The notes under the pieces were generated by a model, which did no database searches, was not told the origin of the DNA, and worked only from the letters and a program-made list of their open reading frames with translations. From assembly GCA_964474085.1 (NCBI GenBank), contig CAYYRJ010000002.1:70110-134109 (forward strand): a stretch of DNA of 64,000 nucleotides, written 5' to 3'. The position numbers and the translations under genes were made by a program. Shown here in pieces: positions 1 through 64,000 of this stretch. Numbering within the stretch: the stretch's first letter is position 1; the number at the start of each line of letters is the position of its first letter. Source of the stretch: an uncultured Planctomycetales bacterium. Lineage in GTDB: Bacteria; Omnitrophota; Gorgyraeia; Zapsychrales; JANLHA01.

Positions 1-1072
1 TTAAATTTTGGCGTTTATTATTTTCAATCCCTGCAGAGCGATGCATCCAACAGATCAAGTCGACAACGCGATTAGAATAACCCCACTCGTTGTCATACCA
101 AGATAAAACACGAAAAAACCTTGTTTCATCTTTCAAATTACTTTTAAGCGTTGCCGGCGAATCATAAATAGCTGATCGATCATCATTGATAAAATCGGTC
201 GAAACTAATTCTTCCGGGCAATACCCCAAATATCGGCTAAGATACGTCGCTGAAGCTTTTTTCATTAACGCGTCGATTTCCAAAATTGATGCGTCTCTTT
301 GAGAACGAAAGGTCAAATCGACCAAAGAAACATCGCAGGTCGGGACCCGAAAAGATATTGCGCTAAGCTTGCCCTTTAAACCCGGCATGATCTTTGAAAC
401 GATCTTCGAGGAATTTGTCGTCGACGGAATAATATTAACCGCCCCCGCTCGCCCGCTTCGCCAATCCCTGTTTGAAAAACCGTCCACAATATTCTGACTT
501 GCCGTATAGCTATTGATCACGGTGACGAATCCCGACTCGATGCCGATGCCTTCTTTGATTAAAACATGAGCAAGCATCGCCAAGCAATGCGTCGTACAAC
601 TGGCCGCAGAAATAATGTCCTGTGCTTCTGCCAAATAGTCATTTTCATTGATTCCCATAACAATCGTTTTAATATCATCTTGACCCGGGGCAGTAACAAT
701 CACTTTCTTTGCGCCGGCGACCAAATGTTCACTGGCTGTTTTGCGTTCAGTAAATAAACCCGTAGCTTCAATAACAACATCGACCCCCAAGTCCCCCCAC
801 GGCAAATCACTGATCTTGCTTGGCGCGCTGATACACTTTATGCGATGCCCGTTAACAATCAGCGTTTCCTGTTCAGACGAAAAAACATCATGGGCTGTTT
901 TTCCGTGAACAGAATCGTACTTAAACTGATACGCCAGACAATCCGCATCCGCGTTTATCTCGACGATAGCTATGACATCTATCGTTTTTCCTAAATGACC
1001 CTGATTGCATATTGCACGTAGAACCAAGCGCCCAATACGCCCAAATCCATGAATACCTACCCTTATCGACAT
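1..1072 (-). CDS. gap: glyceraldehyde-3-phosphate dehydrogenase (type I); the 3' end runs past the window start
   Basis: Absent from the ORF track because no stop codon falls inside the window. Reverse-strand translation from the ATG at 1072 gives MSIRVGIHGFGRIGR (NAD-binding N-terminus), ...SAASCTTHCLAML (catalytic Cys motif) and ...WYDNEWGYSNRVVDL (the conserved GAPDH C-terminal region). Confidence 0.85.
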   Translation of the reverse strand, partial: MSIRVGIHGFGRIGRLVLRAICNQGHLGKTIDVIAIVEINADADCLAYQFKYDSVHGKTAHDVFSSEQETLIVNGHRIKCISAPSKISDLPWGDLGVDVVIEATGLFTERKTASEHLVAGAKKVIVTAPGQDDIKTIVMGINENDYLAEAQDIISAASCTTHCLAMLAHVLIKEGIGIESGFVTVINSYTASQNIVDGFSNRDWRSGRAGAVNIIPSTTNSSKIVSKIMPGLKGKLSAISFRVPTCDVSLVDLTFRSQRDASILEIDALMKKASATYLSRYLGYCPEELVSTDFINDDRSAIYDSPATLKSNLKDETRFFRVLSWYDNEWGYSNRVVDLICWMHRSAGIENNKRQNL

Positions 1073-1085
1073 AAATAATTCCCTT

Positions 1086-1697
1086 TCATTTAGAAATCAA
1101 AAAAAGCCCCGTTTGCGAAAAGAAGTTCGGAAAAAAATAAATCTTTTTCTCTTTACCAATAAAAACTTTCTGTTCAATCGTGATCTTTTTATCGCGGCAA
1201 TATTCGACAAAATCTGAAATACTCAAAAAATGAAGATTCGGCGTTGTATACCATTGATACGGCAAAGATGCATTGACCGGCGTTTTTCCAGCGAACAAAA
1301 CCTGTAATCGCGACTGGTAATACGCAAAATTCGGGAACCCGACAATTACTTTTCGTCCGACGCGCAAAGCATCTTCCAAAACTTTATCGACGAGTCGAAC
1401 CTGCTGCAAGCTTTGGTTTAAAATCACATAATCAAAAGACAGATCTTTATAGTCCGACAAACTACTCTCGATATTTCCATGAAGAATATTGATCCCTCGC
1501 TCAACGCATTTATAAATTTCGTCTACACGGATCTCAACGCCATACCCGCAGCAGTCTTTTTTATCAACAAGAAAATTTAACAACTCCCCATTGCCGCATC
1601 CAAGATCAAGGATCGATGTTTTAGGTTCTATCCACTCTAAAATTGCCTGATGATCGGGACGTATTTGCTCAAATTGTGTAGCCATCATCAACCTCAC
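1086..1697 (-). CDS. metW: methionine biosynthesis protein MetW (SAM-methyltransferase-fold)
   Basis: 203 aa with a LDLGCGNGELL glycine-rich methyltransferase motif. It lies immediately downstream of metX and overlaps it, which is the classic metX-metW pairing. Confidence 0.75.
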   Translation of the reverse strand: MRLMMATQFEQIRPDHQAILEWIEPKTSILDLGCGNGELLNFLVDKKDCCGYGVEIRVDEIYKCVERGINILHGNIESSLSDYKDLSFDYVILNQSLQQVRLVDKVLEDALRVGRKVIVGFPNFAYYQSRLQVLFAGKTPVNASLPYQWYTTPNLHFLSISDFVEYCRDKKITIEQKVFIGKEKKIYFFPNFFSQTGLFLISK

Positions 1698-2832
1698 AAT
1701 CGTTCAAAACATTTTCTAAAAAATGTCTAATCAAATGCGATTCTTCTTTAATCTCAACGAGAAAAGCGTCATGCCCATACGTCGATTCAATTTCGCAGTA
1801 ACTGATCTTAAGCCCGGCAAGCTTACAGGCGCGGACGATCTCCTGCGATTGGTACGCCGGATAAAGCCAGTCCGACTTAAACGAAATCACTAAGATTCTC
1901 GCCTTAACGTTGTAAAAAGCTTCCTCTAAAGGCTTTCCGTTAAATCCGTCAAAATGATCCATCGCTTTCGTAATATAAAGATATGAATTCGCGTCGAATC
2001 GTTTTACAAAATTATCTCCCCGGTTACGCAGATATCCCTCGACTTCAAAATCTGCCGTAAATTTTTCCCCTTGCGGCATTCCTTTCTTTTGGCGTCCAAA
2101 CTTTGCTGACATTGAGTGATCACTCATATAAGTTATATGTCCAATCATCCGCGCAACCGAAAGGCCTTTATCCGGCGGTAAAGCCCCATAATAATTCCCT
2201 CCATTCCAATGCGGGTCTGCCATGATCGCTAAGCGTCCGGCTTCATTAAACGCAATCTGCTGCGGAGAATGTTTGGCAGCCGTCGCAATAGGAATAGCGC
2301 TTCGAATGCTCGACGGATATTTCAAAATCCACGAAAGAACCTGCATTCCTCCCATGGAACCACCGGCAACCGTCAACAATTTTTTAATTCCCAAATAATC
2401 GATTAAACGTTTTTGGCAACTGACCATATCTCCAATGGTCAGCAACGGAAAATCTAACGCATAGTGTTTTCCGGTTCTGGGATTAACACTTGACGGTCCG
2501 GTTGAGCCTTTGCATCCGCCTAAGACATTTGAACAGATCACAAAATACTTATTCGTATCAAAGGCTTTCCCCGGGCCTATCATCGTGTCCCACCAGCCGG
2601 GATTCTTTTCACCTTCCTGATAACCGGCGGCATGCGCATCACCGGAAAGAGCATGAAGGATCAAAACTGCATTTTCACGACGATCATCTAATCGACCGTA
2701 GGTTTCAAAAGCAATGACAATCGGCCCAAATCTCTCGCCATTTTCAAGAATCAACTCATCAAACAAAAAATACTTTGTTTGAACGTTGCCCACCGTCCCC
2801 ACGGGGCTACTAATCACGGCGTGTGTTCTCAT
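1669..2832 (-). CDS. metX: homoserine O-acetyltransferase (alpha/beta hydrolase)
   Basis: 387 aa with a GGSMGGMQ nucleophile-elbow motif and MetX-like length. It sits between metY and metW. Confidence 0.85.
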   Translation of the reverse strand: MRTHAVISSPVGTVGNVQTKYFLFDELILENGERFGPIVIAFETYGRLDDRRENAVLILHALSGDAHAAGYQEGEKNPGWWDTMIGPGKAFDTNKYFVICSNVLGGCKGSTGPSSVNPRTGKHYALDFPLLTIGDMVSCQKRLIDYLGIKKLLTVAGGSMGGMQVLSWILKYPSSIRSAIPIATAAKHSPQQIAFNEAGRLAIMADPHWNGGNYYGALPPDKGLSVARMIGHITYMSDHSMSAKFGRQKKGMPQGEKFTADFEVEGYLRNRGDNFVKRFDANSYLYITKAMDHFDGFNGKPLEEAFYNVKARILVISFKSDWLYPAYQSQEIVRACKLAGLKISYCEIESTYGHDAFLVEIKEESHLIRHFLENVLNDCEVDDGYTI

Positions 2833-2871
2833 GCCATTAACCTTATCGATAATTACTTCTTCTATTTCGTA

Positions 2872-4308
<1,437 letters not shown>

Positions 4309-4323
4309 CTAACCGTTCAAACA

Positions 4324-5172
4324 TTAAAATTGATATTGCGAGCTTAAAACAATACCGTCGGCAAACCCTACTTTGGAGCTCGAATTTATGTCTCCGGTAT
4401 TCACATAAGCAGCGATCAAAGAGAGATCCTTGTTTACAAACCAAGCGACGTGTGCATCCCAGTAATCAGCATTTTTAAAAGACTTAAATTCGGCACCCTG
4501 CTTATATTCAAAACCAACCGCCAAGTAGCTCGTTGGAAGAATATCAATATTAAAGAAACCGGTCGTATCTCTTTTTTTGTCGTATCCTAAAACGCCTACG
4601 ACATGCCCTTGGGAAGAAAGCACACCGCCAGACAAAAGGACGGGTTTGGGGGTTTTAGTAATCAGCTTTGTGGCAACCAGATAAATATCCTCACCGCTAT
4701 CTTTTGTACCTGAGCTAAGTTTTTCCGTTTGCTTAAAAATTGTCCCGATAGAAATTGCTGGAAGATATGTCGTATCAAAAGAATTTTCAGGAAGTAATAA
4801 TAACTTGGCGCCGATATTGTTAATATGCTTGGTATCGACTTTTGCGATCGAGACTGTTTCGTGCCCGTAGGAAAGTTCCAATCTCTTAAACAATGTCTCA
4901 GCAACGCCAACCGTCGTCCAATCGATCTTCGCCGCATTTAAATTAACATACCAGCCACCAACCTGAGGTTTGCTAAAAATGCTTTTTAGGGCAAAAGTAT
5001 CGCTCTTTTCTTCTTCTGTCTGATCCCAAGCTTGCCCAGCCGGATAAGCTAAAGGATTAAAGGCAATACCGCCGACGCCTTGCGTATTTGTTAATGGAAC
5101 TCCCGCGTAAGCTAAACTTCCTCCCGAGGTGATGGCTAAAACGATTAAAGCTGCTTTTACGATATTTTTCAT
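4324..5172 (-). CDS. secreted protein, probable outer-membrane beta-barrel (unknown function)
   Basis: Has an N-terminal signal peptide (MKNIVKAALIVLAITSGGSLAYA). The alternating amphipathic composition and C-terminal ...YQF (terminal Phe) are typical of outer-membrane beta-barrel proteins. Confidence 0.5.
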   Translation of the reverse strand: MKNIVKAALIVLAITSGGSLAYAGVPLTNTQGVGGIAFNPLAYPAGQAWDQTEEEKSDTFALKSIFSKPQVGGWYVNLNAAKIDWTTVGVAETLFKRLELSYGHETVSIAKVDTKHINNIGAKLLLLPENSFDTTYLPAISIGTIFKQTEKLSSGTKDSGEDIYLVATKLITKTPKPVLLSGGVLSSQGHVVGVLGYDKKRDTTGFFNIDILPTSYLAVGFEYKQGAEFKSFKNADYWDAHVAWFVNKDLSLIAAYVNTGDINSSSKVGFADGIVLSSQYQF

Positions 5173-5286
5173 GTAAGAATCCTTTCCTTTGTTATATTTT
5201 CTAGCGGTCCAAAAATTATTTTTTACAATATCTGCGCAAATTACCGCATGCTTCTGTCAAACTTATTGTTATTGTTTGAGTAGGGA

Positions 5287-5472
5287 TCATTCACCTCCTT
5301 CACCGCGCCATTGATTGTCAAAGCGCCTTTTTTCTGTAATTTCCAGTTGAATAATTTTTGCGTCATGAACCTTAATGGTCACCGTGCCATATTTTAAAGA
5401 TTCAACAGCAGCTGATATTTCTTTGACAATTTCGTCATTTAAACCATTATTCTGTATTTTCTTTGCGTTCAT
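5287..5472 (-). CDS. small YezD/DUF2292-like protein
   Basis: 61 aa containing YGTVTIKVHDAKIIQLEITEKRRF, which matches the YezD-family core (G-x-V-x-I-x-V-x-D-G-x-V-x-Q-I-E). Confidence 0.55.
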   Translation of the reverse strand: MNAKKIQNNGLNDEIVKEISAAVESLKYGTVTIKVHDAKIIQLEITEKRRFDNQWRGEGGE

Positions 5473-5486
5473 GATGTCTCCCGGTT

Positions 5487-5533
5487 ATAAAACAAAAACC
5501 CACCGCCGTATTCATCGTATCCGTGGCAGTGGG
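5487..5533 (-). terminator. intrinsic terminator-like hairpin plus U-tract about 15-35 nt upstream of the yezD-like start
   Basis: On the minus strand a GC-rich hairpin (cccaccgcc / ggcagtggg, 8 of 9 bp paired) is followed directly by TTTTTGTTTTAT. It lies between a structured ~290-nt leader and the start codon at 5472. Confidence 0.5.
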
Positions 5534-5827
5534 TTGACCCGTCAAGCCTAATTATAAAATGGTATGTTTACTACACTGACGGTCCTCCATCACCGCGAAT
5601 TCGGTGCATCGTCAGGCAACAACACATAATTTTATTTGTAAATTCCGTAATAGTAAGCATTTTAATTCGTCCTAATAACAATTTTAAATCCATGAGAAAA
5701 CCTTAAGCGTCTATCTCTATAATCCCTATCGGATTTGTAGAGAATATAATTAAAAACAAAACTTGTCAAGATTTTTTTTAAAAAATCTTTTTTTTCGAAA
5801 GAGAATACTGCTTTTTAAAGAAGTTGC

Positions 5828-6217
5828 TTAAAAAAGGCGCTTTTTAAAAGCATATCGTATGCAGACAATCATAAACAAAGAACCGCACGCATTAACACAC
5901 ATGTCAGAAAAGGAAAAAGACCGGTTGGGAGTATGCAATTGAACAAATTCATTAAAAATTCCAAAAAAGACAGCGATTAAAAAGGCAGAGACCTGGCAGG
6001 GAAATTCAAAAGAACAAAAAGATAACAGCAAAATAAATGTCAAAACCGCATAAATTGGAAAATGAGCAAAATTCAAAACATTGTCAACCAACACCTGTGC
6101 GGTAGGATCCACTTTCGGGGCCGGCATGGTTGAGGTATACAGAATTGCCGCCATAAACATTCCACTTAAGATGATCCCAAAAGGACGCGGCAATTGAAAA
6201 CGAGATTTAGTTTCCAT
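5828..6217 (-). CDS. VanZ-family membrane protein
   Basis: Hydrophobic protein with a NEFVQLHTPNRSFSFSDMCVNACG segment resembling the VanZ (D/N)E(F/I)xQ...R...D...N..G motif. The internal Met (METKS...) is taken as start to avoid overlap with the upstream cupin gene. Confidence 0.5.
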   Translation of the reverse strand: METKSRFQLPRPFGIILSGMFMAAILYTSTMPAPKVDPTAQVLVDNVLNFAHFPIYAVLTFILLLSFCSFEFPCQVSAFLIAVFFGIFNEFVQLHTPNRSFSFSDMCVNACGSLFMIVCIRYAFKKRLF

Positions 6218-6218
6218 A

Positions 6219-6575
6219 CTACTTTTTTCGATTGTAGTCATCTTCAAGACGAACAATGTCGTCTTCAGCAAGATAATCGCCCGTCGCAACTTCGATGAAA
6301 ATCAACTTTTCCTGACCGGTATTCCCAATCCGATGGACTGCCCCAAGCGGAACGTCTAAAACGCTTCCCGGCATCACCACAATCTCTTTTCCATCGATAA
6401 TAGCCAACCCGCGGCCAGCAACAAAAATCCATTTCTCTGAACGCTTGTTATGTTTTTGCAAACTCAACCGCTCTTTTAAATTGACCTCAACACGCTTTAC
6501 CCAAACACCCTTCTCCTGATAAAGCTTCATATAATTGCCCCACGGGCGCTCGACAAATGTATCGGCGTCTTTCAT
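6219..6575 (-). CDS. cupin-domain protein (mannose-6-phosphate isomerase type-II-like cupin)
   Basis: 118 aa with ERPWGNY...KRVEV...GAVHRIGN, typical of single-domain phosphomannose-isomerase-like cupins. Confidence 0.6.
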   Translation of the reverse strand: MKDADTFVERPWGNYMKLYQEKGVWVKRVEVNLKERLSLQKHNKRSEKWIFVAGRGLAIIDGKEIVVMPGSVLDVPLGAVHRIGNTGQEKLIFIEVATGDYLAEDDIVRLEDDYNRKK

Positions 6576-6586
6576 GAAATTTTCTC

Positions 6587-6982
6587 CTATAACCGTTTTT
6601 GAATCGCCGAAAAGATCATTTCGGATTTTTCTTTATCGCCCAAAAGGCCAACGCGGATTTTGACCGTCGAACTGCGTTCAGTTTTCGCTTCGACATTAAT
6701 ATTAACATCAGTGCCATCGGAAAATTTGGCATTAATTTTTGCAGAAAGCCGATCTCCTTTATCTTCATAGACGGCAAGCCTTAAATCGCGCATCGCTCGG
6801 CTTATCGCCCGATGGAGTTTTTCTGCCGGGACAGCCACGTCATGCACCAATTCGCCTTTGACCCACGCAAAACCGCCAACGCCTGCGGCCGCGCCGATGA
6901 CCAGAGGAACACAACCCGACGATGCTAAAAGCAAAACTGCAACTACCACACTAGGCGCTAGCAACTGCCCTATTTTTTTCAT
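6587..6982 (-). CDS. lipoprotein (unknown function)
   Basis: Signal peptide plus lipobox (LLASSGC). Confidence 0.5.
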   Translation of the reverse strand: MKKIGQLLAPSVVVAVLLLASSGCVPLVIGAAAGVGGFAWVKGELVHDVAVPAEKLHRAISRAMRDLRLAVYEDKGDRLSAKINAKFSDGTDVNINVEAKTERSSTVKIRVGLLGDKEKSEMIFSAIQKRL

Positions 6983-6983
6983 A

Positions 6984-8270
6984 TCACTCCCCTTTTTTAA
7001 AGAAACTTTTAATTGCTGCGCTTAAATCAGCCAAATCTTTTTTGGTGTGCATGCTGCAAATAAAAAACGCTTCCAAATCCGCCGGCGGCATGTAAATCCC
7101 ATTTCCCAACAAATGCCAAAACAGTTTGGCATAAATCTCGTCGCTGGCCGCCTTGCGGGCATCATCATAATTTTTAACCGACTTATCCGAAAACCGGATA
7201 CTTAACATTCCTTTATAATGAGAAAGCCGCACGGCAATATTGTTCTGGGCAAAGAAATTATTAAGGTCTTGGGCAAAATGTTCTGACTTTTCATTTAAGA
7301 CACGATAAAAATCCGCATTAAGCAGTTTCAAGCTCGCCAGCCCAGCACGCATGACAACCGGATTGCCCGCAAATGTTCCAGCCTGATACACACCGCCTAA
7401 AGGCGCTAAACACTGCATAATCTCTTTTTTCCCGCCATAAGCTCCGACGGGAAACCCGCCGCCGATGATTTTGCCCAAACAGGTCAAGTCGGGCACAATA
7501 CCATAATCAGCCTGCGCACATCCTAAACTACTGCGAAAACCGCTCATGATCTCGTCGAAAATCAAAACGATTCCATATTTTGCCGTTATCTGACGCAGGG
7601 TTTTCAAAAAATCTTTGTCGGCTGGAATAACACCCATATTGCCGGCGACCGGCTCGATGATCACACAGGCAATATGCTCTTTATGCCGCTCAATGGTTTC
7701 AAGCAAAACTTGTGTATCATTATAGGGAAGACTTAGAGTGTTTTCGATATGGCTTTTAGGAATGCCTTGGCTGGACGATTGTGCGAGATTAGCAACACCG
7801 GAACCAGCGGTGGTCAATAAATCGTCAAAATGCCCATGATAACAGCCGTCAAATTTAACCACCAAATTTCTTTTTGTAAAGCCGCGGCTTAAACGAATAG
7901 CGCTCATCGTCGCCTCAGTGCCGGAATTGACAAAACGAACCAGTTCGATCGACGGCACAGCACGGGTAATAAATTTGGCCATGTCGATTTCAGCCCGTGT
8001 CGTCGTGCCAAAACTTGTTCCCCTCTCAACAGTCTTTTTGGCGGCAAGAATAGCGTTGCGCGGGCTGTGCCCTAAAATTAGCGCGCCCCACGAAAGACAG
8101 TAATCGCTATAGCCGTTGCCGTCGACGTCAAAAAGTTTTGGCCCCTTGCCGTACTCCATAACCAAGGGACTTCCCGCCACTCCTTTAAACGAACGGACAG
8201 GGCTGTTGACACCGCCGACTAACACTTTTTGCGCGTCTGAAAAATGTTCTAACGATTTTTTGCAAGCCAT
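6984..8270 (-). CDS. hemL: glutamate-1-semialdehyde 2,1-aminomutase
   Basis: 428 aa class-III aminotransferase with a HemL-like N-terminus (...FSDAQKVLVGGVNSPVRSF...). Confidence 0.85.
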   Translation of the reverse strand: MACKKSLEHFSDAQKVLVGGVNSPVRSFKGVAGSPLVMEYGKGPKLFDVDGNGYSDYCLSWGALILGHSPRNAILAAKKTVERGTSFGTTTRAEIDMAKFITRAVPSIELVRFVNSGTEATMSAIRLSRGFTKRNLVVKFDGCYHGHFDDLLTTAGSGVANLAQSSSQGIPKSHIENTLSLPYNDTQVLLETIERHKEHIACVIIEPVAGNMGVIPADKDFLKTLRQITAKYGIVLIFDEIMSGFRSSLGCAQADYGIVPDLTCLGKIIGGGFPVGAYGGKKEIMQCLAPLGGVYQAGTFAGNPVVMRAGLASLKLLNADFYRVLNEKSEHFAQDLNNFFAQNNIAVRLSHYKGMLSIRFSDKSVKNYDDARKAASDEIYAKLFWHLLGNGIYMPPADLEAFFICSMHTKKDLADLSAAIKSFFKKGE

Positions 8271-9217
8271 GGAAGAATCTCTTGGGTATGGTAACTGATA
8301 ATAATGTCCGCGCCGGCGCGTTTGATCGCGGTCAAACTTTCTAAAACAATGTCCTGTTCATTGATCCATTTCTTCTGCGCGGCAGCCTTGACCATCGCAT
8401 ACTCGCCGCTGACATTATAGGCGGCAATGGGAACATCTAAATTTTGACGCAACAAACTGACAACGTCTAAATAAGCCAAAGCCGGCTTGACCATAACGAT
8501 ATCCGCCCCTTCACTTATATCCTGCCGGGCTTCCTTGAGCGCTTCGCGGCTGTTGGCAAAATCCATCTGATACGTTTTGCGATCGCCAAAAGACGGGGTT
8601 GAGTCAGCTGCCTCGCGAAACGGTCCATAATAGGCGGAAGCGTATTTGACCGCGTAAGATAAAATCGCTGTGTCCGCAAAATTATTGTCTTCAAGAGCCT
8701 CCCGGATTGCCGCAACACGAAAATCCATCATGTCCGACGGGGCAACGATGTCCGCGCCAGATGCAGCGTGGGAAATGGCCATCTTAGCCAACAGAGGGAG
8801 TGTTTTGTCATTATCAATCTTTTCCCCATCCAGAATCCCGCAATGGCCATGTTTGGTGTAAGCACATAAACACACGTCCGTAAGAATCAAAAATTGAGGA
8901 AATTCTTTTTTAATTTGGCGAATTGTTTTTTGGACGATACCGTTTTCGCTATAGGCCTGACTGGCCAAAGCGTCTTTTTCTTTTGGCAGGCCAAAAAACA
9001 AGCCAGAGGACCCACCCAATTTGATATATCTTTCGATTTCTTTTAAAAGCAGATCCGCGGTAAACCGGTAAATTCCCGGCATAGAAAAGATCTCTTCCTT
9101 GCGATTGCGTCCTTCGATGACAAAAAAAGGCTGTATCAGCTCGTCGGGATTCAGGCGGGTTTCGCGAACAAGTGATCGGATAGCTTTATTTTTTCGTAGT
9201 ATGCGGTAACGGGACAT
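8249..9217 (-). CDS. hemB: porphobilinogen synthase (delta-aminolevulinate dehydratase)
   Basis: 322 aa with the HemB segments ...AILSYAVKYASAYYGPFREAADS... and MVKPA... Adjacent to hemL. Confidence 0.85.
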   Translation of the reverse strand: MSRYRILRKNKAIRSLVRETRLNPDELIQPFFVIEGRNRKEEIFSMPGIYRFTADLLLKEIERYIKLGGSSGLFFGLPKEKDALASQAYSENGIVQKTIRQIKKEFPQFLILTDVCLCAYTKHGHCGILDGEKIDNDKTLPLLAKMAISHAASGADIVAPSDMMDFRVAAIREALEDNNFADTAILSYAVKYASAYYGPFREAADSTPSFGDRKTYQMDFANSREALKEARQDISEGADIVMVKPALAYLDVVSLLRQNLDVPIAAYNVSGEYAMVKAAAQKKWINEQDIVLESLTAIKRAGADIIISYHTQEILPWLAKNR

Positions 9218-9377
9218 AAATTCAATTTTAGTAGTAGGAAACAGGCATGGCTGTTCTCTACCTTATGATGCACAGGCAAGTATATTATAGCTTTGTATTG
9301 ATAGCAAGAACTTCACTGACAACTTTCCAATTACCTCCCCCAACACCTTGAATAAAAGTAAATACCGTCGATTTCCC

Positions 9378-10904
9378 TTAACGAATATAGCGCTTTTTTA
9401 TGCGGCCGTGATTATCCATAAAAGGACCTGCATTCATACCATAGGTCTGTATAAATGGTTTTACCGCCTGCGGATATTCTTCTTGAGCTTTTTTGTAATC
9501 CGCGCTTAACTTGGTCAGCTCTGACGACAAAACAAGGTGCAGTTTTTCTTCAACAGCAGACTTCTGCGTGATATCTAAAAGTTCAAATTCAAAAAACGGG
9601 CGGGGATTCTTTCCCTCATCTTCCATTAGGGACAAAGCAAACGAATTAATATTCTTAGCTAATAATGGATCAGAATAAACAATACTTTCAATATCCTCTG
9701 GATAAATATTGGCTCCCATAACTGATACAGTGCTGTCTTTTCTACCGTAAATAAACAAAAAAGGCAAATACCACCGCGGATAATTGCATGATCGTTCTAA
9801 TTTTACAATGTCGATATTATGCGCACGTAAAATTTTTGCCATATCATCAAAAGTGATCATCCCACCCTCATCTTTGATGTTGTAGCGAATCCGGGGAGAA
9901 AGCGTCCACGGCTTACTGATTGTGACAATAATTTCGCGATCGACAATTTCAACAAAATGATCCAGCGGATTATATTGAAACAGCATCGGGATCCTGTGAT
10001 CATCGCCAAAAAGTGCTTTTTTAAGGATCGGATCATTTTGACAAAACTTACGAATCATAACTGTTAAAGGATTTTCCCCGCCAATGCCAATCTCCAAATC
10101 CGATGCGCCATAACCGGAAAACACGGTCTTAGCATATTGCAACAAATAATCACGCAAACCCTCAGACATTCCCTCTCCGCCGACAACAGCATGAATTTCG
10201 TAGTCCTTCCACAGGAATCCTTGCTTTTGACCTTCATCAAAAAGATATTTTAAAAACGGCGGATAACCATTAAGAATGTACGGATACTTATTACCAAAAA
10301 ATTGTAAAGTGCGCAGAATTTTGTCAATATCCGGGCCCGTCGATTTGACAACTCCCAGTCCTTGTGCCGCCAAGGCCATATTAAATCCAGTAGCCCATGC
10401 TCCCATACTAAAAGTATTAAGCACAATAAATTTTTTATTACCAAAACAATACCGCAAATACACGCCAATCAAGTTTTTGACGATTTCTCTTTCCTGTTGG
10501 CTTCTGACCCAATTATAGGGAATGCCTGTTGAACCGGATGACTCGTCGATCACAACGCCTTCAAAAAGGAATTCTCCCTGCAAACAGCGCTGCTCGGTTG
10601 AGAATGGAAGAATATAGTTAGCCTTATCCATGACTGGCAAAGTTTTAAATAGTTCATTGGCATTTTTTGTAATAGGTTCCCAATTGCAGCGATCAAGAAA
10701 AGTTTTGTAAGCCGGCACATTGCGATAGGCGATAAGAAATTCTTTAAACGCGCGATAACAACAAGCTTTTGCCCCATATTTTTGTGGGGCATGGCCAACG
10801 ATAAAAGAAAAAATCGGATAATTCTTTAAAATACCCGACTGGACATGATCAATAAGACTAATAAACAAAATACAAAGTCGATCAATAAACCTAATCTTAA
10901 GCAT
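9378..10904 (-). CDS. adenylate-forming enzyme of the phenylacetate-CoA ligase / coenzyme F390 synthetase-like family
   Basis: 508 aa with a SSGSTGIP AMP-binding P-loop-like motif and PaaK-family size. Substrate unknown. Confidence 0.55.
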   Translation of the reverse strand: MLKIRFIDRLCILFISLIDHVQSGILKNYPIFSFIVGHAPQKYGAKACCYRAFKEFLIAYRNVPAYKTFLDRCNWEPITKNANELFKTLPVMDKANYILPFSTEQRCLQGEFLFEGVVIDESSGSTGIPYNWVRSQQEREIVKNLIGVYLRYCFGNKKFIVLNTFSMGAWATGFNMALAAQGLGVVKSTGPDIDKILRTLQFFGNKYPYILNGYPPFLKYLFDEGQKQGFLWKDYEIHAVVGGEGMSEGLRDYLLQYAKTVFSGYGASDLEIGIGGENPLTVMIRKFCQNDPILKKALFGDDHRIPMLFQYNPLDHFVEIVDREIIVTISKPWTLSPRIRYNIKDEGGMITFDDMAKILRAHNIDIVKLERSCNYPRWYLPFLFIYGRKDSTVSVMGANIYPEDIESIVYSDPLLAKNINSFALSLMEDEGKNPRPFFEFELLDITQKSAVEEKLHLVLSSELTKLSADYKKAQEEYPQAVKPFIQTYGMNAGPFMDNHGRIKKRYIR

Positions 10905-10926
10905 TTGTGCCCTCGGTTAAACGCAA

Positions 10927-10978
10927 ATCCCCCAAACCCCTTTACTATTAAAGGGGGTGGCGCAGCCGGGGATTTTTT
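10927..10978 (-). terminator. compound GC-rich hairpin downstream of the TPR-lipoprotein gene (possible terminator)
   Basis: Nested inverted repeats (aaatcccc ... ggggattt enclosing cccttta/taaaggg) followed by a short T-containing tail on the minus strand. Confidence 0.35.
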
Positions 10979-10991
10979 ATAGATCTACCAA

Positions 10992-12326
10992 TTATCGCAA
11001 AGTCCGGACGATGATAAATTTTTTATCTCCCGCCTCAAGATGAATCGTCCCTAAGTTTTTATCACCGGCCGAAATATCATAATCGCCGGGTTGAAGAATC
11101 AAGCGTCCGATGCGAATTTCAGAGGGCAACGTTTGCCAACTACGCAAATCCGCTTGTTCAGAAATCACATTATACAAACTTCCAACGATCCTAAAAATTC
11201 CGGCAACCCCTTCCCCATTTCGGCGTTCAATATTATTTTCCAAAACTCTCTCCCCTAAATATTTGCCCGCAAGCCGGACAATCGCTTTGGCAATCACGCG
11301 GACTTTGCGGTCCTCTAAATTCTTGACGGCAATCGCACAAATATCTTCGCCTAACTGGCTGGTGTTAGAATAGACAACACCACCGTCGAGCGTTGACGCA
11401 GTTATTGTCATAGGCGATGAATCTCTCAAGCGTTTTTCATATCGGGGAAAAGCAATCTGCGAAATATAGCCGTCGGGCAAAGGAATCGGGATCTGGACAG
11501 GAATTTTGACCGGCGAAAGACCTTGATACTCGATAAAATAAATCTCGCCCTTTTTGTTTTTTTCATTCCAGGAAACATACGATACGTCTGAAAAAATATT
11601 GCGGTATTCGTTTAAATCCAAATCGCCAAATTTTTCGACGGCGGCCAGCAAATTTTCTTTAAGAATCCCCGGGACCGGAGTTTGATACTGCTTACGATAA
11701 TCCTGTTCATAGGCTTGCAAACTCAATTTATACGAAATGACAGCGTCATTGAGTTTCCCGGCAGATTCATAGAGAACGCCCATCAGAAGCCTGGCAAAAG
11801 CATCCTGACGATAAACATTTTTTTTATCGACGGGATATTGATCATTGATCGCATTTAACATCGAGTCGACATCACGGGCTTCGACTAAGGCCTCATCTAT
11901 TTTTCCTAAGGCAGCAAAATTAAGCGCCTGAAAAACATTGACCATAACACGTTCAAAATCCTCACCGCGGTACGGCAGAGCATAATCATTCCACAGCCAA
12001 CTGGCCGCATTTTTAGAAATAGACTGCGTGTAAAGCTCATCGTACTTGAGCTTTGCCTGTTCAAAAACGTCAATGCTCTCTTGATAGCGGCCGGCCAAGT
12101 GCAGAACAAGCCCTTTGTCAAACAGGAACAACAACTGATTATTCGTGCCGTATTTGGATGGGTCGTCGAGAATTTGAAGAGCTTGAGGATAGCGACCAGC
12201 AACTGCTAGGCTGTTGACCTGCGGCGAAATCGCATTGACACCCGCACAAGAGCTAAATGTGCACGCAAGCAAAAAGATGCCAAAACAGCTACGGCAAAAA
12301 GATACAAACCCCATGGTGTTTTTCAC
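10992..12326 (-). CDS. TPR-like repeat lipoprotein (COG3014-like), likely partner of the adjacent LpoB-like gene
   Basis: Signal peptide plus lipobox (LLACTFSSCAG), then a helical repeat region. Immediately downstream of the LpoB-like gene. Confidence 0.45.
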   Translation of the reverse strand: MKNTMGFVSFCRSCFGIFLLACTFSSCAGVNAISPQVNSLAVAGRYPQALQILDDPSKYGTNNQLLFLFDKGLVLHLAGRYQESIDVFEQAKLKYDELYTQSISKNAASWLWNDYALPYRGEDFERVMVNVFQALNFAALGKIDEALVEARDVDSMLNAINDQYPVDKKNVYRQDAFARLLMGVLYESAGKLNDAVISYKLSLQAYEQDYRKQYQTPVPGILKENLLAAVEKFGDLDLNEYRNIFSDVSYVSWNEKNKKGEIYFIEYQGLSPVKIPVQIPIPLPDGYISQIAFPRYEKRLRDSSPMTITASTLDGGVVYSNTSQLGEDICAIAVKNLEDRKVRVIAKAIVRLAGKYLGERVLENNIERRNGEGVAGIFRIVGSLYNVISEQADLRSWQTLPSEIRIGRLILQPGDYDISAGDKNLGTIHLEAGDKKFIIVRTLR

Positions 12327-12332
12327 GATGGC

Positions 12333-12944
12333 TTATAAAGAATATTTGCTTTTCTCAACGACTTTTTTTAGTTCATGCTGACCCAGCCAAACCTTTTCGT
12401 TACTCTCAAGGTCGACAAGTTCAAGGTTGACCTGATACATGATCACATAGCGACCTTTAGTCTCATCTTTGATCGAATTGATGCTGCCAATCAAAATAAA
12501 ATCAGCGCCTGTCTCGCGGCCTTTGCGTTTCATCGTTTCCGGCGAGGTCTCCCCTTGCTGCTGATCATCGCGCTCATCGCGGACATCGACACGCTCAGTC
12601 TTGGAGGCGACAAATTTGACTTTTCCGGAATTGATGAAACTGCGCTCAAGGGATTTGGTAAAAATTTCGCTGTTGATATGCTCAGTACTTTGATTTTTGA
12701 TCTGACCAACAATGACAACCGGCGGGCGATTCTTTTGTCCTAAAAACATCGGCTGCCAGCCTTGCGAGGTACAATCTTTAATCATCGCATCGGCGACCAT
12801 TTGGCTGTCAGTGTCATTCCAACGGCCGCTAAAATCCACTTGCTTCTGGACAGGCACCCGCTTAACATTCGACGACGCGCATCCGCCGGATAACAATGCA
12901 AAACTTGCAAGTCCCGCAAAAAGTATTCCCTGATAAAATTTCAT
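12333..12944 (-). CDS. LpoB-like lipoprotein (penicillin-binding protein activator LpoB / COG3417 family)
   Basis: Lipobox (LLSGGCASS). The C-terminal domain has VVIVGQIKNQSTEHINSEIFTKSLERSFINSGKVKFV and GADFILIGSI motifs that are characteristic of LpoB/CsgG-like lipoproteins. Confidence 0.5.
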   Translation of the reverse strand: MKFYQGILFAGLASFALLSGGCASSNVKRVPVQKQVDFSGRWNDTDSQMVADAMIKDCTSQGWQPMFLGQKNRPPVVIVGQIKNQSTEHINSEIFTKSLERSFINSGKVKFVASKTERVDVRDERDDQQQGETSPETMKRKGRETGADFILIGSINSIKDETKGRYVIMYQVNLELVDLESNEKVWLGQHELKKVVEKSKYSL

Positions 12945-12983
12945 ATTCCCTCCTCTGGTTAAGTAATATCGATGTTTTAAATC

Positions 12984-13886
12984 TCACTGTCCTAAAGGCT
13001 CTGAAGGCGGCTGGGGAAAGTGTCCTTCCAAGGCTTGTTCAATAATATCTTTGACCTCGTCGCTAAAATCCTGTTTGAGAATCCACTCCAAATACGGCCG
13101 ATCTGTTTTAGCGATCTCCTGCAAACTTGTTTTGCGCGCGTATTTGCCAAACATCATATACAATTCGCCATTCCACCAGCGCAACTTGCGATCAACGTCA
13201 TAAAATTCAGTTTGTTTGCGATAATTAAAATCTTTGAGCGCTTCAATGGTTTCGTTGCCAGCCCCGTATTTTTGGACTTGCGCACAGAGGACATCCAGCG
13301 TCGCTTGCGTATCCGCTAAAGCTGAATGCGCATCTTTTAATTCTTTGTGGCAATAAAACGCGTATGCCGCCGACAAATCGCGGCGTTCATGCAGATGATA
13401 CACTTTCTGGGCATCATAAATACTGCGCTTGGCCCAATCAAACTTTATGCCGCATTCATTAAATTCGCGCTCCAAAAGCGGCAAGTCAAAACGCTCGACA
13501 TTAAAACCGCCCAAATCCGCATCTTCCAAAAAACGAAAGACCTGTGGGGCAATATCGCGAAACCGCGGCGCATCTTTGACATCCACGTCCTTAATACCGG
13601 TCACTTGCGTCACCTGCGAGGGAATCGGCATCCCGGGATTAACATACGATTCATACGTCGTTCGTGTCCCGTCGGGAAAACAGCGGATCATCGCAATTTC
13701 AATAATCCGGTCTTTTTCGATCCACACTCCGGTTGTCTCCAAATCTAAAATCACAAGCGAGTTCACAAGCTTCATCGCATACTCCACATCTTTTTTATCT
13801 TCCGGCCTTCCATTAAAATCGAGGCTCAACTGCTTTTCCATAATGTTTGCCATTGCCTTCACAAAACAGGATTTAAAAATCGGCAT
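12984..13886 (-). CDS. DnaQ-like 3'-5' exonuclease (DEDDh family)
   Basis: Has the LVILDLETTG Exo I motif and HSALADTQA Exo III motif. Confidence 0.75.
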   Translation of the reverse strand: MPIFKSCFVKAMANIMEKQLSLDFNGRPEDKKDVEYAMKLVNSLVILDLETTGVWIEKDRIIEIAMIRCFPDGTRTTYESYVNPGMPIPSQVTQVTGIKDVDVKDAPRFRDIAPQVFRFLEDADLGGFNVERFDLPLLEREFNECGIKFDWAKRSIYDAQKVYHLHERRDLSAAYAFYCHKELKDAHSALADTQATLDVLCAQVQKYGAGNETIEALKDFNYRKQTEFYDVDRKLRWWNGELYMMFGKYARKTSLQEIAKTDRPYLEWILKQDFSDEVKDIIEQALEGHFPQPPSEPLGQ

Positions 13887-13921
13887 TGATTATACACGAA
13901 AAGATTCCCGAGCTGATAATA

Positions 13922-13940
13922 AATTTATGCCTAATAAATT
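13922..13940. promoter_or_regulatory. perfect 7-5-7 palindrome AATTTAT-gccta-ATAAATT in the divergent promoter upstream of the Rrf2 gene; candidate Rrf2 operator
   Basis: Read directly from the sequence. It lies about 50 nt upstream of the Rrf2 start. Confidence 0.4.
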
Positions 13941-13987
13941 AAAAAACCGCTTGTCACTTTTTTATTTATGGATAAAATAGTCCACAA

Positions 13988-14446
13988 TTGGAGACAAATA
14001 TGTTTAAATTATATTCTCAAAAATGCGCTTATGTCCTTCAGGCTTTATCGTCGATTCCCTTGAAGAAAGCCAACGAAACGTTTACCGCGACATCGCTTTG
14101 CCAGCAGGCAGACGTTCCCGAGTCTATTACCCGAAAAGCCCTGCAAACTCTGTCGCAAGCCGGGTACCTGGAAACCGTCACAGGCCCGACGGGTGGATAC
14201 AAATTTAAAAAAGCGCCAAAAAATATTACGGTCCTCGAAATTATTTCGGTCATTGAAGGAAAAGATTCCTACGACCAATGCATCATGGGTTTGGCCCAAT
14301 GCCATGAACAAAACCCCTGCCCTATGCACACGATGTGGATGCAAATGAAAGGATGCATGTTTAAGACCTTAGAGGGCATGACCCTTGAGCATTTACTTAA
14401 AATCAAAAAAATCCAATTAAAGAAGAAAGGAGTTGTTCATGGTTGA
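13988..14446 (+). CDS. Rrf2-family transcriptional regulator with a three-Cys cluster-binding motif (NsrR/IscR-like)
   Basis: N-terminal Rrf2 wHTH (YVLQALSSIP...TATSLCQQADVPESITRKALQTLSQAGYLETVTGPTGGYKF) and a C-terminal CHEQNPCPMHTMWMQMKGC region. Confidence 0.8.
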   Translation: METNMFKLYSQKCAYVLQALSSIPLKKANETFTATSLCQQADVPESITRKALQTLSQAGYLETVTGPTGGYKFKKAPKNITVLEIISVIEGKDSYDQCIMGLAQCHEQNPCPMHTMWMQMKGCMFKTLEGMTLEHLLKIKKIQLKKKGVVHG

Positions 14447-14987
14447 TACCAATGTTGTACTTACCGGACAGACATTTCTCTATACATTTTACGTTGTGGT
14501 TGTTCTCTTTATTATGGGGTGGTTTAGCTATGCCGTCACCCATGATCAAAAAACAACAGCTGTCCCTGCTGCCTTTTTTTACTCTTTTGCCGCATTTTTA
14601 GTCATCTTAGGCGTCAGCCTTCATATTGTGACGTATCACACAATTCCATGGAAAGAGATGGACCTAAACCGCGCCAAAATCAAGGCCGACAAAATTTTTA
14701 AAATCACGGTCGCAAACCACAAATTTAACCTCCCTTCTGAAAAACTTCTGGCCAAAACCAATGAAAAAGTCCTTTTTGAAGTTACTTCCGCGGATTTGAC
14801 CTATGGATTTGGCCTGTTTCGCGAAGACAACTCTATGGTTTTTCAAATGCAGGTGATGCCCGGGCACATGAACGATATCCTCTGGCAGTTTAGCAAGCCG
14901 GGTGTTTTTTCGATACGCTCGACGGAGTATTCCGGGCCTTCTGGGATTGGCATGATCGAAAAAAATGTCGTTGTCGTAACGGACTAA
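14433..14987 (+). CDS. heme-copper-oxidase subunit-II-like protein (two TM helices plus cupredoxin-like domain, no CuA or heme-c motifs)
   Basis: Two N-terminal TM helices, then a beta-rich periplasmic domain. It has no Cys pair (no CuA H..C.E.C..H.M) and no CXXCH. It overlaps and precedes the subunit-I-like gene. Confidence 0.55.
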   Translation: MFMVDTNVVLTGQTFLYTFYVVVVLFIMGWFSYAVTHDQKTTAVPAAFFYSFAAFLVILGVSLHIVTYHTIPWKEMDLNRAKIKADKIFKITVANHKFNLPSEKLLAKTNEKVLFEVTSADLTYGFGLFREDNSMVFQMQVMPGHMNDILWQFSKPGVFSIRSTEYSGPSGIGMIEKNVVVVTD

Positions 14988-15008
14988 CATAAATTCTTAA
15001 CTTACCCA

Positions 15009-16646
15009 ATGGGAGCGTCTATGAACAATTTTCTAAAAACTCTACTCTCAGGAAACGAAAGTTTGTTTAAACCCGACAGCTTAACGCCAATGCAAAAAAT
15101 GACTTTGCGTTTTGTCGTTATCGGCTTGGTCTATTACGCTTTTGCGGTCATCGAAGGGATGCTCATGCGCATCTATCAAATCACGCCGATCTCAATTATC
15201 CCGCCGGGACAATATTTTGCAATTTTGACCGCGCATCCTTTAGTAGGAATTTTTGGCTCGACGTATTCAATAGTCTTTGGCGCTTTTCTTTTTTTAGTGC
15301 CGCTTTTGATGAATAAGCCGCTGTGGAGCATCAAATTGGGCAACTGGACTTGTGCTCTTCTTGCGATCGGAACCTTTACATTTTGGTCGGCCGGCTTTCT
15401 TACCCATTATGCGCCGCTATATACCTTATATTGGCCACTGCCGGCTGACTTTACCCAATTTAGTGTCGTCGGCGGAATTTTCTTTGTTACCGGGATTGCT
15501 TTGGTCATGGCAGGAACCGTGTGTTTTGTCGTCAATATTTTCAAAACGATCACCTACACGCCGCAAGGCATGGAAAAACAACCGGCGAAAGAGTTGCTCG
15601 CCTCTGCGCTAGGGTTAACCGGACTTATCAATCTTTTTTCAAAAAATAAAAAAGAACATTTGGTCTCTCTCCCCGTTGCGGCTATCGCACGCGGGACAAT
15701 TGACACAGCTCTTAATTCGATTGTCATCCTCTTTGCCGGCGTCTTAATCCTTGTTTATATGTTTGCTGAACTTTTTGGCCACAGCCTAAAACATTCGGCC
15801 GTTGACGCGCTTTTATATAAAAATTTCTTCTGGTGGGGACTTGATTTAGTCGCCGACGGATTGGTCTTAATTTACGTCGCTGGAACATGGTATCTTTTGG
15901 CGATGCTCATCACTGGAAAAAATTTATTTATGCAAAATATCGCCCGCGCGGCTTTATTTGTCGAAATGGTCGTCTCGTGGACTGTTTGGTCGCATCATTT
16001 GATGTCAGACCAAGCACAACCGGGAATTCTCAAAGTTGTTTCCGGCGAGATGGTCACCGCTTTCGAGCTGATTACCCAAGGGCTGGCTTTCTTTATTACC
16101 TTAGCGACTCTTTGGAGCGCAAGACCTTTAAAAATGACCAATCCGCTCAAATTTCTTTTAGGCGGACTTTTGGGCTTTGCGCTGGCGGTCCCGGCTGGAA
16201 TTATTCAAGCGGACTTGGGGCTAAATCGTATCCTTCATAATACTCAGTGGATTGTCGGCCCGCATGTTCACGTCGCTGTTTTGGTCGGATTGACGATGAC
16301 ACTCTACGCGGCGATTTATTATCTGCTGCCAATTTTGACAAATGGCGCAAAACTCTACAGCCAAAAACTGGCCAATTTTCATTTTTGGGCGCATTTGCTC
16401 GGCGGAATCGGGATGGGCGCGTTTATGGGAATGGCCGGCTTGCGAGGAATGCTGCGACGGACAATTTATTTTCAAAATGAGTACCAGCCTTTTATGATCT
16501 TAGCCGGCTTGTCAGGAACATTGCTACTGTTGGCGTTCTTGGCCTTCTTTTATAATATCGTGATGACCGTCGGAGTTAAAGGCGTTATTGGGATCTTTAT
16601 GCCGTCAAAATTAAAGACAAAAGATCTTCTGCCGGCAAAATCGTAA
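15009..16646 (+). CDS. heme-copper oxidase superfamily catalytic subunit I homolog (candidate nitric-oxide reductase)
   Basis: 545 aa and polytopic. All six canonical His ligands are identifiable: helix II LTAHPLVGIFG...FLFLVP (compare HG..M.FF..P), helix VI LFGHSLKH, helix VII WSHHLMSD and helix X GPHVHVAV. The Tyr of the A-type HPEVY motif is missing. Confidence 0.7.
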   Translation: MGASMNNFLKTLLSGNESLFKPDSLTPMQKMTLRFVVIGLVYYAFAVIEGMLMRIYQITPISIIPPGQYFAILTAHPLVGIFGSTYSIVFGAFLFLVPLLMNKPLWSIKLGNWTCALLAIGTFTFWSAGFLTHYAPLYTLYWPLPADFTQFSVVGGIFFVTGIALVMAGTVCFVVNIFKTITYTPQGMEKQPAKELLASALGLTGLINLFSKNKKEHLVSLPVAAIARGTIDTALNSIVILFAGVLILVYMFAELFGHSLKHSAVDALLYKNFFWWGLDLVADGLVLIYVAGTWYLLAMLITGKNLFMQNIARAALFVEMVVSWTVWSHHLMSDQAQPGILKVVSGEMVTAFELITQGLAFFITLATLWSARPLKMTNPLKFLLGGLLGFALAVPAGIIQADLGLNRILHNTQWIVGPHVHVAVLVGLTMTLYAAIYYLLPILTNGAKLYSQKLANFHFWAHLLGGIGMGAFMGMAGLRGMLRRTIYFQNEYQPFMILAGLSGTLLLLAFLAFFYNIVMTVGVKGVIGIFMPSKLKTKDLLPAKS

Positions 16647-16652
16647 AATCGT

Positions 16653-18704
16653 TTACTCTTTAAGTTTTAAACGGTAAACAGAACCAGCATACCGCAGAGC
16701 GTACAAATATTTCCCGTCGGGGCTAAAGGCCATCGCGGCCATCCCAGCCCCGTCGGGAAGATCCGCATTTATCTCTTTAAAATTTTCGCCGGCGTCAGCA
16801 CTTAAATAAATCTTTCCCGCTGCTCCCGCGCCCCACAGAACGCTAGCGACAGCGATTGTTTTTTCGTCCGTCGGGTCAAACGCTAAAGCATCTGCAGCAC
16901 CAGCGGCAACTAAATTCTTTAATTTTTTCCACGTTTCTCCGTGATTAAACGAAACAAAAACAGCCGCGCCCCCCATATCCCCAGCGGCATAAACAACACC
17001 ACTAGGCGTTACCATAAGATCAAAAACCCAAGTCATTTCTTTAAGCGTCAATCGCCATGTTTTGCCACCGTCGGACGAAACATAAACGCCACCACCTTTG
17101 CCGCAAGCGCCCCAAAAAATCCGATGCGAATCGGTCGGGTCAACCGCCAAAGCATTATAAATCCGCAAACTTCCCGGCTGGCCAACCGAACGCGCCCAAT
17201 TGTATCCACCGTCCTGCGAAACAAAAAGTCCGCCGCCATCGTCCCCGTCGACACCTAAATAAATTTTATTGGAATCCTTAGGATCAAACGTCAAGCCCCT
17301 TGGATAACCCTGTCCCCACATCGTGTTTTGCGTTGGACGATTTTGGGGCAAGCCTTGCCTGACAATTTTAAAATTAACTCCGGCATCCTCACTGACAATG
17401 ATTTGATTAACAGCCTGATTCCACGGGGATGAAGTCGCAACGATTCTGTTTTCGGCTGGAACAATCACCCGCCAAACATGACCAGCTTTAGCGGCATCAT
17501 ATCCAATCGACGGAAAAAGCGGCTGATAACTTTTGCCGCCATCGGGACTTTTTAAAAGGCCATTGTCCATCGTTGCGACGAACAACGAATCTTTTGTCAC
17601 GCTGATATCCGAACCAACCGAATTGGGCGCGCCGCGGATTTTTTCATTCCACGTTTTTCCCCCGTCGTCACTACGAAAAACGCCCCACCAATCGCTGCGA
17701 AAAATCACCTGACTATCAAAAGGATCAGATTTAAGTGACGTGATCTTACCGTTTAAATTAGCCCACGCACGGGTTGGATTCGCTTGGCGATCCGGCGTTA
17801 TTTTTTCAACCAGATTTTGCCAAGTCCCACCTTCATCTTCCGAAACAAGAATTTTTCCGTTCCAATCCTGGTTAACGGCCGCAAAAATCTTTTTTCCAGC
17901 AAACGCTAAACGAAATATTTTGCCATCATGTTTTCCTGCGGACTTTTGCCATGACACTCCCGCATTATCAGAAATCCATAGCTCTCCACCGGCTGCCGCA
18001 TAAAAACGGCGTGGGTTATTTGGAGAAACCCAAAAATCCGTCAAATCTTTTAACAAAATATCGACCGATGACCATTTTTGTGCCAAAAAATCATAACTTT
18101 GCAAGCCGGAAGAACCTCCGGCAAATAGCCGATTCTCATCTTCTGCCCAAAAAATGACCGTTAACTTCTGCGCTTGACCAAGCGCCAATGCTTGCCAATG
18201 ATTAGCGCCATCCGAAGAACAAAAAACTTGACCCGCCGCTGTTGCGATACAAACCTTTAAAGGATCTTTGGAAGAAACAGCAATCGGCCGGTAACTTTGC
18301 GGACGTTCAAATTTGATTTGCTTATTCAAATGATTAGCCGCTGACCACGACTGTCCGGCATCGAGAGAGACATAAATTCCCCCCGCTGTCGCAGCGTAAA
18401 GCATATTCGAATCTGATGGAGCAATCGCCAGAGCCGCAACGTTGAGATTTTTCAAACCCCTCGTGACAAAACGCCAATTTTCGCCCTGATCATCACTGCG
18501 CCAAATTCCGGCGACATCAGAGGTCAAATAGACACGGCCTTTGACACTTGGATCAGGCTCTATATTAGGGAAGCACCCCCCCGCTTGCCAACCGACAAAC
18601 TCCCATGACGCAGTTTGCGCGTTGGCAGCAGTAAAGAAAAATCCGGCAAAAAACGAAAAGGAAAGAAAAAAAATCCGCAGCACAAAAAATTTCATAATTG
18701 GCAT
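16653..18704 (-). CDS. secreted BNR/Asp-box repeat protein (Ycf48/sortilin-like beta-propeller)
   Basis: At least 12 S-x-D-x-G-x-(T/S)-(W/F) motifs (SDDQGENW, SLDAGQSW, SSDGANHW, SDNAGVSW, SEDEGGTW, SDDGGKTW, SQDGGYNW, SSDGGKTW...). Signal peptide begins at MPIMKFFVLRIFF. Confidence 0.75.
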   Translation of the reverse strand: MPIMKFFVLRIFFLSFSFFAGFFFTAANAQTASWEFVGWQAGGCFPNIEPDPSVKGRVYLTSDVAGIWRSDDQGENWRFVTRGLKNLNVAALAIAPSDSNMLYAATAGGIYVSLDAGQSWSAANHLNKQIKFERPQSYRPIAVSSKDPLKVCIATAAGQVFCSSDGANHWQALALGQAQKLTVIFWAEDENRLFAGGSSGLQSYDFLAQKWSSVDILLKDLTDFWVSPNNPRRFYAAAGGELWISDNAGVSWQKSAGKHDGKIFRLAFAGKKIFAAVNQDWNGKILVSEDEGGTWQNLVEKITPDRQANPTRAWANLNGKITSLKSDPFDSQVIFRSDWWGVFRSDDGGKTWNEKIRGAPNSVGSDISVTKDSLFVATMDNGLLKSPDGGKSYQPLFPSIGYDAAKAGHVWRVIVPAENRIVATSSPWNQAVNQIIVSEDAGVNFKIVRQGLPQNRPTQNTMWGQGYPRGLTFDPKDSNKIYLGVDGDDGGGLFVSQDGGYNWARSVGQPGSLRIYNALAVDPTDSHRIFWGACGKGGGVYVSSDGGKTWRLTLKEMTWVFDLMVTPSGVVYAAGDMGGAAVFVSFNHGETWKKLKNLVAAGAADALAFDPTDEKTIAVASVLWGAGAAGKIYLSADAGENFKEINADLPDGAGMAAMAFSPDGKYLYALRYAGSVYRLKLKE

Positions 18705-18852
18705 TTTAACACAAAATATTTTCGAGACTAAAATTGAAACGGATATTATCACCAATCAAAAATATTTCATTGACTTTTAGCCGCTTAACTTTATATTGAC
18801 GTTACATTGTCCAAAGATTTGGATATTCAACAAAATGTTTACGGAGAAACTT

Positions 18853-19425
18853 ATGAAAAGAATCCTTCTCCTGGCCTTTGGCGCTGTATTAATTCTTGGT
18901 TCCAAAGCCAGCGCACTCGACGATAGAACCGCCTACATGGTTCGCGAAAACAACAGTTCCACCTTAAGTTTGGATGAAAACCAGAATTATAGCTATAATT
19001 CTGGCGAAACGCCTTGGGTTTACGTTAAATTCAGTTTTCCGCATATTTCTCAAACAAGACCGCTCTACCTAAAGTGGACTTGGACTTCTCTTGATAATTC
19101 TATAAGCATTGAAACTCCAAAAGAAAAAATACCAATGACCGGCTCTGATTTTCAAATCGGCAAAGGCGTCTGGAACTCGCCGCCAGAATCCTGGTGGAAC
19201 GATAACGGTGGCCCCGGGCAATGGCATGTCGATTTGACGTGGTTTAATGATCCGACCCCCAATATTGTAACCTCAGCGGATTTTACAGTTTGCCGTCAAG
19301 GCGGAATTATCATGCGTCAGGCAAGTTGCGGACCGATCGTCACTCCCGAACCATTAAGTACGACACTTTTTTTGCTCGGCGGCGTGCCAATACTTGCCGG
19401 CCTAAGAAAAAAACGTGTCCGATAA
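18853..19425 (+). CDS. PEP-CTERM-anchored secreted protein (exosortase substrate)
   Basis: Signal peptide (MKRILLLAFGAVLILGSKASA). The C-terminus ...VTPEPLSTTLFLLGGVPILAGLRKKRVR has a PEP motif, a hydrophobic helix and a basic tail. Confidence 0.8.
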   Translation: MKRILLLAFGAVLILGSKASALDDRTAYMVRENNSSTLSLDENQNYSYNSGETPWVYVKFSFPHISQTRPLYLKWTWTSLDNSISIETPKEKIPMTGSDFQIGKGVWNSPPESWWNDNGGPGQWHVDLTWFNDPTPNIVTSADFTVCRQGGIIMRQASCGPIVTPEPLSTTLFLLGGVPILAGLRKKRVR

Positions 19426-19451
19426 AACCGCAATCCGATCATTTCACAAAT

Positions 19452-20294
19452 ATGCCCAGCGGAAAATACTTTAAATATCTTCCCGCGACTCTGCCGTGGA
19501 TACTCTTAGGCGTTCTTTACGCTCCGGTCTTCTACATTCTTTATAAAGAACGCTGGGAAATGATCGATTACGGCCATGCGCCTTTTATTTTGCCGATTGC
19601 CATTTTTATCGTCTGGCTTAAACGAAAATCATTACTGAGTGTCGCAAAAAATTCCCAATCCACATTTTATTTTCCCGGTTTTATTCTGATTCTCGCCGGC
19701 GCTTTTCTATTTGCGTTTGGCTGGCGCTGGGACTATCTTTTGATCCAAGTGCTTTCCATTTTTCCACTTTTGCTGGGAATGTTACTCTTTTTTTACGGGT
19801 CCCAAATGATACGGCAGCTCATTTTTCCGATTCTCTATCTTTTTCTTTTGGTCCCCCCTCCTCTAGGAATTTTAGACAGCATCACTTTGCCAATGCGGCA
19901 TTTAGCGTCCGCATCCGCAGGATTTATCCTTAAAACATTTCATTATCCCGTATCAAGATCCGGACTGCTTTTGTATTTGGGAGATCACGAAATATTTTTA
20001 GGCGCCCCTTGCAGCGGATTTCGGTCGCTGATTACCATGTTTTCGCTGGGACTGATTTATGTTTACTTTAACAAGGGAAAATTTTCCAAAAACCTGATCC
20101 TCGTGCTCTGCATTGTACCTTTAGCCTTATTCGGAAACATGCTCCGCGTCGTTGCGATCTGCCTGTTAACGTTTTATTTTGGTGAAAAAGTCGGCCAGGG
20201 ATTTTTGCATGAATTTAGCGGAGTTGTCGTCTTTTTGATCATGTTGGCCGGACTTATGGGGCTGGAACGACTTTTAAGAGAACCCAAAAAATGA
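19452..20294 (+). CDS. exosortase (EpsH/XrtA-like)
   Basis: Polytopic membrane protein of about 280 aa directly after the PEP-CTERM gene and before EpsI. The start is moved to the ATG at 19452 because the track ORF overlaps the upstream gene. Confidence 0.75.
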   Translation: MPSGKYFKYLPATLPWILLGVLYAPVFYILYKERWEMIDYGHAPFILPIAIFIVWLKRKSLLSVAKNSQSTFYFPGFILILAGAFLFAFGWRWDYLLIQVLSIFPLLLGMLLFFYGSQMIRQLIFPILYLFLLVPPPLGILDSITLPMRHLASASAGFILKTFHYPVSRSGLLLYLGDHEIFLGAPCSGFRSLITMFSLGLIYVYFNKGKFSKNLILVLCIVPLALFGNMLRVVAICLLTFYFGEKVGQGFLHEFSGVVVFLIMLAGLMGLERLLREPKK

Positions 20295-20941
20295 AAAACC
20301 TGAAATTTTATATCACATCATTGATTCTGGTCATAACAATCTTGATTTCTTTTGCACTCCCACGGCAAAAATATCAGGGAACATCTATTTTGCAGAATAT
20401 TAATATACCTCTGACCCTTAGTGACCAATGGCAAAGCGTTGACTATTCGATGAATTTGTCGACGACAAAAGATGACCGGTTTAATTTTTTAAGCGGCGCC
20501 TTTGCCCGTATTTACGGCACACGTGAAGGCCGCAGTCTTTTGCTTTTGATTTTGGACGCAGGGAATTTTCATCATCCACAGCTCTGTTATGGAAGTTCAG
20601 GTTTTAAAATCAAGGAATTAGACGAAACGCTCCTGCAAACGCAAAACAAAACGCTAAAGGTCAAAACGTTCGTAGCACAAAAAAATGCGCAAAATGGCGA
20701 GGCAATTGTCGTCATGTTTTGGATGGTCATCAATAAAGAAAAAGTCGATTGGACTGAACAAAAACTTACGCAATTATGGCATTCATTATTTAACAAAAAG
20801 CAAGTTGGCCTGATGACCCGTCTGGATATCCCGGCTTCGGACGGTCAAATTGACCAAGCGATCGAGTACGGGCAAAGATTCATTCGCGACTTAGGCGGCG
20901 CAATGCCGACTGAAAAGCAAGAATGGATATTTGGCAAATAA
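20291..20941 (+). CDS. exosortase-associated EpsI-family protein
   Basis: 216 aa with one N-terminal TM helix. There is an ATGA overlap with the exosortase gene. Size and placement match EpsI. Confidence 0.65.
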   Translation: MKNLKFYITSLILVITILISFALPRQKYQGTSILQNINIPLTLSDQWQSVDYSMNLSTTKDDRFNFLSGAFARIYGTREGRSLLLLILDAGNFHHPQLCYGSSGFKIKELDETLLQTQNKTLKVKTFVAQKNAQNGEAIVVMFWMVINKEKVDWTEQKLTQLWHSLFNKKQVGLMTRLDIPASDGQIDQAIEYGQRFIRDLGGAMPTEKQEWIFGK

Positions 20942-21055
20942 CGCAAAATCTTTCTGTTTGACATTTTCCCTACCTTAACTTATTATCCAATCATCCCCAG
21001 CTATTACCCCAATGGCTATTTAAAAATATTGTTTAACCTTCCGATCGAGGTGCCA

Positions 21056-24000
21056 ATGTCTAAATTTTTTAGTTTTACAACAAAATTCTTCCTGACACTT
21101 TTTTTTGTTTGCACGCTCACCCTTTTTTCTCCCCAACTACAAGCAACTGCCGTTCTTCCGGCGCCGACACTTAAAAGCGCAATTGGCGGGATTGGAAAAG
21201 TTACCCTCGCCTGGGACAAAGTCCCTGACGCGACAAGCTACACTATCAAATACGGCACGACATCCAACATGATTGATTCGACGGTTACCGGGGATGTCAA
21301 TACGTTTGCTGTCAGCGGCTTGGCTAACAGCACGATATATTATTTTGTAGTAGTGGCCAAGAATGCGACCAGCACAAGCGCCTACTCGCGCCAGATGAGT
21401 GCTAGAACGCAACTTCCGCCGCCTTTTTTAAGCGGTGCCAGCGGGGGAATTGGAAAAGTTGTCCTGACTTGGGAAAAGGTTCCCGGCGCAACAAGCTATA
21501 TCGTTAAATACGGCACGACATCGCTAAATTATCCAACCGTCCTTAGCGTCGCGGATGTCAATACATTTACGGTCACCGGCTTGGCCAATGATACGAGCTA
21601 TTATTTTGTTGTTGCCGCAAAGAATTCTTTAAGTACAAGCATTAACTCGCGGCAGATGACCGGCAAAACGTGGGGACCGACAGCTGCATTACCCAAACCG
21701 ACGGTAAACTTTTCGGCTAATCCGACGGCAATCAAAAGCGGCGAATCGACCAAGCTCACATGGACGTCAACGAATGCGACTTCTCTATATATTGATAATG
21801 CCATAGGTGCCGCTTCGGATCACGGGACGCTTAGTGTTTTCCCTAAAGTCACAACGACCTATACAATTACCGCAACCGGCGCTTTAGGTTCTGCCAATGC
21901 CAAAGTAACGGTTTATGTGACGGCAACGCCAACGGCACAACCGCAGGGGACCTTTGGCTCACAGTACAAAGACATCATCCCTCAAGATGCGACGGTCAAA
22001 GAATACGCGGTCAAACGCTTTGCTATTATTCGCGGAGAAGTCAAAGACAAAAATAATCTGCCGCTCTCCCAAGTTAGCGTTTTTATCGACGGACACCCTG
22101 AGTATGGGACGACCAAGACCGACACAAGCGGCCAATTTTCTTTACCCGTTGACTTAAACGGGACACTTAATATCAGTTTTGAAAAACAAGGCTTTATTCC
22201 AAGCCACCGGCAAATTTATGTCGCGCCCAACGATGTAGCGATTGTCGAAACGCTCACCTTGCTTAGCGAAGACACCAAAGCCACCGAAGTTGCCCTCAAC
22301 GGCGATGCAAAAAATATCGTTGTCCATCAAAGCACGCCGGTGAGTGATGTTTCCGGCACACGCAGCGCGAATGTCGTTATTACCGGCGACAATAAGGCGT
22401 ACGCTGTTGATGAACACGGCAAAGACATGTTTGAGCTGTCAAAATTAAATGTGCGCGCCACCGAGTTTGCAACACCTGCGTCTATGCCGGCCGCCCTGCC
22501 GCCGACGTCCGCCTTTACGTATTGCGTGGAGCTTAAAGCAGACGGTGTTGATCGGGTCAGGTTTAAAGATCCGGTTGTCGTGTATGTCGACAATTTCTTA
22601 GGGTTTAATGTCGGCGAAATTGTGCCTGTCGGTTATTACGACCGCGACCGAGGGGTGTGGGTGGCTTCTGAGAATGGACGGGTTGTCAAGCTTTTGGATA
22701 CAAATGGGGACACAAAAGTTGATGCCTTAGACAGTACCGGCGACGGTGTCGCGGATGACCTTAACAAAAATGGAGATTATTCGGATGAAGTCAAAGGCCT
22801 AAATGATCCGGCCAAGTATACGCCCGGCAAAACTTTTTGGCGGGTGAGCCTGACACATTTTACTCCGTGGGATTTTAATTGGCCGTTTTGGCCTGAAAAA
22901 AGCGCAATTGGACCCAATGCAAAAGGGAAACCCAATGCAGATCAACAAAAAAATGAAGGTGATGATTGTGACAAGGCAACAAATTCTTTTGTCAATTGCC
23001 GCAGTCGTATTTATCACGAAGACATTGATATCCCGGGCACAGATTTAACATTGCATTATGCCAGCAACCGTGTGCCGGCTTACAAGACCGTGATCACAGT
23101 TCCAGCTAGCGGGGACACGGTTCCCTCTTCGCTTCAAAAAATCGTCGTGAGATTAGATATCGCCGGCCGGACATTTGAACAGACATTGCCGACTTTAGCT
23201 AATCAAACAGCAGAATTTCGTTGGGACGGCCTAGATTATTTCGGTCATAGAGTGGACTCTACCACTGCACATATCACGACAGAATTTGTATATAAAGCAT
23301 TCTATGTGGGGTTTGGAGCAACAGGCGAGCGGGCCCCTGCATTCGGCGAGCCCGGAGTTACGACAACAACCGTTCGCGCTCGGGAAGAATTTATATTTTC
23401 CACAGAACGAAGTATTTTAGTACACAATCAAGCGGAAACACGCGAAAGGTTAGCGCAAGGCTGGACATTATCCAATCACCATTTTATGAGTGCGAGGGAT
23501 GTAAGTACTCTTTATAAAGGAAATGGCGATGTTGTGAGCAATGATGGCTTAAACATAATTACAACTATTGCGGGAACAGGTGAGGCAGGATATAGCGGAG
23601 ATGGCGGTCCGGCAACTGAGGCGAAGTTATATTCTCCCGTTGATGTAGCGGTTGATCAGAGTGGGAATATTTATATTGCGGATTACGTTAATCACCGTAT
23701 TCGCAAAATTGATTTAAACGGTATCATCACGACGATTGCTGGAACAGGTGTGGAAGGATACAGCGGAGATGGTGGCCCGGCAACCGCAGCGGGTATGTAC
23801 CCTTCAGGTTTGGCGGTTGATCTTAACGGGAATGTTTACATTACAGATAATCAGCGAATTCGAAAAATTGATACAAACGGGATAATAACAACTATCGCGG
23901 GGACAGGCGTTTATGGATTCAGCGGAGATGGCGGCCCGGCAACTTTAGCTACATTCAAGAGTCCGACCGGGATAACAGTGGATGCGATTGGGAATATCTA

Positions 24001-27000
24001 TATATCGGATACGAGAAATCAACGTGTTCGCAAAATCAATACCGACGGAATTATTTCAACCATAGCTACGACTCCTAGCAAATATAATAAATCTTATCCG
24101 ACGATGATTACGAGTGATCAAAAAGGCAATATTTATTTTACAGTTTATGGATCTACTGTTTTGGGTATCCCTGTGTACTGTGAAATCTATAAAATTGATA
24201 TAAATGGGGTCAATACTTTAGTAGCTGGGGATTATGTGTCTGGATTTAGTGGCGATGGAGGCCCAGCTAAAAGTGCGCTGCTGCAAAACCCTAACGGAAT
24301 TGCAGTTGATAAGTTTGGTAATATTTATTTCGCCGATACTGGGAATTTACGAACTCGCAAAATTGACATCGATGGCATTATTACGACAGTCGCGGGAACA
24401 GGTGAGCGTGGATACAGCGGAGATGGCGGCTCGGCCACTGCGGCGAAGATAAATCGTCCCTATGGTGTTGCGGTTGATCAGGGCGGAAATATTTATATTG
24501 CGGATTCGGGTAACAACCGTATTCGTAAAATTACTTTGGCAACAGCCTTTGCTCCCGCCGACCCGGGCGATATGACCTTTGCCGAAGAAGGCTTTGGCTA
24601 TACGTTTTCACTCGACGGCAAGCACAAACAAACCGTTGACCTTGATACAAAAAAAATCCTTGAACAATTTGGTTATGATCCGTCAGGGCGGTTGATTTCA
24701 TCAACGGATTCTTTTGATAATAAAGTCACGATTGAGCGTAATGCCTCTGGTGTGCCGACGGCAATCGTCTCCCCCGATGGCGTGCGGACAAACCTGACCA
24801 TCGATGCCAAAAACCATTTAACACAAATCACCTATCCCGACGGTAAATCCTACAATTTTGAGTACACGCCCGGCGGCCTTTTGACCAAGGAAACGGAGCC
24901 TAAGGGAAACTTTTTTACGCACACCTTTGACGCAAACGGTCGGATTACCGATGTCCTCGACCAAGAAGGCGGGCACGAAAAGTTTGGCCGAAAGGTTGAT
25001 GTCAATACCGGGGACGTCACAACAACTGTGACCAGTGGAGAAGGCGATGTTGTGACGTACGTGGACCAAACAGCATCGACCGGCGCTTTGACTTCGACAA
25101 GCTCGGTGTCCGGTGTGACAAAGCCGACAACCTTTTCGCGCAGCAGCGATGAGCTGACTTCCAAAATCACCTCTCCGGACTTGACTGTCAGTGACCTAAG
25201 CTTTGATCTTGACCCGGAGTATAAATTTAAATATCTTAAGTCACAAACCATCACAACACCCTCGGGACTCAAAGCGCAGGCCACTTTTGCCCGCACCTAC
25301 ATCGACACTAATAGCGACGGCAAAAAAGATCTCATCACCCGCAGCGCGTCGTTAAACAGTAAGTCAACGACACTCACCCATGATGTTTTGACGTCGACTT
25401 TTAAAGCAACGTCCCCGCTTGGCCGGAGTATGACAACCGTTTATGACCCCACGACACTGTTGACCTCTAAGGTGAGCGTCCCTGAGCTGTTTGATACAAC
25501 CTATACGTATGATTTAAAAGGGCGTGTCAAAACTGTGCAGACCTCGACACGGACAATGTCTTTGGACTACGATCTTAATGGCAATGTCGAGTCGATAACA
25601 GATCCGCGAGGCAATCGTACTAGTTACACTTACGATGCCGTCGGCCGGACAACAAAAGTTCATCGGCCCGACTCAACTGAGGTTCATTTTGAGTACGATG
25701 CTAATGGCAATATGACGGTGCTGACTAATCCGTCGAGCCAGAACCACGGTTATATTTACAATGCCGTCAATCTGCCGACGAGTTATGCCCCGCCGATCTC
25801 TCCGGCAACGCAGTATGTTTACGACAAAGAGCGGCGTCTTAAAGAAATCGACTTTCCGTCAGGCAAAAAGATCAAAAATGTTTATACCGGTGTGCTCTTA
25901 ACTCAGACCCAAACGCCTGAGGGAAATGTCGATTATACCTATCTGCCTTCGGGACAATTGGCCAAAGTCACAAAGGGTTCCGAGTCTCTTAACCTTTCGT
26001 ATGACGGCAGTCTTTTAAAGACTGTAACTTCTGCCGGGACACTCGGTCAGACGCTTTCATTAACCTATAACACGGACTTTAAAGTCACCGGTTTGACGTA
26101 TGCCGGGGCGATAAACAGTTTTGGGTACGATAATGACGGACTTTTGACCTCATCGGGTAGATTTACGATTGGCCGCAATGCCCAAAACGGTTTACCGACG
26201 GCTGTTGCTGGTGGAGTTTTAAATTTAACCCGGACGTTTAACGGTTTTGCAGAGCTGTCGACCCAAACGCAAACTGTTAACGGTTCTGCGGCTGCCCTTT
26301 TTGGCTTGACTTACAATCCAAATGGTCAAATCGCAACCAAGAGCGAAACCGTCGCTGGGGTCACATCGAACTACGCCTACACCTACGACGCATTGGGACG
26401 TCTGACAAAGGTCGAAAAAGACGGCGTTCTCGTCGAAGAGTACGGCTACGCCGGCGCTGATCCACTGGGCACGCGCACTTATGAAATGAACACCTTGCGC
26501 GGGATTGCCGGACGCTCTTTGACATACAATGCCGAAGATCAGCTTCTTAGTGTCGGGAGTGCGACGTATCAATATGATACGGACGGATTTTTGTCCAAAA
26601 AGACTGACGGCGCTGCTATAACAACGTACAATTATTCTTCCGCCGGCGAATTATTAAGCGCCTCTTTGCCCGACGGACGGACACTCGAGTATGTCTATGA
26701 CCCGCAAGGTCGACGGATAGCCAAAAAAATTAACGGCGTACTCGTCGAAAAGTATCTCTGGGCGGGATTGACACAGCTCTTGGCTGTCTACGACGGGGCT
26801 GATAGTCTTGTGATGCGTTTCGAATACTCTGATGCGCGCGTACCCAACGCAATGGTCAAGAGTGGCACGACGTATTATTTAAGCTATGACCAAGTCGGGT
26901 CATTGCGTGCCGTGTATGATGCGACAGGTGCTCTGGTTAAACGCATCGATTATGATTCGTTTGGAAATATCCTCGTCGACACAAATCCGGCGTTCTCTCT

Positions 27001-27652
27001 TCCCTTTGGTTTTGCCGGAGGGTTAGATGATCGCGACACCAATTTAGTCCACTTTGGATTCCGCGACTACGATCCCTTAACCGGCCGCTGGACGGCGAAA
27101 GATCCGATTGGGTTCGGCGGGGGTGATGTCGATCTATACGGTTATGTCGAAAGCGATCCGATCAATTTTGTTGATCCTTATGGATTGTATTGGTTAAAAG
27201 ATTGGTCTGATTTCTTTGGAGGATTTGGCGATTTTATTACTTTTGGTGGAACTGGATGGTTGCGAGACCAGTGGGGGTATGGCGGTTTCGTTGATCCATG
27301 CTCGGGTTGGTATACCGGCGGAGAAATTGCTGGATTTGGGGCATCTGTCGCTTTGGGCGCTGCTTGGGGTTTAGAAGCGGCAGGAACGAAAGGAGCGGGT
27401 AAAGAGTTCTCTCATTGGATTCCAAAAAGACTTGGGGGTCCAAATTCACTATTGAATGGGAACTATGTCTCGAAGAGTACCCATGCGTTATCTGATCCAT
27501 ATCGGTATAGGTTTATGTCTAAGGCTTGGAAAGCAAGTAACCCAATTTATAACCCACTACAAAGACAATGGATTCGGTTGCCTAATTGGATTAAAGGTGC
27601 AGGTGCTGGTGCTGGATATGGGACTGGATCTAATGCAATAAGGGAGAAGTGA
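21056..27652 (+). CDS. giant secreted teneurin-like YD-repeat / RHS polymorphic toxin (2,198 aa from ATG): signal peptide, 2 FN3-like, Ig-like, transthyretin/CarbopepD_reg-like, Ca-binding Asp-rich, NHL repeats, YD repeats, RHS core, variable C-terminal toxin
   Basis: FN3-like repeats (GKVTLAWDKVPDATSYTIKYGTTS, twice). CarbopepD_reg-like segment (IRGEVKDKNNLPLSQVSVFIDG...TDTSGQFSL). Six or more NHL repeats (e.g. YSPVDVAVDQSGNIYIADYVNHRIRKID). Many YD repeats (YTYDAVGRTT, YEYDANGNMT...). RHS core ends ...DPxGL at 27188, followed by a Gly-rich unique tail. The ATG at 21056 with GAGGTG upstream is preferred over the track TTG at 21029. Confidence 0.9.
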   Translation: MSKFFSFTTKFFLTLFFVCTLTLFSPQLQATAVLPAPTLKSAIGGIGKVTLAWDKVPDATSYTIKYGTTSNMIDSTVTGDVNTFAVSGLANSTIYYFVVVAKNATSTSAYSRQMSARTQLPPPFLSGASGGIGKVVLTWEKVPGATSYIVKYGTTSLNYPTVLSVADVNTFTVTGLANDTSYYFVVAAKNSLSTSINSRQMTGKTWGPTAALPKPTVNFSANPTAIKSGESTKLTWTSTNATSLYIDNAIGAASDHGTLSVFPKVTTTYTITATGALGSANAKVTVYVTATPTAQPQGTFGSQYKDIIPQDATVKEYAVKRFAIIRGEVKDKNNLPLSQVSVFIDGHPEYGTTKTDTSGQFSLPVDLNGTLNISFEKQGFIPSHRQIYVAPNDVAIVETLTLLSEDTKATEVALNGDAKNIVVHQSTPVSDVSGTRSANVVITGDNKAYAVDEHGKDMFELSKLNVRATEFATPASMPAALPPTSAFTYCVELKADGVDRVRFKDPVVVYVDNFLGFNVGEIVPVGYYDRDRGVWVASENGRVVKLLDTNGDTKVDALDSTGDGVADDLNKNGDYSDEVKGLNDPAKYTPGKTFWRVSLTHFTPWDFNWPFWPEKSAIGPNAKGKPNADQQKNEGDDCDKATNSFVNCRSRIYHEDIDIPGTDLTLHYASNRVPAYKTVITVPASGDTVPSSLQKIVVRLDIAGRTFEQTLPTLANQTAEFRWDGLDYFGHRVDSTTAHITTEFVYKAFYVGFGATGERAPAFGEPGVTTTTVRAREEFIFSTERSILVHNQAETRERLAQGWTLSNHHFMSARDVSTLYKGNGDVVSNDGLNIITTIAGTGEAGYSGDGGPATEAKLYSPVDVAVDQSGNIYIADYVNHRIRKIDLNGIITTIAGTGVEGYSGDGGPATAAGMYPSGLAVDLNGNVYITDNQRIRKIDTNGIITTIAGTGVYGFSGDGGPATLATFKSPTGITVDAIGNIYISDTRNQRVRKINTDGIISTIATTPSKYNKSYPTMITSDQKGNIYFTVYGSTVLGIPVYCEIYKIDINGVNTLVAGDYVSGFSGDGGPAKSALLQNPNGIAVDKFGNIYFADTGNLRTRKIDIDGIITTVAGTGERGYSGDGGSATAAKINRPYGVAVDQGGNIYIADSGNNRIRKITLATAFAPADPGDMTFAEEGFGYTFSLDGKHKQTVDLDTKKILEQFGYDPSGRLISSTDSFDNKVTIERNASGVPTAIVSPDGVRTNLTIDAKNHLTQITYPDGKSYNFEYTPGGLLTKETEPKGNFFTHTFDANGRITDVLDQEGGHEKFGRKVDVNTGDVTTTVTSGEGDVVTYVDQTASTGALTSTSSVSGVTKPTTFSRSSDELTSKITSPDLTVSDLSFDLDPEYKFKYLKSQTITTPSGLKAQATFARTYIDTNSDGKKDLITRSASLNSKSTTLTHDVLTSTFKATSPLGRSMTTVYDPTTLLTSKVSVPELFDTTYTYDLKGRVKTVQTSTRTMSLDYDLNGNVESITDPRGNRTSYTYDAVGRTTKVHRPDSTEVHFEYDANGNMTVLTNPSSQNHGYIYNAVNLPTSYAPPISPATQYVYDKERRLKEIDFPSGKKIKNVYTGVLLTQTQTPEGNVDYTYLPSGQLAKVTKGSESLNLSYDGSLLKTVTSAGTLGQTLSLTYNTDFKVTGLTYAGAINSFGYDNDGLLTSSGRFTIGRNAQNGLPTAVAGGVLNLTRTFNGFAELSTQTQTVNGSAAALFGLTYNPNGQIATKSETVAGVTSNYAYTYDALGRLTKVEKDGVLVEEYGYAGADPLGTRTYEMNTLRGIAGRSLTYNAEDQLLSVGSATYQYDTDGFLSKKTDGAAITTYNYSSAGELLSASLPDGRTLEYVYDPQGRRIAKKINGVLVEKYLWAGLTQLLAVYDGADSLVMRFEYSDARVPNAMVKSGTTYYLSYDQVGSLRAVYDATGALVKRIDYDSFGNILVDTNPAFSLPFGFAGGLDDRDTNLVHFGFRDYDPLTGRWTAKDPIGFGGGDVDLYGYVESDPINFVDPYGLYWLKDWSDFFGGFGDFITFGGTGWLRDQWGYGGFVDPCSGWYTGGEIAGFGASVALGAAWGLEAAGTKGAGKEFSHWIPKRLGGPNSLLNGNYVSKSTHALSDPYRYRFMSKAWKASNPIYNPLQRQWIRLPNWIKGAGAGAGYGTGSNAIREK

Positions 27653-27655
27653 GAG

Positions 27656-28474
27656 ATGTTAGGTAAAATACTATCTTCAATTATTCCAAAGTTTAAACCT
27701 CTTGAAGAGGCGCTAATTAAAGAATTATTGGATAATGTTTTAATTACAGACACAAAAGCAAAGTTAAAATCTCAAATAGAAGGAATTAATCATGTGCAAA
27801 GACTTTCTGATGGAAAGGAAGTTGATTTGTATTGTATGAGAGGCGGGAAACCATATCGCGATGATAGTCAGAGAGTAGTTGCCCCAACGGTTGAATTTAA
27901 ATTTGCTAGTATCTCTTTTAAGCCGAGTAATACAAATGAAAAATTAAAAGTAGATTTTTGGTTAGTAGAAGGGATGTTGTTTTCATTAACTTTTAGTAAA
28001 TCACCTAAACCTTATTTAAGTAATGCAGTTATTTTTGTAGAGGAAGTTAAGTTTTATAATCGAGATAATAATATAAGGATGGGGGATGTTAATTTTTTAG
28101 GAATACTAAAGGAGTGGAGTAATAAGTATAATGTTCGGGGTATTAAACCTCCCCTGACGGAATCTTCTATAAAAAGTTTTGTTTTTAATCAAGCGATTAA
28201 TTTTCCCGCAGGTTATTTAGATTTAATAGGAAAAACTGATGGTTGTGATGTTAATGCTTGGCATGTTTTAGGATTAATGGAAATAAGACAAATAGTTTTA
28301 GAGGACAAAAACTATTGGATTATTGCGGAGGCCGATAATATTGGAGTTTTGGCCATTATTGATAGCAAACAAAGCGATAATATTTATTTTCTAGATTTTG
28401 ATGGTTCGGAGCCGCAAGATATGGGGAGAAATTTTGAGGATGTGATGGAAGAAATAATTAAGAAGAATAAGTAG
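27656..28474 (+). CDS. putative cognate immunity protein for toxin 1 (hypothetical, AT-rich)
   Basis: Starts 4 nt after the toxin stop. Composition shifts to AT-rich. No recognisable domain. Confidence 0.5.
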   Translation: MLGKILSSIIPKFKPLEEALIKELLDNVLITDTKAKLKSQIEGINHVQRLSDGKEVDLYCMRGGKPYRDDSQRVVAPTVEFKFASISFKPSNTNEKLKVDFWLVEGMLFSLTFSKSPKPYLSNAVIFVEEVKFYNRDNNIRMGDVNFLGILKEWSNKYNVRGIKPPLTESSIKSFVFNQAINFPAGYLDLIGKTDGCDVNAWHVLGLMEIRQIVLEDKNYWIIAEADNIGVLAIIDSKQSDNIYFLDFDGSEPQDMGRNFEDVMEEIIKKNK

Positions 28475-28592
28475 AGGGAAATATGTGCGTAAAGGGGTCA
28501 CCGAATTAAATTAAAGTTTTAAGTTCTTTGATATTCTTTATTTTCCATCGACGGAGATTGCCGCGTCGCTTCGCTCTTCCTAAGGACGGCGT

Positions 28593-29678
28593 TTGCGCGG
28601 GATTGCCGGACGCTCTTTGACATACAATGCCGAAGATCAGCTTCTTAGTGTCGGGACTGCGACGTATCAATATGACACGGACGGATTTTTGTCCAAAAAG
28701 ACCGACGGCGCTGCTATAACAACGTACAATTATTCTTCGGCCGGCGAATTATTAAGCGCCTCTTTGCCCGACGGACGGACACTCGAGTATATCTATGACC
28801 CGCAAGGTCGACGGATAACCAAAAAGGTTAACAGCCTTGTCGTCGAAAAGTATCTCTGGGCAGGATTGACACAGCTCTTGGCTGTCTACGACGGAGCTGA
28901 TAGTCTTGTGATGCGTTTCGAATACTCGGATGCGCGTGTTCCCAACGCAATGGTCAAGAGTGGCACGACGTATTATTTAAGCTATGACCAAGTCGGGTCG
29001 CTTCGTGCCGTGTATGATGCAACAGGTGCGCTGGTCAAACGCATCGATTATGATTCGTTTGGGAATATCTTAGTCGACACAAATCCGGCGTTCTCTCTTC
29101 CGTTTGGTTTTGCCGGAGGGTTGGATGATCGCGACACCAATTTAGTTCACTTTGGATTCCGCGACTACGATCCCGCAATCGGTCGCTGGACGGCGAAAGA
29201 TCCGATTGGCTTTAACGGCGGGGATGTGGACCTTTACGGTTATGTCCTCAACGATCCGGTGAATTTGGTGGATCCGACGGGTTTGATTATCCCAGGAGAT
29301 CCCGATCCATCGGATGAAATTTTAATTTTCTTAGCTTTGCAAAAGTTTATTGCACAGAATGGGCCTAGGATATCGCAATATTTAGGACAACAAGGAGAGC
29401 GAATAGCAAATATTGCAAAAAATTCTCAAAAAATTCTTATTGAAGGTCGCAATCGGATACCAGATGTTTTAAATAAAACGGAAAAAATAATTGGGGAAGT
29501 AAAAAATGTATGTAGATTGCCTAATACTAAGCAATTGCAGGATTTCTTAACTTATGCCGAGGAAAAAGGATATGATTTTTATTTAAAGGTAAGAGAGAAT
29601 ACTCAATTATCAGCGCCACTTCAAAAGTTAGTGGATGAAGGTAGAATAATTTTAGAAAGAATACTTCCTAAACAGTAA
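28593..29678 (+). CDS. orphan RHS C-terminal cassette (RHS core remnant plus alternative toxin tip with a PD-(D/E)xK nuclease-like motif). It lacks an ATG start.
   Basis: The first ~230 aa are nearly identical to residues ~1820-2050 of toxin 1 (RGIAGRSLTYNAEDQLLSVG...DPIGF). It diverges after DPTGL (29286). The tail has RIPDVLNKTEKIIGEVKNV (PD...E-x-K). The frame opens at a TAA at 28581 with only a TTG at 28593. Confidence 0.75.
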   Translation: MRGIAGRSLTYNAEDQLLSVGTATYQYDTDGFLSKKTDGAAITTYNYSSAGELLSASLPDGRTLEYIYDPQGRRITKKVNSLVVEKYLWAGLTQLLAVYDGADSLVMRFEYSDARVPNAMVKSGTTYYLSYDQVGSLRAVYDATGALVKRIDYDSFGNILVDTNPAFSLPFGFAGGLDDRDTNLVHFGFRDYDPAIGRWTAKDPIGFNGGDVDLYGYVLNDPVNLVDPTGLIIPGDPDPSDEILIFLALQKFIAQNGPRISQYLGQQGERIANIAKNSQKILIEGRNRIPDVLNKTEKIIGEVKNVCRLPNTKQLQDFLTYAEEKGYDFYLKVRENTQLSAPLQKLVDEGRIILERILPKQ

Positions 29679-29724
29679 GATGAGCTATTTTAATATGACA
29701 AACCTCGAGGAGCGGAGTGCATAA

Positions 29725-30480
29725 ATGCAAGAGAACAATAAAAAGGAAGCTCCTCTCAGCAGGAAAGAAATCATGCAGTTTGTGCATTTTCAGCACTATA
29801 TTCTCCCAAGAGAAGAAAAAGATCCGATAAGAAAAGCACGTATTGAAAAGCACAAAAGCGATGCAGCTCCAGTTATTAAAGATTTGAAAGAACTAGGGTT
29901 TACAATTTATGATTCAATGTCGGATATCTTTAGATATAAGTTTAATCATAAAATATATAAAAGAGCAATCCCAGTATTAATAAAATGGTTGTCTAAAATT
30001 GAAAACCTAGAGGTAAAAGATGAAATTATATCTTGTCTGCGTGATAAAAACGGTAGGGACCCTGCGATAGTCCCAATTTTAATTAAAGAATTTTATTTAG
30101 CTGATGAGCTCGCTGCAAAAAATCAATATTGCCATGATTATAAGGCAAATTTAGGTGATGCAATAGGCAATTCGATGAATGACGACTATTTTGATCAGAT
30201 CATTTCAATTGTTCAAAATAAGAAACATGGGGATGCTCGTATAATGTTAGTTTTGGGATTAGCTAAATTGAAAAATCCCAAAGTAGTTGATATATTAATC
30301 GATCTGCTCAAAGATGAGGATGTTCAAGGTCATGCGGTTACAGTATTACGAAAATTAAAGGCTAAAAAAGCAGCGCCTTATGTTGAGCCTTTATTGAATC
30401 ACCCTATCACTTGGATTCGCAACGAAGCAAAGAAATATTTTCTAATTATAGGTAATTCCGGTGACACCTATAAGGAATAA
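29725..30480 (+). CDS. putative immunity protein for orphan cassette 2 (alpha-helical, HEAT/ARM-like repeats)
   Basis: 251 aa, AT-rich, with repeated helical hairpin pattern (..LIDLLKDEDVQGHAVTVLRKLKAKKAAPYVEPLLNHP..). Located directly after the orphan toxin. Confidence 0.45.
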   Translation: MQENNKKEAPLSRKEIMQFVHFQHYILPREEKDPIRKARIEKHKSDAAPVIKDLKELGFTIYDSMSDIFRYKFNHKIYKRAIPVLIKWLSKIENLEVKDEIISCLRDKNGRDPAIVPILIKEFYLADELAAKNQYCHDYKANLGDAIGNSMNDDYFDQIISIVQNKKHGDARIMLVLGLAKLKNPKVVDILIDLLKDEDVQGHAVTVLRKLKAKKAAPYVEPLLNHPITWIRNEAKKYFLIIGNSGDTYKE

Positions 30481-30587
30481 TTCCGGGGACACAAGACTTA
30501 ATTGTTAGTTTGATTTATACAGTTCTTTGACATTTTCTTTGTTAGCTTGACGCAGATTGCTTCGTCGCTCATGCGGAGCTCCTCGCA

Positions 30588-30875
30588 ATGACAGCGTTGC
30601 GCGGGATTGCCGGACGCTCTTTGACATACAATGCCGAAGATCAGCTTCTTAGTGTCGGGAGTGCGACGTATCAATATGATACGGACGGATTTTTGTCCAA
30701 AAAGACTGACGGCGCTTTAGTCACAACGTACAATTATTCTTCCGCCGGCGAATTATTAAGCGCCTCTTTGCCCGACGGACGGACACTCGAGTATGTGTAT
30801 GACCCGCAAGGTCGACGGATAGCCAAAAAAATGGATAAGTCGGACCGTTTCTCATTAACGCATTGTGGCTGTTGA
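30588..30875 (+). pseudogene. third orphan RHS fragment, truncated after about 85 aa by the IS200-like insertion
   Basis: MTALRGIAGRSLTYNAEDQLLSVGSATYQYDTDGFLSKK...YDPQGRRIAKK matches toxin 1. It then diverges into ...MDKSDRFSLTHCGC-stop, where the conserved element-end sequence begins (30840). Confidence 0.7.
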
Positions 30876-31480
30876 GTTTGCGGCAGAAGTGTCCCCCGTC
30901 ACTAAATTACCCCAACTAAATCTTTATGGAGGTAATTTATGGGACGTATAAAACGAATACATTATGGATCAGCTTGTTATCATGTTTGTGCGCGAGGCAA
31001 TAACCGTCGATACATTTTGGAAAAGAGCGAGGCCAAAGATTATTTTTTGGGAGTAGTTGAGCGATATCAAAAACGGATGAAATTTAAAATTTATGCATTT
31101 GTTATTATATTATGGGAAACCATTTTCATTTATTGCTAGAGGTTGACGAACGTTTTGGGATTTCGAAAGTTATGCAAGGGATATTGCTGTCATTTAGTAT
31201 TTGGTATCGACGACGTGAAAAATATGTTGGGCATGTTTGGCAAGGCAGGTTTACAAGTCGATTGGTGGAAAACGAAATTCAATTAGCTGAAAATATTCGA
31301 TATATTCATGCCAACCCGGTTCGGGCGGGAATGGTTAAAGAGGAGATTGATTACAAATGGAGTTCAGCGCTGTGTTGGGGGGACTATAAAGGAGCAGATA
31401 ATAAAATTTTGGGTTTGGAGATTACGCGCGGGGACATTTCTGACGGAAACATAATAATTGCAACGTGTTGAGAAGAAACG
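30840..31480 (+). mobile_element. IS200/IS605-family (Y1 HuH / RAYT-like) insertion carrying a frameshifted transposase
   Basis: Bounded on the left by TCGGACCGTTTCTCAT...GCAGAAGTGTCCCCC, which is also found at 43198-43260. The transposase has HuH (NHFHLLLEV) and catalytic-Tyr region (RYIHANPVRAG) motifs. Confidence 0.6.
30939..31471 (+). pseudogene. IS200-like Y1 transposase split by a +1/-1 frameshift near 31112-31139
   Basis: ORF 30939-31139 (MGRIKRIHYGSACYHVCARGNNRRYIL...KIYAFVI) and ORF 31112-31471 (MGNHFHLLLEV...YIHANPVRAG) join to give the canonical ...YAFVIMGNHFHLL... HuH neighbourhood. The shift lies at the ttatattatggg run. Confidence 0.65.
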
Positions 31481-31493
31481 GTCCCTACTACCT

Positions 31494-31787
31494 ATGACTA
31501 TTTTACGAGAATTTCAAAAGTGGTATCACAGTTATTGTGATGGTGTATGGGAACATCAGCATGGAATAAGAATTGGCACGATTGACAATCCTGGGTGGAG
31601 TATAGAAATTAATTTAATTGGCACTAAAAATGAAAATGTTGAGCTTGAAAGAATTGAAATTGAAAGAAACGATAATGACTGGATTCATGCTTGGGTTGAA
31701 AATAAAGTTTTTAATGCCGCATGCGGGTCATTAAACTTGGAAGAAGTTTTAGAAATATTTTTGAAATGGGCACCAAGCAAAAAATAA
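31494..31787 (+). CDS. small hypothetical protein (possible orphan immunity protein)
   Basis: About 97 aa from the internal Met (MTILREFQKWYHSYCDGVWEHQHG...). AT-rich and located within the toxin/immunity cassette array. Confidence 0.35.
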   Translation: MTILREFQKWYHSYCDGVWEHQHGIRIGTIDNPGWSIEINLIGTKNENVELERIEIERNDNDWIHAWVENKVFNAACGSLNLEEVLEIFLKWAPSKK

Positions 31788-31890
31788 GCAGAACTAAGCC
31801 GGAGGCGTCTAAATAAAAATATATAAAAATAGTATAAAAATAGAGTAAAAATAGGGACAGTGGACTTCCCCCCTACAGAAACTCATACAC

Positions 31891-33660
31891 ATGACAAAAC
31901 TATCTAAAAATATTACAATCCAAATTCTTTTCCATTTAAGCTTTTTTACTATTGGAGGAGCGATTGCATCCGCCGAGATGTTTAAACTCAAATCAGGAAT
32001 TATGTTTGAAGGCAAAGTTATTGAACGTACAAAGGAATATCTAAAAATCGATCGAGGCCTTGGTGTTAATGCGACCTATTATTTAGATGAAATTGAATCT
32101 GAAGGGCCCTCCTCCGAAAGCTCAGTTGTTAGTTCAAGTTTAAATAACCCTCAACGAAAACGTTTGTCCCCTGATGAATACTTTGGATTACGTCAATTAT
32201 TCGAAAACCGTCAGTTTGAGGAACTTGACAAATCCTTTAATTCGTTTCAAAAAGAGTTTGAAGCCGATCACCTCAAGGAAGACAAAATTTCTGACGCGTT
32301 AAGCATATTTTCATCAACACAAGAGACCGATAAAATCTTATTTGATGAGTGGCAAAAACAATTTCCAAACAGCTTTGCGCCGTATCTGGCACGAGCAAAG
32401 TATTACAGGAATCTTGGCTGGGAAGCCCGAGGTGGCAGATGGGCCACAGAAACAACAAATGCGCAATTTGAAATGATGCATTCTTATTTTGAAGTAGCTC
32501 TGCGCGAATGCAAAAAAGCCTTAGAAATAAATCCGCAATTATTACCTGCTTATCGAACGATAATCGATGTGTACAATGTAGAGAGCAATGACAAAATTGA
32601 AGATGTCATAAACGATGCTTTAAAAATTTCACCAGAATCATACCTTATTCGCTCTTTAATCATGATTGGATTTACTCCTCGATGGGGTGGGAGCTATGAA
32701 AAAATGGAAGAATTTGCAAAAGATTCTGATCAATATCTAGATAAAAATCCCTATTTGAAAGTTCTTCGGGGATTTATATACGAGGATCAAGGTGATATTT
32801 TAGAAAATAGACACGAATCTAACAATAAACGGATTAATACAGTTTTTAAAAATGCCTTCCCCCTACTGACTCCAATGATTGATACTCTTGAAAAAGCTGC
32901 CGAAACTCACCATGAATATACGGATGAAGAAAAAATGAAAGTTAGACAAGCAATCGAATTATATAGCCGTGCTATATCTTTCGGGGAGAATGCAGGTTTT
33001 TATAAAGATCGTGCTGATGCTTACATGATTTTAGAAGATACCCCAGCCGCTTTAAAAGATTTAAAACGAGCTATCGAATTAAGCCCACTAAACTCGGATT
33101 TTTATGAAAGTTGTGCACGAATTTATTATGATAACGGTGATTATAAGTCTGCTCTTAAATTTGCTAATCTGGCAGATCGTTTAGGATTTAGCCCGGAGAG
33201 ATTAGTGTCTTGGAAAAAATGGGCGTCAGAATATCTTGTTGTTTTAGGTTATCAAGCTTATCAAGCTAATAATTATCCTGGAGCTATTGAAAAGTTAACG
33301 GATGCTTTAAAATTTAACCCGTCCAACGAACAAAGTTATTATTGGCGAGGCCGTGTAAAATTGATGCAAAACAATTATGACCTTGCTTTAGAAGATTTTA
33401 AACAAGCTACTAAAATTAATCCCCAATATTTTGAGCCTTATCAAAACATTGGATATATTTATGCAAAACAAAGAAGATTGCAGGAAAGCTTGGAGTATCT
33501 AAACAAGGCTCTTGAGATTAAGCCCAATGATGCAAGGACTTTATACGATCGCGCTCATGCGTACCATCTTTTGGGTGAGGATAAAAAAGCGGATATCGAC
33601 ATAAAAAAATCTTGTGATCTTGGCGAAAAAGAAGCTTGTCGAATCAGCGCATCTAAGTAG
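31891..33660 (+). CDS. secreted TPR-repeat protein
   Basis: Signal peptide (MTKLSKNITIQILFHLSFFTIGGAIASA). Multiple TPR-like units in the C-terminal half (AYQANNYPGAIEKLTDALKFNPSNEQSYYWRGRV..., ...YQNIGYIYAKQRRLQESLEYLNKALEIKPNDARTLYDRAHAY...). Confidence 0.6.
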   Translation: MTKLSKNITIQILFHLSFFTIGGAIASAEMFKLKSGIMFEGKVIERTKEYLKIDRGLGVNATYYLDEIESEGPSSESSVVSSSLNNPQRKRLSPDEYFGLRQLFENRQFEELDKSFNSFQKEFEADHLKEDKISDALSIFSSTQETDKILFDEWQKQFPNSFAPYLARAKYYRNLGWEARGGRWATETTNAQFEMMHSYFEVALRECKKALEINPQLLPAYRTIIDVYNVESNDKIEDVINDALKISPESYLIRSLIMIGFTPRWGGSYEKMEEFAKDSDQYLDKNPYLKVLRGFIYEDQGDILENRHESNNKRINTVFKNAFPLLTPMIDTLEKAAETHHEYTDEEKMKVRQAIELYSRAISFGENAGFYKDRADAYMILEDTPAALKDLKRAIELSPLNSDFYESCARIYYDNGDYKSALKFANLADRLGFSPERLVSWKKWASEYLVVLGYQAYQANNYPGAIEKLTDALKFNPSNEQSYYWRGRVKLMQNNYDLALEDFKQATKINPQYFEPYQNIGYIYAKQRRLQESLEYLNKALEIKPNDARTLYDRAHAYHLLGEDKKADIDIKKSCDLGEKEACRISASK

Positions 33661-33864
33661 TTATTATACCCACCCTATAGAAGTAGAGTAATCGGGACCG
33701 TGGTAGACTCTAAATTAACTGAACCGTCTTTTCATAAGAATTGGCTCCTTTTGTTTGAGCTCAATTCTACACAATTTGGTCAATTTTGTTAACTGGGGTC
33801 AGTATACAGCTATTACCCCAATGGCTATTTAAAAATATTGTTTAACCTTCCGCTCGAGGTGCCA

Positions 33865-36800
33865 ATGTCTAGATTTTTTAGTTTTACAACAAAATTCTTC
33901 CTGACAACATTTTTTGTTTCTGCTGTTGTGTGTTTTTCGTCAAAACTCGAAGCCGTTGTCCCTGCATTGTCATCACCGACTTTATCGACCGTCACCGCTG
34001 GCGACGCGCAGGTTATCCTTAAGTGGACCTCTGTTACAGATGCGACCAATTATATCGTCCGCTATGGGACGGCTTCAGGTGTTTTTACAAAAGCCGTTAA
34101 TGCCGGCAATGTCACGACCTTTACGGTCAGCGGATTAGCGAATGGGACGGCGTATTATTTTGTTGTCGCCGCAAGCAATGCCTCCGGTAAAAGTGCCAAC
34201 TCTTCTCAAAAAAGCGCCCGACCACAAATTTCGGCGCCGGTTTTAAATTCAGCGATGGGCGGCGTTGGTCAGGTTGTTTTAAATTGGAACAGTGTCCCGA
34301 CGGCAACGAATTATTCGGTCAAATACGGGACCGCCTGGGGAAAATACACAAAAGTTGTGGACGTCGGCGATGTCACGACATTTACTTTGAGTGGTTTATC
34401 CAATGGCACAATGTACTTTTTTGTTGTTTCGGCAAACAATGCCGCTAGCAGCAGTTCAAACTCGGCCCAAAAAATTGCGACACCCCGACTGCCCACCCCC
34501 ACTCTTGTCAGCGTAACCCCTGGGAATATGAAAGCGACTTTGACATGGAGCGGTGTTGTTGGTGCCGAAAGTTATCTGGTCAAATGGAAAACTCCGTCAG
34601 ACCAGTATGCAAAAGCGATGAATATCGGGAATGTGAATTCCTATACGATCAAAGGGTTAAGCAATGGGACGACGTATTATTTTACGGTTGCCGCCGCCGT
34701 TGGAACATTAAGCGTCAGTCTCGATGCGCCGGGCATCAATGCGACACCGAGAATATCTACAGCGACCGCACCTGCGGCGCCGACTTTAAATTCTCCGACG
34801 GTTGGTAATGCCCAAGTGACATTAAACTGGAATGTCCCCAACAATAATGGTTCACCGATTACAGGGTACGATATTCAATACGGGACTCTAGAGAGCGGTT
34901 TGTTTAACAATATCTGGAATGATGACAATGTCCCCGGCGCTGTCATTGGAGGATTGACGAATGGGACCAATTATCAGTTTAGGGTCATTGCCCGCAATGC
35001 GATGGGTAGCAGTTTACCTTCTTCTGCTGTTAGCGCTCAACCTTTGATCTTAGGAACGCCAGCCCAAATGCAATATCCCTCTTTCGGCGCAACAATTTAT
35101 CTTCCTAGCGTCAATTTTTCATGGAACGCTGGTATCGGAGCCGATGCCTACAAAGTTATCGTCGGAACAAGCGTTGGAGCAAATAATTTGGCAGACAGCG
35201 GCGAACTAACCGATTTAAATTACACTGTTTTTAATGTTCCTCTTACCGGCGTCCCCATTTATGTGCGCCTCTCAAGTTTGATTAACGGACTATGGGTTTC
35301 ACAAGAATATCAATATTTAACTTCCGCCAATCGCGTCATTAAGTTTCAAGGGTCAGGTTCAGGCGTCAAAGAATATTATGACCCTTCGGGCTGGTGGCAA
35401 AAGGTGACGTTTAATCTCACCACGGATTTTGATGTTGTTGCACAAAATCCGCGGCTTAACGCCGACGGGATTCATGTCGACCATGATTTGGTGCGAAAAA
35501 CAGGGACACTTCATTTTTGGGGAACCGCCCAGGATTACTTTAACGGCGCATTAAACGAATTCAGTTTTGACCGTTCGCAAAACATCGATATCCAAACCTT
35601 GCAAGGGATTTTTTCATACTCTAAAACACGAATGGATGACGTTTATATTTCGTTTGACGTCTCCCCTTCCTCAACCCTGCCTTATGTCGTAAATCTCCAA
35701 TATGCGGCATTTATCCCGATTGTCCGAGCCAGCATGGTTATGCCTTACCCATGGAATTTAGGATACATCGACAATGCCACGTACGATATTCCTGCAACCG
35801 ACGATTTTCAAAGGCCCTGCGATATTTCAATCGATCTACAAAAGGGTGATCTCGTACCCGGAGACACGGTATCCGTCTATGCTTCAACCTTGGTCAACCC
35901 TTCAGATTCTTTACAATGGCAAATCCTGCCTGGCAAAGACAGCGACGCGCGCGCGAATATCAGCCCATCGGGCGCTAACGCCCAAATGGCGACCATCAGT
36001 GATATCCGAGGAAAAGGAGAACTGGTTTTAAAAATTTCAAACCCCTCGATTGCCGGCTGTCAAAAAGAAATTCCCTTAAATGTCGGTTGCGGCTGTGCCA
36101 GCAGTGAAAACATGTGCACCTTAGACGGGAAATATAATTTGTCGAGCATAGACGTTACCCTCGATCTAGGCCGGACTAAACGAGGAAAATCCGCTGGAAG
36201 CCTTCAGTTAAAGACGGACAAAATTTCGGCCGATAATTCGACGCCTAAAAAACTTAAAGTTTTTGCCGTTGAGAGCACAACAGAAACGCTCTACAGCAGC
36301 AACAATATTTTACGGCAAGTTGTAACGCCGGAAATTTTTGTAGATATTACCCCTGTCGATGCCTACCGCTACGACATCAAATACTATGCTCTAACCGACA
36401 AAGGTACTAAGGTCGGCGGCTTTTATCAAATCGGCGGCGCGGCCATACCTCTAAAAACTTGGCGAATCGAAAACCCTGACCTTTCCTCGACGATTTATAA
36501 TCGTTTAAAAATCACCGAAACCCAAAATGCAATTGTCAAAACGTATGAATACATTTGGAACCAAAACTTAGGCCAATGGCAGCTTAAAACCGGCGATGGT
36601 CTACAAAATGAAAACCTCGTTGAACAAACCATCAACGGCAATCGTGTTGTGACGCGGACATTGAGTGATAGCGCCGGAGTCGTTGCGTCCAAAACCCAGA
36701 CGACATTTAAAGACATTGCCGGGCCCGATGGGATTTCGCAAAATATTATTAAAACAATCGAAGACCCTGCCGGGATCGCCTTAACGACGAACAGCACGTG

Positions 36801-39800
36801 GGACGATGGCGGCAGCGGGCGTTTGTTGTCACAAGTTTTTCCTGACGGCTCTTGGGTCCGATACGAATACGATGCGACTGGCCGAACGACCATGGAAGTC
36901 ACATCGTGGCTGGATTCCCCCGTTGGGACACCTGCAAATTTAGCACGGGCGATTTATTATGATTATTCTCTACAGGATGCTTCGGACGCAAATTTGCCGC
37001 AAGACATTCGCAAACCGCGGCTGATCACCGAAAAGATTCTTGACAAAGTTGTTTCTAAAACGTTTTATGTCTATCAAAAATCCGCCGACAATTATTTGAC
37101 GAACATTATCGAGCGCGCATCGACTCCCGGCGCTGCCTATGGCGCCGCCGCAAATCAGCGGACAAAAACTGTCATGTTTCCTTATGTTTTTGGGTCCGTT
37201 GAAGCATGGCGAGTCCAGAGCGTCACGACTCCCGACGGAAAAATGGACACCTACACCTACAGTTTGGGAACATATACGCCCAACAGCAACCCCAAACTTC
37301 CCGGGACATTTACCGCAGGAGCAGGAACTGATGAACGGACCTCGATTATTCACGGGCTTGCTTCCTCTGCCTTTGGTATTGCCAATAAATCGACGGCAGA
37401 ACAGCACATCAGCAATTTTAAAGGAGAAAAATTATTAGAACTGCGCTACGTCTATAACGGCACAAGCCCGCAATTAGTCGCAACCACCCATTGGCGCTAT
37501 GATGAGTACGGCCATGTCACCAATGTTTATAACTCTGACGGGACAGAAAGCGTAAGCCTGTGGGGATGCTGTAACGCAAAATCCGAAACCGATGTCAACG
37601 GTATCGCGCGTCAATATGTCTATGATGCGCTTGACCGCATTCAAACCGAAATCAAGCTCGCCAGCCCCCACGATATCACAACCAGCTACACCTACGACGG
37701 GGCCGGCCGCCAAAAAACACAAACGATCAGCTCTAACGGTTTGAGCCTTTTGACAAACACGACGTATGACGCCGCCGGACGGCTTAAGACCCAAACCAAT
37801 CAGGCCGGCCATATCAGCACACAAAGCTACAGCACGGACAATCGCACGACAACACTCACACGTCCCGGGGGCGCAACCGAAATTACCACCCAATACATCG
37901 ACGGACAAACCAAAAACATAACCGGCACGGGGAATCTCGCGCAGTTCTATACTTATGGGGTCAACCCAGACGGCTCACGCTGGACGCAGATTAATTTTGC
38001 CAGCGAGACTTCGCCTAACTGGGAAAAGACGACCGTTGACCTTTTGGGCCGCACGATTAAAGTTGAAAAACCAGGATATAATTTATCGACGCTGGTAAGT
38101 GAATATTTTTATAATAATCTCGGACAATTGGTCCGCACAAAAACTCCCGGGCAAGCGGACACTTTATATGAATACGATGCCGTAGGCCAGCTTACCCGAA
38201 GCGGTCTTGACCGCAATGCCAATGGACTTTTGGATTTAAGTTCGATTGATCGGATTACTGATACTGACACTTCTTTTGCATTAATTGGTGGTAACTGGTG
38301 GCAGCAAACTTTACAAAAAGTTTATGCCGCCGACTTTAATACAACAGCGACAACGACGGATACCCAACGCACTCGCCTTAACGGATTGGGAACCGCAAAC
38401 TTAACAGAGGAGTCTGTCACAATCGATATTCATGGGAATCAAACGATTTCGCAAACTTATATTGATCGATTGGCCAAAACCACAACGCGCGTCGTTGATG
38501 ACCCGGATTCAAACATCAACCAAAGCACCGTGACGACCAACGGACTTTTGACGTCCTCCAAAAGTAAAACAGGCACAACCGTTTCGTATGGCTATGACAG
38601 CCTCGAACGCCAAACCGCTGTGACAGACCCTCGGACCGGGACGACAATAACCCAATACAATCCTACAACCGGTCAAGTTGATTGGGTCGAAGACCCCGAA
38701 GGCCGACGGACAAGTTTTTCTTATGACCCGCTTTCGGGACAAAAAATAAGCGAAACAAACGCATTAGGTAAAGTGACCCGTTTTGCTTACAGCACCCGCA
38801 ACGAGCTGACCCACATTTGGGGCGATGTTCCCTACCCTGTGCGCTACCTCTTTGATAATTATGGACGGCTATCGCAGATGCATACTTGGCGCAGTGGAAC
38901 ATCGTGGAATGCGGCGGCTTTTCCAGTAAGTATGGACAGCCAAAAAGATGTCACGACGTGGAACTATCAGGAAGCAACCGGCCTTCTGACCAGCAAAACA
39001 GACGCCGCCGGTCAAAGCACTTCCTATACGTACACGCCCGAAGGCAAACTCAAAACACGCACATGGGCTCGGCTTAACAGCGGAAGTCCAACGGTGACAA
39101 CCTACAACTATACGACCGATACCGGGGAGTTAACCGGCATTGATTACTCGAATTTGACGCCTGATGTGACTTTTGCCTATGATCGCTTGGGTCGGCAAAA
39201 GACTATCACCGACGCTTTAGGTAATCGCACTTTTGGCTACAATACAAAACTCCAACCCGAAACCGAAAACATTACCGGCTTGTATAACAAACTGCTGACC
39301 CGAAGTTACGCGGCCAGCGGTGTTTTGGGACGCTTAAACGGATTTAATACAGGCGCCGGCTACAGCGTTACTTACGGCTATGATGCCGTCGGGCGTTTCA
39401 ATTCTGTCGGCTGGAATGTCAGCGGACAAACGGGCAGCGGCACATATAATTTTGTCCCTAACTCCGACTTATTGCAAAGTTTGACAACCCCGTCGGGGTT
39501 AACGACAAGCTTAAGCTATGAACCTCACCGCGACTTAAAGACGCAGGTCAAAAACCAGTTTGGCGCGGCGACGGTTTCGCAGTACGATTACACTTATGAT
39601 GCGCTGGGCCAAAGAACGTCGGTCAAAAACAGCGGGACGGCTTTCAGCAGTCCGGCGTTTAATAAATTTGCTTATAACTTTCGCAATGAATTAAGCGAAT
39701 CCTCGCGGTATCTGGGCGCGGACGTTTCTCTGCTGACAAGTCCTGTCTTGGGAGAATACCGGCATTTTGATTATGACCCCATCGGCAATCGCGGCAATAT

Positions 39801-41085
39801 CACCGCCGCGGGCAATGCCGGAAGCTACACGACCAACAATCGCAATCAATATCTGATCGCCGCTCTTCCTACCGGCGGGACCAATACATTCACGCATGAC
39901 TCCGACGGGAATCTAACCGAAATTACAGGCGCACAAAACATCGTTTACGCCTACGATGCCGAAAACCGGCTGGTCAGCGCAACTCCCAAAACGCCGGCGG
40001 TCAATGACAAAAAAATCGAGCTTTCCTACGACTATCAAGGCCGGCGGGTGCGAAAGGTTGTTTCGCAGTACAATGGCAGTGCCTGGATAATAGCGGCAGA
40101 CAAGCGTTTTGTTTATGACGGCTGGAACATGATCGAAGAGCAAACCGTTACGCCGGCCTCTTCACGGTTTTATGTTTGGGGATTGGATCTTTCGCAGTCT
40201 TTGCAGGGCGCAGGCGGCATCGGTGGCTTGTTGGCCACAGTCAATGGGACAGCGACGGATCATTTCCTATACGATGGCAACGGAAACGTCGGACAGTTGA
40301 TTAATTCCGTTGGCGGATCACTTGACGCGCAGTATGAATACGACCCGTACGGAAATTTAGTTGCCTCAAACGGATCACTTAGCGCAAGCAATCCATTTCG
40401 TTTTAGCACAAAGTATCTAGATACCGAAACCGGCCTCTACTACTATGGCTATCGCTACTACGATCCCAAAGACGGCAGATGGACGAGTAGAGATCCGATT
40501 GAGGAGGATGGTGGATTAAATCTTTATGCGTTTGTCCATAATGATGCTGTTGATTCTTTTGATTTATATGGACTTTATCGCGATTGGTTGCCTATCTTGG
40601 CTGACCGCGGACGGAAAGTTCACGCGAAATTAAAAGAATACGGTGACACATATCGAAAAGACCTTAGATGGGACATGTCTTTAAAAGAACTAGGCATCAT
40701 TGATGCGCTTGATAAACCTGATATCTTAGATACCGATGACCGTCTTATTTGGGAACTTAAGCCCGGTTCTCATCGAGCTCCAATTTTTTATAAAAGAGAT
40801 GATGCTCAAATGCAAAGATATATGGACAAAACCTGTTATCGATTAGGTGATCCCAATTTAATATTTTCACAAAAAACTTATATCGGAGATGTCAGTGATA
40901 CTTGGGGGACATGGAATATTTATGTTTCTCCCGGACGGCTTGGCTTTCTCTATTATGATGTAACACGCAAACAACAAAAAAGGCGAGCAGGCAACTCTGA
41001 CTGGAGCGGCAACCCAACAGAGAATTTTATGCCACCGATAATGAACCCTGTGTTACCCTTGGGCCCAACTCCAATAATATTCTAA
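33865..41085 (+). CDS. second giant secreted YD-repeat / RHS polymorphic toxin (2,406 aa from ATG): signal peptide, about 5 FN3-like, unassigned beta-rich region, YD repeats, RHS core, PD-ExK-like C-terminal tip
   Basis: The N-terminus and about 60 nt of upstream leader are almost identical to toxin 1 (MSRFFSFTTKFFLT...). Repeated W..V.DATNY.V.YGT FN3-like units. YD repeats (YEYDATGRTT, YTYDGAGRQKT, YDAAGRLKT...). RHS core ...YYDPKDGRWTSRDPI...DLYGL (ends 40575). The tail has KPDILDTDDRLIWELKPG. Confidence 0.9.
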   Translation: MSRFFSFTTKFFLTTFFVSAVVCFSSKLEAVVPALSSPTLSTVTAGDAQVILKWTSVTDATNYIVRYGTASGVFTKAVNAGNVTTFTVSGLANGTAYYFVVAASNASGKSANSSQKSARPQISAPVLNSAMGGVGQVVLNWNSVPTATNYSVKYGTAWGKYTKVVDVGDVTTFTLSGLSNGTMYFFVVSANNAASSSSNSAQKIATPRLPTPTLVSVTPGNMKATLTWSGVVGAESYLVKWKTPSDQYAKAMNIGNVNSYTIKGLSNGTTYYFTVAAAVGTLSVSLDAPGINATPRISTATAPAAPTLNSPTVGNAQVTLNWNVPNNNGSPITGYDIQYGTLESGLFNNIWNDDNVPGAVIGGLTNGTNYQFRVIARNAMGSSLPSSAVSAQPLILGTPAQMQYPSFGATIYLPSVNFSWNAGIGADAYKVIVGTSVGANNLADSGELTDLNYTVFNVPLTGVPIYVRLSSLINGLWVSQEYQYLTSANRVIKFQGSGSGVKEYYDPSGWWQKVTFNLTTDFDVVAQNPRLNADGIHVDHDLVRKTGTLHFWGTAQDYFNGALNEFSFDRSQNIDIQTLQGIFSYSKTRMDDVYISFDVSPSSTLPYVVNLQYAAFIPIVRASMVMPYPWNLGYIDNATYDIPATDDFQRPCDISIDLQKGDLVPGDTVSVYASTLVNPSDSLQWQILPGKDSDARANISPSGANAQMATISDIRGKGELVLKISNPSIAGCQKEIPLNVGCGCASSENMCTLDGKYNLSSIDVTLDLGRTKRGKSAGSLQLKTDKISADNSTPKKLKVFAVESTTETLYSSNNILRQVVTPEIFVDITPVDAYRYDIKYYALTDKGTKVGGFYQIGGAAIPLKTWRIENPDLSSTIYNRLKITETQNAIVKTYEYIWNQNLGQWQLKTGDGLQNENLVEQTINGNRVVTRTLSDSAGVVASKTQTTFKDIAGPDGISQNIIKTIEDPAGIALTTNSTWDDGGSGRLLSQVFPDGSWVRYEYDATGRTTMEVTSWLDSPVGTPANLARAIYYDYSLQDASDANLPQDIRKPRLITEKILDKVVSKTFYVYQKSADNYLTNIIERASTPGAAYGAAANQRTKTVMFPYVFGSVEAWRVQSVTTPDGKMDTYTYSLGTYTPNSNPKLPGTFTAGAGTDERTSIIHGLASSAFGIANKSTAEQHISNFKGEKLLELRYVYNGTSPQLVATTHWRYDEYGHVTNVYNSDGTESVSLWGCCNAKSETDVNGIARQYVYDALDRIQTEIKLASPHDITTSYTYDGAGRQKTQTISSNGLSLLTNTTYDAAGRLKTQTNQAGHISTQSYSTDNRTTTLTRPGGATEITTQYIDGQTKNITGTGNLAQFYTYGVNPDGSRWTQINFASETSPNWEKTTVDLLGRTIKVEKPGYNLSTLVSEYFYNNLGQLVRTKTPGQADTLYEYDAVGQLTRSGLDRNANGLLDLSSIDRITDTDTSFALIGGNWWQQTLQKVYAADFNTTATTTDTQRTRLNGLGTANLTEESVTIDIHGNQTISQTYIDRLAKTTTRVVDDPDSNINQSTVTTNGLLTSSKSKTGTTVSYGYDSLERQTAVTDPRTGTTITQYNPTTGQVDWVEDPEGRRTSFSYDPLSGQKISETNALGKVTRFAYSTRNELTHIWGDVPYPVRYLFDNYGRLSQMHTWRSGTSWNAAAFPVSMDSQKDVTTWNYQEATGLLTSKTDAAGQSTSYTYTPEGKLKTRTWARLNSGSPTVTTYNYTTDTGELTGIDYSNLTPDVTFAYDRLGRQKTITDALGNRTFGYNTKLQPETENITGLYNKLLTRSYAASGVLGRLNGFNTGAGYSVTYGYDAVGRFNSVGWNVSGQTGSGTYNFVPNSDLLQSLTTPSGLTTSLSYEPHRDLKTQVKNQFGAATVSQYDYTYDALGQRTSVKNSGTAFSSPAFNKFAYNFRNELSESSRYLGADVSLLTSPVLGEYRHFDYDPIGNRGNITAAGNAGSYTTNNRNQYLIAALPTGGTNTFTHDSDGNLTEITGAQNIVYAYDAENRLVSATPKTPAVNDKKIELSYDYQGRRVRKVVSQYNGSAWIIAADKRFVYDGWNMIEEQTVTPASSRFYVWGLDLSQSLQGAGGIGGLLATVNGTATDHFLYDGNGNVGQLINSVGGSLDAQYEYDPYGNLVASNGSLSASNPFRFSTKYLDTETGLYYYGYRYYDPKDGRWTSRDPIEEDGGLNLYAFVHNDAVDSFDLYGLYRDWLPILADRGRKVHAKLKEYGDTYRKDLRWDMSLKELGIIDALDKPDILDTDDRLIWELKPGSHRAPIFYKRDDAQMQRYMDKTCYRLGDPNLIFSQKTYIGDVSDTWGTWNIYVSPGRLGFLYYDVTRKQQKRRAGNSDWSGNPTENFMPPIMNPVLPLGPTPIIF

Positions 41086-41103
41086 ATTAACAGGCAGTTC
41101 TAT

Positions 41104-41805
41104 ATGATCAACCGCGAAATATTATACAAAAAGATGGAATTCTTGGTCGACGACTTATTAAAAGAAAATCCTCCTTTTGATAAAGCTTCACAAAATCCTA
41201 CACTTTTGAATTTTTACTCTACATACATTAACTATTACAGCCAATTAACTGAAAATCAACGAAAGGACATTATCAAAGCACAGAGATGTAGCGCAAAATG
41301 GCATATCCATAATTTTCTTTTTGGATTCAAAAGGGATCAACCATATCCCTACCCAGAATTAAAAAAAATTATTACTGATTTTAGAATTTGGTATCAAACA
41401 AAAGAAAGTATAATCCCGGGGTCTGTAACAACTACAGAAAAGTTTGATGCTTTAAATATCTTAAAGGAAAAGATGGCAAAGCATTTTCCTCAATTCTCTA
41501 TGAGCAAAACATTAAAAATACCGGGGTTTTATGTATTCTCATTTAATGTCTTTGAAGATACGGATTTGATTATTGCTTTTGATCGAGGAAAATACGGAGG
41601 CTCTCTGAGTATATATATTAGTTTAAATAAACCAGAAATGTTTCTTAATATATCCAATTTTTACGGATACGGTTGTTGTTGTTTCTCTTATAACACAAAA
41701 AAAGAATTTCTCCGCCGTTTAGATTTAACATTCGAAGTTCTTGACTTTTTTTATCCGAAGTTTCATAAAGCAATTAAAGAAGCTTACGAAGAGTCGGATA
41801 AATAG
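41104..41805 (+). CDS. putative cognate immunity protein for toxin 2 (hypothetical)
   Basis: Starts 19 nt after the toxin stop. AT-rich. No recognisable domain. Confidence 0.45.
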   Translation: MINREILYKKMEFLVDDLLKENPPFDKASQNPTLLNFYSTYINYYSQLTENQRKDIIKAQRCSAKWHIHNFLFGFKRDQPYPYPELKKIITDFRIWYQTKESIIPGSVTTTEKFDALNILKEKMAKHFPQFSMSKTLKIPGFYVFSFNVFEDTDLIIAFDRGKYGGSLSIYISLNKPEMFLNISNFYGYGCCCFSYNTKKEFLRRLDLTFEVLDFFYPKFHKAIKEAYEESDK

Positions 41806-42079
41806 GGCGAAAAACGAAACACTTCCAAACGTACCGGGTTCAGAATAAGTTTTAAAGAAAATGGCGTTGCTAGTAAAAAACGGAATACTTCCAAACGTGC
41901 CGTATTCAGAATATGACACTCGCGAGACGGAGCTCAATTAGTTTCGGTGTTGATCACCAAATGCGTCAACAAGGCTATCGTGCATTTTTAGGAGTTAAAG
42001 AACCGTATAGGCAAATTGTTGATGAGGCGTTGCTAAAACAAAGTTAGACCCGGCACGTTCAGAAATGTTCCGGTTTCCT

Positions 42080-42255
42080 TAAAAGCCTCCGTTCTGGAGG
42101 ATTTAGATTGTAAATCCCCCAAACCTGCCTTTGGCAGGCAAGCCCCCTTTCTTGCAGACTGGGCCAGATGAAGTGGCAATCTGAAAAGTGGATTCCCGCT
42201 TTCGCGGGAATGACAAAAAAGACAATGTCATCCCTGCGAAAGCAGGGATCCAAGG
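42080..42255 (+). repeat. hairpin-dense repeat, copy A (about 176 bp)
   Basis: About 98% identical to the core of copy B. Contains cctccgttctggagg, ggaggatttagattgtaaatccccc, cctgcctttggcagg, attcccgctttcgcgggaat and tccctgcgaaagcaggga stem-loops, including GAAA/TTTC tetraloops. Confidence 0.85.
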
Positions 42256-42525
42256 TCTACGTGATGTATGATTTAAAAATTTTATGTTCTGGGCTTTTAG
42301 CTAAAAGACGTTTTATCAAAATTAAGCATAGCTATAATTTATAAAAATATTCCAGGAATCCTGGGAATACTTTTGCATGTTAAAAGATATGATTGGGTTG
42401 CATAAAACGTCTTATTCAATTCGCATAATAGCAACTGAAGGCGGAGTTCTTGTCGGCAAAAATACCCCTGCCGACCTAAAAGACAAAACCTTAATATTTG
42501 AAACAATCGAGAGGAGAATGCCTTA

Positions 42526-43185
42526 ATGAGGGAAGTCACTCGGCTAAGCAATCAATTCCTTCTCGAAATTGCAAAACATGTCGGCAAATATGATTTTTCA
42601 AATAAAATCAAAGAGCAATCTTTCGAGAAAAAAACAGATTTTGGTAAAGTGTGCATGCACTTTTCCTTTATTAAATTTTCTGAATATTTTGGCATAACTC
42701 TCGATGTTGGAATACGATTTGACGATTTAGAAAATCTTATCCATGAAACAAATAATCTTATTCCCCAAAGAAGAAAAAAAGAAACATATTCTATGGGTTG
42801 TGAATTAGGAAATCTATCTCAAGGAAAACCTAAATGCTGGGCAATCGAAAAAGATGATGACATTATTCCAGTTGTTTTAGAAATTATTTCTTTTTTTGAA
42901 AGAGTAGGAATACCTTATCTAGAAAAATACTCTGATATGCGCAATGCAAAAGAAGCTTTGTCAGGTGATGGCCCCTCTGCATGGCTTTATAGTGCAATTG
43001 ATAATGAACGAGCAAAAAGAGCCGTTGGCTTGACTTTTTTGTTAGATAATATGGACGCAGTATTGGCTTTAGCAAAAATCAAAGAGCAATATTTAAAAGA
43101 AAGAAATGATTTTGGGTTAGCTTCTTTTCAATCCTTTGTGAAGTTTTTAATAGAAAAAGACAAGCAGGATAAACAACAAGGTTAA
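42526..43185 (+). CDS. hypothetical protein (219 aa) carried between repeat copies A and B
   Basis: AT-rich ORF with no recognisable motif. Confidence 0.4.
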   Translation: MREVTRLSNQFLLEIAKHVGKYDFSNKIKEQSFEKKTDFGKVCMHFSFIKFSEYFGITLDVGIRFDDLENLIHETNNLIPQRRKKETYSMGCELGNLSQGKPKCWAIEKDDDIIPVVLEIISFFERVGIPYLEKYSDMRNAKEALSGDGPSAWLYSAIDNERAKRAVGLTFLLDNMDAVLALAKIKEQYLKERNDFGLASFQSFVKFLIEKDKQDKQQG

Positions 43186-43296
43186 TTCGAGATTAATTCG
43201 GACCGTTTTTACATAACCTGTTGATTTTAGCTTAAAGTCCAGCAGAAGTGTCCCCGAAATCGTTTTTAGTTCTTTGAAAAAGTAAAAAGTATTTTC

Positions 43297-43510
43297 AAAA
43301 GCCTCCGCTCTGGAGGATTTAGATTGTAAATCCCCCAAACCTGCCTTTGGCAGGCGAGCCCCCTTTCTTGCAGACTGGGCCAGATGAAGTGGCAATCTGA
43401 AAAGTGGATTCCCGCTTTCGCGGGAATGACAAAATTTTCGCGGGAATGACAGAAATATGAGGGAATGACAAAAGAGGTAGTGTCATCCCTGCGAAAGCAG
43501 GGATCCAAGG
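43297..43510 (+). repeat. hairpin-dense repeat, copy B (about 214 bp, with internal triplication of a (c)gggaatgaca unit)
   Basis: Direct-orientation copy of A. Preceded at 43198-43277 by the junction motifs TCGGACCGTTTTT, AGCAGAAGTGTCCCCGAAA and AGTTCTTTGA. Confidence 0.85.
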
Positions 43511-43652
43511 CTTAAAAATTGCTAAAACATTTCCGGAAGTGTCGGGTTCAAGCTGAAGGTGGCTTTTTCATAGATGTTCCGATGAGCAGTTCTGATGAGC
43601 AGCGCAAATGCCTGCCGAAAAGCAAACGTGGATGTTTGGGAAGTAAATTGAA

Positions 43653-44456
43653 TTAATACACGGCTTCTATATTTTGTCGAATAATCCTTGAATCAAAAAG
43701 GTTTAACTCACTCTTATCTTCTAAAAACCTCTCGACATCTTTTTTAACCTTCTCAAAATCAATTCGCTCAATATTCTCAAGTAAATACGTCTTTAGATTG
43801 TCTTGATTAATACCCAAATCAACTCCCTGCGTTTGCTTAATTGCATTATTAAGCAACACAAAATTCGGTTTTACTTTCTTAGTTAAATACCAGACAAAAT
43901 CGTAATAATCACGGCCTTTGATAAACTTACGGTAAAAACAGGCATGTAGTTTTCCGGCATATAATGACGGGAGATCATAATGAGTAACCGTAAAATTAAA
44001 AAACTTGCCCACAAAAGTATTTGCCAAATTCCAGCCTAAAGGGGGATTCGTGTCAATTTCAAATTTGATCGAAAACTTCTGACTTTGCATCGGAGATAAC
44101 CCAAGAGCTTTCAGTAAACCCGTAAAACCCATCATCATACTATGAACGTTAGTTTCAGTTCTTGGTTTAGCTTCAAACGGCAGATTATATAGCGCAAACG
44201 ACCTCGAAAGTTCTTCATAAATTTCAGAAAAATTGTATTTCCTTTTATCACTCAAAGAAAAATCTAAATCTTCCGAAAACCTTTTGATGTTATATAAAAT
44301 CCTCAAAGATGTTCCACCCCAAAAAGCAACCTGATCAAAGAATTTCTTTTCATCCATAATTTTCAAACACAAAATTTGTAAAAACTCACGGATTACATTG
44401 AGTTTTTGATCATTAGACATCCCCTCTTTAAACTGTTGCTTAATCACATCAATCAT
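43653..44456 (-). CDS. AbiEii/AbiGii-family nucleotidyltransferase toxin (type IV TA / abortive infection)
   Basis: DUF1814-type N-terminus ...VIREFLQILCLKIM...FWGGTSLRILYNIKRFSEDLDFSL. Confidence 0.75.
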   Translation of the reverse strand: MIDVIKQQFKEGMSNDQKLNVIREFLQILCLKIMDEKKFFDQVAFWGGTSLRILYNIKRFSEDLDFSLSDKRKYNFSEIYEELSRSFALYNLPFEAKPRTETNVHSMMMGFTGLLKALGLSPMQSQKFSIKFEIDTNPPLGWNLANTFVGKFFNFTVTHYDLPSLYAGKLHACFYRKFIKGRDYYDFVWYLTKKVKPNFVLLNNAIKQTQGVDLGINQDNLKTYLLENIERIDFEKVKKDVERFLEDKSELNLFDSRIIRQNIEAVY

Positions 44457-45088
44457 AATCTCAACTCCTTAACCCAATCGATAAGGTCTTTAAGAACCTT
44501 CATAAGTTTTTTATTATTAAATAATTTACCAAGTTCTAATAATTTTTTTGTATCAATATCTTCAATATTCTGGAACCGATAAGACTGCTCCAAAACTTCT
44601 CTAACATTATTGTTAAATTGCGCCAAATTAAAATATAAAAAATCAACGATCGCCTTTTCTGGTTCGGCGATAAAAAATGAAACCTTATTATCAGCAACCC
44701 TCCTAAAACCCCTAAAAGCTCCAGGCTTAACATGCTGATATGAAAAGACTCCCAATGATGTACTAAAAGACATTGTTTTTCGAGTCGTCACGGAGGTCTT
44801 ATCTGCGACAGCTTCAGGAATAAATCCATAATACCCTAGGGCATATTCCAAACTCAAATAAGACGGCTCATAAAGCATCCCCGCAATGGTGCTTGGATCC
44901 ACATCAACTTTGCGATCATTAGTATTAAGAATATAAAATCCCTTGCGCAAGCTAATAAGCAGACCTTTTTTTTGCCACCGATGCATTTGATTGCGCATAA
45001 CTTGCGGATCTGCAATAGTGCGAATAACATCCTTGCTCTTAATAAGCGGACGATTTTGAAACTGAGCTTTAAATTCTAAAAAATTCAT
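44453..45088 (-). CDS. AbiEi-family antitoxin / transcriptional regulator
   Basis: Overlaps the toxin gene by 4 nt. The N-terminal domain (...VMRNQMHRWQKKGLLISLRKGFYIL) is typical of AbiEi_4. Confidence 0.65.
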   Translation of the reverse strand: MNFLEFKAQFQNRPLIKSKDVIRTIADPQVMRNQMHRWQKKGLLISLRKGFYILNTNDRKVDVDPSTIAGMLYEPSYLSLEYALGYYGFIPEAVADKTSVTTRKTMSFSTSLGVFSYQHVKPGAFRGFRRVADNKVSFFIAEPEKAIVDFLYFNLAQFNNNVREVLEQSYRFQNIEDIDTKKLLELGKLFNNKKLMKVLKDLIDWVKELRL

Positions 45089-45100
45089 ATATTTCCATTT

Positions 45101-45118
45101 ATAATCATTAATGATTAT
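45101..45118. promoter_or_regulatory. perfect 18-bp palindrome ATAATCATTAATGATTAT 13 nt upstream of the AbiEi start; candidate autoregulatory operator
   Basis: Read directly from the sequence. Confidence 0.45.
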
Positions 45119-45330
45119 TTGTAGAAATAATATACAATATAGAAAGGAAAAGCAAAAGAATTTTTACAAATTAGCGCGGGGGATGGATTTTTTGCTGAAT
45201 TTTTGCTTTAAGATTAGAGGAAAGAATTGCATATCATCAATTAAGTAGCGGCGCCATAAACGTCCCAAGAAAGCTACAGCTACAGACAAATAAGTTCACA
45301 TATATGATAAATAAATGCAACAGATGAGAA

Positions 45331-46065
45331 TTATTTTGAAATCAATCGCGATTTAATAGCCATAAAAACCAGATAAAACATAAAGCCAAACCCGTCAATA
45401 ATATACCTTCGAAACATACGCTTAGGGTCGATAAATATCCGCCAGAACCACTCTAAATAAAGCATCTGAAAAATCTTTGGCGCCCGAATTTTGTGCCCAG
45501 AAAGATAATCCAGCAAAGCCCCGACGCCTAAACAAAGCTTAGGATCAAGCTGTTGACGGTTATGCGCAATCCATTTTTCTTGTTTGGGCGCGCCAAAAGC
45601 GACAAACAAAATTTGCGCCCCCGACGCATTGATCTGCCGAATAACTTCCCCGTCATCTTCAAAATATCCGCTATGCGTTCCGACAATCTTAATCCCGGGA
45701 AATGACTTGGCCACATTTTGGGCCGCCGCTTTTGCCACCCCCTCTTTGCCGCCTAAGAAAAAAATCGTCCAACCTTGCGCTGCTGCAACTTTCATCAATT
45801 GTGGCGAAAAGTCGGTCCCGTTACAATTTTCGACCATCCGTCCGCCAAACAGCCAAGTAGCAACTTTCAAACCAATTCCATCCGGCAACACAAGGGCAGT
45901 ATCCGAAAGAATCGCCAAATATTCTTTATCTTTAACGGCCTTTGATAAACAATCCGAATTCAAAAAAAAGATATTGGATTTACGCTCTTGCCCCATAAGA
46001 CGCACGGCGCTGGCAAGGGCCGCTTTAAAACTCACATTATAATATTTAACTTTTAGGATTTCCAT
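45331..46065 (-). CDS. WecB/TagA/CpsF-family glycosyltransferase (GT26)
   Basis: ILKVKYYNVSF...LPDGIGLKVATWLFGG...IFFLGGKEGVAKAA matches the GT26 family. The internal Met (MEILKVKY) is chosen as start. Confidence 0.75.
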   Translation of the reverse strand: MEILKVKYYNVSFKAALASAVRLMGQERKSNIFFLNSDCLSKAVKDKEYLAILSDTALVLPDGIGLKVATWLFGGRMVENCNGTDFSPQLMKVAAAQGWTIFFLGGKEGVAKAAAQNVAKSFPGIKIVGTHSGYFEDDGEVIRQINASGAQILFVAFGAPKQEKWIAHNRQQLDPKLCLGVGALLDYLSGHKIRAPKIFQMLYLEWFWRIFIDPKRMFRRYIIDGFGFMFYLVFMAIKSRLISK

Positions 46066-46951
46066 CTGACTCGATAAACCCATTGATAAACCCGGTTGAC
46101 CACCATATAAATCCGACGACAAAAACAGGACTTGATTTTAAGAAAGAGCGTAAATGCGAAGGTCCAGCTGTGGCGACACGGGCGACAATACGCAAAAACT
46201 TTATCGTTAAAAAAGCCGGTGAAAGCAGAATCGCAGCGATGCCCTTATAAATAATACTTTTGTAGTACTGCCGTCGGTAGATACTGACATATTTTCCTAA
46301 AAGAAACTGGTTGCGCAAAAACCCCTCCCACCCTTCCCTAAAAATATGCCGGCACTTTGCCTGGGGGATAAAGTAAACTGGAGCTTTGTTTTGCAACTGC
46401 AAAAAAAACAGCGTGTCTTCTGAAGCCCGAATGTCCGGAAATCCGCCGACCTGTTCAAAAAGTTTTCGTTCGCAAAACATATTGCATGAAGGGACAAAAA
46501 GTTTTTGGACTCCCCTGCTTTCTGTCAAATACTCGTTAAACTGCAAATACAATTGCGCTAGCGCTGTGGTGTTATTCTTTTGAAAATCCGGAATCCCGAT
46601 TGCTCCCCCGCCGGCACGGCAACCCTGAGTGTAAGCAGCTATGATTTCCTTTAGCCAGTCGTCAGCCAAGATCACATCGCTGTCAATAAAGCACAGCAGC
46701 TCCCCTTTGGCCGCCCGTGCGCCGATGTTGCGGCTCTGGGCGGGAATCGTTTTCTGCTCCAAGACAATGACTTTAATCTGATCCGACACTAACGTACTCA
46801 AATACTTTTTTGCCATTTCATCGTCGGAAGAATCCACAACGACAATTTCAAATGGACCTGCTGCCTGCTGTGCGAGAATACTTTCGATCGTCTTAGGCAG
46901 AGTCTTAAGCGAATTGTAGGATGGGATGATAAAGGACGTCGCGACGCTCAT
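46046..46951 (-). CDS. glycosyltransferase family 2
   Basis: SFIIPSYNSLKTLPKTIESILAQ...VVDSSDD matches the GT2 N-terminal DXD region. Confidence 0.8.
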   Translation of the reverse strand: MSVATSFIIPSYNSLKTLPKTIESILAQQAAGPFEIVVVDSSDDEMAKKYLSTLVSDQIKVIVLEQKTIPAQSRNIGARAAKGELLCFIDSDVILADDWLKEIIAAYTQGCRAGGGAIGIPDFQKNNTTALAQLYLQFNEYLTESRGVQKLFVPSCNMFCERKLFEQVGGFPDIRASEDTLFFLQLQNKAPVYFIPQAKCRHIFREGWEGFLRNQFLLGKYVSIYRRQYYKSIIYKGIAAILLSPAFLTIKFLRIVARVATAGPSHLRSFLKSSPVFVVGFIWWSTGFINGFIESDGNPKS

Positions 46952-48075
46952 ACTTCTTTTTTTCCAACAAGTAGCCGATAAACATCCATTGTTTTTTGTG
47001 CAATATTATCCCAATTATACCGCCCCAAAATCATCGAAAACTGCCCCTGGCGCTGAATATCCGTCAAAGGCCCACGATCCATAAATTCTTTTAGTTTTTG
47101 CGCAATTTCCAAAACATCACCCGCTTTAAAATAACGCTCCGCATCTAAACCAACTTCGCTGTTGGCCGCAATATCCGATAAAATACACGACAATCCATAA
47201 CTCATCGCTTCTAAAAGTACAATCGGCAAACCTTCATGATACGATGGCAAAACGAACAAACCGCTATGTGCAAAAAGTTCCCTCAGACGCTCGCCTTTTT
47301 GAAATCCAGTTAAAACAATATTTTTATTTTGCGCAGCATCTTCTTTAAGTTCACGGCTGTACTTGTCATCGTGATCTGCGCTACCGACAAGAACTAATTT
47401 CCAATCCGTATTAAGCTTTCCAAAAGCCTTAAGAAGATCATGAAAACCTTTTTCAGGGACAAAACGTCCGACGGAAAGAATGTATTTTGATTTTTTCAAA
47501 CCAAACTGATGCAAAGCAACATCAGTGCAAACAGGCAACGGAATATGTACACCATTGGGAATAATGACGGCTGATGTTTTGTAATTTCTTTTAAGATTAT
47601 CCGCAATCGTCGCTGAAATCGAGATAACCTTATTTGCCCAAATGCTCCCAATCTTTTCGGAAAACTTTAAAAAAATTTTTGCCCCCATCCCCCACTTGAG
47701 CCGCTCATAATCCGGACCATGATTGGTCATAACCACCTTAAGTCCCAAAACCCGTGCCAAAGGAACAAAGAATGCCGGCCCGATCGCATGAATGTGCACA
47801 AGATCACATCCAGCTGCCCGAGCTGCAAAAACACCTCGAAAAGTATGCACAAACGCTTCCAAGAATTTGTGCCGGGGGCACTTTAAAGAAATCAAGCGCA
47901 CACCATTAAACTCATGGATGTCAGAGCTGACATAAACAGGACGTGTAAAAACAGTGACGTCGCAACCCAGCTGAACTAAGCGTGGATATAAATTCTCACA
48001 ATGCGTCTCCACCCCGCCTTGAACATTTGGAAAACCACGCGTCCCTAAGACACAAATTTTAATTTTGGATGTCAT
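46948..48075 (-). CDS. glycosyltransferase family 4 (GT-B)
   Basis: C-terminal ...FVLPSYHEGLPIVLLEAMSYGLSCI matches the GT4 E-x7-E region. Confidence 0.8.
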   Translation of the reverse strand: MTSKIKICVLGTRGFPNVQGGVETHCENLYPRLVQLGCDVTVFTRPVYVSSDIHEFNGVRLISLKCPRHKFLEAFVHTFRGVFAARAAGCDLVHIHAIGPAFFVPLARVLGLKVVMTNHGPDYERLKWGMGAKIFLKFSEKIGSIWANKVISISATIADNLKRNYKTSAVIIPNGVHIPLPVCTDVALHQFGLKKSKYILSVGRFVPEKGFHDLLKAFGKLNTDWKLVLVGSADHDDKYSRELKEDAAQNKNIVLTGFQKGERLRELFAHSGLFVLPSYHEGLPIVLLEAMSYGLSCILSDIAANSEVGLDAERYFKAGDVLEIAQKLKEFMDRGPLTDIQRQGQFSMILGRYNWDNIAQKTMDVYRLLVGKKEV

Positions 48076-48076
48076 T

Positions 48077-49270
48077 TTATTTTTGGTTTAGAACTTCGAC
48101 GATCATCCCTGCGGCACAACGGGCAACGGCATCCCACGTATGATCTTGGGCGATCCTGATGCGCCGCTGTCGATCTTCTGGCGCATCATCGCACAGCGCC
48201 TTGGTTAACAAATTTGAAAATTGTTCGTAGTTTTTGGCAATATAAACGCTGTCGCTAAACTCCCGTATCTGCATGATATCGACACAAACAACGGGCTTGC
48301 CGCTCGCAAAATATTCCATCAACTTTTTGGGATTGCGGTAATTATTGAAGGTGTCAAAGACATTGTAATATAAACAACAACAGTCAAAGCTCTGCATATA
48401 CTCCGGCAACTGCGCGTAAAGTTTTTTGCCAAGGAAATAAACATTGCTCGGCAGATTAAGCTCCTTTAACTGAGCATAAATATCACCAATAAAAACAAAA
48501 GATACCCCCGCATGTTTTTGCGCCAGGTAACGCACCAATTCGAAATCAAGCGGCTTGATCTCTCCGACATAACCGACAATGGGACGCTGTAATTTTTTGA
48601 TATCTTCAGGCATTGGCAAACCGTTCTCCTGCGCCATTGCAAAATGCGCGTAATCGACGCCATGGCTTAAAATACGAATATTTTTTCCAAACTTATTTCT
48701 TTCCTGCGCAAGTTTACTGCTAACAAATAAAGAAAGATCTGCTGCCGCCTGTATATCACGCTCCAAGCCAAGAATATATTCCTGATCGACCCCCGGAAAA
48801 TGGGAAAGATTATCACAACAATAATAGACAAGGCCCAGACCAATCTTTTTCTTTAAATACAAAGCGACATCCCGCGCCACGGGCGATGTCACCCAAATCA
48901 GCGGGCGGTCAAATCTTAAAATCACAAGAACGCATCGCAGCTGAACAATAAGCAAAAACTTATTTATCCGCGCGACGAGCTTTTCACGCCCCTTAATTAG
49001 AGGAAACGCAATCGGCGTTAAAACCCAAATATTATTTTCGGCTTTTTTCAAATATCGCAAAAGACTCGCCAATTTATTGCGGACCCGTTTCCAAAAAAAA
49101 CCACCGGTTTTTAACTCAGGCATCTTGATCCCCGTCGAGTTAACAAACAGAACACGGTTATCTTTGGCAAATTCCTTCATGATATGAAAGTTTGAATGAG
49201 GATTATGAAACCACCAATCCTCACCGGCAAAGCAGATGATCGTTTGCTCTTTGAAATCTTTTAGATTCAT
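48077..49270 (-). CDS. glycosyltransferase (GT1/GT4-like)
   Basis: 397 aa GT-B-like protein inside the polysaccharide cluster. Weak motif support only. Confidence 0.5.
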   Translation of the reverse strand: MNLKDFKEQTIICFAGEDWWFHNPHSNFHIMKEFAKDNRVLFVNSTGIKMPELKTGGFFWKRVRNKLASLLRYLKKAENNIWVLTPIAFPLIKGREKLVARINKFLLIVQLRCVLVILRFDRPLIWVTSPVARDVALYLKKKIGLGLVYYCCDNLSHFPGVDQEYILGLERDIQAAADLSLFVSSKLAQERNKFGKNIRILSHGVDYAHFAMAQENGLPMPEDIKKLQRPIVGYVGEIKPLDFELVRYLAQKHAGVSFVFIGDIYAQLKELNLPSNVYFLGKKLYAQLPEYMQSFDCCCLYYNVFDTFNNYRNPKKLMEYFASGKPVVCVDIMQIREFSDSVYIAKNYEQFSNLLTKALCDDAPEDRQRRIRIAQDHTWDAVARCAAGMIVEVLNQK

Positions 49271-50640
49271 GGCAGCAGGATATTTTCTTTCTGTGCAAAC
49301 TTATCAGCGTTTGCAAACATGACACCAATAAAAAACCACGTATACCAATTTGAAACCAAATAATAATTCATATTATCCGCACTGCAAACGACTGCATAGC
49401 TAATAACATATCCTAAAGTCAGGACGTATTCGCCACGTAAACTGCCTGTTAAAGATTTTAAACTCCTAGAAAAAGACCGTGCCAAACTCACCCAAATTCC
49501 GCAAAAAGCAGATAAACCCAAAAGGCCGGTTTCAAACATGATTTCGAGATACGTATTGTGCGCGCCGACTCCTTTATTGTCTGCAAAAGCAGAAAATGTC
49601 TGCGACATAGGGACAAAAGAAGCTAATCCATGCCCTTGAATAAGCTGCTTGGCAATGACCGGCAAACTGTCCATCCATAAACGCCACCGCCACGCAAAAG
49701 AATTAAGCCCGGTTGTTTGTGTCGTATCATTTCCGCTAAATAAATCGATCACCCGCGCTTGCATCGATGGAATCAATAGAGCTGCAAACGGCAAAACCAG
49801 GGTCATCATAAAAACTTTGCGGTCGACCAATAAGCCATAAATAAAAAAAATCAGCCAACAGGCGATCCACGCATTGCGCGTTTTTGTCAATAAAAGCATA
49901 AAAAAGAGATTAAACAAATATATTTTAAGGACATTCTTCCAAGAAGAAGAGACCGCAGCGTTATCTAAACGGACAAGAATAAATGCAATAACAATCATCA
50001 AAACCAAAAAAAAAGCAAAAATATTTGGATGCTGAAAACTGCCAAAAATCCGCTGAGCATTTCCACCGGAAACAATAAACTGATAATATCCCAACAATAC
50101 CGGAATAACAGACGCCGCCAACAAGCATTTAAGCCAATAGTAGCGATCTTGCAGTTTATGAATAAGCATAAACCCAAACAGCGCCATCGAAAAATAGGTC
50201 ACAAAATTCATAAAAAGACGAAACGCACGAAAAGGCTGTGGAGAATAAAAAATTGCACAAAAACAGATAAACAGAAACAGCAGCCAATAAAAAAGGAAGT
50301 TTGCGCCCCTCAAGGAAGACTTAGAGCTCACAAACATAAAACAGGCTAAAAGGATAACGACCATATTGATCCCCGCGCCTAAGCCCATTTGCTGATCGCC
50401 GCCTCGGGTCATTTCGATTAAAGGGTCAATGCTGGCACGAAATAATAAAATCAACATCAAAGCAATTTGCGGGCGAATAACCAACAGCAAAAAAAAGAAA
50501 CCTGTCATTGGCAATAAAAATAAAGCAACGAGCCCGCGATCAAAAACCAACGGAATAAAAGCAATGAGCAAAACTCCAAAAAGATAACTGATAACAAGAG
50601 TCGCAATAATCCTCAAATCAATGGCGCGAAACAACGTCAT
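49267..50640 (-). CDS. O-antigen ligase / Wzy-like polysaccharide polymerase (polytopic membrane protein)
   Basis: More than 10 predicted TM helices and a large periplasmic loop. The start is moved to an internal Met (MTLFRAIDLRII) because the track N-terminus overlaps the upstream GT4 by 235 nt and is not hydrophobic. Confidence 0.6.
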   Translation of the reverse strand: MTLFRAIDLRIIATLVISYLFGVLLIAFIPLVFDRGLVALFLLPMTGFFFLLLVIRPQIALMLILLFRASIDPLIEMTRGGDQQMGLGAGINMVVILLACFMFVSSKSSLRGANFLFYWLLFLFICFCAIFYSPQPFRAFRLFMNFVTYFSMALFGFMLIHKLQDRYYWLKCLLAASVIPVLLGYYQFIVSGGNAQRIFGSFQHPNIFAFFLVLMIVIAFILVRLDNAAVSSSWKNVLKIYLFNLFFMLLLTKTRNAWIACWLIFFIYGLLVDRKVFMMTLVLPFAALLIPSMQARVIDLFSGNDTTQTTGLNSFAWRWRLWMDSLPVIAKQLIQGHGLASFVPMSQTFSAFADNKGVGAHNTYLEIMFETGLLGLSAFCGIWVSLARSFSRSLKSLTGSLRGEYVLTLGYVISYAVVCSADNMNYYLVSNWYTWFFIGVMFANADKFAQKENILLP

Positions 50641-51772
50641 AAAGAGCCTCAAGGTCCTTGACTGTTTTGATAATATCAAACTTCTCCACGCACGTCTGAT
50701 GCCCTGCTTGACCGACGGACTGCCGCAAAATTTTATCCTGCAAAAGCTGATTGATCGCTTCTGTCCAGCCTGTCTCGACAAACGGGTCACGCAACATCCC
50801 GTTTTGACCATCTGCGATAAACTCGCTGTTGCACCCGACATCCTGCGAAACAACGACGGGGACTTTCATACTCATCGCCTCTAAGATTGCAATCGAATGC
50901 AACTCCAAAAACGACGGCAAAAGCATAATGTCGCTAACAGCCAATAACTGGCGGACGTCCGCATAAAACCCGATAAACTTGATATATTCTCCAAAATGTT
51001 TTGACTCCACAAAATCCTTATACTCCTTAAACAAAGGGCCATCGCCGGCGATGACAAAAATGGCGTTTGGATTAACTTTCTTGACAGACGAAGCGATTCG
51101 CAAAATCAAATCCACGTTTTTTTCGGGAGCGACTCGCACCGGCGTCAAAATAATCTGTGAGTCGCTGCGAATCCCCAACCGGGCGGTAATCGTGATCCGC
51201 TCATCGGGGCTGACCGTAAAGGGGGTCATCGGGATTCCGTTTTGTTGTTCAATGACACGATCGGCAGAGTACAACTTATGGGTAATCAAAAAGTCCCTGT
51301 TCTGCTTGGTCAGAACAATGACCCGATCAGAAATGTTTTTAAAAAACCGGATGAATTTATACTGATTATTAACCCCTCGCCGACGAGCAAAATCAGCGGG
51401 ATCACAATAACGAAAGTCATGAACGTGCTCAATAATCTTTTTGCCAGCAAGCTTTGCGGCAAGCGCACCCCAAATATGCCCGCTAAAATTGTGCGTATGC
51501 ACAACGTCAATCTTCTGGGACAAAAGGTACCACCAAATACGAAACACGATCAAAAACGAAGCGCCACTTTGAACGCGGTGCGGATTGCTAGCATATTTAA
51601 AAAGTTTAGCACCAGCTTTAACAAAATCGCGCTCAATCTCACCGCCGAATGAATAACCGACGTGCATTTGATATTTTTCTTTGTCTGCGGCGTTAATCAG
51701 GTTAAGCAAATTCGTCTCCGCCCCGCCGAGATTAAGGGTCTTGATGATATGGAGAACTTTTATTTTTGGCAT
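50618..51772 (-). CDS. glycosyltransferase family 4
   Basis: N-terminus ...HIIKTLNLGGAETNLLNL and C-terminus ...LLPSFLELHSIAILEAMSMKVPVVVS. Confidence 0.8.
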   Translation of the reverse strand: MPKIKVLHIIKTLNLGGAETNLLNLINAADKEKYQMHVGYSFGGEIERDFVKAGAKLFKYASNPHRVQSGASFLIVFRIWWYLLSQKIDVVHTHNFSGHIWGALAAKLAGKKIIEHVHDFRYCDPADFARRRGVNNQYKFIRFFKNISDRVIVLTKQNRDFLITHKLYSADRVIEQQNGIPMTPFTVSPDERITITARLGIRSDSQIILTPVRVAPEKNVDLILRIASSVKKVNPNAIFVIAGDGPLFKEYKDFVESKHFGEYIKFIGFYADVRQLLAVSDIMLLPSFLELHSIAILEAMSMKVPVVVSQDVGCNSEFIADGQNGMLRDPFVETGWTEAINQLLQDKILRQSVGQAGHQTCVEKFDIIKTVKDLEALYDVVSRH

Positions 51773-51815
51773 TAGCCCCTTCTCCCATTTTGATCACTTT
51801 GGCTAGAATATATTA

Positions 51816-52778
51816 TTAAATGAATTGATATTTTGTTAATGCCTTATCGCCTGTCTTTTTTAAGAGCTTGACTTTAACACCCTCTGCCAAATCACGACTT
51901 GCGGTAGGATTTGAAATCCCCGCGTTAGCCTGCAAATAATCACTTCGACTAAAAACAGCTTTTTTAAATCTAGCTTTTGCGTTCTGCAAGCGTGTCGCTG
52001 CAGATGGCACAACAGGATGAAATTCTTTGATAAAATTAACCACAGCTTCGTAAATAGCCTCAAGCATAAAATTGATAAATTCTGTCGCTGTTCCATTTTG
52101 GTCTGACTTTTGTAAAGCTTGGTAATATTGCGCCTGACGTTGACGGACTACAGACTCAATCGGAATATATTCAAAAATACCGCGATAGTTGTAAAGAATA
52201 ACCGATTGCCATAAACGACCAAGACGCCCGTTGCCGTCCATAAAGGGGTGAATACATTCGAATTCATAATGAAACACGCTAGACTTTATCAGTGGATGCA
52301 AATCTTTTTCCTCTCGTAAAAAAAGGAAAAGCTCGTTGACTAGCGTCGGGACTTGATCATGCGGGGGAGCCATATGAACAATCTTCTCGCCTGCCTTAAC
52401 GCCGACATTCTTAGTGCGCAGCTTTCCTGCCTGCGTCAGTAAATCAGTCATTAAGATATTGTGTGCTTCAAGCAAAGATTTTAGACTCATCGCATCATAT
52501 TGCGTGAGTTTTTCGTAAGCTTTGATCGTATTCTTTACTTCGAGGATATCTTTTGCGGGGCCCAAAACCTTTTTATTATTTATAATGTCTGTAACCTGCT
52601 CAATGGTCAAAGTATTGCCTTCGATGGCGAGACTAGATTGGATTGTGCGGATACGGTTATGCTTTCGCAATTCTGGTTGCGGAATCGGCTGTTGAAGCCC
52701 TTCGATCTTTCCTAATAATAACGTGATCTCGGCACAAAGATTTAAAATCGCACTTGTAATCTGAAATGGTGGTTTCAT
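51816..52778 (-). CDS. Fic/DOC-family protein (AMPylator-type fold)
   Basis: Fic motif HPFMDGNGRLGRL. Confidence 0.8.
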   Translation of the reverse strand: MKPPFQITSAILNLCAEITLLLGKIEGLQQPIPQPELRKHNRIRTIQSSLAIEGNTLTIEQVTDIINNKKVLGPAKDILEVKNTIKAYEKLTQYDAMSLKSLLEAHNILMTDLLTQAGKLRTKNVGVKAGEKIVHMAPPHDQVPTLVNELFLFLREEKDLHPLIKSSVFHYEFECIHPFMDGNGRLGRLWQSVILYNYRGIFEYIPIESVVRQRQAQYYQALQKSDQNGTATEFINFMLEAIYEAVVNFIKEFHPVVPSAATRLQNAKARFKKAVFSRSDYLQANAGISNPTASRDLAEGVKVKLLKKTGDKALTKYQFI

Positions 52779-52848
52779 ACAACGACCTCCCCTTGTAGCA
52801 CTACAATGATAGTATCATATGATAGTATCACTTGCAAATTCGCCTCGT

Positions 52849-52865
52849 ATCTTAATCACTTTTGC
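52849..52865. repeat. 17-bp direct repeat ATCTTAATCACTTTTGC (copy 1; copy 2 at 54874-54890)
   Basis: Exact 17-mer shared by two intergenic sites bracketing the small ORF and the second AbiE pair. Confidence 0.7.
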
Positions 52866-52901
52866 TTAGGATACCAGCGCTATTAAATTTCTTGAATAAG
52901 C

Positions 52902-53225
52902 TTACTTACCTGCTTTGGCATCCGGATCCCACATATCCCGATAGTCGCGCACATACTCTACGGCAGCATTTTGATCAATGTCATAATAATATCTGCAGAG
53001 TTTTCTATACAGCGCAAGCATACTCTGATCGCAACAAAAACCAAGCATCAAATCAAGGGTGTTTTCTATCCGGCGTTTGTCTCGACAACGGGAACTGACA
53101 ATTTCATCAACCTCACCTTCATATATAATCACAGCTTTTTTAATCAAAGCCTGAAAACTCTTTGCTAATTGCACTATTCCCTGATTTTTATTGCGTTTTA
53201 TATTCTTATTCTCTAAATTTTTCAT
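52902..53225 (-). CDS. hypothetical protein (107 aa)
   Basis: ORF only, basic N-terminus. No recognisable motif. Confidence 0.3.
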   Translation of the reverse strand: MKNLENKNIKRNKNQGIVQLAKSFQALIKKAVIIYEGEVDEIVSSRCRDKRRIENTLDLMLGFCCDQSMLALYRKLCRYYYDIDQNAAVEYVRDYRDMWDPDAKAGK

Positions 53226-53272
53226 CGGCTTATTGTTCCGTTTAAGTACGGAATTGAGATTGAAATTCTACA

Positions 53273-54162
53273 TTAGATACTGTTGATGTGCTCTTCAATG
53301 ACCCGCAATTCTTCTATGACGCGTTCAAACGTTGGAGACTCTTCAAAAAACATTTGTTGCATCTGACGATAATCTTTTTTTAATTGGCTTATTTGATCAT
53401 CGCGAGGCAATAGCCGTAAAGTTCCCGGCTTTGCAGTGTCATAATGCGCCCAGTTCGCTTTAAAAAATAAAGTTTTATGCTCCGCAACAGACTTAAGCAA
53501 TGGGATGCTTTTCAAAGCGCGTTTATAAATAGGCGAATCCGTCATCGCGTATATATCGTAATAATGCCGGGACATCCGTAGTGGTACATTTTTCTCAGAC
53601 GGATAATGATATATCATGTGCAAAATCGTCGCTTTCTCCCAAAAAGTCCGCTCTGCGGCTAAAACTCGCACGCAAGCCCCTTTGATGACCATCTGCTTTG
53701 AAACATTCGCGATATACGGAAAAATGGTTGCGGTTTCGACCGGCCAATGATCTGATCGCGCACCAAATTCAATTTTGACTGATGAGCGTACATAGCTCTG
53801 CACATTACTTGTCAGGGCATATTGCTTTCTTCTTTATTCGGCTCAATCTCTTTGGAATTCAACAAAAAAGGCCGCTCTATTGAAATGTCAATGTCCTCCG
53901 AAAAACGTTTGATCACGTTATAACACTTTGAGAGGGACGTCCCTCCTTTAAAGGTTAAATGCTCGCCTATTTGCGATAATGAAAAAAGAATTTTGAGTAT
54001 CCAGCAAATCCAAAAATCCTTTTCAACCAATTGCGGCAAGATACCAAGTTTACTGGCCATCGTATCGAAATAAGGAATTTTCTCTGAGACAGGCAAGACT
54101 GCAAATCGATCCATTATTCCACCATTCTTTTGAATATTGCGCCGATCCAGGCCGGAGCGCAT
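53273..54162 (-). pseudogene. second AbiEii/AbiGii-family nucleotidyltransferase, split into two frames at about 53803-53812
   Basis: The N-terminal ORF (53812-54162) contains [26 protein letters not shown]. The C-terminal ORF (53273-53803) continues the family in another frame. Confidence 0.6.
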
Positions 54163-54737
54163 GTAATATCCTTAAGAAGTTGTTTTTTGTCGGCATCACT
54201 CAACCGCGCTTTAAGCTTATCGACGATATCATCATCCACATTAACTTTTCCTAAATGGCGCAAAGCCTGAATGACTAAACCACTAATACGGCCCGCGGCC
54301 GCCATATTCTTGGGGGTCGTTCTTTTAAAGATGATGCGCTGGTTATATATAGTCAACTTCCGATTAGAACCATCCGTCAAAAAAATAATCTTGGCGGGAA
54401 CCTGATCGGTCAAACCTAGAAGATTGGCGGCATAAGCACCCGAGGGCTGAAGCCTTAACTTATGTTGTCCGGCAAACGCCTTACCAATTTGCTCATAATT
54501 TGGTACCAGATCTCCAAGCGTAGGATGGCGCTTAGGGTAGTCATAAAGTCCCAGAGAAAGCCGACGGATAGTCCCCTGCTTTGTTAACCTCTCAAGGGCT
54601 TTCCTCACGGCAGAATGACTCCCAAGGTCAAAAAATTGGTTTGGCGTAAATACCCAACCCCTCCCATGACCGTATATTCTACTAACAACAATATCATCAG
54701 TATGTTGCATACGATAGCCTCTACTATCCTGTCGCAA
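54114..54737 (-). CDS. AbiEi-family antitoxin (second copy)
   Basis: ...[40 protein letters not shown] is the typical AbiEi N-terminal domain. Confidence 0.6.
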
Positions 54738-54873
54738 AAAGAATACATTATTTGCGACTATAAGTCAAGCTAATCAAACGACGGAAAGCTAACGGTTTAG
54801 CCTTATGTCAATATATGCCTAATAAATTTAGCTATATAGCGCCGTTATATCATTAAGATTTGCCCTATCCCGC

Positions 54874-54890
54874 ATCTTAATCACTTTTGC
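54874..54890. repeat. 17-bp direct repeat ATCTTAATCACTTTTGC (copy 2)
   Basis: See copy 1. Confidence 0.7.
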
Positions 54891-54919
54891 CGGGACGCCG
54901 CCGCAGATCGAATTTGGCT

Positions 54920-55828
54920 TTAATATCCGTAATCCTTTGTGATGTTACGCTTTATACACTTACCAATGAATCGTGGCCCAGAAAGCAATAATGTCAAACT
55001 TTTTAATCTATACGAATTTAATAATATAACGCTAATTACTTTCCCCAAGTCACCAGTTAGGACAAAAATATTTAACATCGATTCAACATGCTGCAATTGA
55101 TAGGCCCTTGGTAAATTTTGTATTTCTTTATAATATTTTTTTTCAATAGCTTCATGCCCAATGAGAATTGACCGCCTATTATTTGAAATGCGATTTGGGT
55201 CTTTTTTTCCTAAGTAATAATTAACTAACATCTCATCAACAAAGCCGAATTGGCAAATCTGGCTTAACCGAATATATAAATCCCAATCTTGACAGCTTTT
55301 TAACTTTTCATCCATGAATCCAACTTGAGAAATATTTTTAAATCGTACAATAACAGCAGATAATGAACCGACATAATTCTTTACCAACATCTTGTAAAAA
55401 ATATCTTCTCTAAGCTGGTTGAAAAATTCAAAAACTCGGCCATTATTTTCGTTAAAACACTTCTGCCCACAATACACTAGCCCGACACGAGGATCATTAA
55501 AGCGTAGCATTTGTTTTTCAAATTTGGTTGGCAACCATTCATCATCACTATCTAAAAAGGCAACAAATTCACCATTCGCAGCCTTTATTCCAGTATTACG
55601 CGCCGCGTTGCCTCCCTTATTGGTTTCGTGACGGATATAACGAATCCGCGGGTCGTTAAAATTCTTAACAACCTCCTGCGTATTATCCTTTGAGCAATCA
55701 TCAATAATAATGATTTCAAAGTCCTGATATGTTTGTGCGAGCACACTCTTGACCGCTCGCGGCAAAACATTGGCGCGGTTATAGGAAGGGACGATAACGC
55801 TGACTAACATATTCAACCTACCCTCCAA
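54920..55828 (-). CDS. glycosyltransferase family 2
   Basis: VSVIVPSYNRANVLPRAVKSVLAQTYQDFEIIIIDDCSKD. Confidence 0.85.
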   Translation of the reverse strand: MEGRLNMLVSVIVPSYNRANVLPRAVKSVLAQTYQDFEIIIIDDCSKDNTQEVVKNFNDPRIRYIRHETNKGGNAARNTGIKAANGEFVAFLDSDDEWLPTKFEKQMLRFNDPRVGLVYCGQKCFNENNGRVFEFFNQLREDIFYKMLVKNYVGSLSAVIVRFKNISQVGFMDEKLKSCQDWDLYIRLSQICQFGFVDEMLVNYYLGKKDPNRISNNRRSILIGHEAIEKKYYKEIQNLPRAYQLQHVESMLNIFVLTGDLGKVISVILLNSYRLKSLTLLLSGPRFIGKCIKRNITKDYGY

Positions 55829-56976
55829 ACATTTATAAGCTTCTTAACTTCAATTGATAAATTAAAATCTCGGAACACTTTTCGGTAAGCATGCTCACAA
55901 AATTCCTTACAACTCGAATCATTCTTCAAAATCTTTTCAATCTTTTCAACAAGCGCGTATACATCATCAACTTCAAACAAGAATCCGCTCACACCATCCT
56001 CTACTAACTCTGGAATTCCCGTAATGCGCGTAGCAATTACCGGGGTCCGAACCGCCATGGCTTCCATCAATGAAACAGGAATCCCCTCTGAACGACTCGT
56101 AAGGACCATAACTGAACTTTGCTTTAACAAACTGAATATCTCATCACTGGTCCTATATCCTAAAAACATGACTTTATCCGTTAATGAATTCTTGGTAATT
56201 AAATCAGCTAACCTCGCTCTCAATGAACCGTCGCCGACGATAATACATTTAAAATCAACTCGCTTACTTAATACAGCGCAAGCCTCTATAAGTTTATCCA
56301 AACCTTTTTCTGGCTCTAGTCGAGCAATACAGATAATTTGGTTTTTTACTTTTGGGACTTCTAAATTTGTTATTCTTGAAAAATTAATGCCACAGTGAAT
56401 AATATCGATCGTCTGTGGATCAACACCAAAATTTCTGACTAAGTAATCCTTGTTATACTGCGAAATCGTAATGTGTTTTATAGCCCTGCTGGATTTCAAA
56501 GCATAATTCGCAGGAGGTTGATCAAAAATATCAAAGCGATGCGTTGTAAATGTGTAGGGAATATCCGTTAACAGGTTAACCAACATCGCCATATCAGAAG
56601 GTTTAACACCAAAATGGGCATGTAAAACATCCGGCGAATCTTTAACTATCGCCCTAACATTATGCAAATTAAAAAAGAATAGCCCAGATATCCCATTTTT
56701 TCGATTTAACGCAACTGATAGTGTTTTGAAATATCGGACTGGCTGGTTAAAAATCCAAAATAGATGATCTGCTACAATACCCAATGATTTTTTTTCAGGA
56801 GAAAAATATTTTATCCTTTCCACACTCTTAATTTGCGAATGAGAAAAAACCTCGATTGATGGGGAAAACGCAAAAACTTGAACATCGATACCATTATTTT
56901 GTACTTCAATAATTTCATTGAGAATAAAAGTTTCAGAAATCTTTGGAAAAGTATTAAGAATATAGGTGGCTTTCAT
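55813..56976 (-). CDS. glycosyltransferase family 4
   Basis: ...LTSRSEGIPVSLMEAMAVRTPVIATRITGIPELV. Confidence 0.8.
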   Translation of the reverse strand: MKATYILNTFPKISETFILNEIIEVQNNGIDVQVFAFSPSIEVFSHSQIKSVERIKYFSPEKKSLGIVADHLFWIFNQPVRYFKTLSVALNRKNGISGLFFFNLHNVRAIVKDSPDVLHAHFGVKPSDMAMLVNLLTDIPYTFTTHRFDIFDQPPANYALKSSRAIKHITISQYNKDYLVRNFGVDPQTIDIIHCGINFSRITNLEVPKVKNQIICIARLEPEKGLDKLIEACAVLSKRVDFKCIIVGDGSLRARLADLITKNSLTDKVMFLGYRTSDEIFSLLKQSSVMVLTSRSEGIPVSLMEAMAVRTPVIATRITGIPELVEDGVSGFLFEVDDVYALVEKIEKILKNDSSCKEFCEHAYRKVFRDFNLSIEVKKLINVWRVG

Positions 56977-58241
56977 GCACTCACCATCATCACATCTCTT
57001 ATCATCTTTTCATTCAAAGATTCTTTCACTTTCAATGTATCGACACCCCGCTTCACCAAAGCTCGATATTTTTCAAGATTATTAGTGACCTCATTAAATC
57101 TTTCAATAAGGGCCTCCACCGAAAGTTGATCATAATTAATAACCAGCTGTTCTAAGCCCATCGGCCGCATTAACCCTATAGATTTTTTCTCATATCCAAT
57201 GGGGATAGCTACTGTTTCCGCAAGCATCGCTAAAATGCAGGAATGCATTCGCGTTCCCACGTGAAGACTTACTTTTCCATAAATTTTAGCAAGTTCTGCG
57301 GGTCTATATTCATTCGTAAAGATAAAGATATTTTCTTTTTTATAAACTTTCTCTTTTAGACAAAAGCCTTGGATACGATCATCCATGTGGTAACCGCCGA
57401 ATCCCGTACACGTTGAACATAAAATAATCTTTGCATTCTTCTTTTCAATCAACCAATTGACAAATGCGGTGAAAATCTCGAGATACTTTTCATTTTTTAA
57501 TTTACCTAAGGGCCAATCTCGAAGAGAAATGCTGACCGTTAATCCCTCGCTACCAAAAGGATCTCCTTCAGCAGCGATCTTCTGCTGTAAAACTAACCGT
57601 TCACGCTCATTCAAATCCAAACTCATTGCAAATGCAGCATCGGCGGTGACCACAATGGAAGGCTTGACGACTCCCAGCTCGGTCAAAACTCTTTTAGAGT
57701 CCTCATCACGAACAGAAATACTATCCAAACGGTTAAAAACAGCTTTAGCTAAGAATCTATTTCGTGCATGCTTAAATGGCCCTAAAGACTGCGCATAAAG
57801 AACGACCTTTTTCCCAAGAACTTTCGCTAACCATAAACCAAAGAGCCTGCCACGAAGATGCACTTCATAGTTATCGTTTAAATGGGCGCCGCCGACAGAA
57901 ATGACCAAATCTGCCTCAAAATAGAGTTTAAATTGATTTTGCTTATATCTACTTGAAATCCATTTGATAATTCTCCCCAAAATACTTAATCTCTTTGAAA
58001 GAATCAATACCATAAGAAAAAGGAATTTCTTCGAAAATAAAGGCATGCCCTCAAGAAAAACCTTTTCAGAAGGCAAACTATTTATGACTTTAACTGTTTG
58101 TGGTAAATAAGCTAAAACTGTTATTTTTGCCTCTGGGAAAACAGTCCTAAAGGTATTACGCATCCCGTCTAGGATAGCGGCATCACCTCTATTCGAAGAC
58201 GCATAAAAATCAACTATTAAAATATTCATATGGCGCATCAC
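56973..58241 (-). CDS. polysaccharide pyruvyl transferase (CsaB/WcaK-like)
   Basis: N-terminus NILIVDFYASSNRGDAAILDGM and GT-B-like length, typical of PS_pyruv_trans. Confidence 0.7.
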   Translation of the reverse strand: MMRHMNILIVDFYASSNRGDAAILDGMRNTFRTVFPEAKITVLAYLPQTVKVINSLPSEKVFLEGMPLFSKKFLFLMVLILSKRLSILGRIIKWISSRYKQNQFKLYFEADLVISVGGAHLNDNYEVHLRGRLFGLWLAKVLGKKVVLYAQSLGPFKHARNRFLAKAVFNRLDSISVRDEDSKRVLTELGVVKPSIVVTADAAFAMSLDLNERERLVLQQKIAAEGDPFGSEGLTVSISLRDWPLGKLKNEKYLEIFTAFVNWLIEKKNAKIILCSTCTGFGGYHMDDRIQGFCLKEKVYKKENIFIFTNEYRPAELAKIYGKVSLHVGTRMHSCILAMLAETVAIPIGYEKKSIGLMRPMGLEQLVINYDQLSVEALIERFNEVTNNLEKYRALVKRGVDTLKVKESLNEKMIRDVMMVSA

Positions 58242-59668
58242 ATCCTGAACTTCAAGTCCTTAAAATTTAAAATCTTAAGATAAAAAACGATAAGAATATA
58301 AACTGCCAACCCCACCGCGGTTTTGACGATAAGGTTCAAAACAAAAACGCTGCTAGAAAAGTTTATTAAATTCACAAATGACATCACGAAAATAAGAACG
58401 ATTGAAATTTTGATACTTTCTTGCAATGAGCTTAAGAATTCACGCATCCGCAACAATAGTAGGCGATTAGCAATCACATGTGAAACGCCCGTCACGAGAA
58501 TCGTGCGGATCGTATATGCCACCGCCACTCCCACAATGCCGTTTTTCAATCCAATAAGAATAGCAAGGACCGCCGAAGGCAAAGAAACAAATAATGTAAA
58601 TTTAAACTGAATATCGGCTCTTCCCAACGACTGATAAATGATGCCAACTGTGGTTCCTATTGATTGCACCATGCCGCAAAAAACTAAAATCTGAATCAAG
58701 GCAATTGTTGGTTCCCACTGAGAGCCATAAATGGCAAATATCAAATCTTTCGCCACAAAAAATAAAACCATCATTAACGGAACTGTAACAATTGCAATAT
58801 ATTTGATCATTTTTAAATAATTGACCTGAAGTTTTACAACATCATCCTGGATTGAAGCAAAGGCCGGAAACATAACCCTGGATATCGTCCACGATATATT
58901 CTGGAGCGGTAACAACATTAATTTATAAGCCAGCGAATAATAGCCCAAGGCCTGAGAACCTAAAAACTTACCAATTAACAATTGATCTACATTTCGAGCA
59001 AAATAATTCACCACCTGAAAGCCTGTCATATGGGCACTGTAGTTAAAAATCTCTTTAATCGCCTGACGAGAAAAAAGAAATTTGGGTCGCCACGAAGACA
59101 ACATCCACAAAAATACGCCATTTACAATGCTGAATACCAAAGATTGCGTCACTAAACTCCAGATACCCCAGCCCTGGCAAGCCATAGCAATACCGACGAT
59201 GCCCGCAACAACCACTGCAACAATATCTCTTATCATCAATGATTTAAAATTCATCTCCCGCGTCAAGATAGTCTGTTGAATAATTATAAAAGAGGAAAAG
59301 ATAAAATTGAAAGAGAGTATCTGCAGGACTGCGGTGAGTTCTGGCTTTTTATAAAATATCGATACGAGCGGAGCAGCCAGAATAAATAGCATTGTGAGAA
59401 TACCACCCACTAAGATATTTATCCAAAAAGCAGAAGACCAATGCTCTTCCCTTACATCTCGCTTTTGAATGAGTGCGCTACTAATGCCGAGATCGCCAAA
59501 AATCATTGCAAATCCTGTGAAAACCGTAGCCATAGTCACAACACCGAAATCTTCAGGAGATAAAAGCCTCGCCAGTATCGCAGTGATGACAAACTGGCTC
59601 ACCTGCTTTCCCCCCTGGGAGATGCCAGACCAAATTAATCCCAAAATTGTTTTATTTCGCAAATTCAT
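58238..59668 (-). CDS. Wzx-type polysaccharide flippase (MOP superfamily)
   Basis: About 475 aa with 12-14 TM helices, placed inside the polysaccharide cluster. The start is set at the internal Met (MNLRNKTILG) to avoid a 30-nt overlap. Confidence 0.7.
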   Translation of the reverse strand: MNLRNKTILGLIWSGISQGGKQVSQFVITAILARLLSPEDFGVVTMATVFTGFAMIFGDLGISSALIQKRDVREEHWSSAFWINILVGGILTMLFILAAPLVSIFYKKPELTAVLQILSFNFIFSSFIIIQQTILTREMNFKSLMIRDIVAVVVAGIVGIAMACQGWGIWSLVTQSLVFSIVNGVFLWMLSSWRPKFLFSRQAIKEIFNYSAHMTGFQVVNYFARNVDQLLIGKFLGSQALGYYSLAYKLMLLPLQNISWTISRVMFPAFASIQDDVVKLQVNYLKMIKYIAIVTVPLMMVLFFVAKDLIFAIYGSQWEPTIALIQILVFCGMVQSIGTTVGIIYQSLGRADIQFKFTLFVSLPSAVLAILIGLKNGIVGVAVAYTIRTILVTGVSHVIANRLLLLRMREFLSSLQESIKISIVLIFVMSFVNLINFSSSVFVLNLIVKTAVGLAVYILIVFYLKILNFKDLKFRM

Positions 59669-60783
59669 ATCTTGGAAACAACGGTCTTTCCCCACGCAAT
59701 GCCTAGTTGTTCAACAAATTTATAAAAAAACCACGAAATTAAATATGTCGGAACGATTGTTATACAAAATAATATCAAGAATCTCGATGCTCCATGTGCC
59801 TGTAAATAAGACTCGTTACGGATGAGCCATGCGGCCAAAGGGAGGACGACCAAAAGGTGCAATAGATACACCGAATAAGAGACATTCGCCATAAACGTCG
59901 CAATCCTACTGCCGAGAATAGCTTTTAAAAAATTCAAGGGACGAGAAAGACCCACTCGATAATTTTGCTCATCATAAAATAGAATTCCAAACATCACGCA
60001 GGCGACCAGCAAAATTATCTTTTCTTGTAAAAAACCTGAGATGACTATTGCGAATAATGCCAAAATCTTTGCTTTAGAATGCTGTTTAGAAATGTAATCA
60101 GCGTGGGCTGTGGCTAGCAAAATTCCAATAAAAAATAAATGAACCTTTAAAGGTAAAAAAGAAGGCATCGGGAATGCATATTTTAAAAAGAACTTGCTCA
60201 CAACGAAGCACAACAATGATATCAAGATTGTTGGTAAAATGTATGCATGCTTTCTTAAAAATAACATCAAAAATGGAAAAATAAAATAAAATTGCATTTC
60301 AAGACCAATACTCCAGTCAGGGAGCGGGGTCGTAAAAGCGAAATTTGGTAAAAATCCAAAAATAAATGTTACGTGCGTAAATATGTTCGCGAAACTGTGA
60401 TCTATATAACGATCCACGGGCGTATGGGACCCTGGGAATACTCCAGCAATCGATTGACGACATTCTCCCAGGAAGCTACCAAACAACAAAGCAATCGTAA
60501 AAAGAACGTAATATAACGGCGCAATACGAAAAAACCGACGAATATAAAACTTAAACCAGGTCCGAGAATGCGCCCACGGCTCTGTAGCCTCACGTTTAAA
60601 ATAATGAAAAACCATCAGAAACCCTGACATAACCATAAAGATGTCGACGGCAACTTTTCCTTTTGACAAAATGGGTAACGAATACCCAGACAAAATAAGA
60701 CAATGACTTGCCAACACCCATAAAGCTGCAAATCCACGAAAACCATCTAAAAAAAGTAAGTGATTTTTATCGCCCATATTCAT
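59665..60783 (-). CDS. acyltransferase family 3 (OafA-like membrane O-acyltransferase)
   Basis: ...HLLFLDGFRGFAALWVLASHC..., a polytopic membrane protein. Confidence 0.75.
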   Translation of the reverse strand: MNMGDKNHLLFLDGFRGFAALWVLASHCLILSGYSLPILSKGKVAVDIFMVMSGFLMVFHYFKREATEPWAHSRTWFKFYIRRFFRIAPLYYVLFTIALLFGSFLGECRQSIAGVFPGSHTPVDRYIDHSFANIFTHVTFIFGFLPNFAFTTPLPDWSIGLEMQFYFIFPFLMLFLRKHAYILPTILISLLCFVVSKFFLKYAFPMPSFLPLKVHLFFIGILLATAHADYISKQHSKAKILALFAIVISGFLQEKIILLVACVMFGILFYDEQNYRVGLSRPLNFLKAILGSRIATFMANVSYSVYLLHLLVVLPLAAWLIRNESYLQAHGASRFLILFCITIVPTYLISWFFYKFVEQLGIAWGKTVVSKI

Positions 60784-60790
60784 TAAATTA

Positions 60791-61315
60791 TTATTTTCGA
60801 AGGCGCATGACTCTCGCCGGATTGCCACCGACGATAGCATATTCTGGAACATCTTTTGTTACGACAGCACCTGCGGCTAAAATAGCCCCTTTCCCAACGC
60901 TAACTCCAGGCAAGATTATAACGCGGGCCCCAATCCAAACATCATCACTGATACTAACAGGTTTTTCATTTTGAAATCCCTGCTGGCACATCGGGATATC
61001 GATACGATCAAAACGATGATTTTTAGTAATAATAATCACCTCTTCCCCCATCATAACCGATTTGCCAATAGTAATTTTTCCTAGCAAACGTGAGCGCTCC
61101 CCGATGGATGAATCATCCCCAATACTAATACTCCGGCCAGAATGAAAAAACGCACACGGTTCGACTCGAACATTATTACCGCAGTAACCAAATAAGGGCT
61201 TGCAAATGATTGAACGGACTTTCCCAAAGACAGCACACCCGCGCAAATACGACGATGGAAAATATTGGGCCAAGCCGTAGTATAAAAATAAGCAAATGAG
61301 ACGGATAAGTAGCAT
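60791..61315 (-). CDS. hexapeptide-repeat (LbH) sugar O-acetyltransferase, WcaF/MAT-like
   Basis: ...[49 protein letters not shown]. Confidence 0.8.
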
Positions 61316-61336
61316 ATGATTTTTTAACTCCCCCTC

Positions 61337-61380
61337 GCCCCCTCTTTATGGTTATAAATAACCACAAGAAAAAGAGGGGG
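61337..61380. terminator. strong GC hairpin (ccccctcttt ... aaagaggggg with palindromic loop) between MmpB and the acetyltransferase
   Basis: 10-bp perfect stem read directly. No clean U-tract on the minus strand, so its role is uncertain. Confidence 0.35.
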
Positions 61381-61404
61381 AAATACACACTTTTTATTTT
61401 AATT

Positions 61405-62001
61405 TTAGGGCCTTGAATGGCGTACAAATTCCAATAACTTTAAATAGTCCCCTTTGTCAGCCTCTCTAAGTGCAGTCAGATAAAGATTTCTAACGTGATT
61501 TTTGTCCACGATGCTCTCAATATCCCAACTTAATGGTTCTTTTTTTAATAAATCTTGCAAAATGATATCTGTCATCAATCGCGCATGCCGGCCATTACCG
61601 TTGGCAAATAAATGGATCGAAACCAATCGATGATGAAAACGCACCGCGATCTCATCCGCAGAGTAGGTATTGTTTTCGATCCAATACTGAGTATCTTTTA
61701 ATAATGTATGCAATTGGACTGAGATTTGCAGTGAATCGGCGCCGATATTTTTATTAGAGCGCCTTAACGATCCGGCCCAACGCCACACGTTACCAAACAT
61801 TCTTTGATGCAAGTCTTTAATAAATTTTTCAGTTAAAATATCTTTTTTTCGACTGGTGCTAAACCATTGGATCGCTTGACTGATATTGTCTTGCTCAAAA
61901 CGATTGAGTTCTGCTCGAGTGCTGATGTGTTTAAGTTTAAGGCCTTCCATTTCATCTGGATCCAATGGGGTTGCGCCTTCTGGATCTTTAAAATCTTTCA
62001 T
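61405..62001 (-). CDS. Fic-family protein of the 'mobile mystery protein B' type
   Basis: Fic motif HLFANGNGRHARL, about 200 aa. Immediately downstream of an XRE-HTH partner. Confidence 0.7.
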   Translation of the reverse strand: MKDFKDPEGATPLDPDEMEGLKLKHISTRAELNRFEQDNISQAIQWFSTSRKKDILTEKFIKDLHQRMFGNVWRWAGSLRRSNKNIGADSLQISVQLHTLLKDTQYWIENNTYSADEIAVRFHHRLVSIHLFANGNGRHARLMTDIILQDLLKKEPLSWDIESIVDKNHVRNLYLTALREADKGDYLKLLEFVRHSRP

Positions 62002-62005
62002 GGCT

Positions 62006-62473
62006 TTAATCCCAGAGCTCTTTGGGCTGTTCAATTAATATCCTTTGTGTCATATCGTCGAGCGCTTTTTTTTGCTCATTTTCTGAAAGTCGTTGTTGTT
62101 CCAAATTCATCGTATTATTAAGCCGCTTAAGCCGCTTTAAGGCAAGCTGTCTAGCCTGCTTTGTGACGATCTCTTCTAATGTGTCACCATCAATGGGGAC
62201 AAAACCATAAACAAAATGCATGTTCAAACTTTTGGCGATCTTTTGCAAAGACGATAGTTTTAAGTTTCCATCTTTTTCGGCGTTTTCTAATCGCGAAATT
62301 CTTGACTGATCAATTCCAACTTTTTTTCCTAGTTGACTCGCAGATAATCCTAAAGCTTCGCGGATTATTTTGATCCACCCTTGCTCTGGAATCCCAGAAG
62401 ATAATAGGCCTTTTAAAAATACTAACTTTTTATCTAGTTGATCGCGAATGACTTTCTTATCCCAATGATTCAA
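62006..62473 (-). CDS. HTH (XRE-type) protein of the 'mobile mystery protein A' type
   Basis: ...LGLSASQLGKKVGIDQSRISRLENAEKDGNLKLSSLQKIAKSL... Confidence 0.65.
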   Translation of the reverse strand: MNHWDKKVIRDQLDKKLVFLKGLLSSGIPEQGWIKIIREALGLSASQLGKKVGIDQSRISRLENAEKDGNLKLSSLQKIAKSLNMHFVYGFVPIDGDTLEEIVTKQARQLALKRLKRLNNTMNLEQQRLSENEQKKALDDMTQRILIEQPKELWD

Positions 62474-62609
62474 TTTTATGCTCCTTATAGCATTAACATT
62501 GACTTACAATATGCTAAATATATCATTTATGGTTAGTTTGTCAATAGTAATTTATAAGATACCACCTCGCGTAAAAAGAGAGGAAAAACAAAAGACGTGT
62601 CCATCACCT

Positions 62610-63641
62610 TTAGTTATACTCCATCAAAACCGCAAGGCCCTCATCAAGCAGGCGTTGGTTGAGATATTCACCTCTCTGGGCGACGATTGCGGCATCCACG
62701 TCTTTGGATCCGGTAAAAACATCCGCCAAATAACGACCATATTTTTCTTGTTTATATGTCTTAATAACAACCGTCGGATTGGTGTCGACGATCTGTTGCA
62801 CAAAATTCTTGGCTTTGCGACCCAAGGCGCAAGTGATCTCCGGGGCGTCGATGCCGCGCAAACGCATCACATGGGTGATATATGTCCTAAAGCCCATATT
62901 GACGATCGCCTCTAATGTATCACCGTCGATGACGCGAGTGACTTTGGCTTTATAAGTATAGAGCCGGTCTGTTTCGTAGGGAGAAATCTTAGCGGTGTAG
63001 TCCTCGCCCTCTTTGACGGCCCTAACCATGCGGCCTGCTCTCAAACTCTCTGTGTCGGGTAAACGCACGTCACGGTCAATGCCAAATCCAAGATCCAACA
63101 GTAATCGCTTTTTTTCGAGCTGTTCGGGCGTAGCCTGCTTGACCCGATAATGATAAAGTTGGCCCCGGACCATATGCAGGATACCGTTTTGTGCGATAGG
63201 TTGGACCGGTGTCAGTGTGCCGCGGGCTTCACGCGCGATAATACGAAAATCTTTGTTGCTGATGCTTTCTTTGACGGCTTTCTGCTCAAGTTGACGACGA
63301 GTCACAGAATCGTCTATCCGCAGGAGGTCTTGATAATGCGACCAGCTTAAACCCGTCTTGGGAAAGACCGGATAAAAACGGTAGAGTTTGATCGTGCTGT
63401 AAAAAAACGTTTGTGGTCGGCCAAACTGCCGTGCCAAATCCGCGACAATACGGGCATTGCGCGAGCTGATGCCCTGATCAAGGTCAACGGTCTCAACGAT
63501 CGCGCGGCCGATGTTCCATGCCGTTCGCAAGACTTCAGTTTTGAAGGCTTGCTGGGCGCGCTGCGTCCCCTGCTGGATCTGTCGGGCGACGGCAGTAAAA
63601 AGTTTTTTGGTTTCAGTTGCGTTTATGATATCCATGGTCAT
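62610..63641 (-). CDS. fusion protein: N-terminal DUF1016/YhcG-like region plus C-terminal staphylococcal-nuclease (SNase/thermonuclease) domain
   Basis: C-terminus ...VIDGDTLEAIV...MRLRGIDAPE...KYGRYLADV carries the SNase motifs. The N-terminal 200 aa are helical with no confident assignment. Confidence 0.55.
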   Translation of the reverse strand: MTMDIINATETKKLFTAVARQIQQGTQRAQQAFKTEVLRTAWNIGRAIVETVDLDQGISSRNARIVADLARQFGRPQTFFYSTIKLYRFYPVFPKTGLSWSHYQDLLRIDDSVTRRQLEQKAVKESISNKDFRIIAREARGTLTPVQPIAQNGILHMVRGQLYHYRVKQATPEQLEKKRLLLDLGFGIDRDVRLPDTESLRAGRMVRAVKEGEDYTAKISPYETDRLYTYKAKVTRVIDGDTLEAIVNMGFRTYITHVMRLRGIDAPEITCALGRKAKNFVQQIVDTNPTVVIKTYKQEKYGRYLADVFTGSKDVDAAIVAQRGEYLNQRLLDEGLAVLMEYN

Positions 63642-63663
63642 ATAAAAATTTTTGTTATTCTGT

Positions 63664-64000
63664 TTATTTACGCATTTTGATCACTCTTGCCGGATTGCCG
63701 CCGACGATTGCATATTCGCAAACGTCTTTTGTTACGACAGCACCTGCGGCGATGATTGCACCCTTTCCAACGGTAACACCCGGCAGGATGATTGCCCGCA
63801 CACCGATCCAAACATCATCACAAATTGTAACGGGTTGTTCGTCCTTAAAACCCTGTTCAAGCATCGGAATATCCAGCCGGTCAAATTTATGGTTCTGTGT
63901 CAAAATAACAACATCCGGCCCCATCATCACATTATTCCCGATAATAACTCTGCCGGACAAAAAAGCATTGATGCCTATCCCCGAATTGTCCCCGATAGTT
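63664..64000 (-). CDS. second hexapeptide-repeat sugar O-acetyltransferase (paralog of 60791-61315); N-terminus lies beyond the window end
   Basis: ...[49 protein letters not shown]. The ORF continues to the window edge. Confidence 0.75.

What the first reader, a model, noticed from the sequence alone, without database searches (positions are those of the whole stretch)
42030..43555. Cargo gene bracketed by two ~98%-identical hairpin-dense repeats (candidate MITE-like or structured-RNA element)
Copies A (42080-42255) and B (43297-43510) are direct repeats. They are packed with stem-loops (cctccgttctggagg, ggaggatttagattgtaaatccccc, cctgcctttggcagg, attcccgctttcgcgggaat and tccctgcgaaagcaggga), some with GAAA/TTTC tetraloops. 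Copy B carries a tandem triplication of a gggaatgaca unit. Outside the pair are similar short sequences (left ttgctaaaacaaagttagacccggcacgttcagaaatgttccgg at 42030-42073; right ttgctaaaacatttccggaagtgtcgggttcaag at 43518-43552). Related cgggttcagaata or cgtattcagaata units occur twice at 41843-41915. Between the repeats sits a 219-aa AT-rich ORF. Three readings are possible: a composite mobile unit carrying a cargo gene, paired sRNA genes, or REP/REPIN-type elements connected to the RAYT-like transposase at 30939. The spurious ORFs over the repeats translate to ...VIPAKAGIH..., the usual signature of this kind of GNRA hairpin.
Basis: seen in the sequence. Interest (0 to 1): 0.65.

Follow-up and report, generated by a model that had tools for sequence, protein, structure and literature searches.

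The report
Ssn-type hairpin repeats bracketing immunity gene
Two near-identical 175/214-base repeats flank a spare toxin-immunity gene. Each repeat ends in a pair of hairpins of a known, widespread kind (the Neisseria dRS3/NTS motif cut by Ssn single-strand nucleases). This makes them a new example of a known repeat type, not a new transposon or RNA gene.

Summary
A (42081-42255) and B (43297-43510) are direct repeats: 2 mismatches in the first 138 nt, and a 39-nt tandem half-hairpin expansion in B. They are strongly structured, and other assemblies of the same population carry them.

- **Cargo:** it is not arbitrary. 42426-43185 is a 3' stump of an Rhs nuclease toxin plus its intact immunity gene, an orphan cassette at the end of an Rhs array in a probable Candidatus Omnitrophota genome.
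- **Hairpins:** the 3' third of each repeat holds two head-to-head hairpins. One matches the Neisseria NTS/dRS3 consensus at 26 of 28 positions. The other differs by two compensatory base-pair changes. In other contigs both types directly flank ssn (GIY-YIG) genes.
- **5' module:** the 107-nt 5' part was found nowhere else.
- **MITE reading:** there are no terminal inverted repeats, no target-site duplication and no further copies.
- **RNA reading:** there is no Rfam match.
- **RAYT link:** the RAYT at 30939 is genuine but frameshifted. It owns a different 55-nt repeat, with one solo copy (43200-43255) beside B.

Best reading: a NIME-like mosaic repeat that carries Ssn target hairpins and provides homology for gain or loss of the cassette. 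No ssn gene lies in the window, so the mechanism is inferred.

The parts
42081..42255 (+). Repeat copy A (175 nt). It has a 107-nt 5' module, then two head-to-head Ssn-type hairpins.
43297..43510 (+). Repeat copy B (214 nt). Same layout as A, plus a 39-nt tandem expansion in the spacer between the hairpins.
   Evidence: L034 and L001 confirm it
42081..42187 (+). 5' module of A (B equivalent 43297-43403). Small hairpins CCTCCGTTCTGGAGG, GGAGGATTTAGATTGTAAATCCCCC, CCTGCCTTTGGCAGG and CAGAT..ATCTG. Sequence of unknown origin.
   Evidence: No match in the genome, metagenome and viral scans, in plasmids or phages, or in 120 metagenome loci by blastn. Covariance model R1 finds only A and B in 0.71 Mb.
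42188..42215 (-). Canonical NTS/dRS3-type hairpin in A: TGTCATTCCCGCGAAAGCGGGAATCCAC. It matches the NTS consensus at 26 of 28 positions and matches the SRM pattern.
   Evidence: The exact 26-mer is in 21 unrelated IMG/VR contigs and flanks a GIY-YIG gene in L007.
42226..42253 (+). Variant Ssn-type hairpin in A: TGTCATCCCTGCGAAAGCAGGGATCCAA. It has two compensatory pair changes relative to the canonical one.
   Evidence: Its 21-nt core is in more than 120 metagenome contigs. The variant hairpin lies 11-24 nt from ssn-like genes in L082, L104, L122 and L153.
43404..43431 (-). Canonical NTS/dRS3-type hairpin in B.
43416..43473 (+). Tandem array of three 20-nt units in B. On the minus strand these are 5' half-NTS copies (TGTCATTCCCGCGAAA).
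   Evidence: (family D2)
43481..43508 (+). Variant Ssn-type hairpin in B.
42426..42526 (+). 3' stump of an Rhs toxin C-terminal nuclease domain (..IIATEGGVLVGKNTPADLKDKTLIFETIERRMP*).
   Evidence: It aligns with the C-terminal end of full Rhs toxins upstream of cargo homologues in L027-L032. DNA homology to L025/L026 starts at 42426. The toxin domain is weakly NERD-like.
42526..43185 (+). Orphan Rhs immunity gene (219 aa), the 'cargo'.
   Evidence: 14 homologues and no Pfam family. Homologues overlap the stop codon of Rhs toxins. AF2 pLDDT 94, with no PDB fold match.
43200..43255 (+). Solo copy of the RAYT-associated 55/56-nt unit (GGACCGTTT..CAGAAGTGTCCCC), between the cargo stop and B.
41810..41913 (+). 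Two copies of a 38-nt small intergenic unit (41810-41847 and 41876-41913).
   Evidence: family D5. A homologue lies in relative L050 at 2392-2418.
42048..42076 (-). Inverted copy of the same small unit, just left of A. It contains CAGAAATGTTCCGG, which resembles the 3' arm of the RAYT unit.
   Evidence: (pair I2)
43519..43552 (+). Degenerate small unit right of B (TTGCTAAAACATTTCCGGAAGTGTCGGGTTCAAG).
   Evidence: comparison by eye with the units at 41810-41913
30842..31484 (+). Frameshifted RAYT gene (30939-31471) flanked by inverted 55-nt units (30842-30896 on +, 31430-31484 on -). This is a different repeat system from A/B.
33838..41805 (+). Main Rhs toxin (33838-41085) and its putative immunity gene (41104-41805), upstream of A.
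43653..45088 (-). AbiEii/AbiEi toxin-antitoxin pair, convergent on B.
   Evidence: It is absent at this site in the syntenic relative L047.

Best explanation
A and B are two copies of a mosaic intergenic repeat. Each has a 107-nt module of unknown origin joined to a head-to-head pair of Ssn-related hairpins (dRS3/NTS type). They sit at the end of an Rhs toxin array in a probable Omnitrophota genome and bracket an orphan cassette made of a toxin stump and its immunity gene.

Shown:
- The identity of the hairpins.
- Both hairpin types lie next to ssn (GIY-YIG) genes in other contigs.
- The cargo is an orphan Rhs immunity cassette.
- The pairing of A with this cassette was not seen in the three related contigs that carry it.

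Inferred:
- The hairpins act as single-stranded DNA sites for an Ssn-type nuclease encoded elsewhere in the genome. This would limit or shape incoming or replicating single strands, as shown for NTS-gene-NTS DNA in Neisseria meningitidis.
- The 138-nt stretch of near-identical direct repeat gives RecA-type recombination a substrate to delete, duplicate or capture the cassette, as proposed for Neisseria NIME arrays next to variable genes.
- The near-identity (2 mismatches in 138 nt) points to a recent duplication or gene conversion.
- The half-hairpin expansion in B points to local instability at the hairpin.
For: Hairpin identity:
- 42188-42215 and 43404-43431 (minus strand) match the published SRM pattern. 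These are the only 2 hits in the window, against 0.13 in random sequence.
- They match the NTS consensus CGTCATTCCCGCGMAVGCGGGAATCYRG at 26 of 28 positions.
- They contain an exact dRS3, ATTCCC-N8-GGGAAT.

Link to ssn genes:
- The exact 26-mer lies in 21 unrelated viral contigs, with no shared sequence in the 70-80 nt shown on each side except for two near-duplicate contigs.
- It flanks a GIY-YIG gene on both sides in L007.
- The variant hairpin keeps its stem through two compensatory pair changes.
- The variant's 21-nt core is in more than 120 metagenome contigs of 30-72% GC.
- The variant hairpin lies 11-24 nt from ssn-like genes in four loci.
- It pairs with the canonical type in 33 of 119 cases.
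- L171 carries the same head-to-head doublet (68 nt, 94% identity).

Cargo:
- Homologues sit immediately after Rhs toxins, and the window retains only the last ~30 codons of that toxin.

Variable site:
- In relative L047, homology runs from 43167 to 43291 and stops 5 nt before B. It resumes at 45331.
- Contigs with 96% and 81% identical cargo homologues have no A upstream.

Sequence pattern:
- Differences between A and B fall only in a small-hairpin loop, in sequence between the small hairpins, and in the spacer between the two Ssn-type hairpins.

Published mechanism:
- SsnA binds and cuts NTS only as ssDNA, not as RNA or dsDNA. NTS-gene-NTS DNA transforms less well when SsnA is present.
- NIME arrays are proposed recombination substrates next to variable genes.
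Against: - No ssn homologue lies in the 64-kb window (tblastn best E 3.4; regex). The rest of the genome is not available.
- Only 2 canonical and 2 variant hairpins occur in 64 kb, and none in 17 loci (about 130 kb) from related MAGs. This lineage may not maintain an active Ssn/SRM system, and the hairpins may have arrived by transfer.
- The window's head-to-head order is the rare arrangement: 3 of 39 close pairs.
- The 107-nt module is flanked by a dRS3 on one side only and has no other known copy, unlike Neisseria RS families.
- There is no direct evidence of recombination. The L001 path that looks like an A x B product can equally be a de Bruijn loop artefact.
Confidence: 0.55

Rival explanations
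1. The element works at the RNA level as a 3'-flank module. Each copy lies downstream of a plus-strand immunity gene (A after 41104-41805, B after the cargo), and B also lies downstream of the convergent abiEii gene. The hairpins would terminate transcription or protect the mRNA 3' end, as REP/BIME elements do in E. coli. Alternatively, each copy is a small RNA gene.
For: - The first hairpin of each copy is called terminator-like on the + strand (42086-42100 and 43302-43316).
- Both strands fold far better than shuffles.
- The position after two successive genes fits a 3'-flank module.
- Rfam's only related hit is the Francisella sRNA FtrB, which contains the same hairpin (21.9 bits).
Against: - Nothing reaches an Rfam gathering score. 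The FtrB hit is far below its threshold of 66 and covers only the hairpin.
- No promoter-like site lies next to either copy.
- The T-tails are poor (ATTTAGATTG).
- SsnA does not interact with NTS RNA.
- Folding z-scores are expected for any palindrome-rich DNA.
- No homologues exist on which to test covariation of the 5' module.
Confidence: 0.2
2. A and B are copies of a non-autonomous transposable element (MITE-like). Alternatively, A-cargo-B is a composite transposon carrying the immunity gene.
For: - Two near-identical copies with sharp borders.
- GC is 50% in a 33% GC neighbourhood.
- An exact 11-mer, TTGCTAAAACA, lies outside both outer borders.
- Short-read contigs break at 42027 and 42312, outside the repeat itself.
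Against: - The ends of A and B are not inverted repeats (the first 20 nt and last 20 nt do not match; one search lists no such pair).
- The flanks of each copy share no duplication.
- The 11-mers lie 40 and 8 nt from the borders. They belong to a small-unit family also present at 41863-41913 (family D9).
- No transposase lies between or next to the copies.
- No third copy appears in the window, in GTDB representative genomes, in JGI metagenomes, in IMG/VR, in plasmids or in phages.
Confidence: 0.08
3. A and B are REP/REPIN elements mobilised by the RAYT transposase at 30939.
For: - The gene is a bona fide RAYT (NF047646, 95 bits against a cutoff of 80), flanked by inverted repeats.
- A solo copy of its repeat lies 41 nt upstream of B.
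- A related arm motif lies 7 nt upstream of A.
Against: - The RAYT-flanking 55-nt unit shares no similarity with A or B.
- In 17 MAG loci the unit occurs with RAYT homologues or as gene-less inverted doublets, never with NTS hairpins.
- The RAYT here is frameshifted.
- The A/B hairpins are tied to a different enzyme family in other contigs.
Confidence: 0.04
4. A plain local segmental duplication with no function of its own. One intergenic stretch that happened to contain two acquired hairpins was copied when the orphan cassette was inserted or rearranged.
For: - Only two copies are known, both at this locus, and they are 99% identical.
- The site is a rearrangement hotspot.
Against: - This does not explain why the conserved, enzyme-linked hairpins are intact in both copies while all substitutions fall outside their stems. 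With six substitutions, however, that pattern is weak evidence.
- This reading is compatible with the best explanation as the origin of the pair.
Confidence: 0.13

Closest known systems
Ssn-related motifs (SRM), including the Neisseria Transformation Sequence (NTS) and dRS3, the targets of Ssn GIY-YIG single-strand DNases (Nat Commun 2025, PMC11893778)
   Same: - The canonical hairpin matches NTS at 26 of 28 positions and satisfies the SRM pattern.
- GTC upstream of the palindrome and C after it are both present. These are the positions reported as critical for cleavage and binding.
- The hairpins lie outside genes and bracket a gene, as in the NTS-gene-NTS layout.
- In other contigs, identical hairpins flank ssn genes (L007, L082, L104, L122, L153).
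   Different: - No ssn gene lies in the window.
- Only four hairpins occur in 64 kb.
- The host is a probable Omnitrophota, not a proteobacterium.
- The two types sit head-to-head with a 10-nt spacer, a rare arrangement.
- The hairpins are embedded in a longer repeat with a unique 107-nt module.
Neisserial intergenic mosaic elements (NIMEs): RS elements of ~50-150 bp flanked by dRS3 (PMC1797815)
   Same: - A mosaic of a ~100-nt unit plus dRS3-type hairpins.
- GC-rich hairpins in a lower-GC setting.
- A location beside highly variable genes, including polymorphic-toxin loci with silent cassettes.
- The proposed role as a recombination substrate.
   Different: - The 107-nt unit has a dRS3 on one side only.
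- It belongs to no multi-copy family found so far.
- There are only two copies.
- NIMEs were described as specific to Neisseria.
REP/REPIN elements with RAYT transposases
   Same: - Short extragenic palindromes that occur as inverted doublets.
- An enzyme gene that is itself flanked by the repeats.
- Gene-less doublets elsewhere. I saw the same pattern for Ssn-type hairpins (V+ about 22 nt C-).
   Different: - The partner enzyme of the A/B hairpins is a GIY-YIG nuclease, not a Y1 transposase.
- The real RAYT system in this window uses an unrelated 55-nt unit.
Orphan toxin/immunity cassettes downstream of Rhs, CDI and MafB genes
   Same: A toxin C-terminal stump plus an intact immunity gene downstream of a full Rhs toxin-immunity pair. 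Other orphan modules lie in the same array (28593-31787).
   Different: Orphan modules are usually preceded by a piece of the Rhs core, which allows recombination with the main gene. Here the stump is only ~30 codons and is preceded by repeat A.

Membership tests
Ssn-related motif (SRM / NTS / dRS3) | Sequence fits the published SRM pattern HGTCWYN(0-2)YYVSBRHN(0-5)WNVSBRGN(0-2)RNCYNB and the NTS consensus | tested here: met
   42188-42215(-) and 43404-43431(-) match the pattern. These are the only 2 hits, against 0.13 in random sequence. They match NTS at 26 of 28 positions and contain an exact dRS3. The variant hairpin (42226-42253, 43481-43508) does not fit the strict pattern (22 of 28 to NTS).
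Ssn-related motif (SRM / NTS / dRS3) | Forms a hairpin, with GTC just upstream of the palindrome and C just after it | tested here: met
   Both types read GTC-A-stem-GAAA-stem-T-C. The variant keeps all 8 pairs through two compensatory changes. The DNA fold of the doublet is -22.7 kcal/mol, z -7.2.
Ssn-related motif (SRM / NTS / dRS3) | Spatial association with an ssn (cd10448 GIY-YIG) gene | tested here: inconclusive
   Not met in the window: tblastn with the L007 Ssn gives a best E of 3.4. Met in other contigs for both hairpin types. The rest of the source genome is not available.
Ssn-related motif (SRM / NTS / dRS3) | Many copies per genome | not testable with these tools
   There are 2 canonical and 2 variant copies in 64 kb, and none in 17 loci from related MAGs. 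The source genome was not found in the genome collection.
Ssn-related motif (SRM / NTS / dRS3) | Bound and cut by Ssn as single-stranded DNA only | not testable with these tools
   This needs a biochemical assay. The published result is for Neisseria and Wolbachia homologues.
Neisserial intergenic mosaic element (NIME) | RS unit flanked on both sides by dRS3 inverted repeats | tested here: not met
   No dRS3 or SRM lies upstream of the 107-nt module in A or B.
Neisserial intergenic mosaic element (NIME) | RS units belong to multi-copy families arranged in arrays | tested here: not met
   Only two copies were found in all the searches run.
MITE / composite transposon | Terminal inverted repeats | tested here: not met
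   The first 20 nt (AAAAGCCTCCGTTCTGGAGG) and the reverse complement of the last 20 nt (CCTTGGATCCCTGCTTTCGC) do not match. No such pair appears.
MITE / composite transposon | Target-site duplication at the borders | tested here: not met
   The flanks of A (..tttcctt / tctacgtg..) and of B (..gtattttc / cttaaaaa..) share nothing. The outer 11-mers lie 40 and 8 nt away from the borders and belong to a small-unit family.
MITE / composite transposon | Dispersed copies | tested here: inconclusive
   None were found, but the complete source genome could not be searched.
REP/REPIN-RAYT system | RAYT gene flanked by the repeat in inverted orientation | tested here: not met
   This is met for the 55-nt unit (30842-30896 on +, 31430-31484 on -; RAYT NF047646 at 95 bits). 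It is not met for A/B, which share no similarity with that unit.
Structured RNA family (Rfam) | Match at gathering score, or covariation across homologues | tested here: not met
   There are 0 gathering-score hits in the window. The best hit is FtrB at 21.9 bits against a threshold of 66. There are no homologues of the 5' module on which to test covariation.
Orphan Rhs toxin-immunity cassette (the cargo) | Immunity gene homologous to genes that directly follow Rhs toxins, preceded by a truncated piece of the matching toxin domain | tested here: met

The most novel reading that the evidence does not exclude
A-cassette-B may be a hairpin-bounded cassette that moves as single-stranded DNA.

- In each repeat the two Ssn-type hairpins face each other across a 10-nt spacer. 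If the N. meningitidis geometry holds (a cut 3 nt upstream of the 28-nt NTS), the predicted cuts on the two strands fall 4 nt apart in that spacer: 42218/42219 on the minus strand and 42222/42223 on the plus strand.
- Cutting at A and at B on either strand would release the same unit of about 1.25 kb, carrying the immunity gene.
- The half-NTS tandem expansion in B's spacer and the B-5'/A-3' junction in contig L001 would then be scars and products of such events.

This would be a new way for immunity genes to move. In gene-less form (the V+ about 22 nt C- doublets), it would be a GIY-YIG counterpart of REPINs.
Probability: 0.08. Interest if true: 0.8.

Novelty: new member of a known kind. Interest (0 to 1): 0.38.

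Why it matters
- It places Ssn-type (dRS3/NTS) hairpins in a candidate-phylum genome, at the variable end of a polymorphic-toxin array. Neisseria shows the same association between these hairpins and variable or silent-cassette loci.
- If the hairpins and direct repeats do govern gain and loss of orphan immunity genes, this locus would be a simple test case for how Ssn nucleases shape gene flow outside Neisseria.
- For annotation, hairpin-dense repeats that give VIPAKAGI/FRGND-type spurious ORFs should be read as Ssn-related motifs, not as genes, MITEs or new RNAs.
- Two unrelated repeat-enzyme systems (RAYT and Ssn) can sit side by side in one intergenic region.

Tried and rejected
- **Rfam.** At gathering score, over the whole window: nothing. 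Permissive search over 41700-43800: only sub-threshold noise and FtrB through the shared hairpin.
- **tRNA/tmRNA scan.** None.
- **Exact-pattern scans for the 5' module.** GGAGGATTTAGATTGTAAATCCCCC in GTDB genomes, GGGCCAGATGAAGTGGCAATCTG in JGI metagenomes, and two sub-motifs in IMG/VR: all zero. The 26-nt variant-hairpin pattern also gave zero in IMG/VR.
- **blastn of the 5' module.** No match against plasmids or phages.
- **Covariance model of the 5' module.** Searched over 0.71 Mb of fetched loci: only A and B.
- **Spurious ORFs over the repeat.** Two exact-protein look-ups found nothing on record. A protein homology search with the 64-aa repeat ORF found no candidate.
- **ssn gene in the window.** Both the regex and tblastn searches were negative.
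- **Alternative alleles.** Exact-protein look-ups of neighbouring ORFs returned only the same two samples. The MetX protein is not on record.
- **Fold search of the cargo model.** No significant match in the PDB. The AlphaFold database library was unavailable.
- **First literature search.** A search on peptide strings returned only irrelevant AGMT papers.
- **Supplementary tables of the Ssn paper.** Not held.
- **Integron attC reading.** Considered and dropped. I saw no RYYYAAC/GTTRRRY cores at the borders and no integrase in the ORFs I annotated. I did not test this formally.
Full report
**1. The observation**

- The repeat finder aligns 42081-42218 with 43297-43434 (138 nt, 99%) and 42206-42255 with 43461-43510 (50 nt, 92%).
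- The only differences are at 42092 and 42140 and at four positions in 42219-42225.
- B is longer because a 20-nt unit, TTTCGCGGGAATGACAAAAA, is present three times (Tandem Repeats Finder, 43416-43473).
- Each named hairpin occurs exactly twice in the 64-kb window, where shuffles predict 0.00-0.04 occurrences.
- Both strands of A fold about 25 kcal/mol better than dinucleotide shuffles (z about -5.6). B gives z -4.7.

The structure is not an artefact of a single assembly. Contigs from two other read sets of the same population cover it. L001 covers A and the first 138 nt of B. L034 covers B from 43454, including the third unit. L002 and L033 cover the flanks.

**2. The setting and the cargo**

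The region is the downstream end of an Rhs polymorphic-toxin array.
- Rhs genes lie at 21029-27652 and 33838-41085.
- An orphan Rhs C-terminal fragment with a Tox-REase-7 domain lies at 28593-29678.
- An Rhs fragment lies at 30588-30875.
- An Imm53 immunity gene lies at 31458-31787.
- Several small genes without a known family sit where immunity genes would be expected.

The 219-aa "cargo" has no Pfam or NCBIfam match and only 14 homologues among 5.8 billion clustered proteins.
- Where those homologues lie on longer contigs, they start at the stop codon of an Rhs toxin. In L027 this is a 1968-aa Rhs protein, and L028-L032 are similar.
- The last ~30 codons of those toxins (..IATEGGVIVGKNAP..IERRVP*) are homologous to window 42426-42526 (..IIATEGGVLVGKNTPADLKDKTLIFETIERRMP*).
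- DNA homology to the closest relatives starts at 42426 for L025/L026 (85%) and at 42444 for L024 (96%).
- The toxin domain is weakly NERD-like, that is, a PD-(D/E)xK-type nuclease.

So 42426-43185 is an orphan cassette: a toxin stump plus an intact immunity gene. An AlphaFold model of the protein is confident (pLDDT 94.2), but it has no significant Foldseek match in the PDB.

**3. The hairpins at the 3' end of each repeat**

On the minus strand, 42188-42215 reads TGTCATTCCCGCGAAAGCGGGAATCCAC. A full-text search for this sequence led to the 2025 description of the Ssn nuclease family (PMC11893778). That paper reports the following.
- The Neisseria repeat dRS3 (ATTCCC-N8-GGGAAT) is often part of a 28-nt "Neisseria Transformation Sequence", CGTCATTCCCGCGMAVGCGGGAATCYRG. 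The paper generalises this as the Ssn-related motif (SRM).
- SsnA, a 94-aa GIY-YIG protein, binds the motif and cuts a few nucleotides upstream of it. It does so only on single-stranded DNA and only in one orientation. It does not act on RNA or duplex DNA.
- The C after the palindrome matters most for binding. The three bases before the palindrome matter most for cutting.
- ssn genes are typically flanked by the motif.
- DNA with an NTS-gene-NTS layout transforms less well when SsnA is present.

The window hairpin matches NTS at 26 of 28 positions. With its twin in B, it is the only match to the published SRM pattern in the window (2 hits against 0.13 expected).

The second hairpin (42226-42253 on the plus strand, TGTCATCCCTGCGAAAGCAGGGATCCAA) has the same flanks and loop. 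Two of its stem pairs are changed on both sides: T-A to C-G, and C-G to T-A.

Both types are widespread and linked to ssn genes.
- The canonical 26-mer occurs exactly in 21 IMG/VR contigs. Apart from two near-duplicate contigs, these share nothing in the 70-80 nt shown on each side.
- In L007 it lies on both sides of a GIY-YIG gene.
- The 21-nt core of the variant hairpin occurs in more than 120 metagenome contigs with GC from 30 to 72%.
- The variant hairpin lies 11-24 nt from ssn-like genes in L082, L104, L122 and L153.

In those metagenome loci the two types are often paired.
- In 33 of 119 cases the pair is convergent, usually with a gap of about 22 nt and no gene between. This is the same relation that REPINs have to RAYT genes.
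- The window's order, head-to-head with a 10-nt spacer, is rare (3 of 39 close pairs).
- It recurs almost unchanged in L171 (68 nt, 94% identity).

**4. The 5' two-thirds of each repeat**

The 107 nt upstream of the hairpin pair were found nowhere else.
- Exact scans of GTDB species representatives, JGI metagenomes and IMG/VR found nothing.
- blastn against plasmids and phages found nothing.
- blastn against the 120 metagenome loci that carry the variant hairpin found nothing.
- A protein search with the longest ORF over the repeat found nothing.
- A covariance model run over 0.71 Mb of fetched loci, including syntenic relatives, found only A and B.

The origin of this module is unknown, and covariation cannot be assessed for it.

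**5. The transposase and the short flanking sequences**

The ORFs at 30939-31139 and 31112-31471 are two halves of one frameshifted gene. After repair, it matches NCBIfam "REP-associated tyrosine transposase" at 95 bits (cutoff 80) and Pfam Y1_Tnp.

The gene is flanked by inverted copies of a 55-nt unit, GGACCGTTTCT..CAGAARTGTCCCC (30842-30896 on plus, 31430-31484 on minus). A third copy lies at 43200-43255, between the cargo stop codon and B.

A gapped scan for this unit in GTDB genomes found 17 loci.
- Fifteen are from Candidatus Omnitrophota MAGs and two from MAGs labelled Planctomycetales.
- The unit is always 55-56 nt long.
- In four loci the unit abuts a RAYT homologue (44-52% identity).
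- In five loci two units lie tail to tail with no gene between them. The example folded, from L038, forms a long hairpin (z -5.6).
- None of these loci contains an NTS hairpin.

This is a true RAYT/REPIN-type system, but it is a different family from A/B. The two share no similarity.

The scan also suggests the host is an Omnitrophota-like bacterium of the PVC group. L047 and L050 are syntenic with the window at 80-92% DNA identity.

Copies lie at 41810-41847 and 41876-41913, with an inverted copy at 42048-42076 and a degenerate copy at 43519-43552. The copy left of A contains CAGAAATGTTCCGG, which resembles the 3' arm of the RAYT unit. The shared 11-mer is part of that family and lies 40 and 8 nt from the repeat borders, so it is not a clean target-site duplication.

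**6. Comparison with relatives**

- In L047, homology with the window runs from the end of the cargo gene through the 55-nt unit, from 43167 to 43291. It stops 5 nt before B.
- An Rhs fragment and a different small gene pair follow in L047. Homology resumes at 45331. B and the AbiE pair are therefore absent at this site in that relative.
- Contigs carrying cargo homologues at 96% and 81% identity have other sequence upstream and no A.

The pairing of A and B with this cassette was therefore not seen in any related contig. Given 2 mismatches in 138 nt, it is also recent.

**7. How it most likely works**

Shown:
- What the hairpins are.
- Both hairpin types lie next to ssn genes in other contigs.
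- What the cargo is.
- The site varies between relatives.
- A and B differ only in a small-hairpin loop, in sequence between the small hairpins, and in the spacer between the two Ssn-type hairpins.

Inferred:
- An Ssn-type nuclease encoded elsewhere in the genome recognises the hairpins when the DNA is single-stranded.
- The 138-nt near-identical direct repeats let homologous recombination delete, duplicate or capture the cassette, as proposed for Neisseria NIME arrays beside variable genes (PMC1797815).

Evidence against:
- No ssn gene lies in the window.
- The hairpins are few here and absent from the related loci I could read.

Rival readings, each treated in its own section of this report:
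- An RNA-level role as a terminator or stabiliser after each immunity gene.
- A plain local duplication with no function of its own.
- A MITE or composite transposon.
- Mobilisation by the RAYT.

**8. Unexplained**

- Contig L001 runs from B's 5' part (with B's two SNPs) into A's 3' tail and then on to 42315. A circle or tandem duplication made by A x B recombination would give this junction. A de Bruijn loop artefact at 3.5x coverage would give it too.
- Short-read contigs end at 42027 (L172) and start at 42312 (L002). These points lie further out than sharing between A and B alone would predict. This may reflect a second allele or simply low coverage.

**9. Verdict**

The element is a new example of a known kind: an Ssn-related, dRS3/NTS-bearing mosaic repeat. 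It sits in an unusual host and setting, and part of it has no known origin. Interest is moderate.

Noticed in passing
window 30842-31484; loci L035-L051: A frameshifted RAYT gene (NF047646, 95 bits) is flanked by inverted 55-nt units, GGACCGTTTCT..CAGAARTGTCCCC. The same unit, always 55-56 nt, occurs in 17 loci, mostly from Omnitrophota MAGs. It lies either next to RAYT homologues or as gene-less tail-to-tail doublets of about 125 nt. This looks like a REPIN-type family in a candidate phylum.
   Followed up: partly
window 30476-31490 versus L050 926-1704 and 2422-2776: The RAYT unit interrupts an Rhs fragment at about 30830. In relative L050 the same fragment continues into the Rhs core. The right-hand unit overlaps the start of an Imm53 immunity gene (31458-31787). 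The insertion therefore appears to have removed the toxin part of an orphan module.
   Followed up: partly
metagenome loci L052-L171: The two Ssn-type hairpin variants are paired in 33 of 119 cases, convergent, usually with a gap of about 22 nt and no gene between. The same layout with an ssn gene inside occurs in L082 and L007. These look like gene-less derivatives of an ssn unit, analogous to REPINs.
   Followed up: partly
window 43416-43473: The tandem units in B are 5' halves of the NTS (on the minus strand, TGTCATTCCCGCGAAA) plus about 4 nt upstream. That upstream stretch is where N. meningitidis SsnA would be expected to cut. Whether the expansion reflects breakage and repair there is untested.
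   Followed up: no
L001 2931-3165; window 42027 and 42312-42315: One contig joins B's 5' part to A's 3' tail and the sequence after A. Contigs from two samples end or start near 42027 and 42312. Possible causes are a circle, a tandem duplication, a second allele or an assembly artefact.
   Followed up: partly
window 42526-43185: The orphan immunity protein belongs to a rare family (14 homologues, no Pfam). It has a confident predicted fold (pLDDT 94.2, pTM 0.88) and no significant PDB match. Its partner toxin domain is weakly NERD-like.
   Followed up: partly
window 28522-28561, 30454-30592; L050 870-960 and 3905-4060: Recurring junction modules lie between orphan Rhs cassettes: AATTCCGGKGACAC after immunity genes, AGTTCTTTGAYATTYTTT before Rhs fragments, and the sequence GATTGCTTCGTCGC..CTCGCAATGACA (30556-30592), which starts GTCAT on the minus strand like an Ssn-type motif. 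A truncated AGTTCTTTGA copy lies at 43269, just before B.
   Followed up: partly
window 42256-42425: A 170-nt AT-rich stretch between A and the toxin stump has no homology to the related contigs. It contains a 29-nt imperfect inverted repeat (42305-42333 / 42385-42413) and a terminator-like hairpin at 42350-42366.
   Followed up: no
window 53273-54737: A second, shorter AbiEii-like ORF (176 aa, matching only the C-terminal part of the family profile) lies next to a DUF6088 gene. This is in addition to the full AbiEii/AbiEi pair at 43653-45088.
   Followed up: no
window 19290-20941: An exosortase (EpsH) gene and a DUF3485 gene lie immediately upstream of the first Rhs gene (21029-27652).
   Followed up: no

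Follow-up and report, generated by a model that had tools for sequence, protein, structure and literature searches.

Fic-fold enzymes encoded beside the gene for a small partner are known from the Fic/Doc modules VbhT-VbhA, FicT-FicA, and Doc-Phd, and comparative studies class the Fic enzyme and its partner as a toxin-antitoxin pair (PMC8649781, PMC3936711). The mobile mystery proteins A and B (TIGR02612 and TIGR02613) are a second described pairing, of a helix-turn-helix (HTH) protein with a Fic-domain protein, and occur as a solitary pair in varied contexts, plasmids and viral contigs included. Two further families bear on the gene next to the pair studied here. YhcG/DUF1016 proteins (PF17761 plus PF06250; PDC-S02) are encoded by stand-alone genes that have no conserved partner and have paralogs within the genome (PMC1189080). 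A defense role of YhcG-type PDC-S02 genes has been proposed and is unproven, and in the only test found a PDC-S02 gene did not protect against phage. The other family is that of the staphylococcal nucleases (SNase; PF00565).

We analyzed a window of 64 kb, by which we mean the whole stretch of DNA at hand, from an uncultured bacterium; the closest genome is a metagenome-assembled genome (MAG) that bears the label Planctomycetales, and most of the protein relatives come from Omnitrophota. The open reading frames and motifs of the original prediction are present, with all of the frames on the minus strand where it had placed them (Table 1). The best explanation for the region as a whole, to which we assign a probability of roughly 70%, is that two independent accessory modules lie inside a strain-variable polysaccharide-synthesis locus. 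The first, mmpAB, is the known "mobile mystery protein A/B" pair of a regulator and a Fic enzyme, present as a 1.2-kb insertion without counterpart in close relatives. The second, a 343-aa protein, is a stand-alone nuclease of a family that is uncharacterized but already catalogued. What looked like a plausible three-gene "defense island" is thereby corrected to a known Fic/HTH pair and an unrelated nuclease.

Table 1. Coordinates of the features of the mmpAB-nuclease region within the window
Feature	Position	Strand	Description
AT1	60791..61315	-	174-aa hexapeptide-repeat acetyltransferase, paralog of AT2; next gene past the hairpin
Resident stem-loop	61338..61380	-	10-bp outer stem CCCCCTCTTT/AAAGAGGGGG plus inner stem
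mmpAB cassette	61382..62605	-	Insertion of 1,224 bp; empty site in L001 and L002, TAAAGGT/TCCCCCTC (slash, insertion point)
mmpB	61405..62001	-	198-aa Fic-domain protein; TIGR02613 and Pfam Fic
mmpA	62006..62473	-	155-aa XRE-type HTH protein; TIGR02612 and HTH_3
Operator O2 (predicted)	62478..62493	.	ATGCTAtaagGAGCAT; one mismatch to ATGCTA-N4-TAGCAT; overlaps ribosome-binding site AAGGAG
Operator O1 (predicted)	62511..62526	.	ATGATAtattTAGCAT; one mismatch to ATGCTA-N4-TAGCAT; overlaps -10 box
mmpA promoter, sigma-70-like	62517..62544	-	TTGACA, 16 nt, TG-n-TATATT; consensus match only
Nuclease	62610..63641	-	343 aa; stand-alone; DUF1016_N, small beta, and SNase domains
Nuclease, SNase domain	62613-62969	-	Residues 225-343; Pfam, fold match
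Nuclease, small beta domain	62976-63194	-	Residues about 150-222
Nuclease, DUF1016_N helical domain	63213-63623	-	Residues 7-143; Pfam, AlphaFold, hhalign to YhcG
AT2	63664..64000	-	Hexapeptide-repeat acetyltransferase; 3' part only, runs off window end

Relation of the nuclease gene to mmpAB

The three genes had been read as one island, and a single defense or addiction system that joins MmpA and MmpB to the nuclease, its effector, would fit several features of the region. The genes are adjacent and co-oriented in the window, both families match PADLOC candidate-defense models (PDC-S02 and PDC-S04), and the families lie 1.7 to 3.5 kb apart in two other loci, L045 and L084. However, the closest relatives (L001 and L002) keep the nuclease at the same site without mmpAB, and only the 1,224 bp of mmpAB are inserted. 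Co-location of the trio elsewhere is essentially refuted as well, as the two families are adjacent in none of 177 other loci (80 nuclease loci and 97 mmpB loci). Within 8 kb of the nuclease, mmpAB occurs in 1 of the 80 nuclease loci, where it is not adjacent, and a nuclease homolog is present in 1 of the 97 mmpB loci, with another gene between. Other genes also intervene in the two loci that bring the families close together: an AAA_14/DUF4143 gene separates the nuclease homolog from mmpAB in L084, and the gene for a 1,056-aa CARDB protein does so in L045. In addition, mmpAB has a promoter and predicted operators of its own, and the GC content is 50% for the nuclease gene versus 37% for the cassette. 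The single-system reading is largely refuted by these observations, and we consider it extremely unlikely.

The mmpAB cassette and its ends

We defined the ends of the cassette by BLASTN and junction alignment against L001 and L002, whose nucleases are 96% and 91% identical to the window nuclease, respectively. Both relatives carry the acetyltransferase, nuclease, and hairpin without mmpAB, and both run from the nuclease stop codon directly into the hairpin. The insertion point in the window lies between these two elements, and its boundary can be set to within 1 nt (T). The original prediction of an insertion here is supported for mmpAB, which is present in the window and missing from L001 and L002. 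The occupied site is also found in two further assemblies, L082 and L083.

The direction of this change is based on parsimony with two relatives only, and the contig of one of them (L001) spans just 2.5 kb and stops within the hairpin. With just these two available for comparison, and with a cassette GC content (37.4%) near that of the neighboring polysaccharide genes (38 to 39%), mmpAB could instead be ancestral here and have been lost from the L001 and L002 lineages by precise deletion. Such a history would require either that two separate deletions shared exactly the same end points or that a single deletion took place in a common ancestor from which the window lineage does not descend. The greater nuclease identity of L001 than of L002 to the window argues against a deletion in a shared ancestor, and no flanking repeats able to drive precise excision are present. 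We regard deletion as improbable and interpret the difference as an insertion.

The ends at 61382 and 62605 show no terminal inverted repeats or direct repeats beyond chance, any target duplication is limited to 1 nt, and the interval between them contains no recombinase or transposase gene. An insertion sequence or transposon was rejected because terminal inverted repeats, a target-site duplication, and a transposase gene are all missing from the interval. Integron gene cassettes carry attC, a recombination site, at their 3' end and cross over at G/TT (G/TTRRRY). This class was also rejected, since the insert has no attC-like palindrome, has only 23 nt after the mmpB stop codon, and has a left junction that reads GG/TGATGG rather than G/TTRRRY. 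A trans-mobilized element of the IS200/IS605 type was set aside because no subterminal hairpin lies inside the insert. We searched other mmpAB loci for conserved cassette ends and found none, except that the operator region is shared with L084. The neighbors of mmpAB are diverse across loci, and MmpB has homologs on 253 plasmid records as well as on 17 viral contigs. The occupied/empty pair of sites fixes the exact ends of a 1,224-bp mmpAB unit that lacks both repeats and a recombinase. These ends and the ATGCTA-N4-TAGCAT operators described below are concrete handles for work on the mobility and function of the family.

The stem-loop that follows mmpB in the window directly follows the nuclease stop codon in the empty sites of L001 and L002. 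Its folding energy is -28.2 kcal/mol (z = -4.3). As mmpAB has no terminator of its own, the resident hairpin would now close the cassette; a terminator role is assumed here, as the stem-loop has no T-run and was not picked up by the terminator scan. A REP-like repeated element was considered and rejected, as the window contains a single copy of the hairpin and the only recurrences of its 3' half are in L002 and L011, which belong to one and the same MAG.

Products and control region of mmpAB

Searches with the curated models upheld the predicted assignments of both proteins. MmpB scores 262.5 bits against TIGR02613 (cutoff, 124.4), covering model positions 1 to 186 of 186, and 46 bits against Pfam Fic, while MmpA scores 148.1 bits against TIGR02612 (cutoff, 122.6) and 43.8 bits against Pfam HTH_3. 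The most likely start of mmpB is the ATG at 62001 (198 aa) and not the TTG at 62034, because all homologs begin M-x-x-F-x-Y-P-x-GATPL. This start codon lies 4 nt past the mmpA stop codon. The A-then-B order, the 4-nt gap, and the HTH and Fic domains are the same as in described mobile mystery proteins, and mmpA is directly upstream of mmpB in 88 of the 97 mmpB loci, where -3 to +42 nt separate the two genes. Nothing essential differs from the described pair; MmpB of the window is 68 to 69% identical to its nearest relatives, and this copy comes with a clean pair of occupied and empty sites.

The Fic motif expected in MmpB (HLFANGNGRHARL) was found at residues 130 to 142 (window positions 61576-61614). 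The form HxFxNGNGRHAR (HLFANGNGRHAR) is invariant in 25 MmpB homologs from several phyla, including an Asn at position 5, where canonical AMP-transferases carry Asp or Glu. This residue sets MmpB apart from the Fic/Doc modules, as do its scores against the VbhT and NmFic models, which are far under their cutoffs. The partner differs too. MmpA is encoded upstream, and in place of a small peptide of the VbhA or FicA type it is an XRE-HTH protein of 155 aa. Nor does MmpA conserve [S/T]xxxE[G/N], the canonical inhibitory motif. Its C-terminal extension is conserved as M122-x-L-E125-x-Q127 among 61 homologs, and around E125 neither a Ser/Thr at -4 nor a Gly/Asn at +1 is conserved.

The predicted mmpA promoter is the best promoter-like site between 60700 and 64000, with 11 of 12 consensus matches and an extended -10 element. 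A single inverted repeat had been proposed in front of mmpA. Its 6-nt arms, TAGCAT (62516-62511) and ATGCTA (62493-62488), are indeed present with a 17-nt spacer, but they are in fact the inner halves of two 16-bp palindromes of the form ATGCTA-N4-TAGCAT. A 6-bp inverted repeat alone is unremarkable. The full palindromes are significant: allowing one mismatch or fewer, the 64 kb hold just two matches, both in the mmpA leader, versus 0.09 expected for the 64 kb. The same palindrome lies upstream of mmpA in L084, in which the O2 16-mer is identical, and in L091; degenerate copies are found in L087 and L093, and more distant mmpA loci have different palindromes in the same place.

The position of the predicted operators over the mmpA promoter suggests autoregulation, as in Fic/Doc modules. 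In our best explanation, mmpAB is a self-contained, two-gene cassette of 1.2 kb with its own promoter, two palindromic operators, the XRE-HTH protein MmpA, and the Fic-fold protein MmpB. MmpA most likely binds the ATGCTA-N4-TAGCAT operators, one over the -10 box and the other over the ribosome-binding site, and would thereby repress the operon. The analogy to Fic and Doc toxin-antitoxin pairs makes it probable that MmpA restrains MmpB as well. Once freed, MmpB would attach a nucleotide-derived group to a cellular target and cause growth arrest, and the pair may in this way act like an addiction or abortive-infection module. A gene of PDC-S04, the PADLOC candidate-defense class matched by MmpB, likewise failed to protect against phage in the only test found.

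The 343-aa nuclease

We analyzed the domains of the 343-aa protein, for which an exact sequence look-up gave no record, by Pfam searches, an AlphaFold model (pLDDT of 87), and structural comparison. Pfam places DUF1016_N (PF17761) at residues 18 to 131 (36 bits versus a cutoff of 32.8) and SNase at residues 259 to 341, both above the gathering scores. The predicted fusion of a DUF1016-like part with an SNase domain is thus supported, and the helical N-terminal domain, which had been left unassigned, can be identified as DUF1016_N. It is homologous to that of Escherichia coli YhcG, with residues 7 to 143 aligned to YhcG residues 8 to 184 (hhalign probability, 97.6%), and is matched by the PDC-S02 models (E = 2.5e-14). 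The alignment to YhcG ends at residue 143 and PF06250 has no match in the protein; the PD-(D/E)XK domain of YhcG (PF06250) is replaced here by the small beta and SNase domains.

The C-terminal domain has the SNase fold, based on Foldseek matches to SNase structures (TM score of 0.70, root mean square deviation of about 2 Å). D241, R260, D265, E268, and R303 align to D21, R35, D40, E43, and R87 of the Staphylococcus aureus enzyme. All of the Ca-binding and catalytic residues, which the proposed nuclease identity called for, are therefore present, and the catalytic residues are invariant or nearly so among homologs. The phage endonuclease family phrog_452 matches residues 177 to 340 (E = 7e-29). 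Classical secreted SNases differ from this protein, which has no signal peptide and has a 220-residue N-terminal extension.

We identified 334 homologs of the nuclease, nearly all of them full-length among the 120 matches listed; the N-terminal part alone retrieved 699 representatives at 50% clustering, mostly of about 340 aa. The family is found mainly in Omnitrophota, with several paralogs per genome, 5 of them in one MAG. Mean pairwise identity within the family is 54% for the SNase domain versus 32 to 33% for the N-terminal parts. By Foldseek, the N-terminal helical domain weakly resembles the ParB/Noc HTH DNA-binding domain (E of about 0.01), and one homolog has a weak HTH_ParB match in Pfam. 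Like YhcG, the nuclease is encoded by a stand-alone gene without a conserved partner and has paralogs within the genome. In the examined loci it has no recurrent neighbor, being flanked mostly by housekeeping genes with no evident defense-island signal, and, unlike YhcG/DUF1016, no link to type I restriction-modification was seen.

These properties suggest a stand-alone cytoplasmic nuclease that would work without mmpAB, in which a conserved, catalytically complete SNase domain is tethered to faster-evolving YhcG-type helical and small beta domains. The N-terminal parts most likely choose the DNA substrate, and the candidate roles are defense against foreign DNA and a selfish function. The family offers a tractable nuclease, with intact catalytic residues and a fast-evolving putative recognition part, that is widespread among little-studied phyla and is present on Leptospira plasmids from pathogens as well.

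An exported DNase for feeding or predation might suit host-dependent, Omnitrophota-like bacteria. In favor of export, secretion is the classical fate of SNase enzymes, and genes for two giant RHS/YD-repeat proteins are also found in the window. However, the N terminus (MTMDIINATETKKLFTAVARQIQQGT) has no hydrophobic signal segment and forms a long helix of the domain shared with cytoplasmic YhcG-type proteins, which makes export very unlikely, and a cytoplasmic location remains our interpretation.

Several observations favor a selfish gene, of the homing type or otherwise mobile, in place of an enzyme that benefits the host. Several diverged paralogs per genome occupy unrelated positions, often between housekeeping genes; the GC content of the nuclease gene is 7 points over the window mean; the relatives on Leptospira plasmids would fit a mobile gene; and phrog_452 is the family nearest to the catalytic part. 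Moreover, the nuclease comes right after an acetyltransferase gene in L001 and L002 as in the window, with the same 22-nt spacing between stop and start codons. The last 16 nt of the acetyltransferase, this spacer, the nuclease, and the hairpin are common to the three genomes, and the body of the acetyltransferase upstream differs among them. Against a selfish nature, presence/absence polymorphism of the nuclease itself was not observed in these comparisons, neither an intein or intron context nor flanking repeats were seen, and SNase domains are not known to act as homing endonucleases. We consider a selfish gene unlikely.

A broader reading is possible, and we offer it tentatively: the DUF1016_N/beta-domain/SNase proteins would be an unrecognized class of stand-alone, target-directed nucleases. 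The nuclease class may serve a defense or a selfish role. It may have arisen when the PD-(D/E)XK domain of a YhcG-type protein was swapped for a phage-type SNase domain, and may then have expanded to several diverged paralogs per genome in Omnitrophota and neighboring phyla. Separately from this, mmpAB cassettes in general may be moved by a repeat-free mechanism that sets them immediately past a stop codon, ahead of a resident hairpin.

On the far side of the hairpin, AT1 is followed by Acyl_transf_3, Wzx, pyruvyl transferase, and glycosyltransferase genes. AT1 and AT2 are paralogs, as had been predicted, although they are less alike than the proposed 75%, with 68% identity in protein (111 visible residues) and 71% in DNA. 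The flanking pair had been read as a sign of insertion at, or duplication around, a conserved gene. The two genes are not a duplication made by the insertion; they are diverged paralogs of old origin, or else alleles, with recombination close to the conserved 3' ends.

Gene assignment and the mmpAB insert

The genes set out in the original prediction are all present, on the minus strand of the window. The assignment as mobile mystery proteins was confirmed for mmpB by TIGR02613 (262.5 bits; cut-off 124.4) and for mmpA by TIGR02612 (148.1 bits; cut-off 122.6); Pfam places them in Fic and HTH_3, respectively. The mmpB start is most likely the ATG at 62001, 4 nt past the mmpA stop (198 aa), because M-x-x-F-x-Y-P-x-GATPL opens every homolog. 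Within the neighboring 343-aa nuclease, Pfam DUF1016_N (residues 18-131) and SNase (residues 259-341) both score above gathering thresholds.

The closest relatives of this locus are L001, a 2.5-kb contig with a 96% identical nuclease, and L002, in a MAG labelled Planctomycetales, with a 91% identical one. Both carry a hexapeptide acetyltransferase gene whose end lies 22 nt ahead of the nuclease start, and the stem-loop TCCCCCTCTTTTTCTTGTGGTTATTTATAACCATAAAGAGGGGG directly follows the nuclease stop codon; the empty site reads TAAAGGT joined directly to TCCCCCTC. In the window, the mmpAB insert separates the nuclease stop codon from the stem-loop and contains the mmpA promoter, mmpA, and mmpB only. 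Its ends and content revealed no terminal inverted repeats or recombinase gene, and junction homology is at most 1 nt. One ENA and one Logan assembly also carry the occupied allele, which makes an assembly artefact unlikely. Neither L001, the nearer to the window, nor the more distant L002 has the insert, so parsimony favors a gain of mmpAB in the window's own lineage; the alternative is precise loss of mmpAB in the L001 and L002 relatives. The locus captures mmpAB as a clean insertion polymorphism of 1.2 kb in which putative operators can be identified.

The proposal that nuclease, mmpA, and mmpB form a single island or module is not supported: both close relatives lack mmpAB, and the families are not conserved together. 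Among 80 nuclease-relative loci examined with 8-kb flanks, mmpAB occurs only in L045, at a distance of 3.4 kb with a 1,056-aa CARDB protein between. Among 97 mmpB loci drawn from metagenomes and viral contigs, a nuclease relative, 33% identical, is encoded at L084 alone; it is separated from mmpAB by an AAA_14/DUF4143 gene, and the same region encodes an FRG protein and a methylase of the Eco57I type. Neighbor clustering found no recurrent partner of the nuclease family. Most genes directly beside it have housekeeping roles, and a few are toxin-antitoxin or AAA_14 genes; the neighbors of mmpAB are equally diverse. L084, a metagenome contig, is the sole locus found in which the two families lie this near each other: positions 9-7240 encode, in a row, the methylase, the FRG-domain protein, mmpAB, the AAA_14/DUF4143 ATPase, and a DUF1016_N-SNase protein, and resemble a variable or defence-type island of the usual kind.

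Coordinates of features in the window
Feature	Position	Details
Sigma-70-like mmpA promoter	62544-62517	TTGACA-16-TG-n-TATATT; best such site in region
Putative operator O1	62511-62526	ATGATAtattTAGCAT; 16-bp palindrome over -10 box
Putative operator O2	62478-62493	ATGCTAtaagGAGCAT; 16-bp palindrome over ribosome-binding site
mmpAB insert	61382-62605	1,224 bp; between nuclease stop codon and stem-loop
Stem-loop, same as L001/L002	61338-61380	-28.2 kcal/mol, z = -4.3; single copy in window
DUF6088 protein	54114-54737	Second toxin-antitoxin-like cluster
AbiEii toxin, apparently split into two ORFs	53812-54162, 53273-53803	Second toxin-antitoxin-like cluster
Second Fic-domain protein	51816-52778	320 aa; 25% identical to MmpB
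Two giant ORFs	21029-27652, 33838-41085	2,207 and 2,415 aa; RHS/YD-repeat, teneurin-like NHL, fibronectin type III domains

The mmpAB family and its putative operators

The mmpAB cassette belongs to a known family. At 88 of the 97 loci, the gene immediately upstream of mmpB is mmpA, with -3 to +42 nt between the two. The MmpB family is very large, with more than 7,900 matches at E <= 1e-10, and unusually conserved, its members being 60-70% identical among Omnitrophota, Nitrospirota, Chlamydiota, Desulfovibrionales, and Minisyncoccia. Homologs are also present in 253 plasmid records ("mobile mystery protein B" wherever annotated) and in 17 IMG/VR contigs. The MmpB motif HxFxNGNGRHAR is invariant, with Asn in place of the Asp or Glu of canonical Fic AMP-transferases, and the protein's best match to a solved structure reaches 33 bits (FICD, NmFic). 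MmpA carries a conserved M-x-L-E-x-Q in its C-terminal part, but the inhibitory motif that is canonical for Fic antitoxins is not among its conserved positions. Such pairs have been treated as Fic/Doc-type toxin-antitoxin systems (PMC8649781, PMC3936711). MmpB also matches the PADLOC candidate class PDC-S04, a gene of which showed no defence when assayed in its native host (10.1101/2024.12.20.629700).

The 6-bp inverted repeat predicted in the mmpA promoter is present, but its arms come from two separate 16-bp palindromes: one arm is the right half of putative operator O1, the other the left half of putative operator O2. Nowhere else in the 64-kb window does a sequence come within one mismatch of ATGCTA-N4-TAGCAT (0.09 matches expected). 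Upstream of mmpA elsewhere, exact copies occur in L084 (two) and L091 and degenerate copies in L087 and L093, while more distant loci carry different palindromes at the same position. This recurrence, and the placement over the -10 box and ribosome-binding site, support autoregulation of the operon by MmpA, which would bind O1 and O2.

A nuclease related to YhcG in its N-terminal domain

The nuclease belongs to a catalogued but unstudied domain-swap relative of E. coli YhcG, itself still uncharacterised (PMC1189080). Its N-terminal domain is homologous only to YhcG residues 8-184 (hhalign probability, 97.6%), and the PD-(D/E)XK domain of YhcG is replaced. In an AlphaFold model (pLDDT 87), residues 8-139 form a helical domain, residues ~160-220 a small beta domain, and residues 225-343 an SNase fold that superposes on S. 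aureus nuclease (TM 0.70); neither sequence nor model contains a signal peptide. The predicted catalytic residues are kept: D241, R260, D265, E268, and R303, equivalent to S. aureus D21, R35, D40, E43, and R87, are invariant or nearly so among homologs. Foldseek finds weak similarity between the helical part and the DNA-binding domain of ParB/Noc (E about 0.01, TM of 0.67 at most) and between the beta part and S1/OB folds; one homolog has a weak HTH_ParB match. Residues 177-340 match the phage endonuclease family phrog_452 (E = 7e-29). The N-terminal domain matches PDC-S02 models; a PDC-S02 representative tested against phages T4, T5, and T7 fell outside the protective candidates (10.1101/2024.09.26.614923).

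We found 334 nuclease homologs; the 120 listed are nearly all full length and mostly from Omnitrophota MAGs, named, if at all, "thermonuclease family protein" or "DUF1016 N-terminal domain-containing protein." When 1.84 billion representatives were searched with just residues 1-222, 699 matched, most of them ~340 aa long, which shows the three-part arrangement to be stable. Mean pairwise identity is 54% for the SNase domain versus 32-33% for the N-terminal parts. Several genomes have two DUF1016_N-SNase paralogs; MAG CAZWOH01 (L002, L011, L025, L027, L047) has at least five diverged ones on separate contigs, 29-91% identical to the window protein. Full-length relatives (~25% identity) occur in 24 Leptospira plasmid records, and a single plasmid of pathogenic Leptospira can match at as many as three places; on L. 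weilii plasmid pD13 (L181; NZ_CP040845.1, 39274-40272), one lies amid RHS and polymorphic-toxin genes.

The GC content of the nuclease gene (50.3%) exceeds that of the window (42.7%) and the mmpAB cassette (37.4%); its third codon positions are 55.8% GC, and its neighbors are 37-39% GC. This composition suggests that the gene was acquired horizontally at an older date, in common with L001 and L002.

Acetyltransferases and the polysaccharide locus

The flanking acetyltransferase genes AT1 and AT2, the latter truncated by the window end, show 68% protein and 71% DNA identity. They do not represent a duplication made by the insertion, as had been suggested: the L002 copy is AT1-like (95% identical), the L001 copy is AT2-like (98%), and the L002 gene is recombinant near its 3' end. 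The L002 gene is AT1-type over most of its length and becomes AT2-type ~16 nt before the stop codon (L002 7883-8000 versus window 60745-60887 and 63620-63760), a switch that marks where recombination crossed over in a conserved stretch. The three genomes thus have in common the 3' end of the acetyltransferase gene, the 22-nt spacer, the nuclease gene, and the hairpin, while the acetyltransferase body is swapped by recombination. The region is a polysaccharide locus, a class known for cassette exchange, and downstream genes encode Acyl_transf_3, Wzx, pyruvyl transferase, GT4, and GT2 proteins. Between glycosyltransferase genes of the same locus lies a second toxin-antitoxin-like cluster (51816-54737). 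The two giant RHS/YD-repeat ORFs are polymorphic-toxin-like surface proteins.

The 3' half and tail of the hairpin, AAAGAGGGGGnnAGGGGGAG (window 61328-61347; L002 9090-9127), occur again on another contig of the L002 MAG (L011 4736-4773), and in L002 they are preceded by a shorter hairpin, CCCCCTCTTTTTTAAAGAGGGGG. They may constitute a lineage-specific repeated palindromic element.
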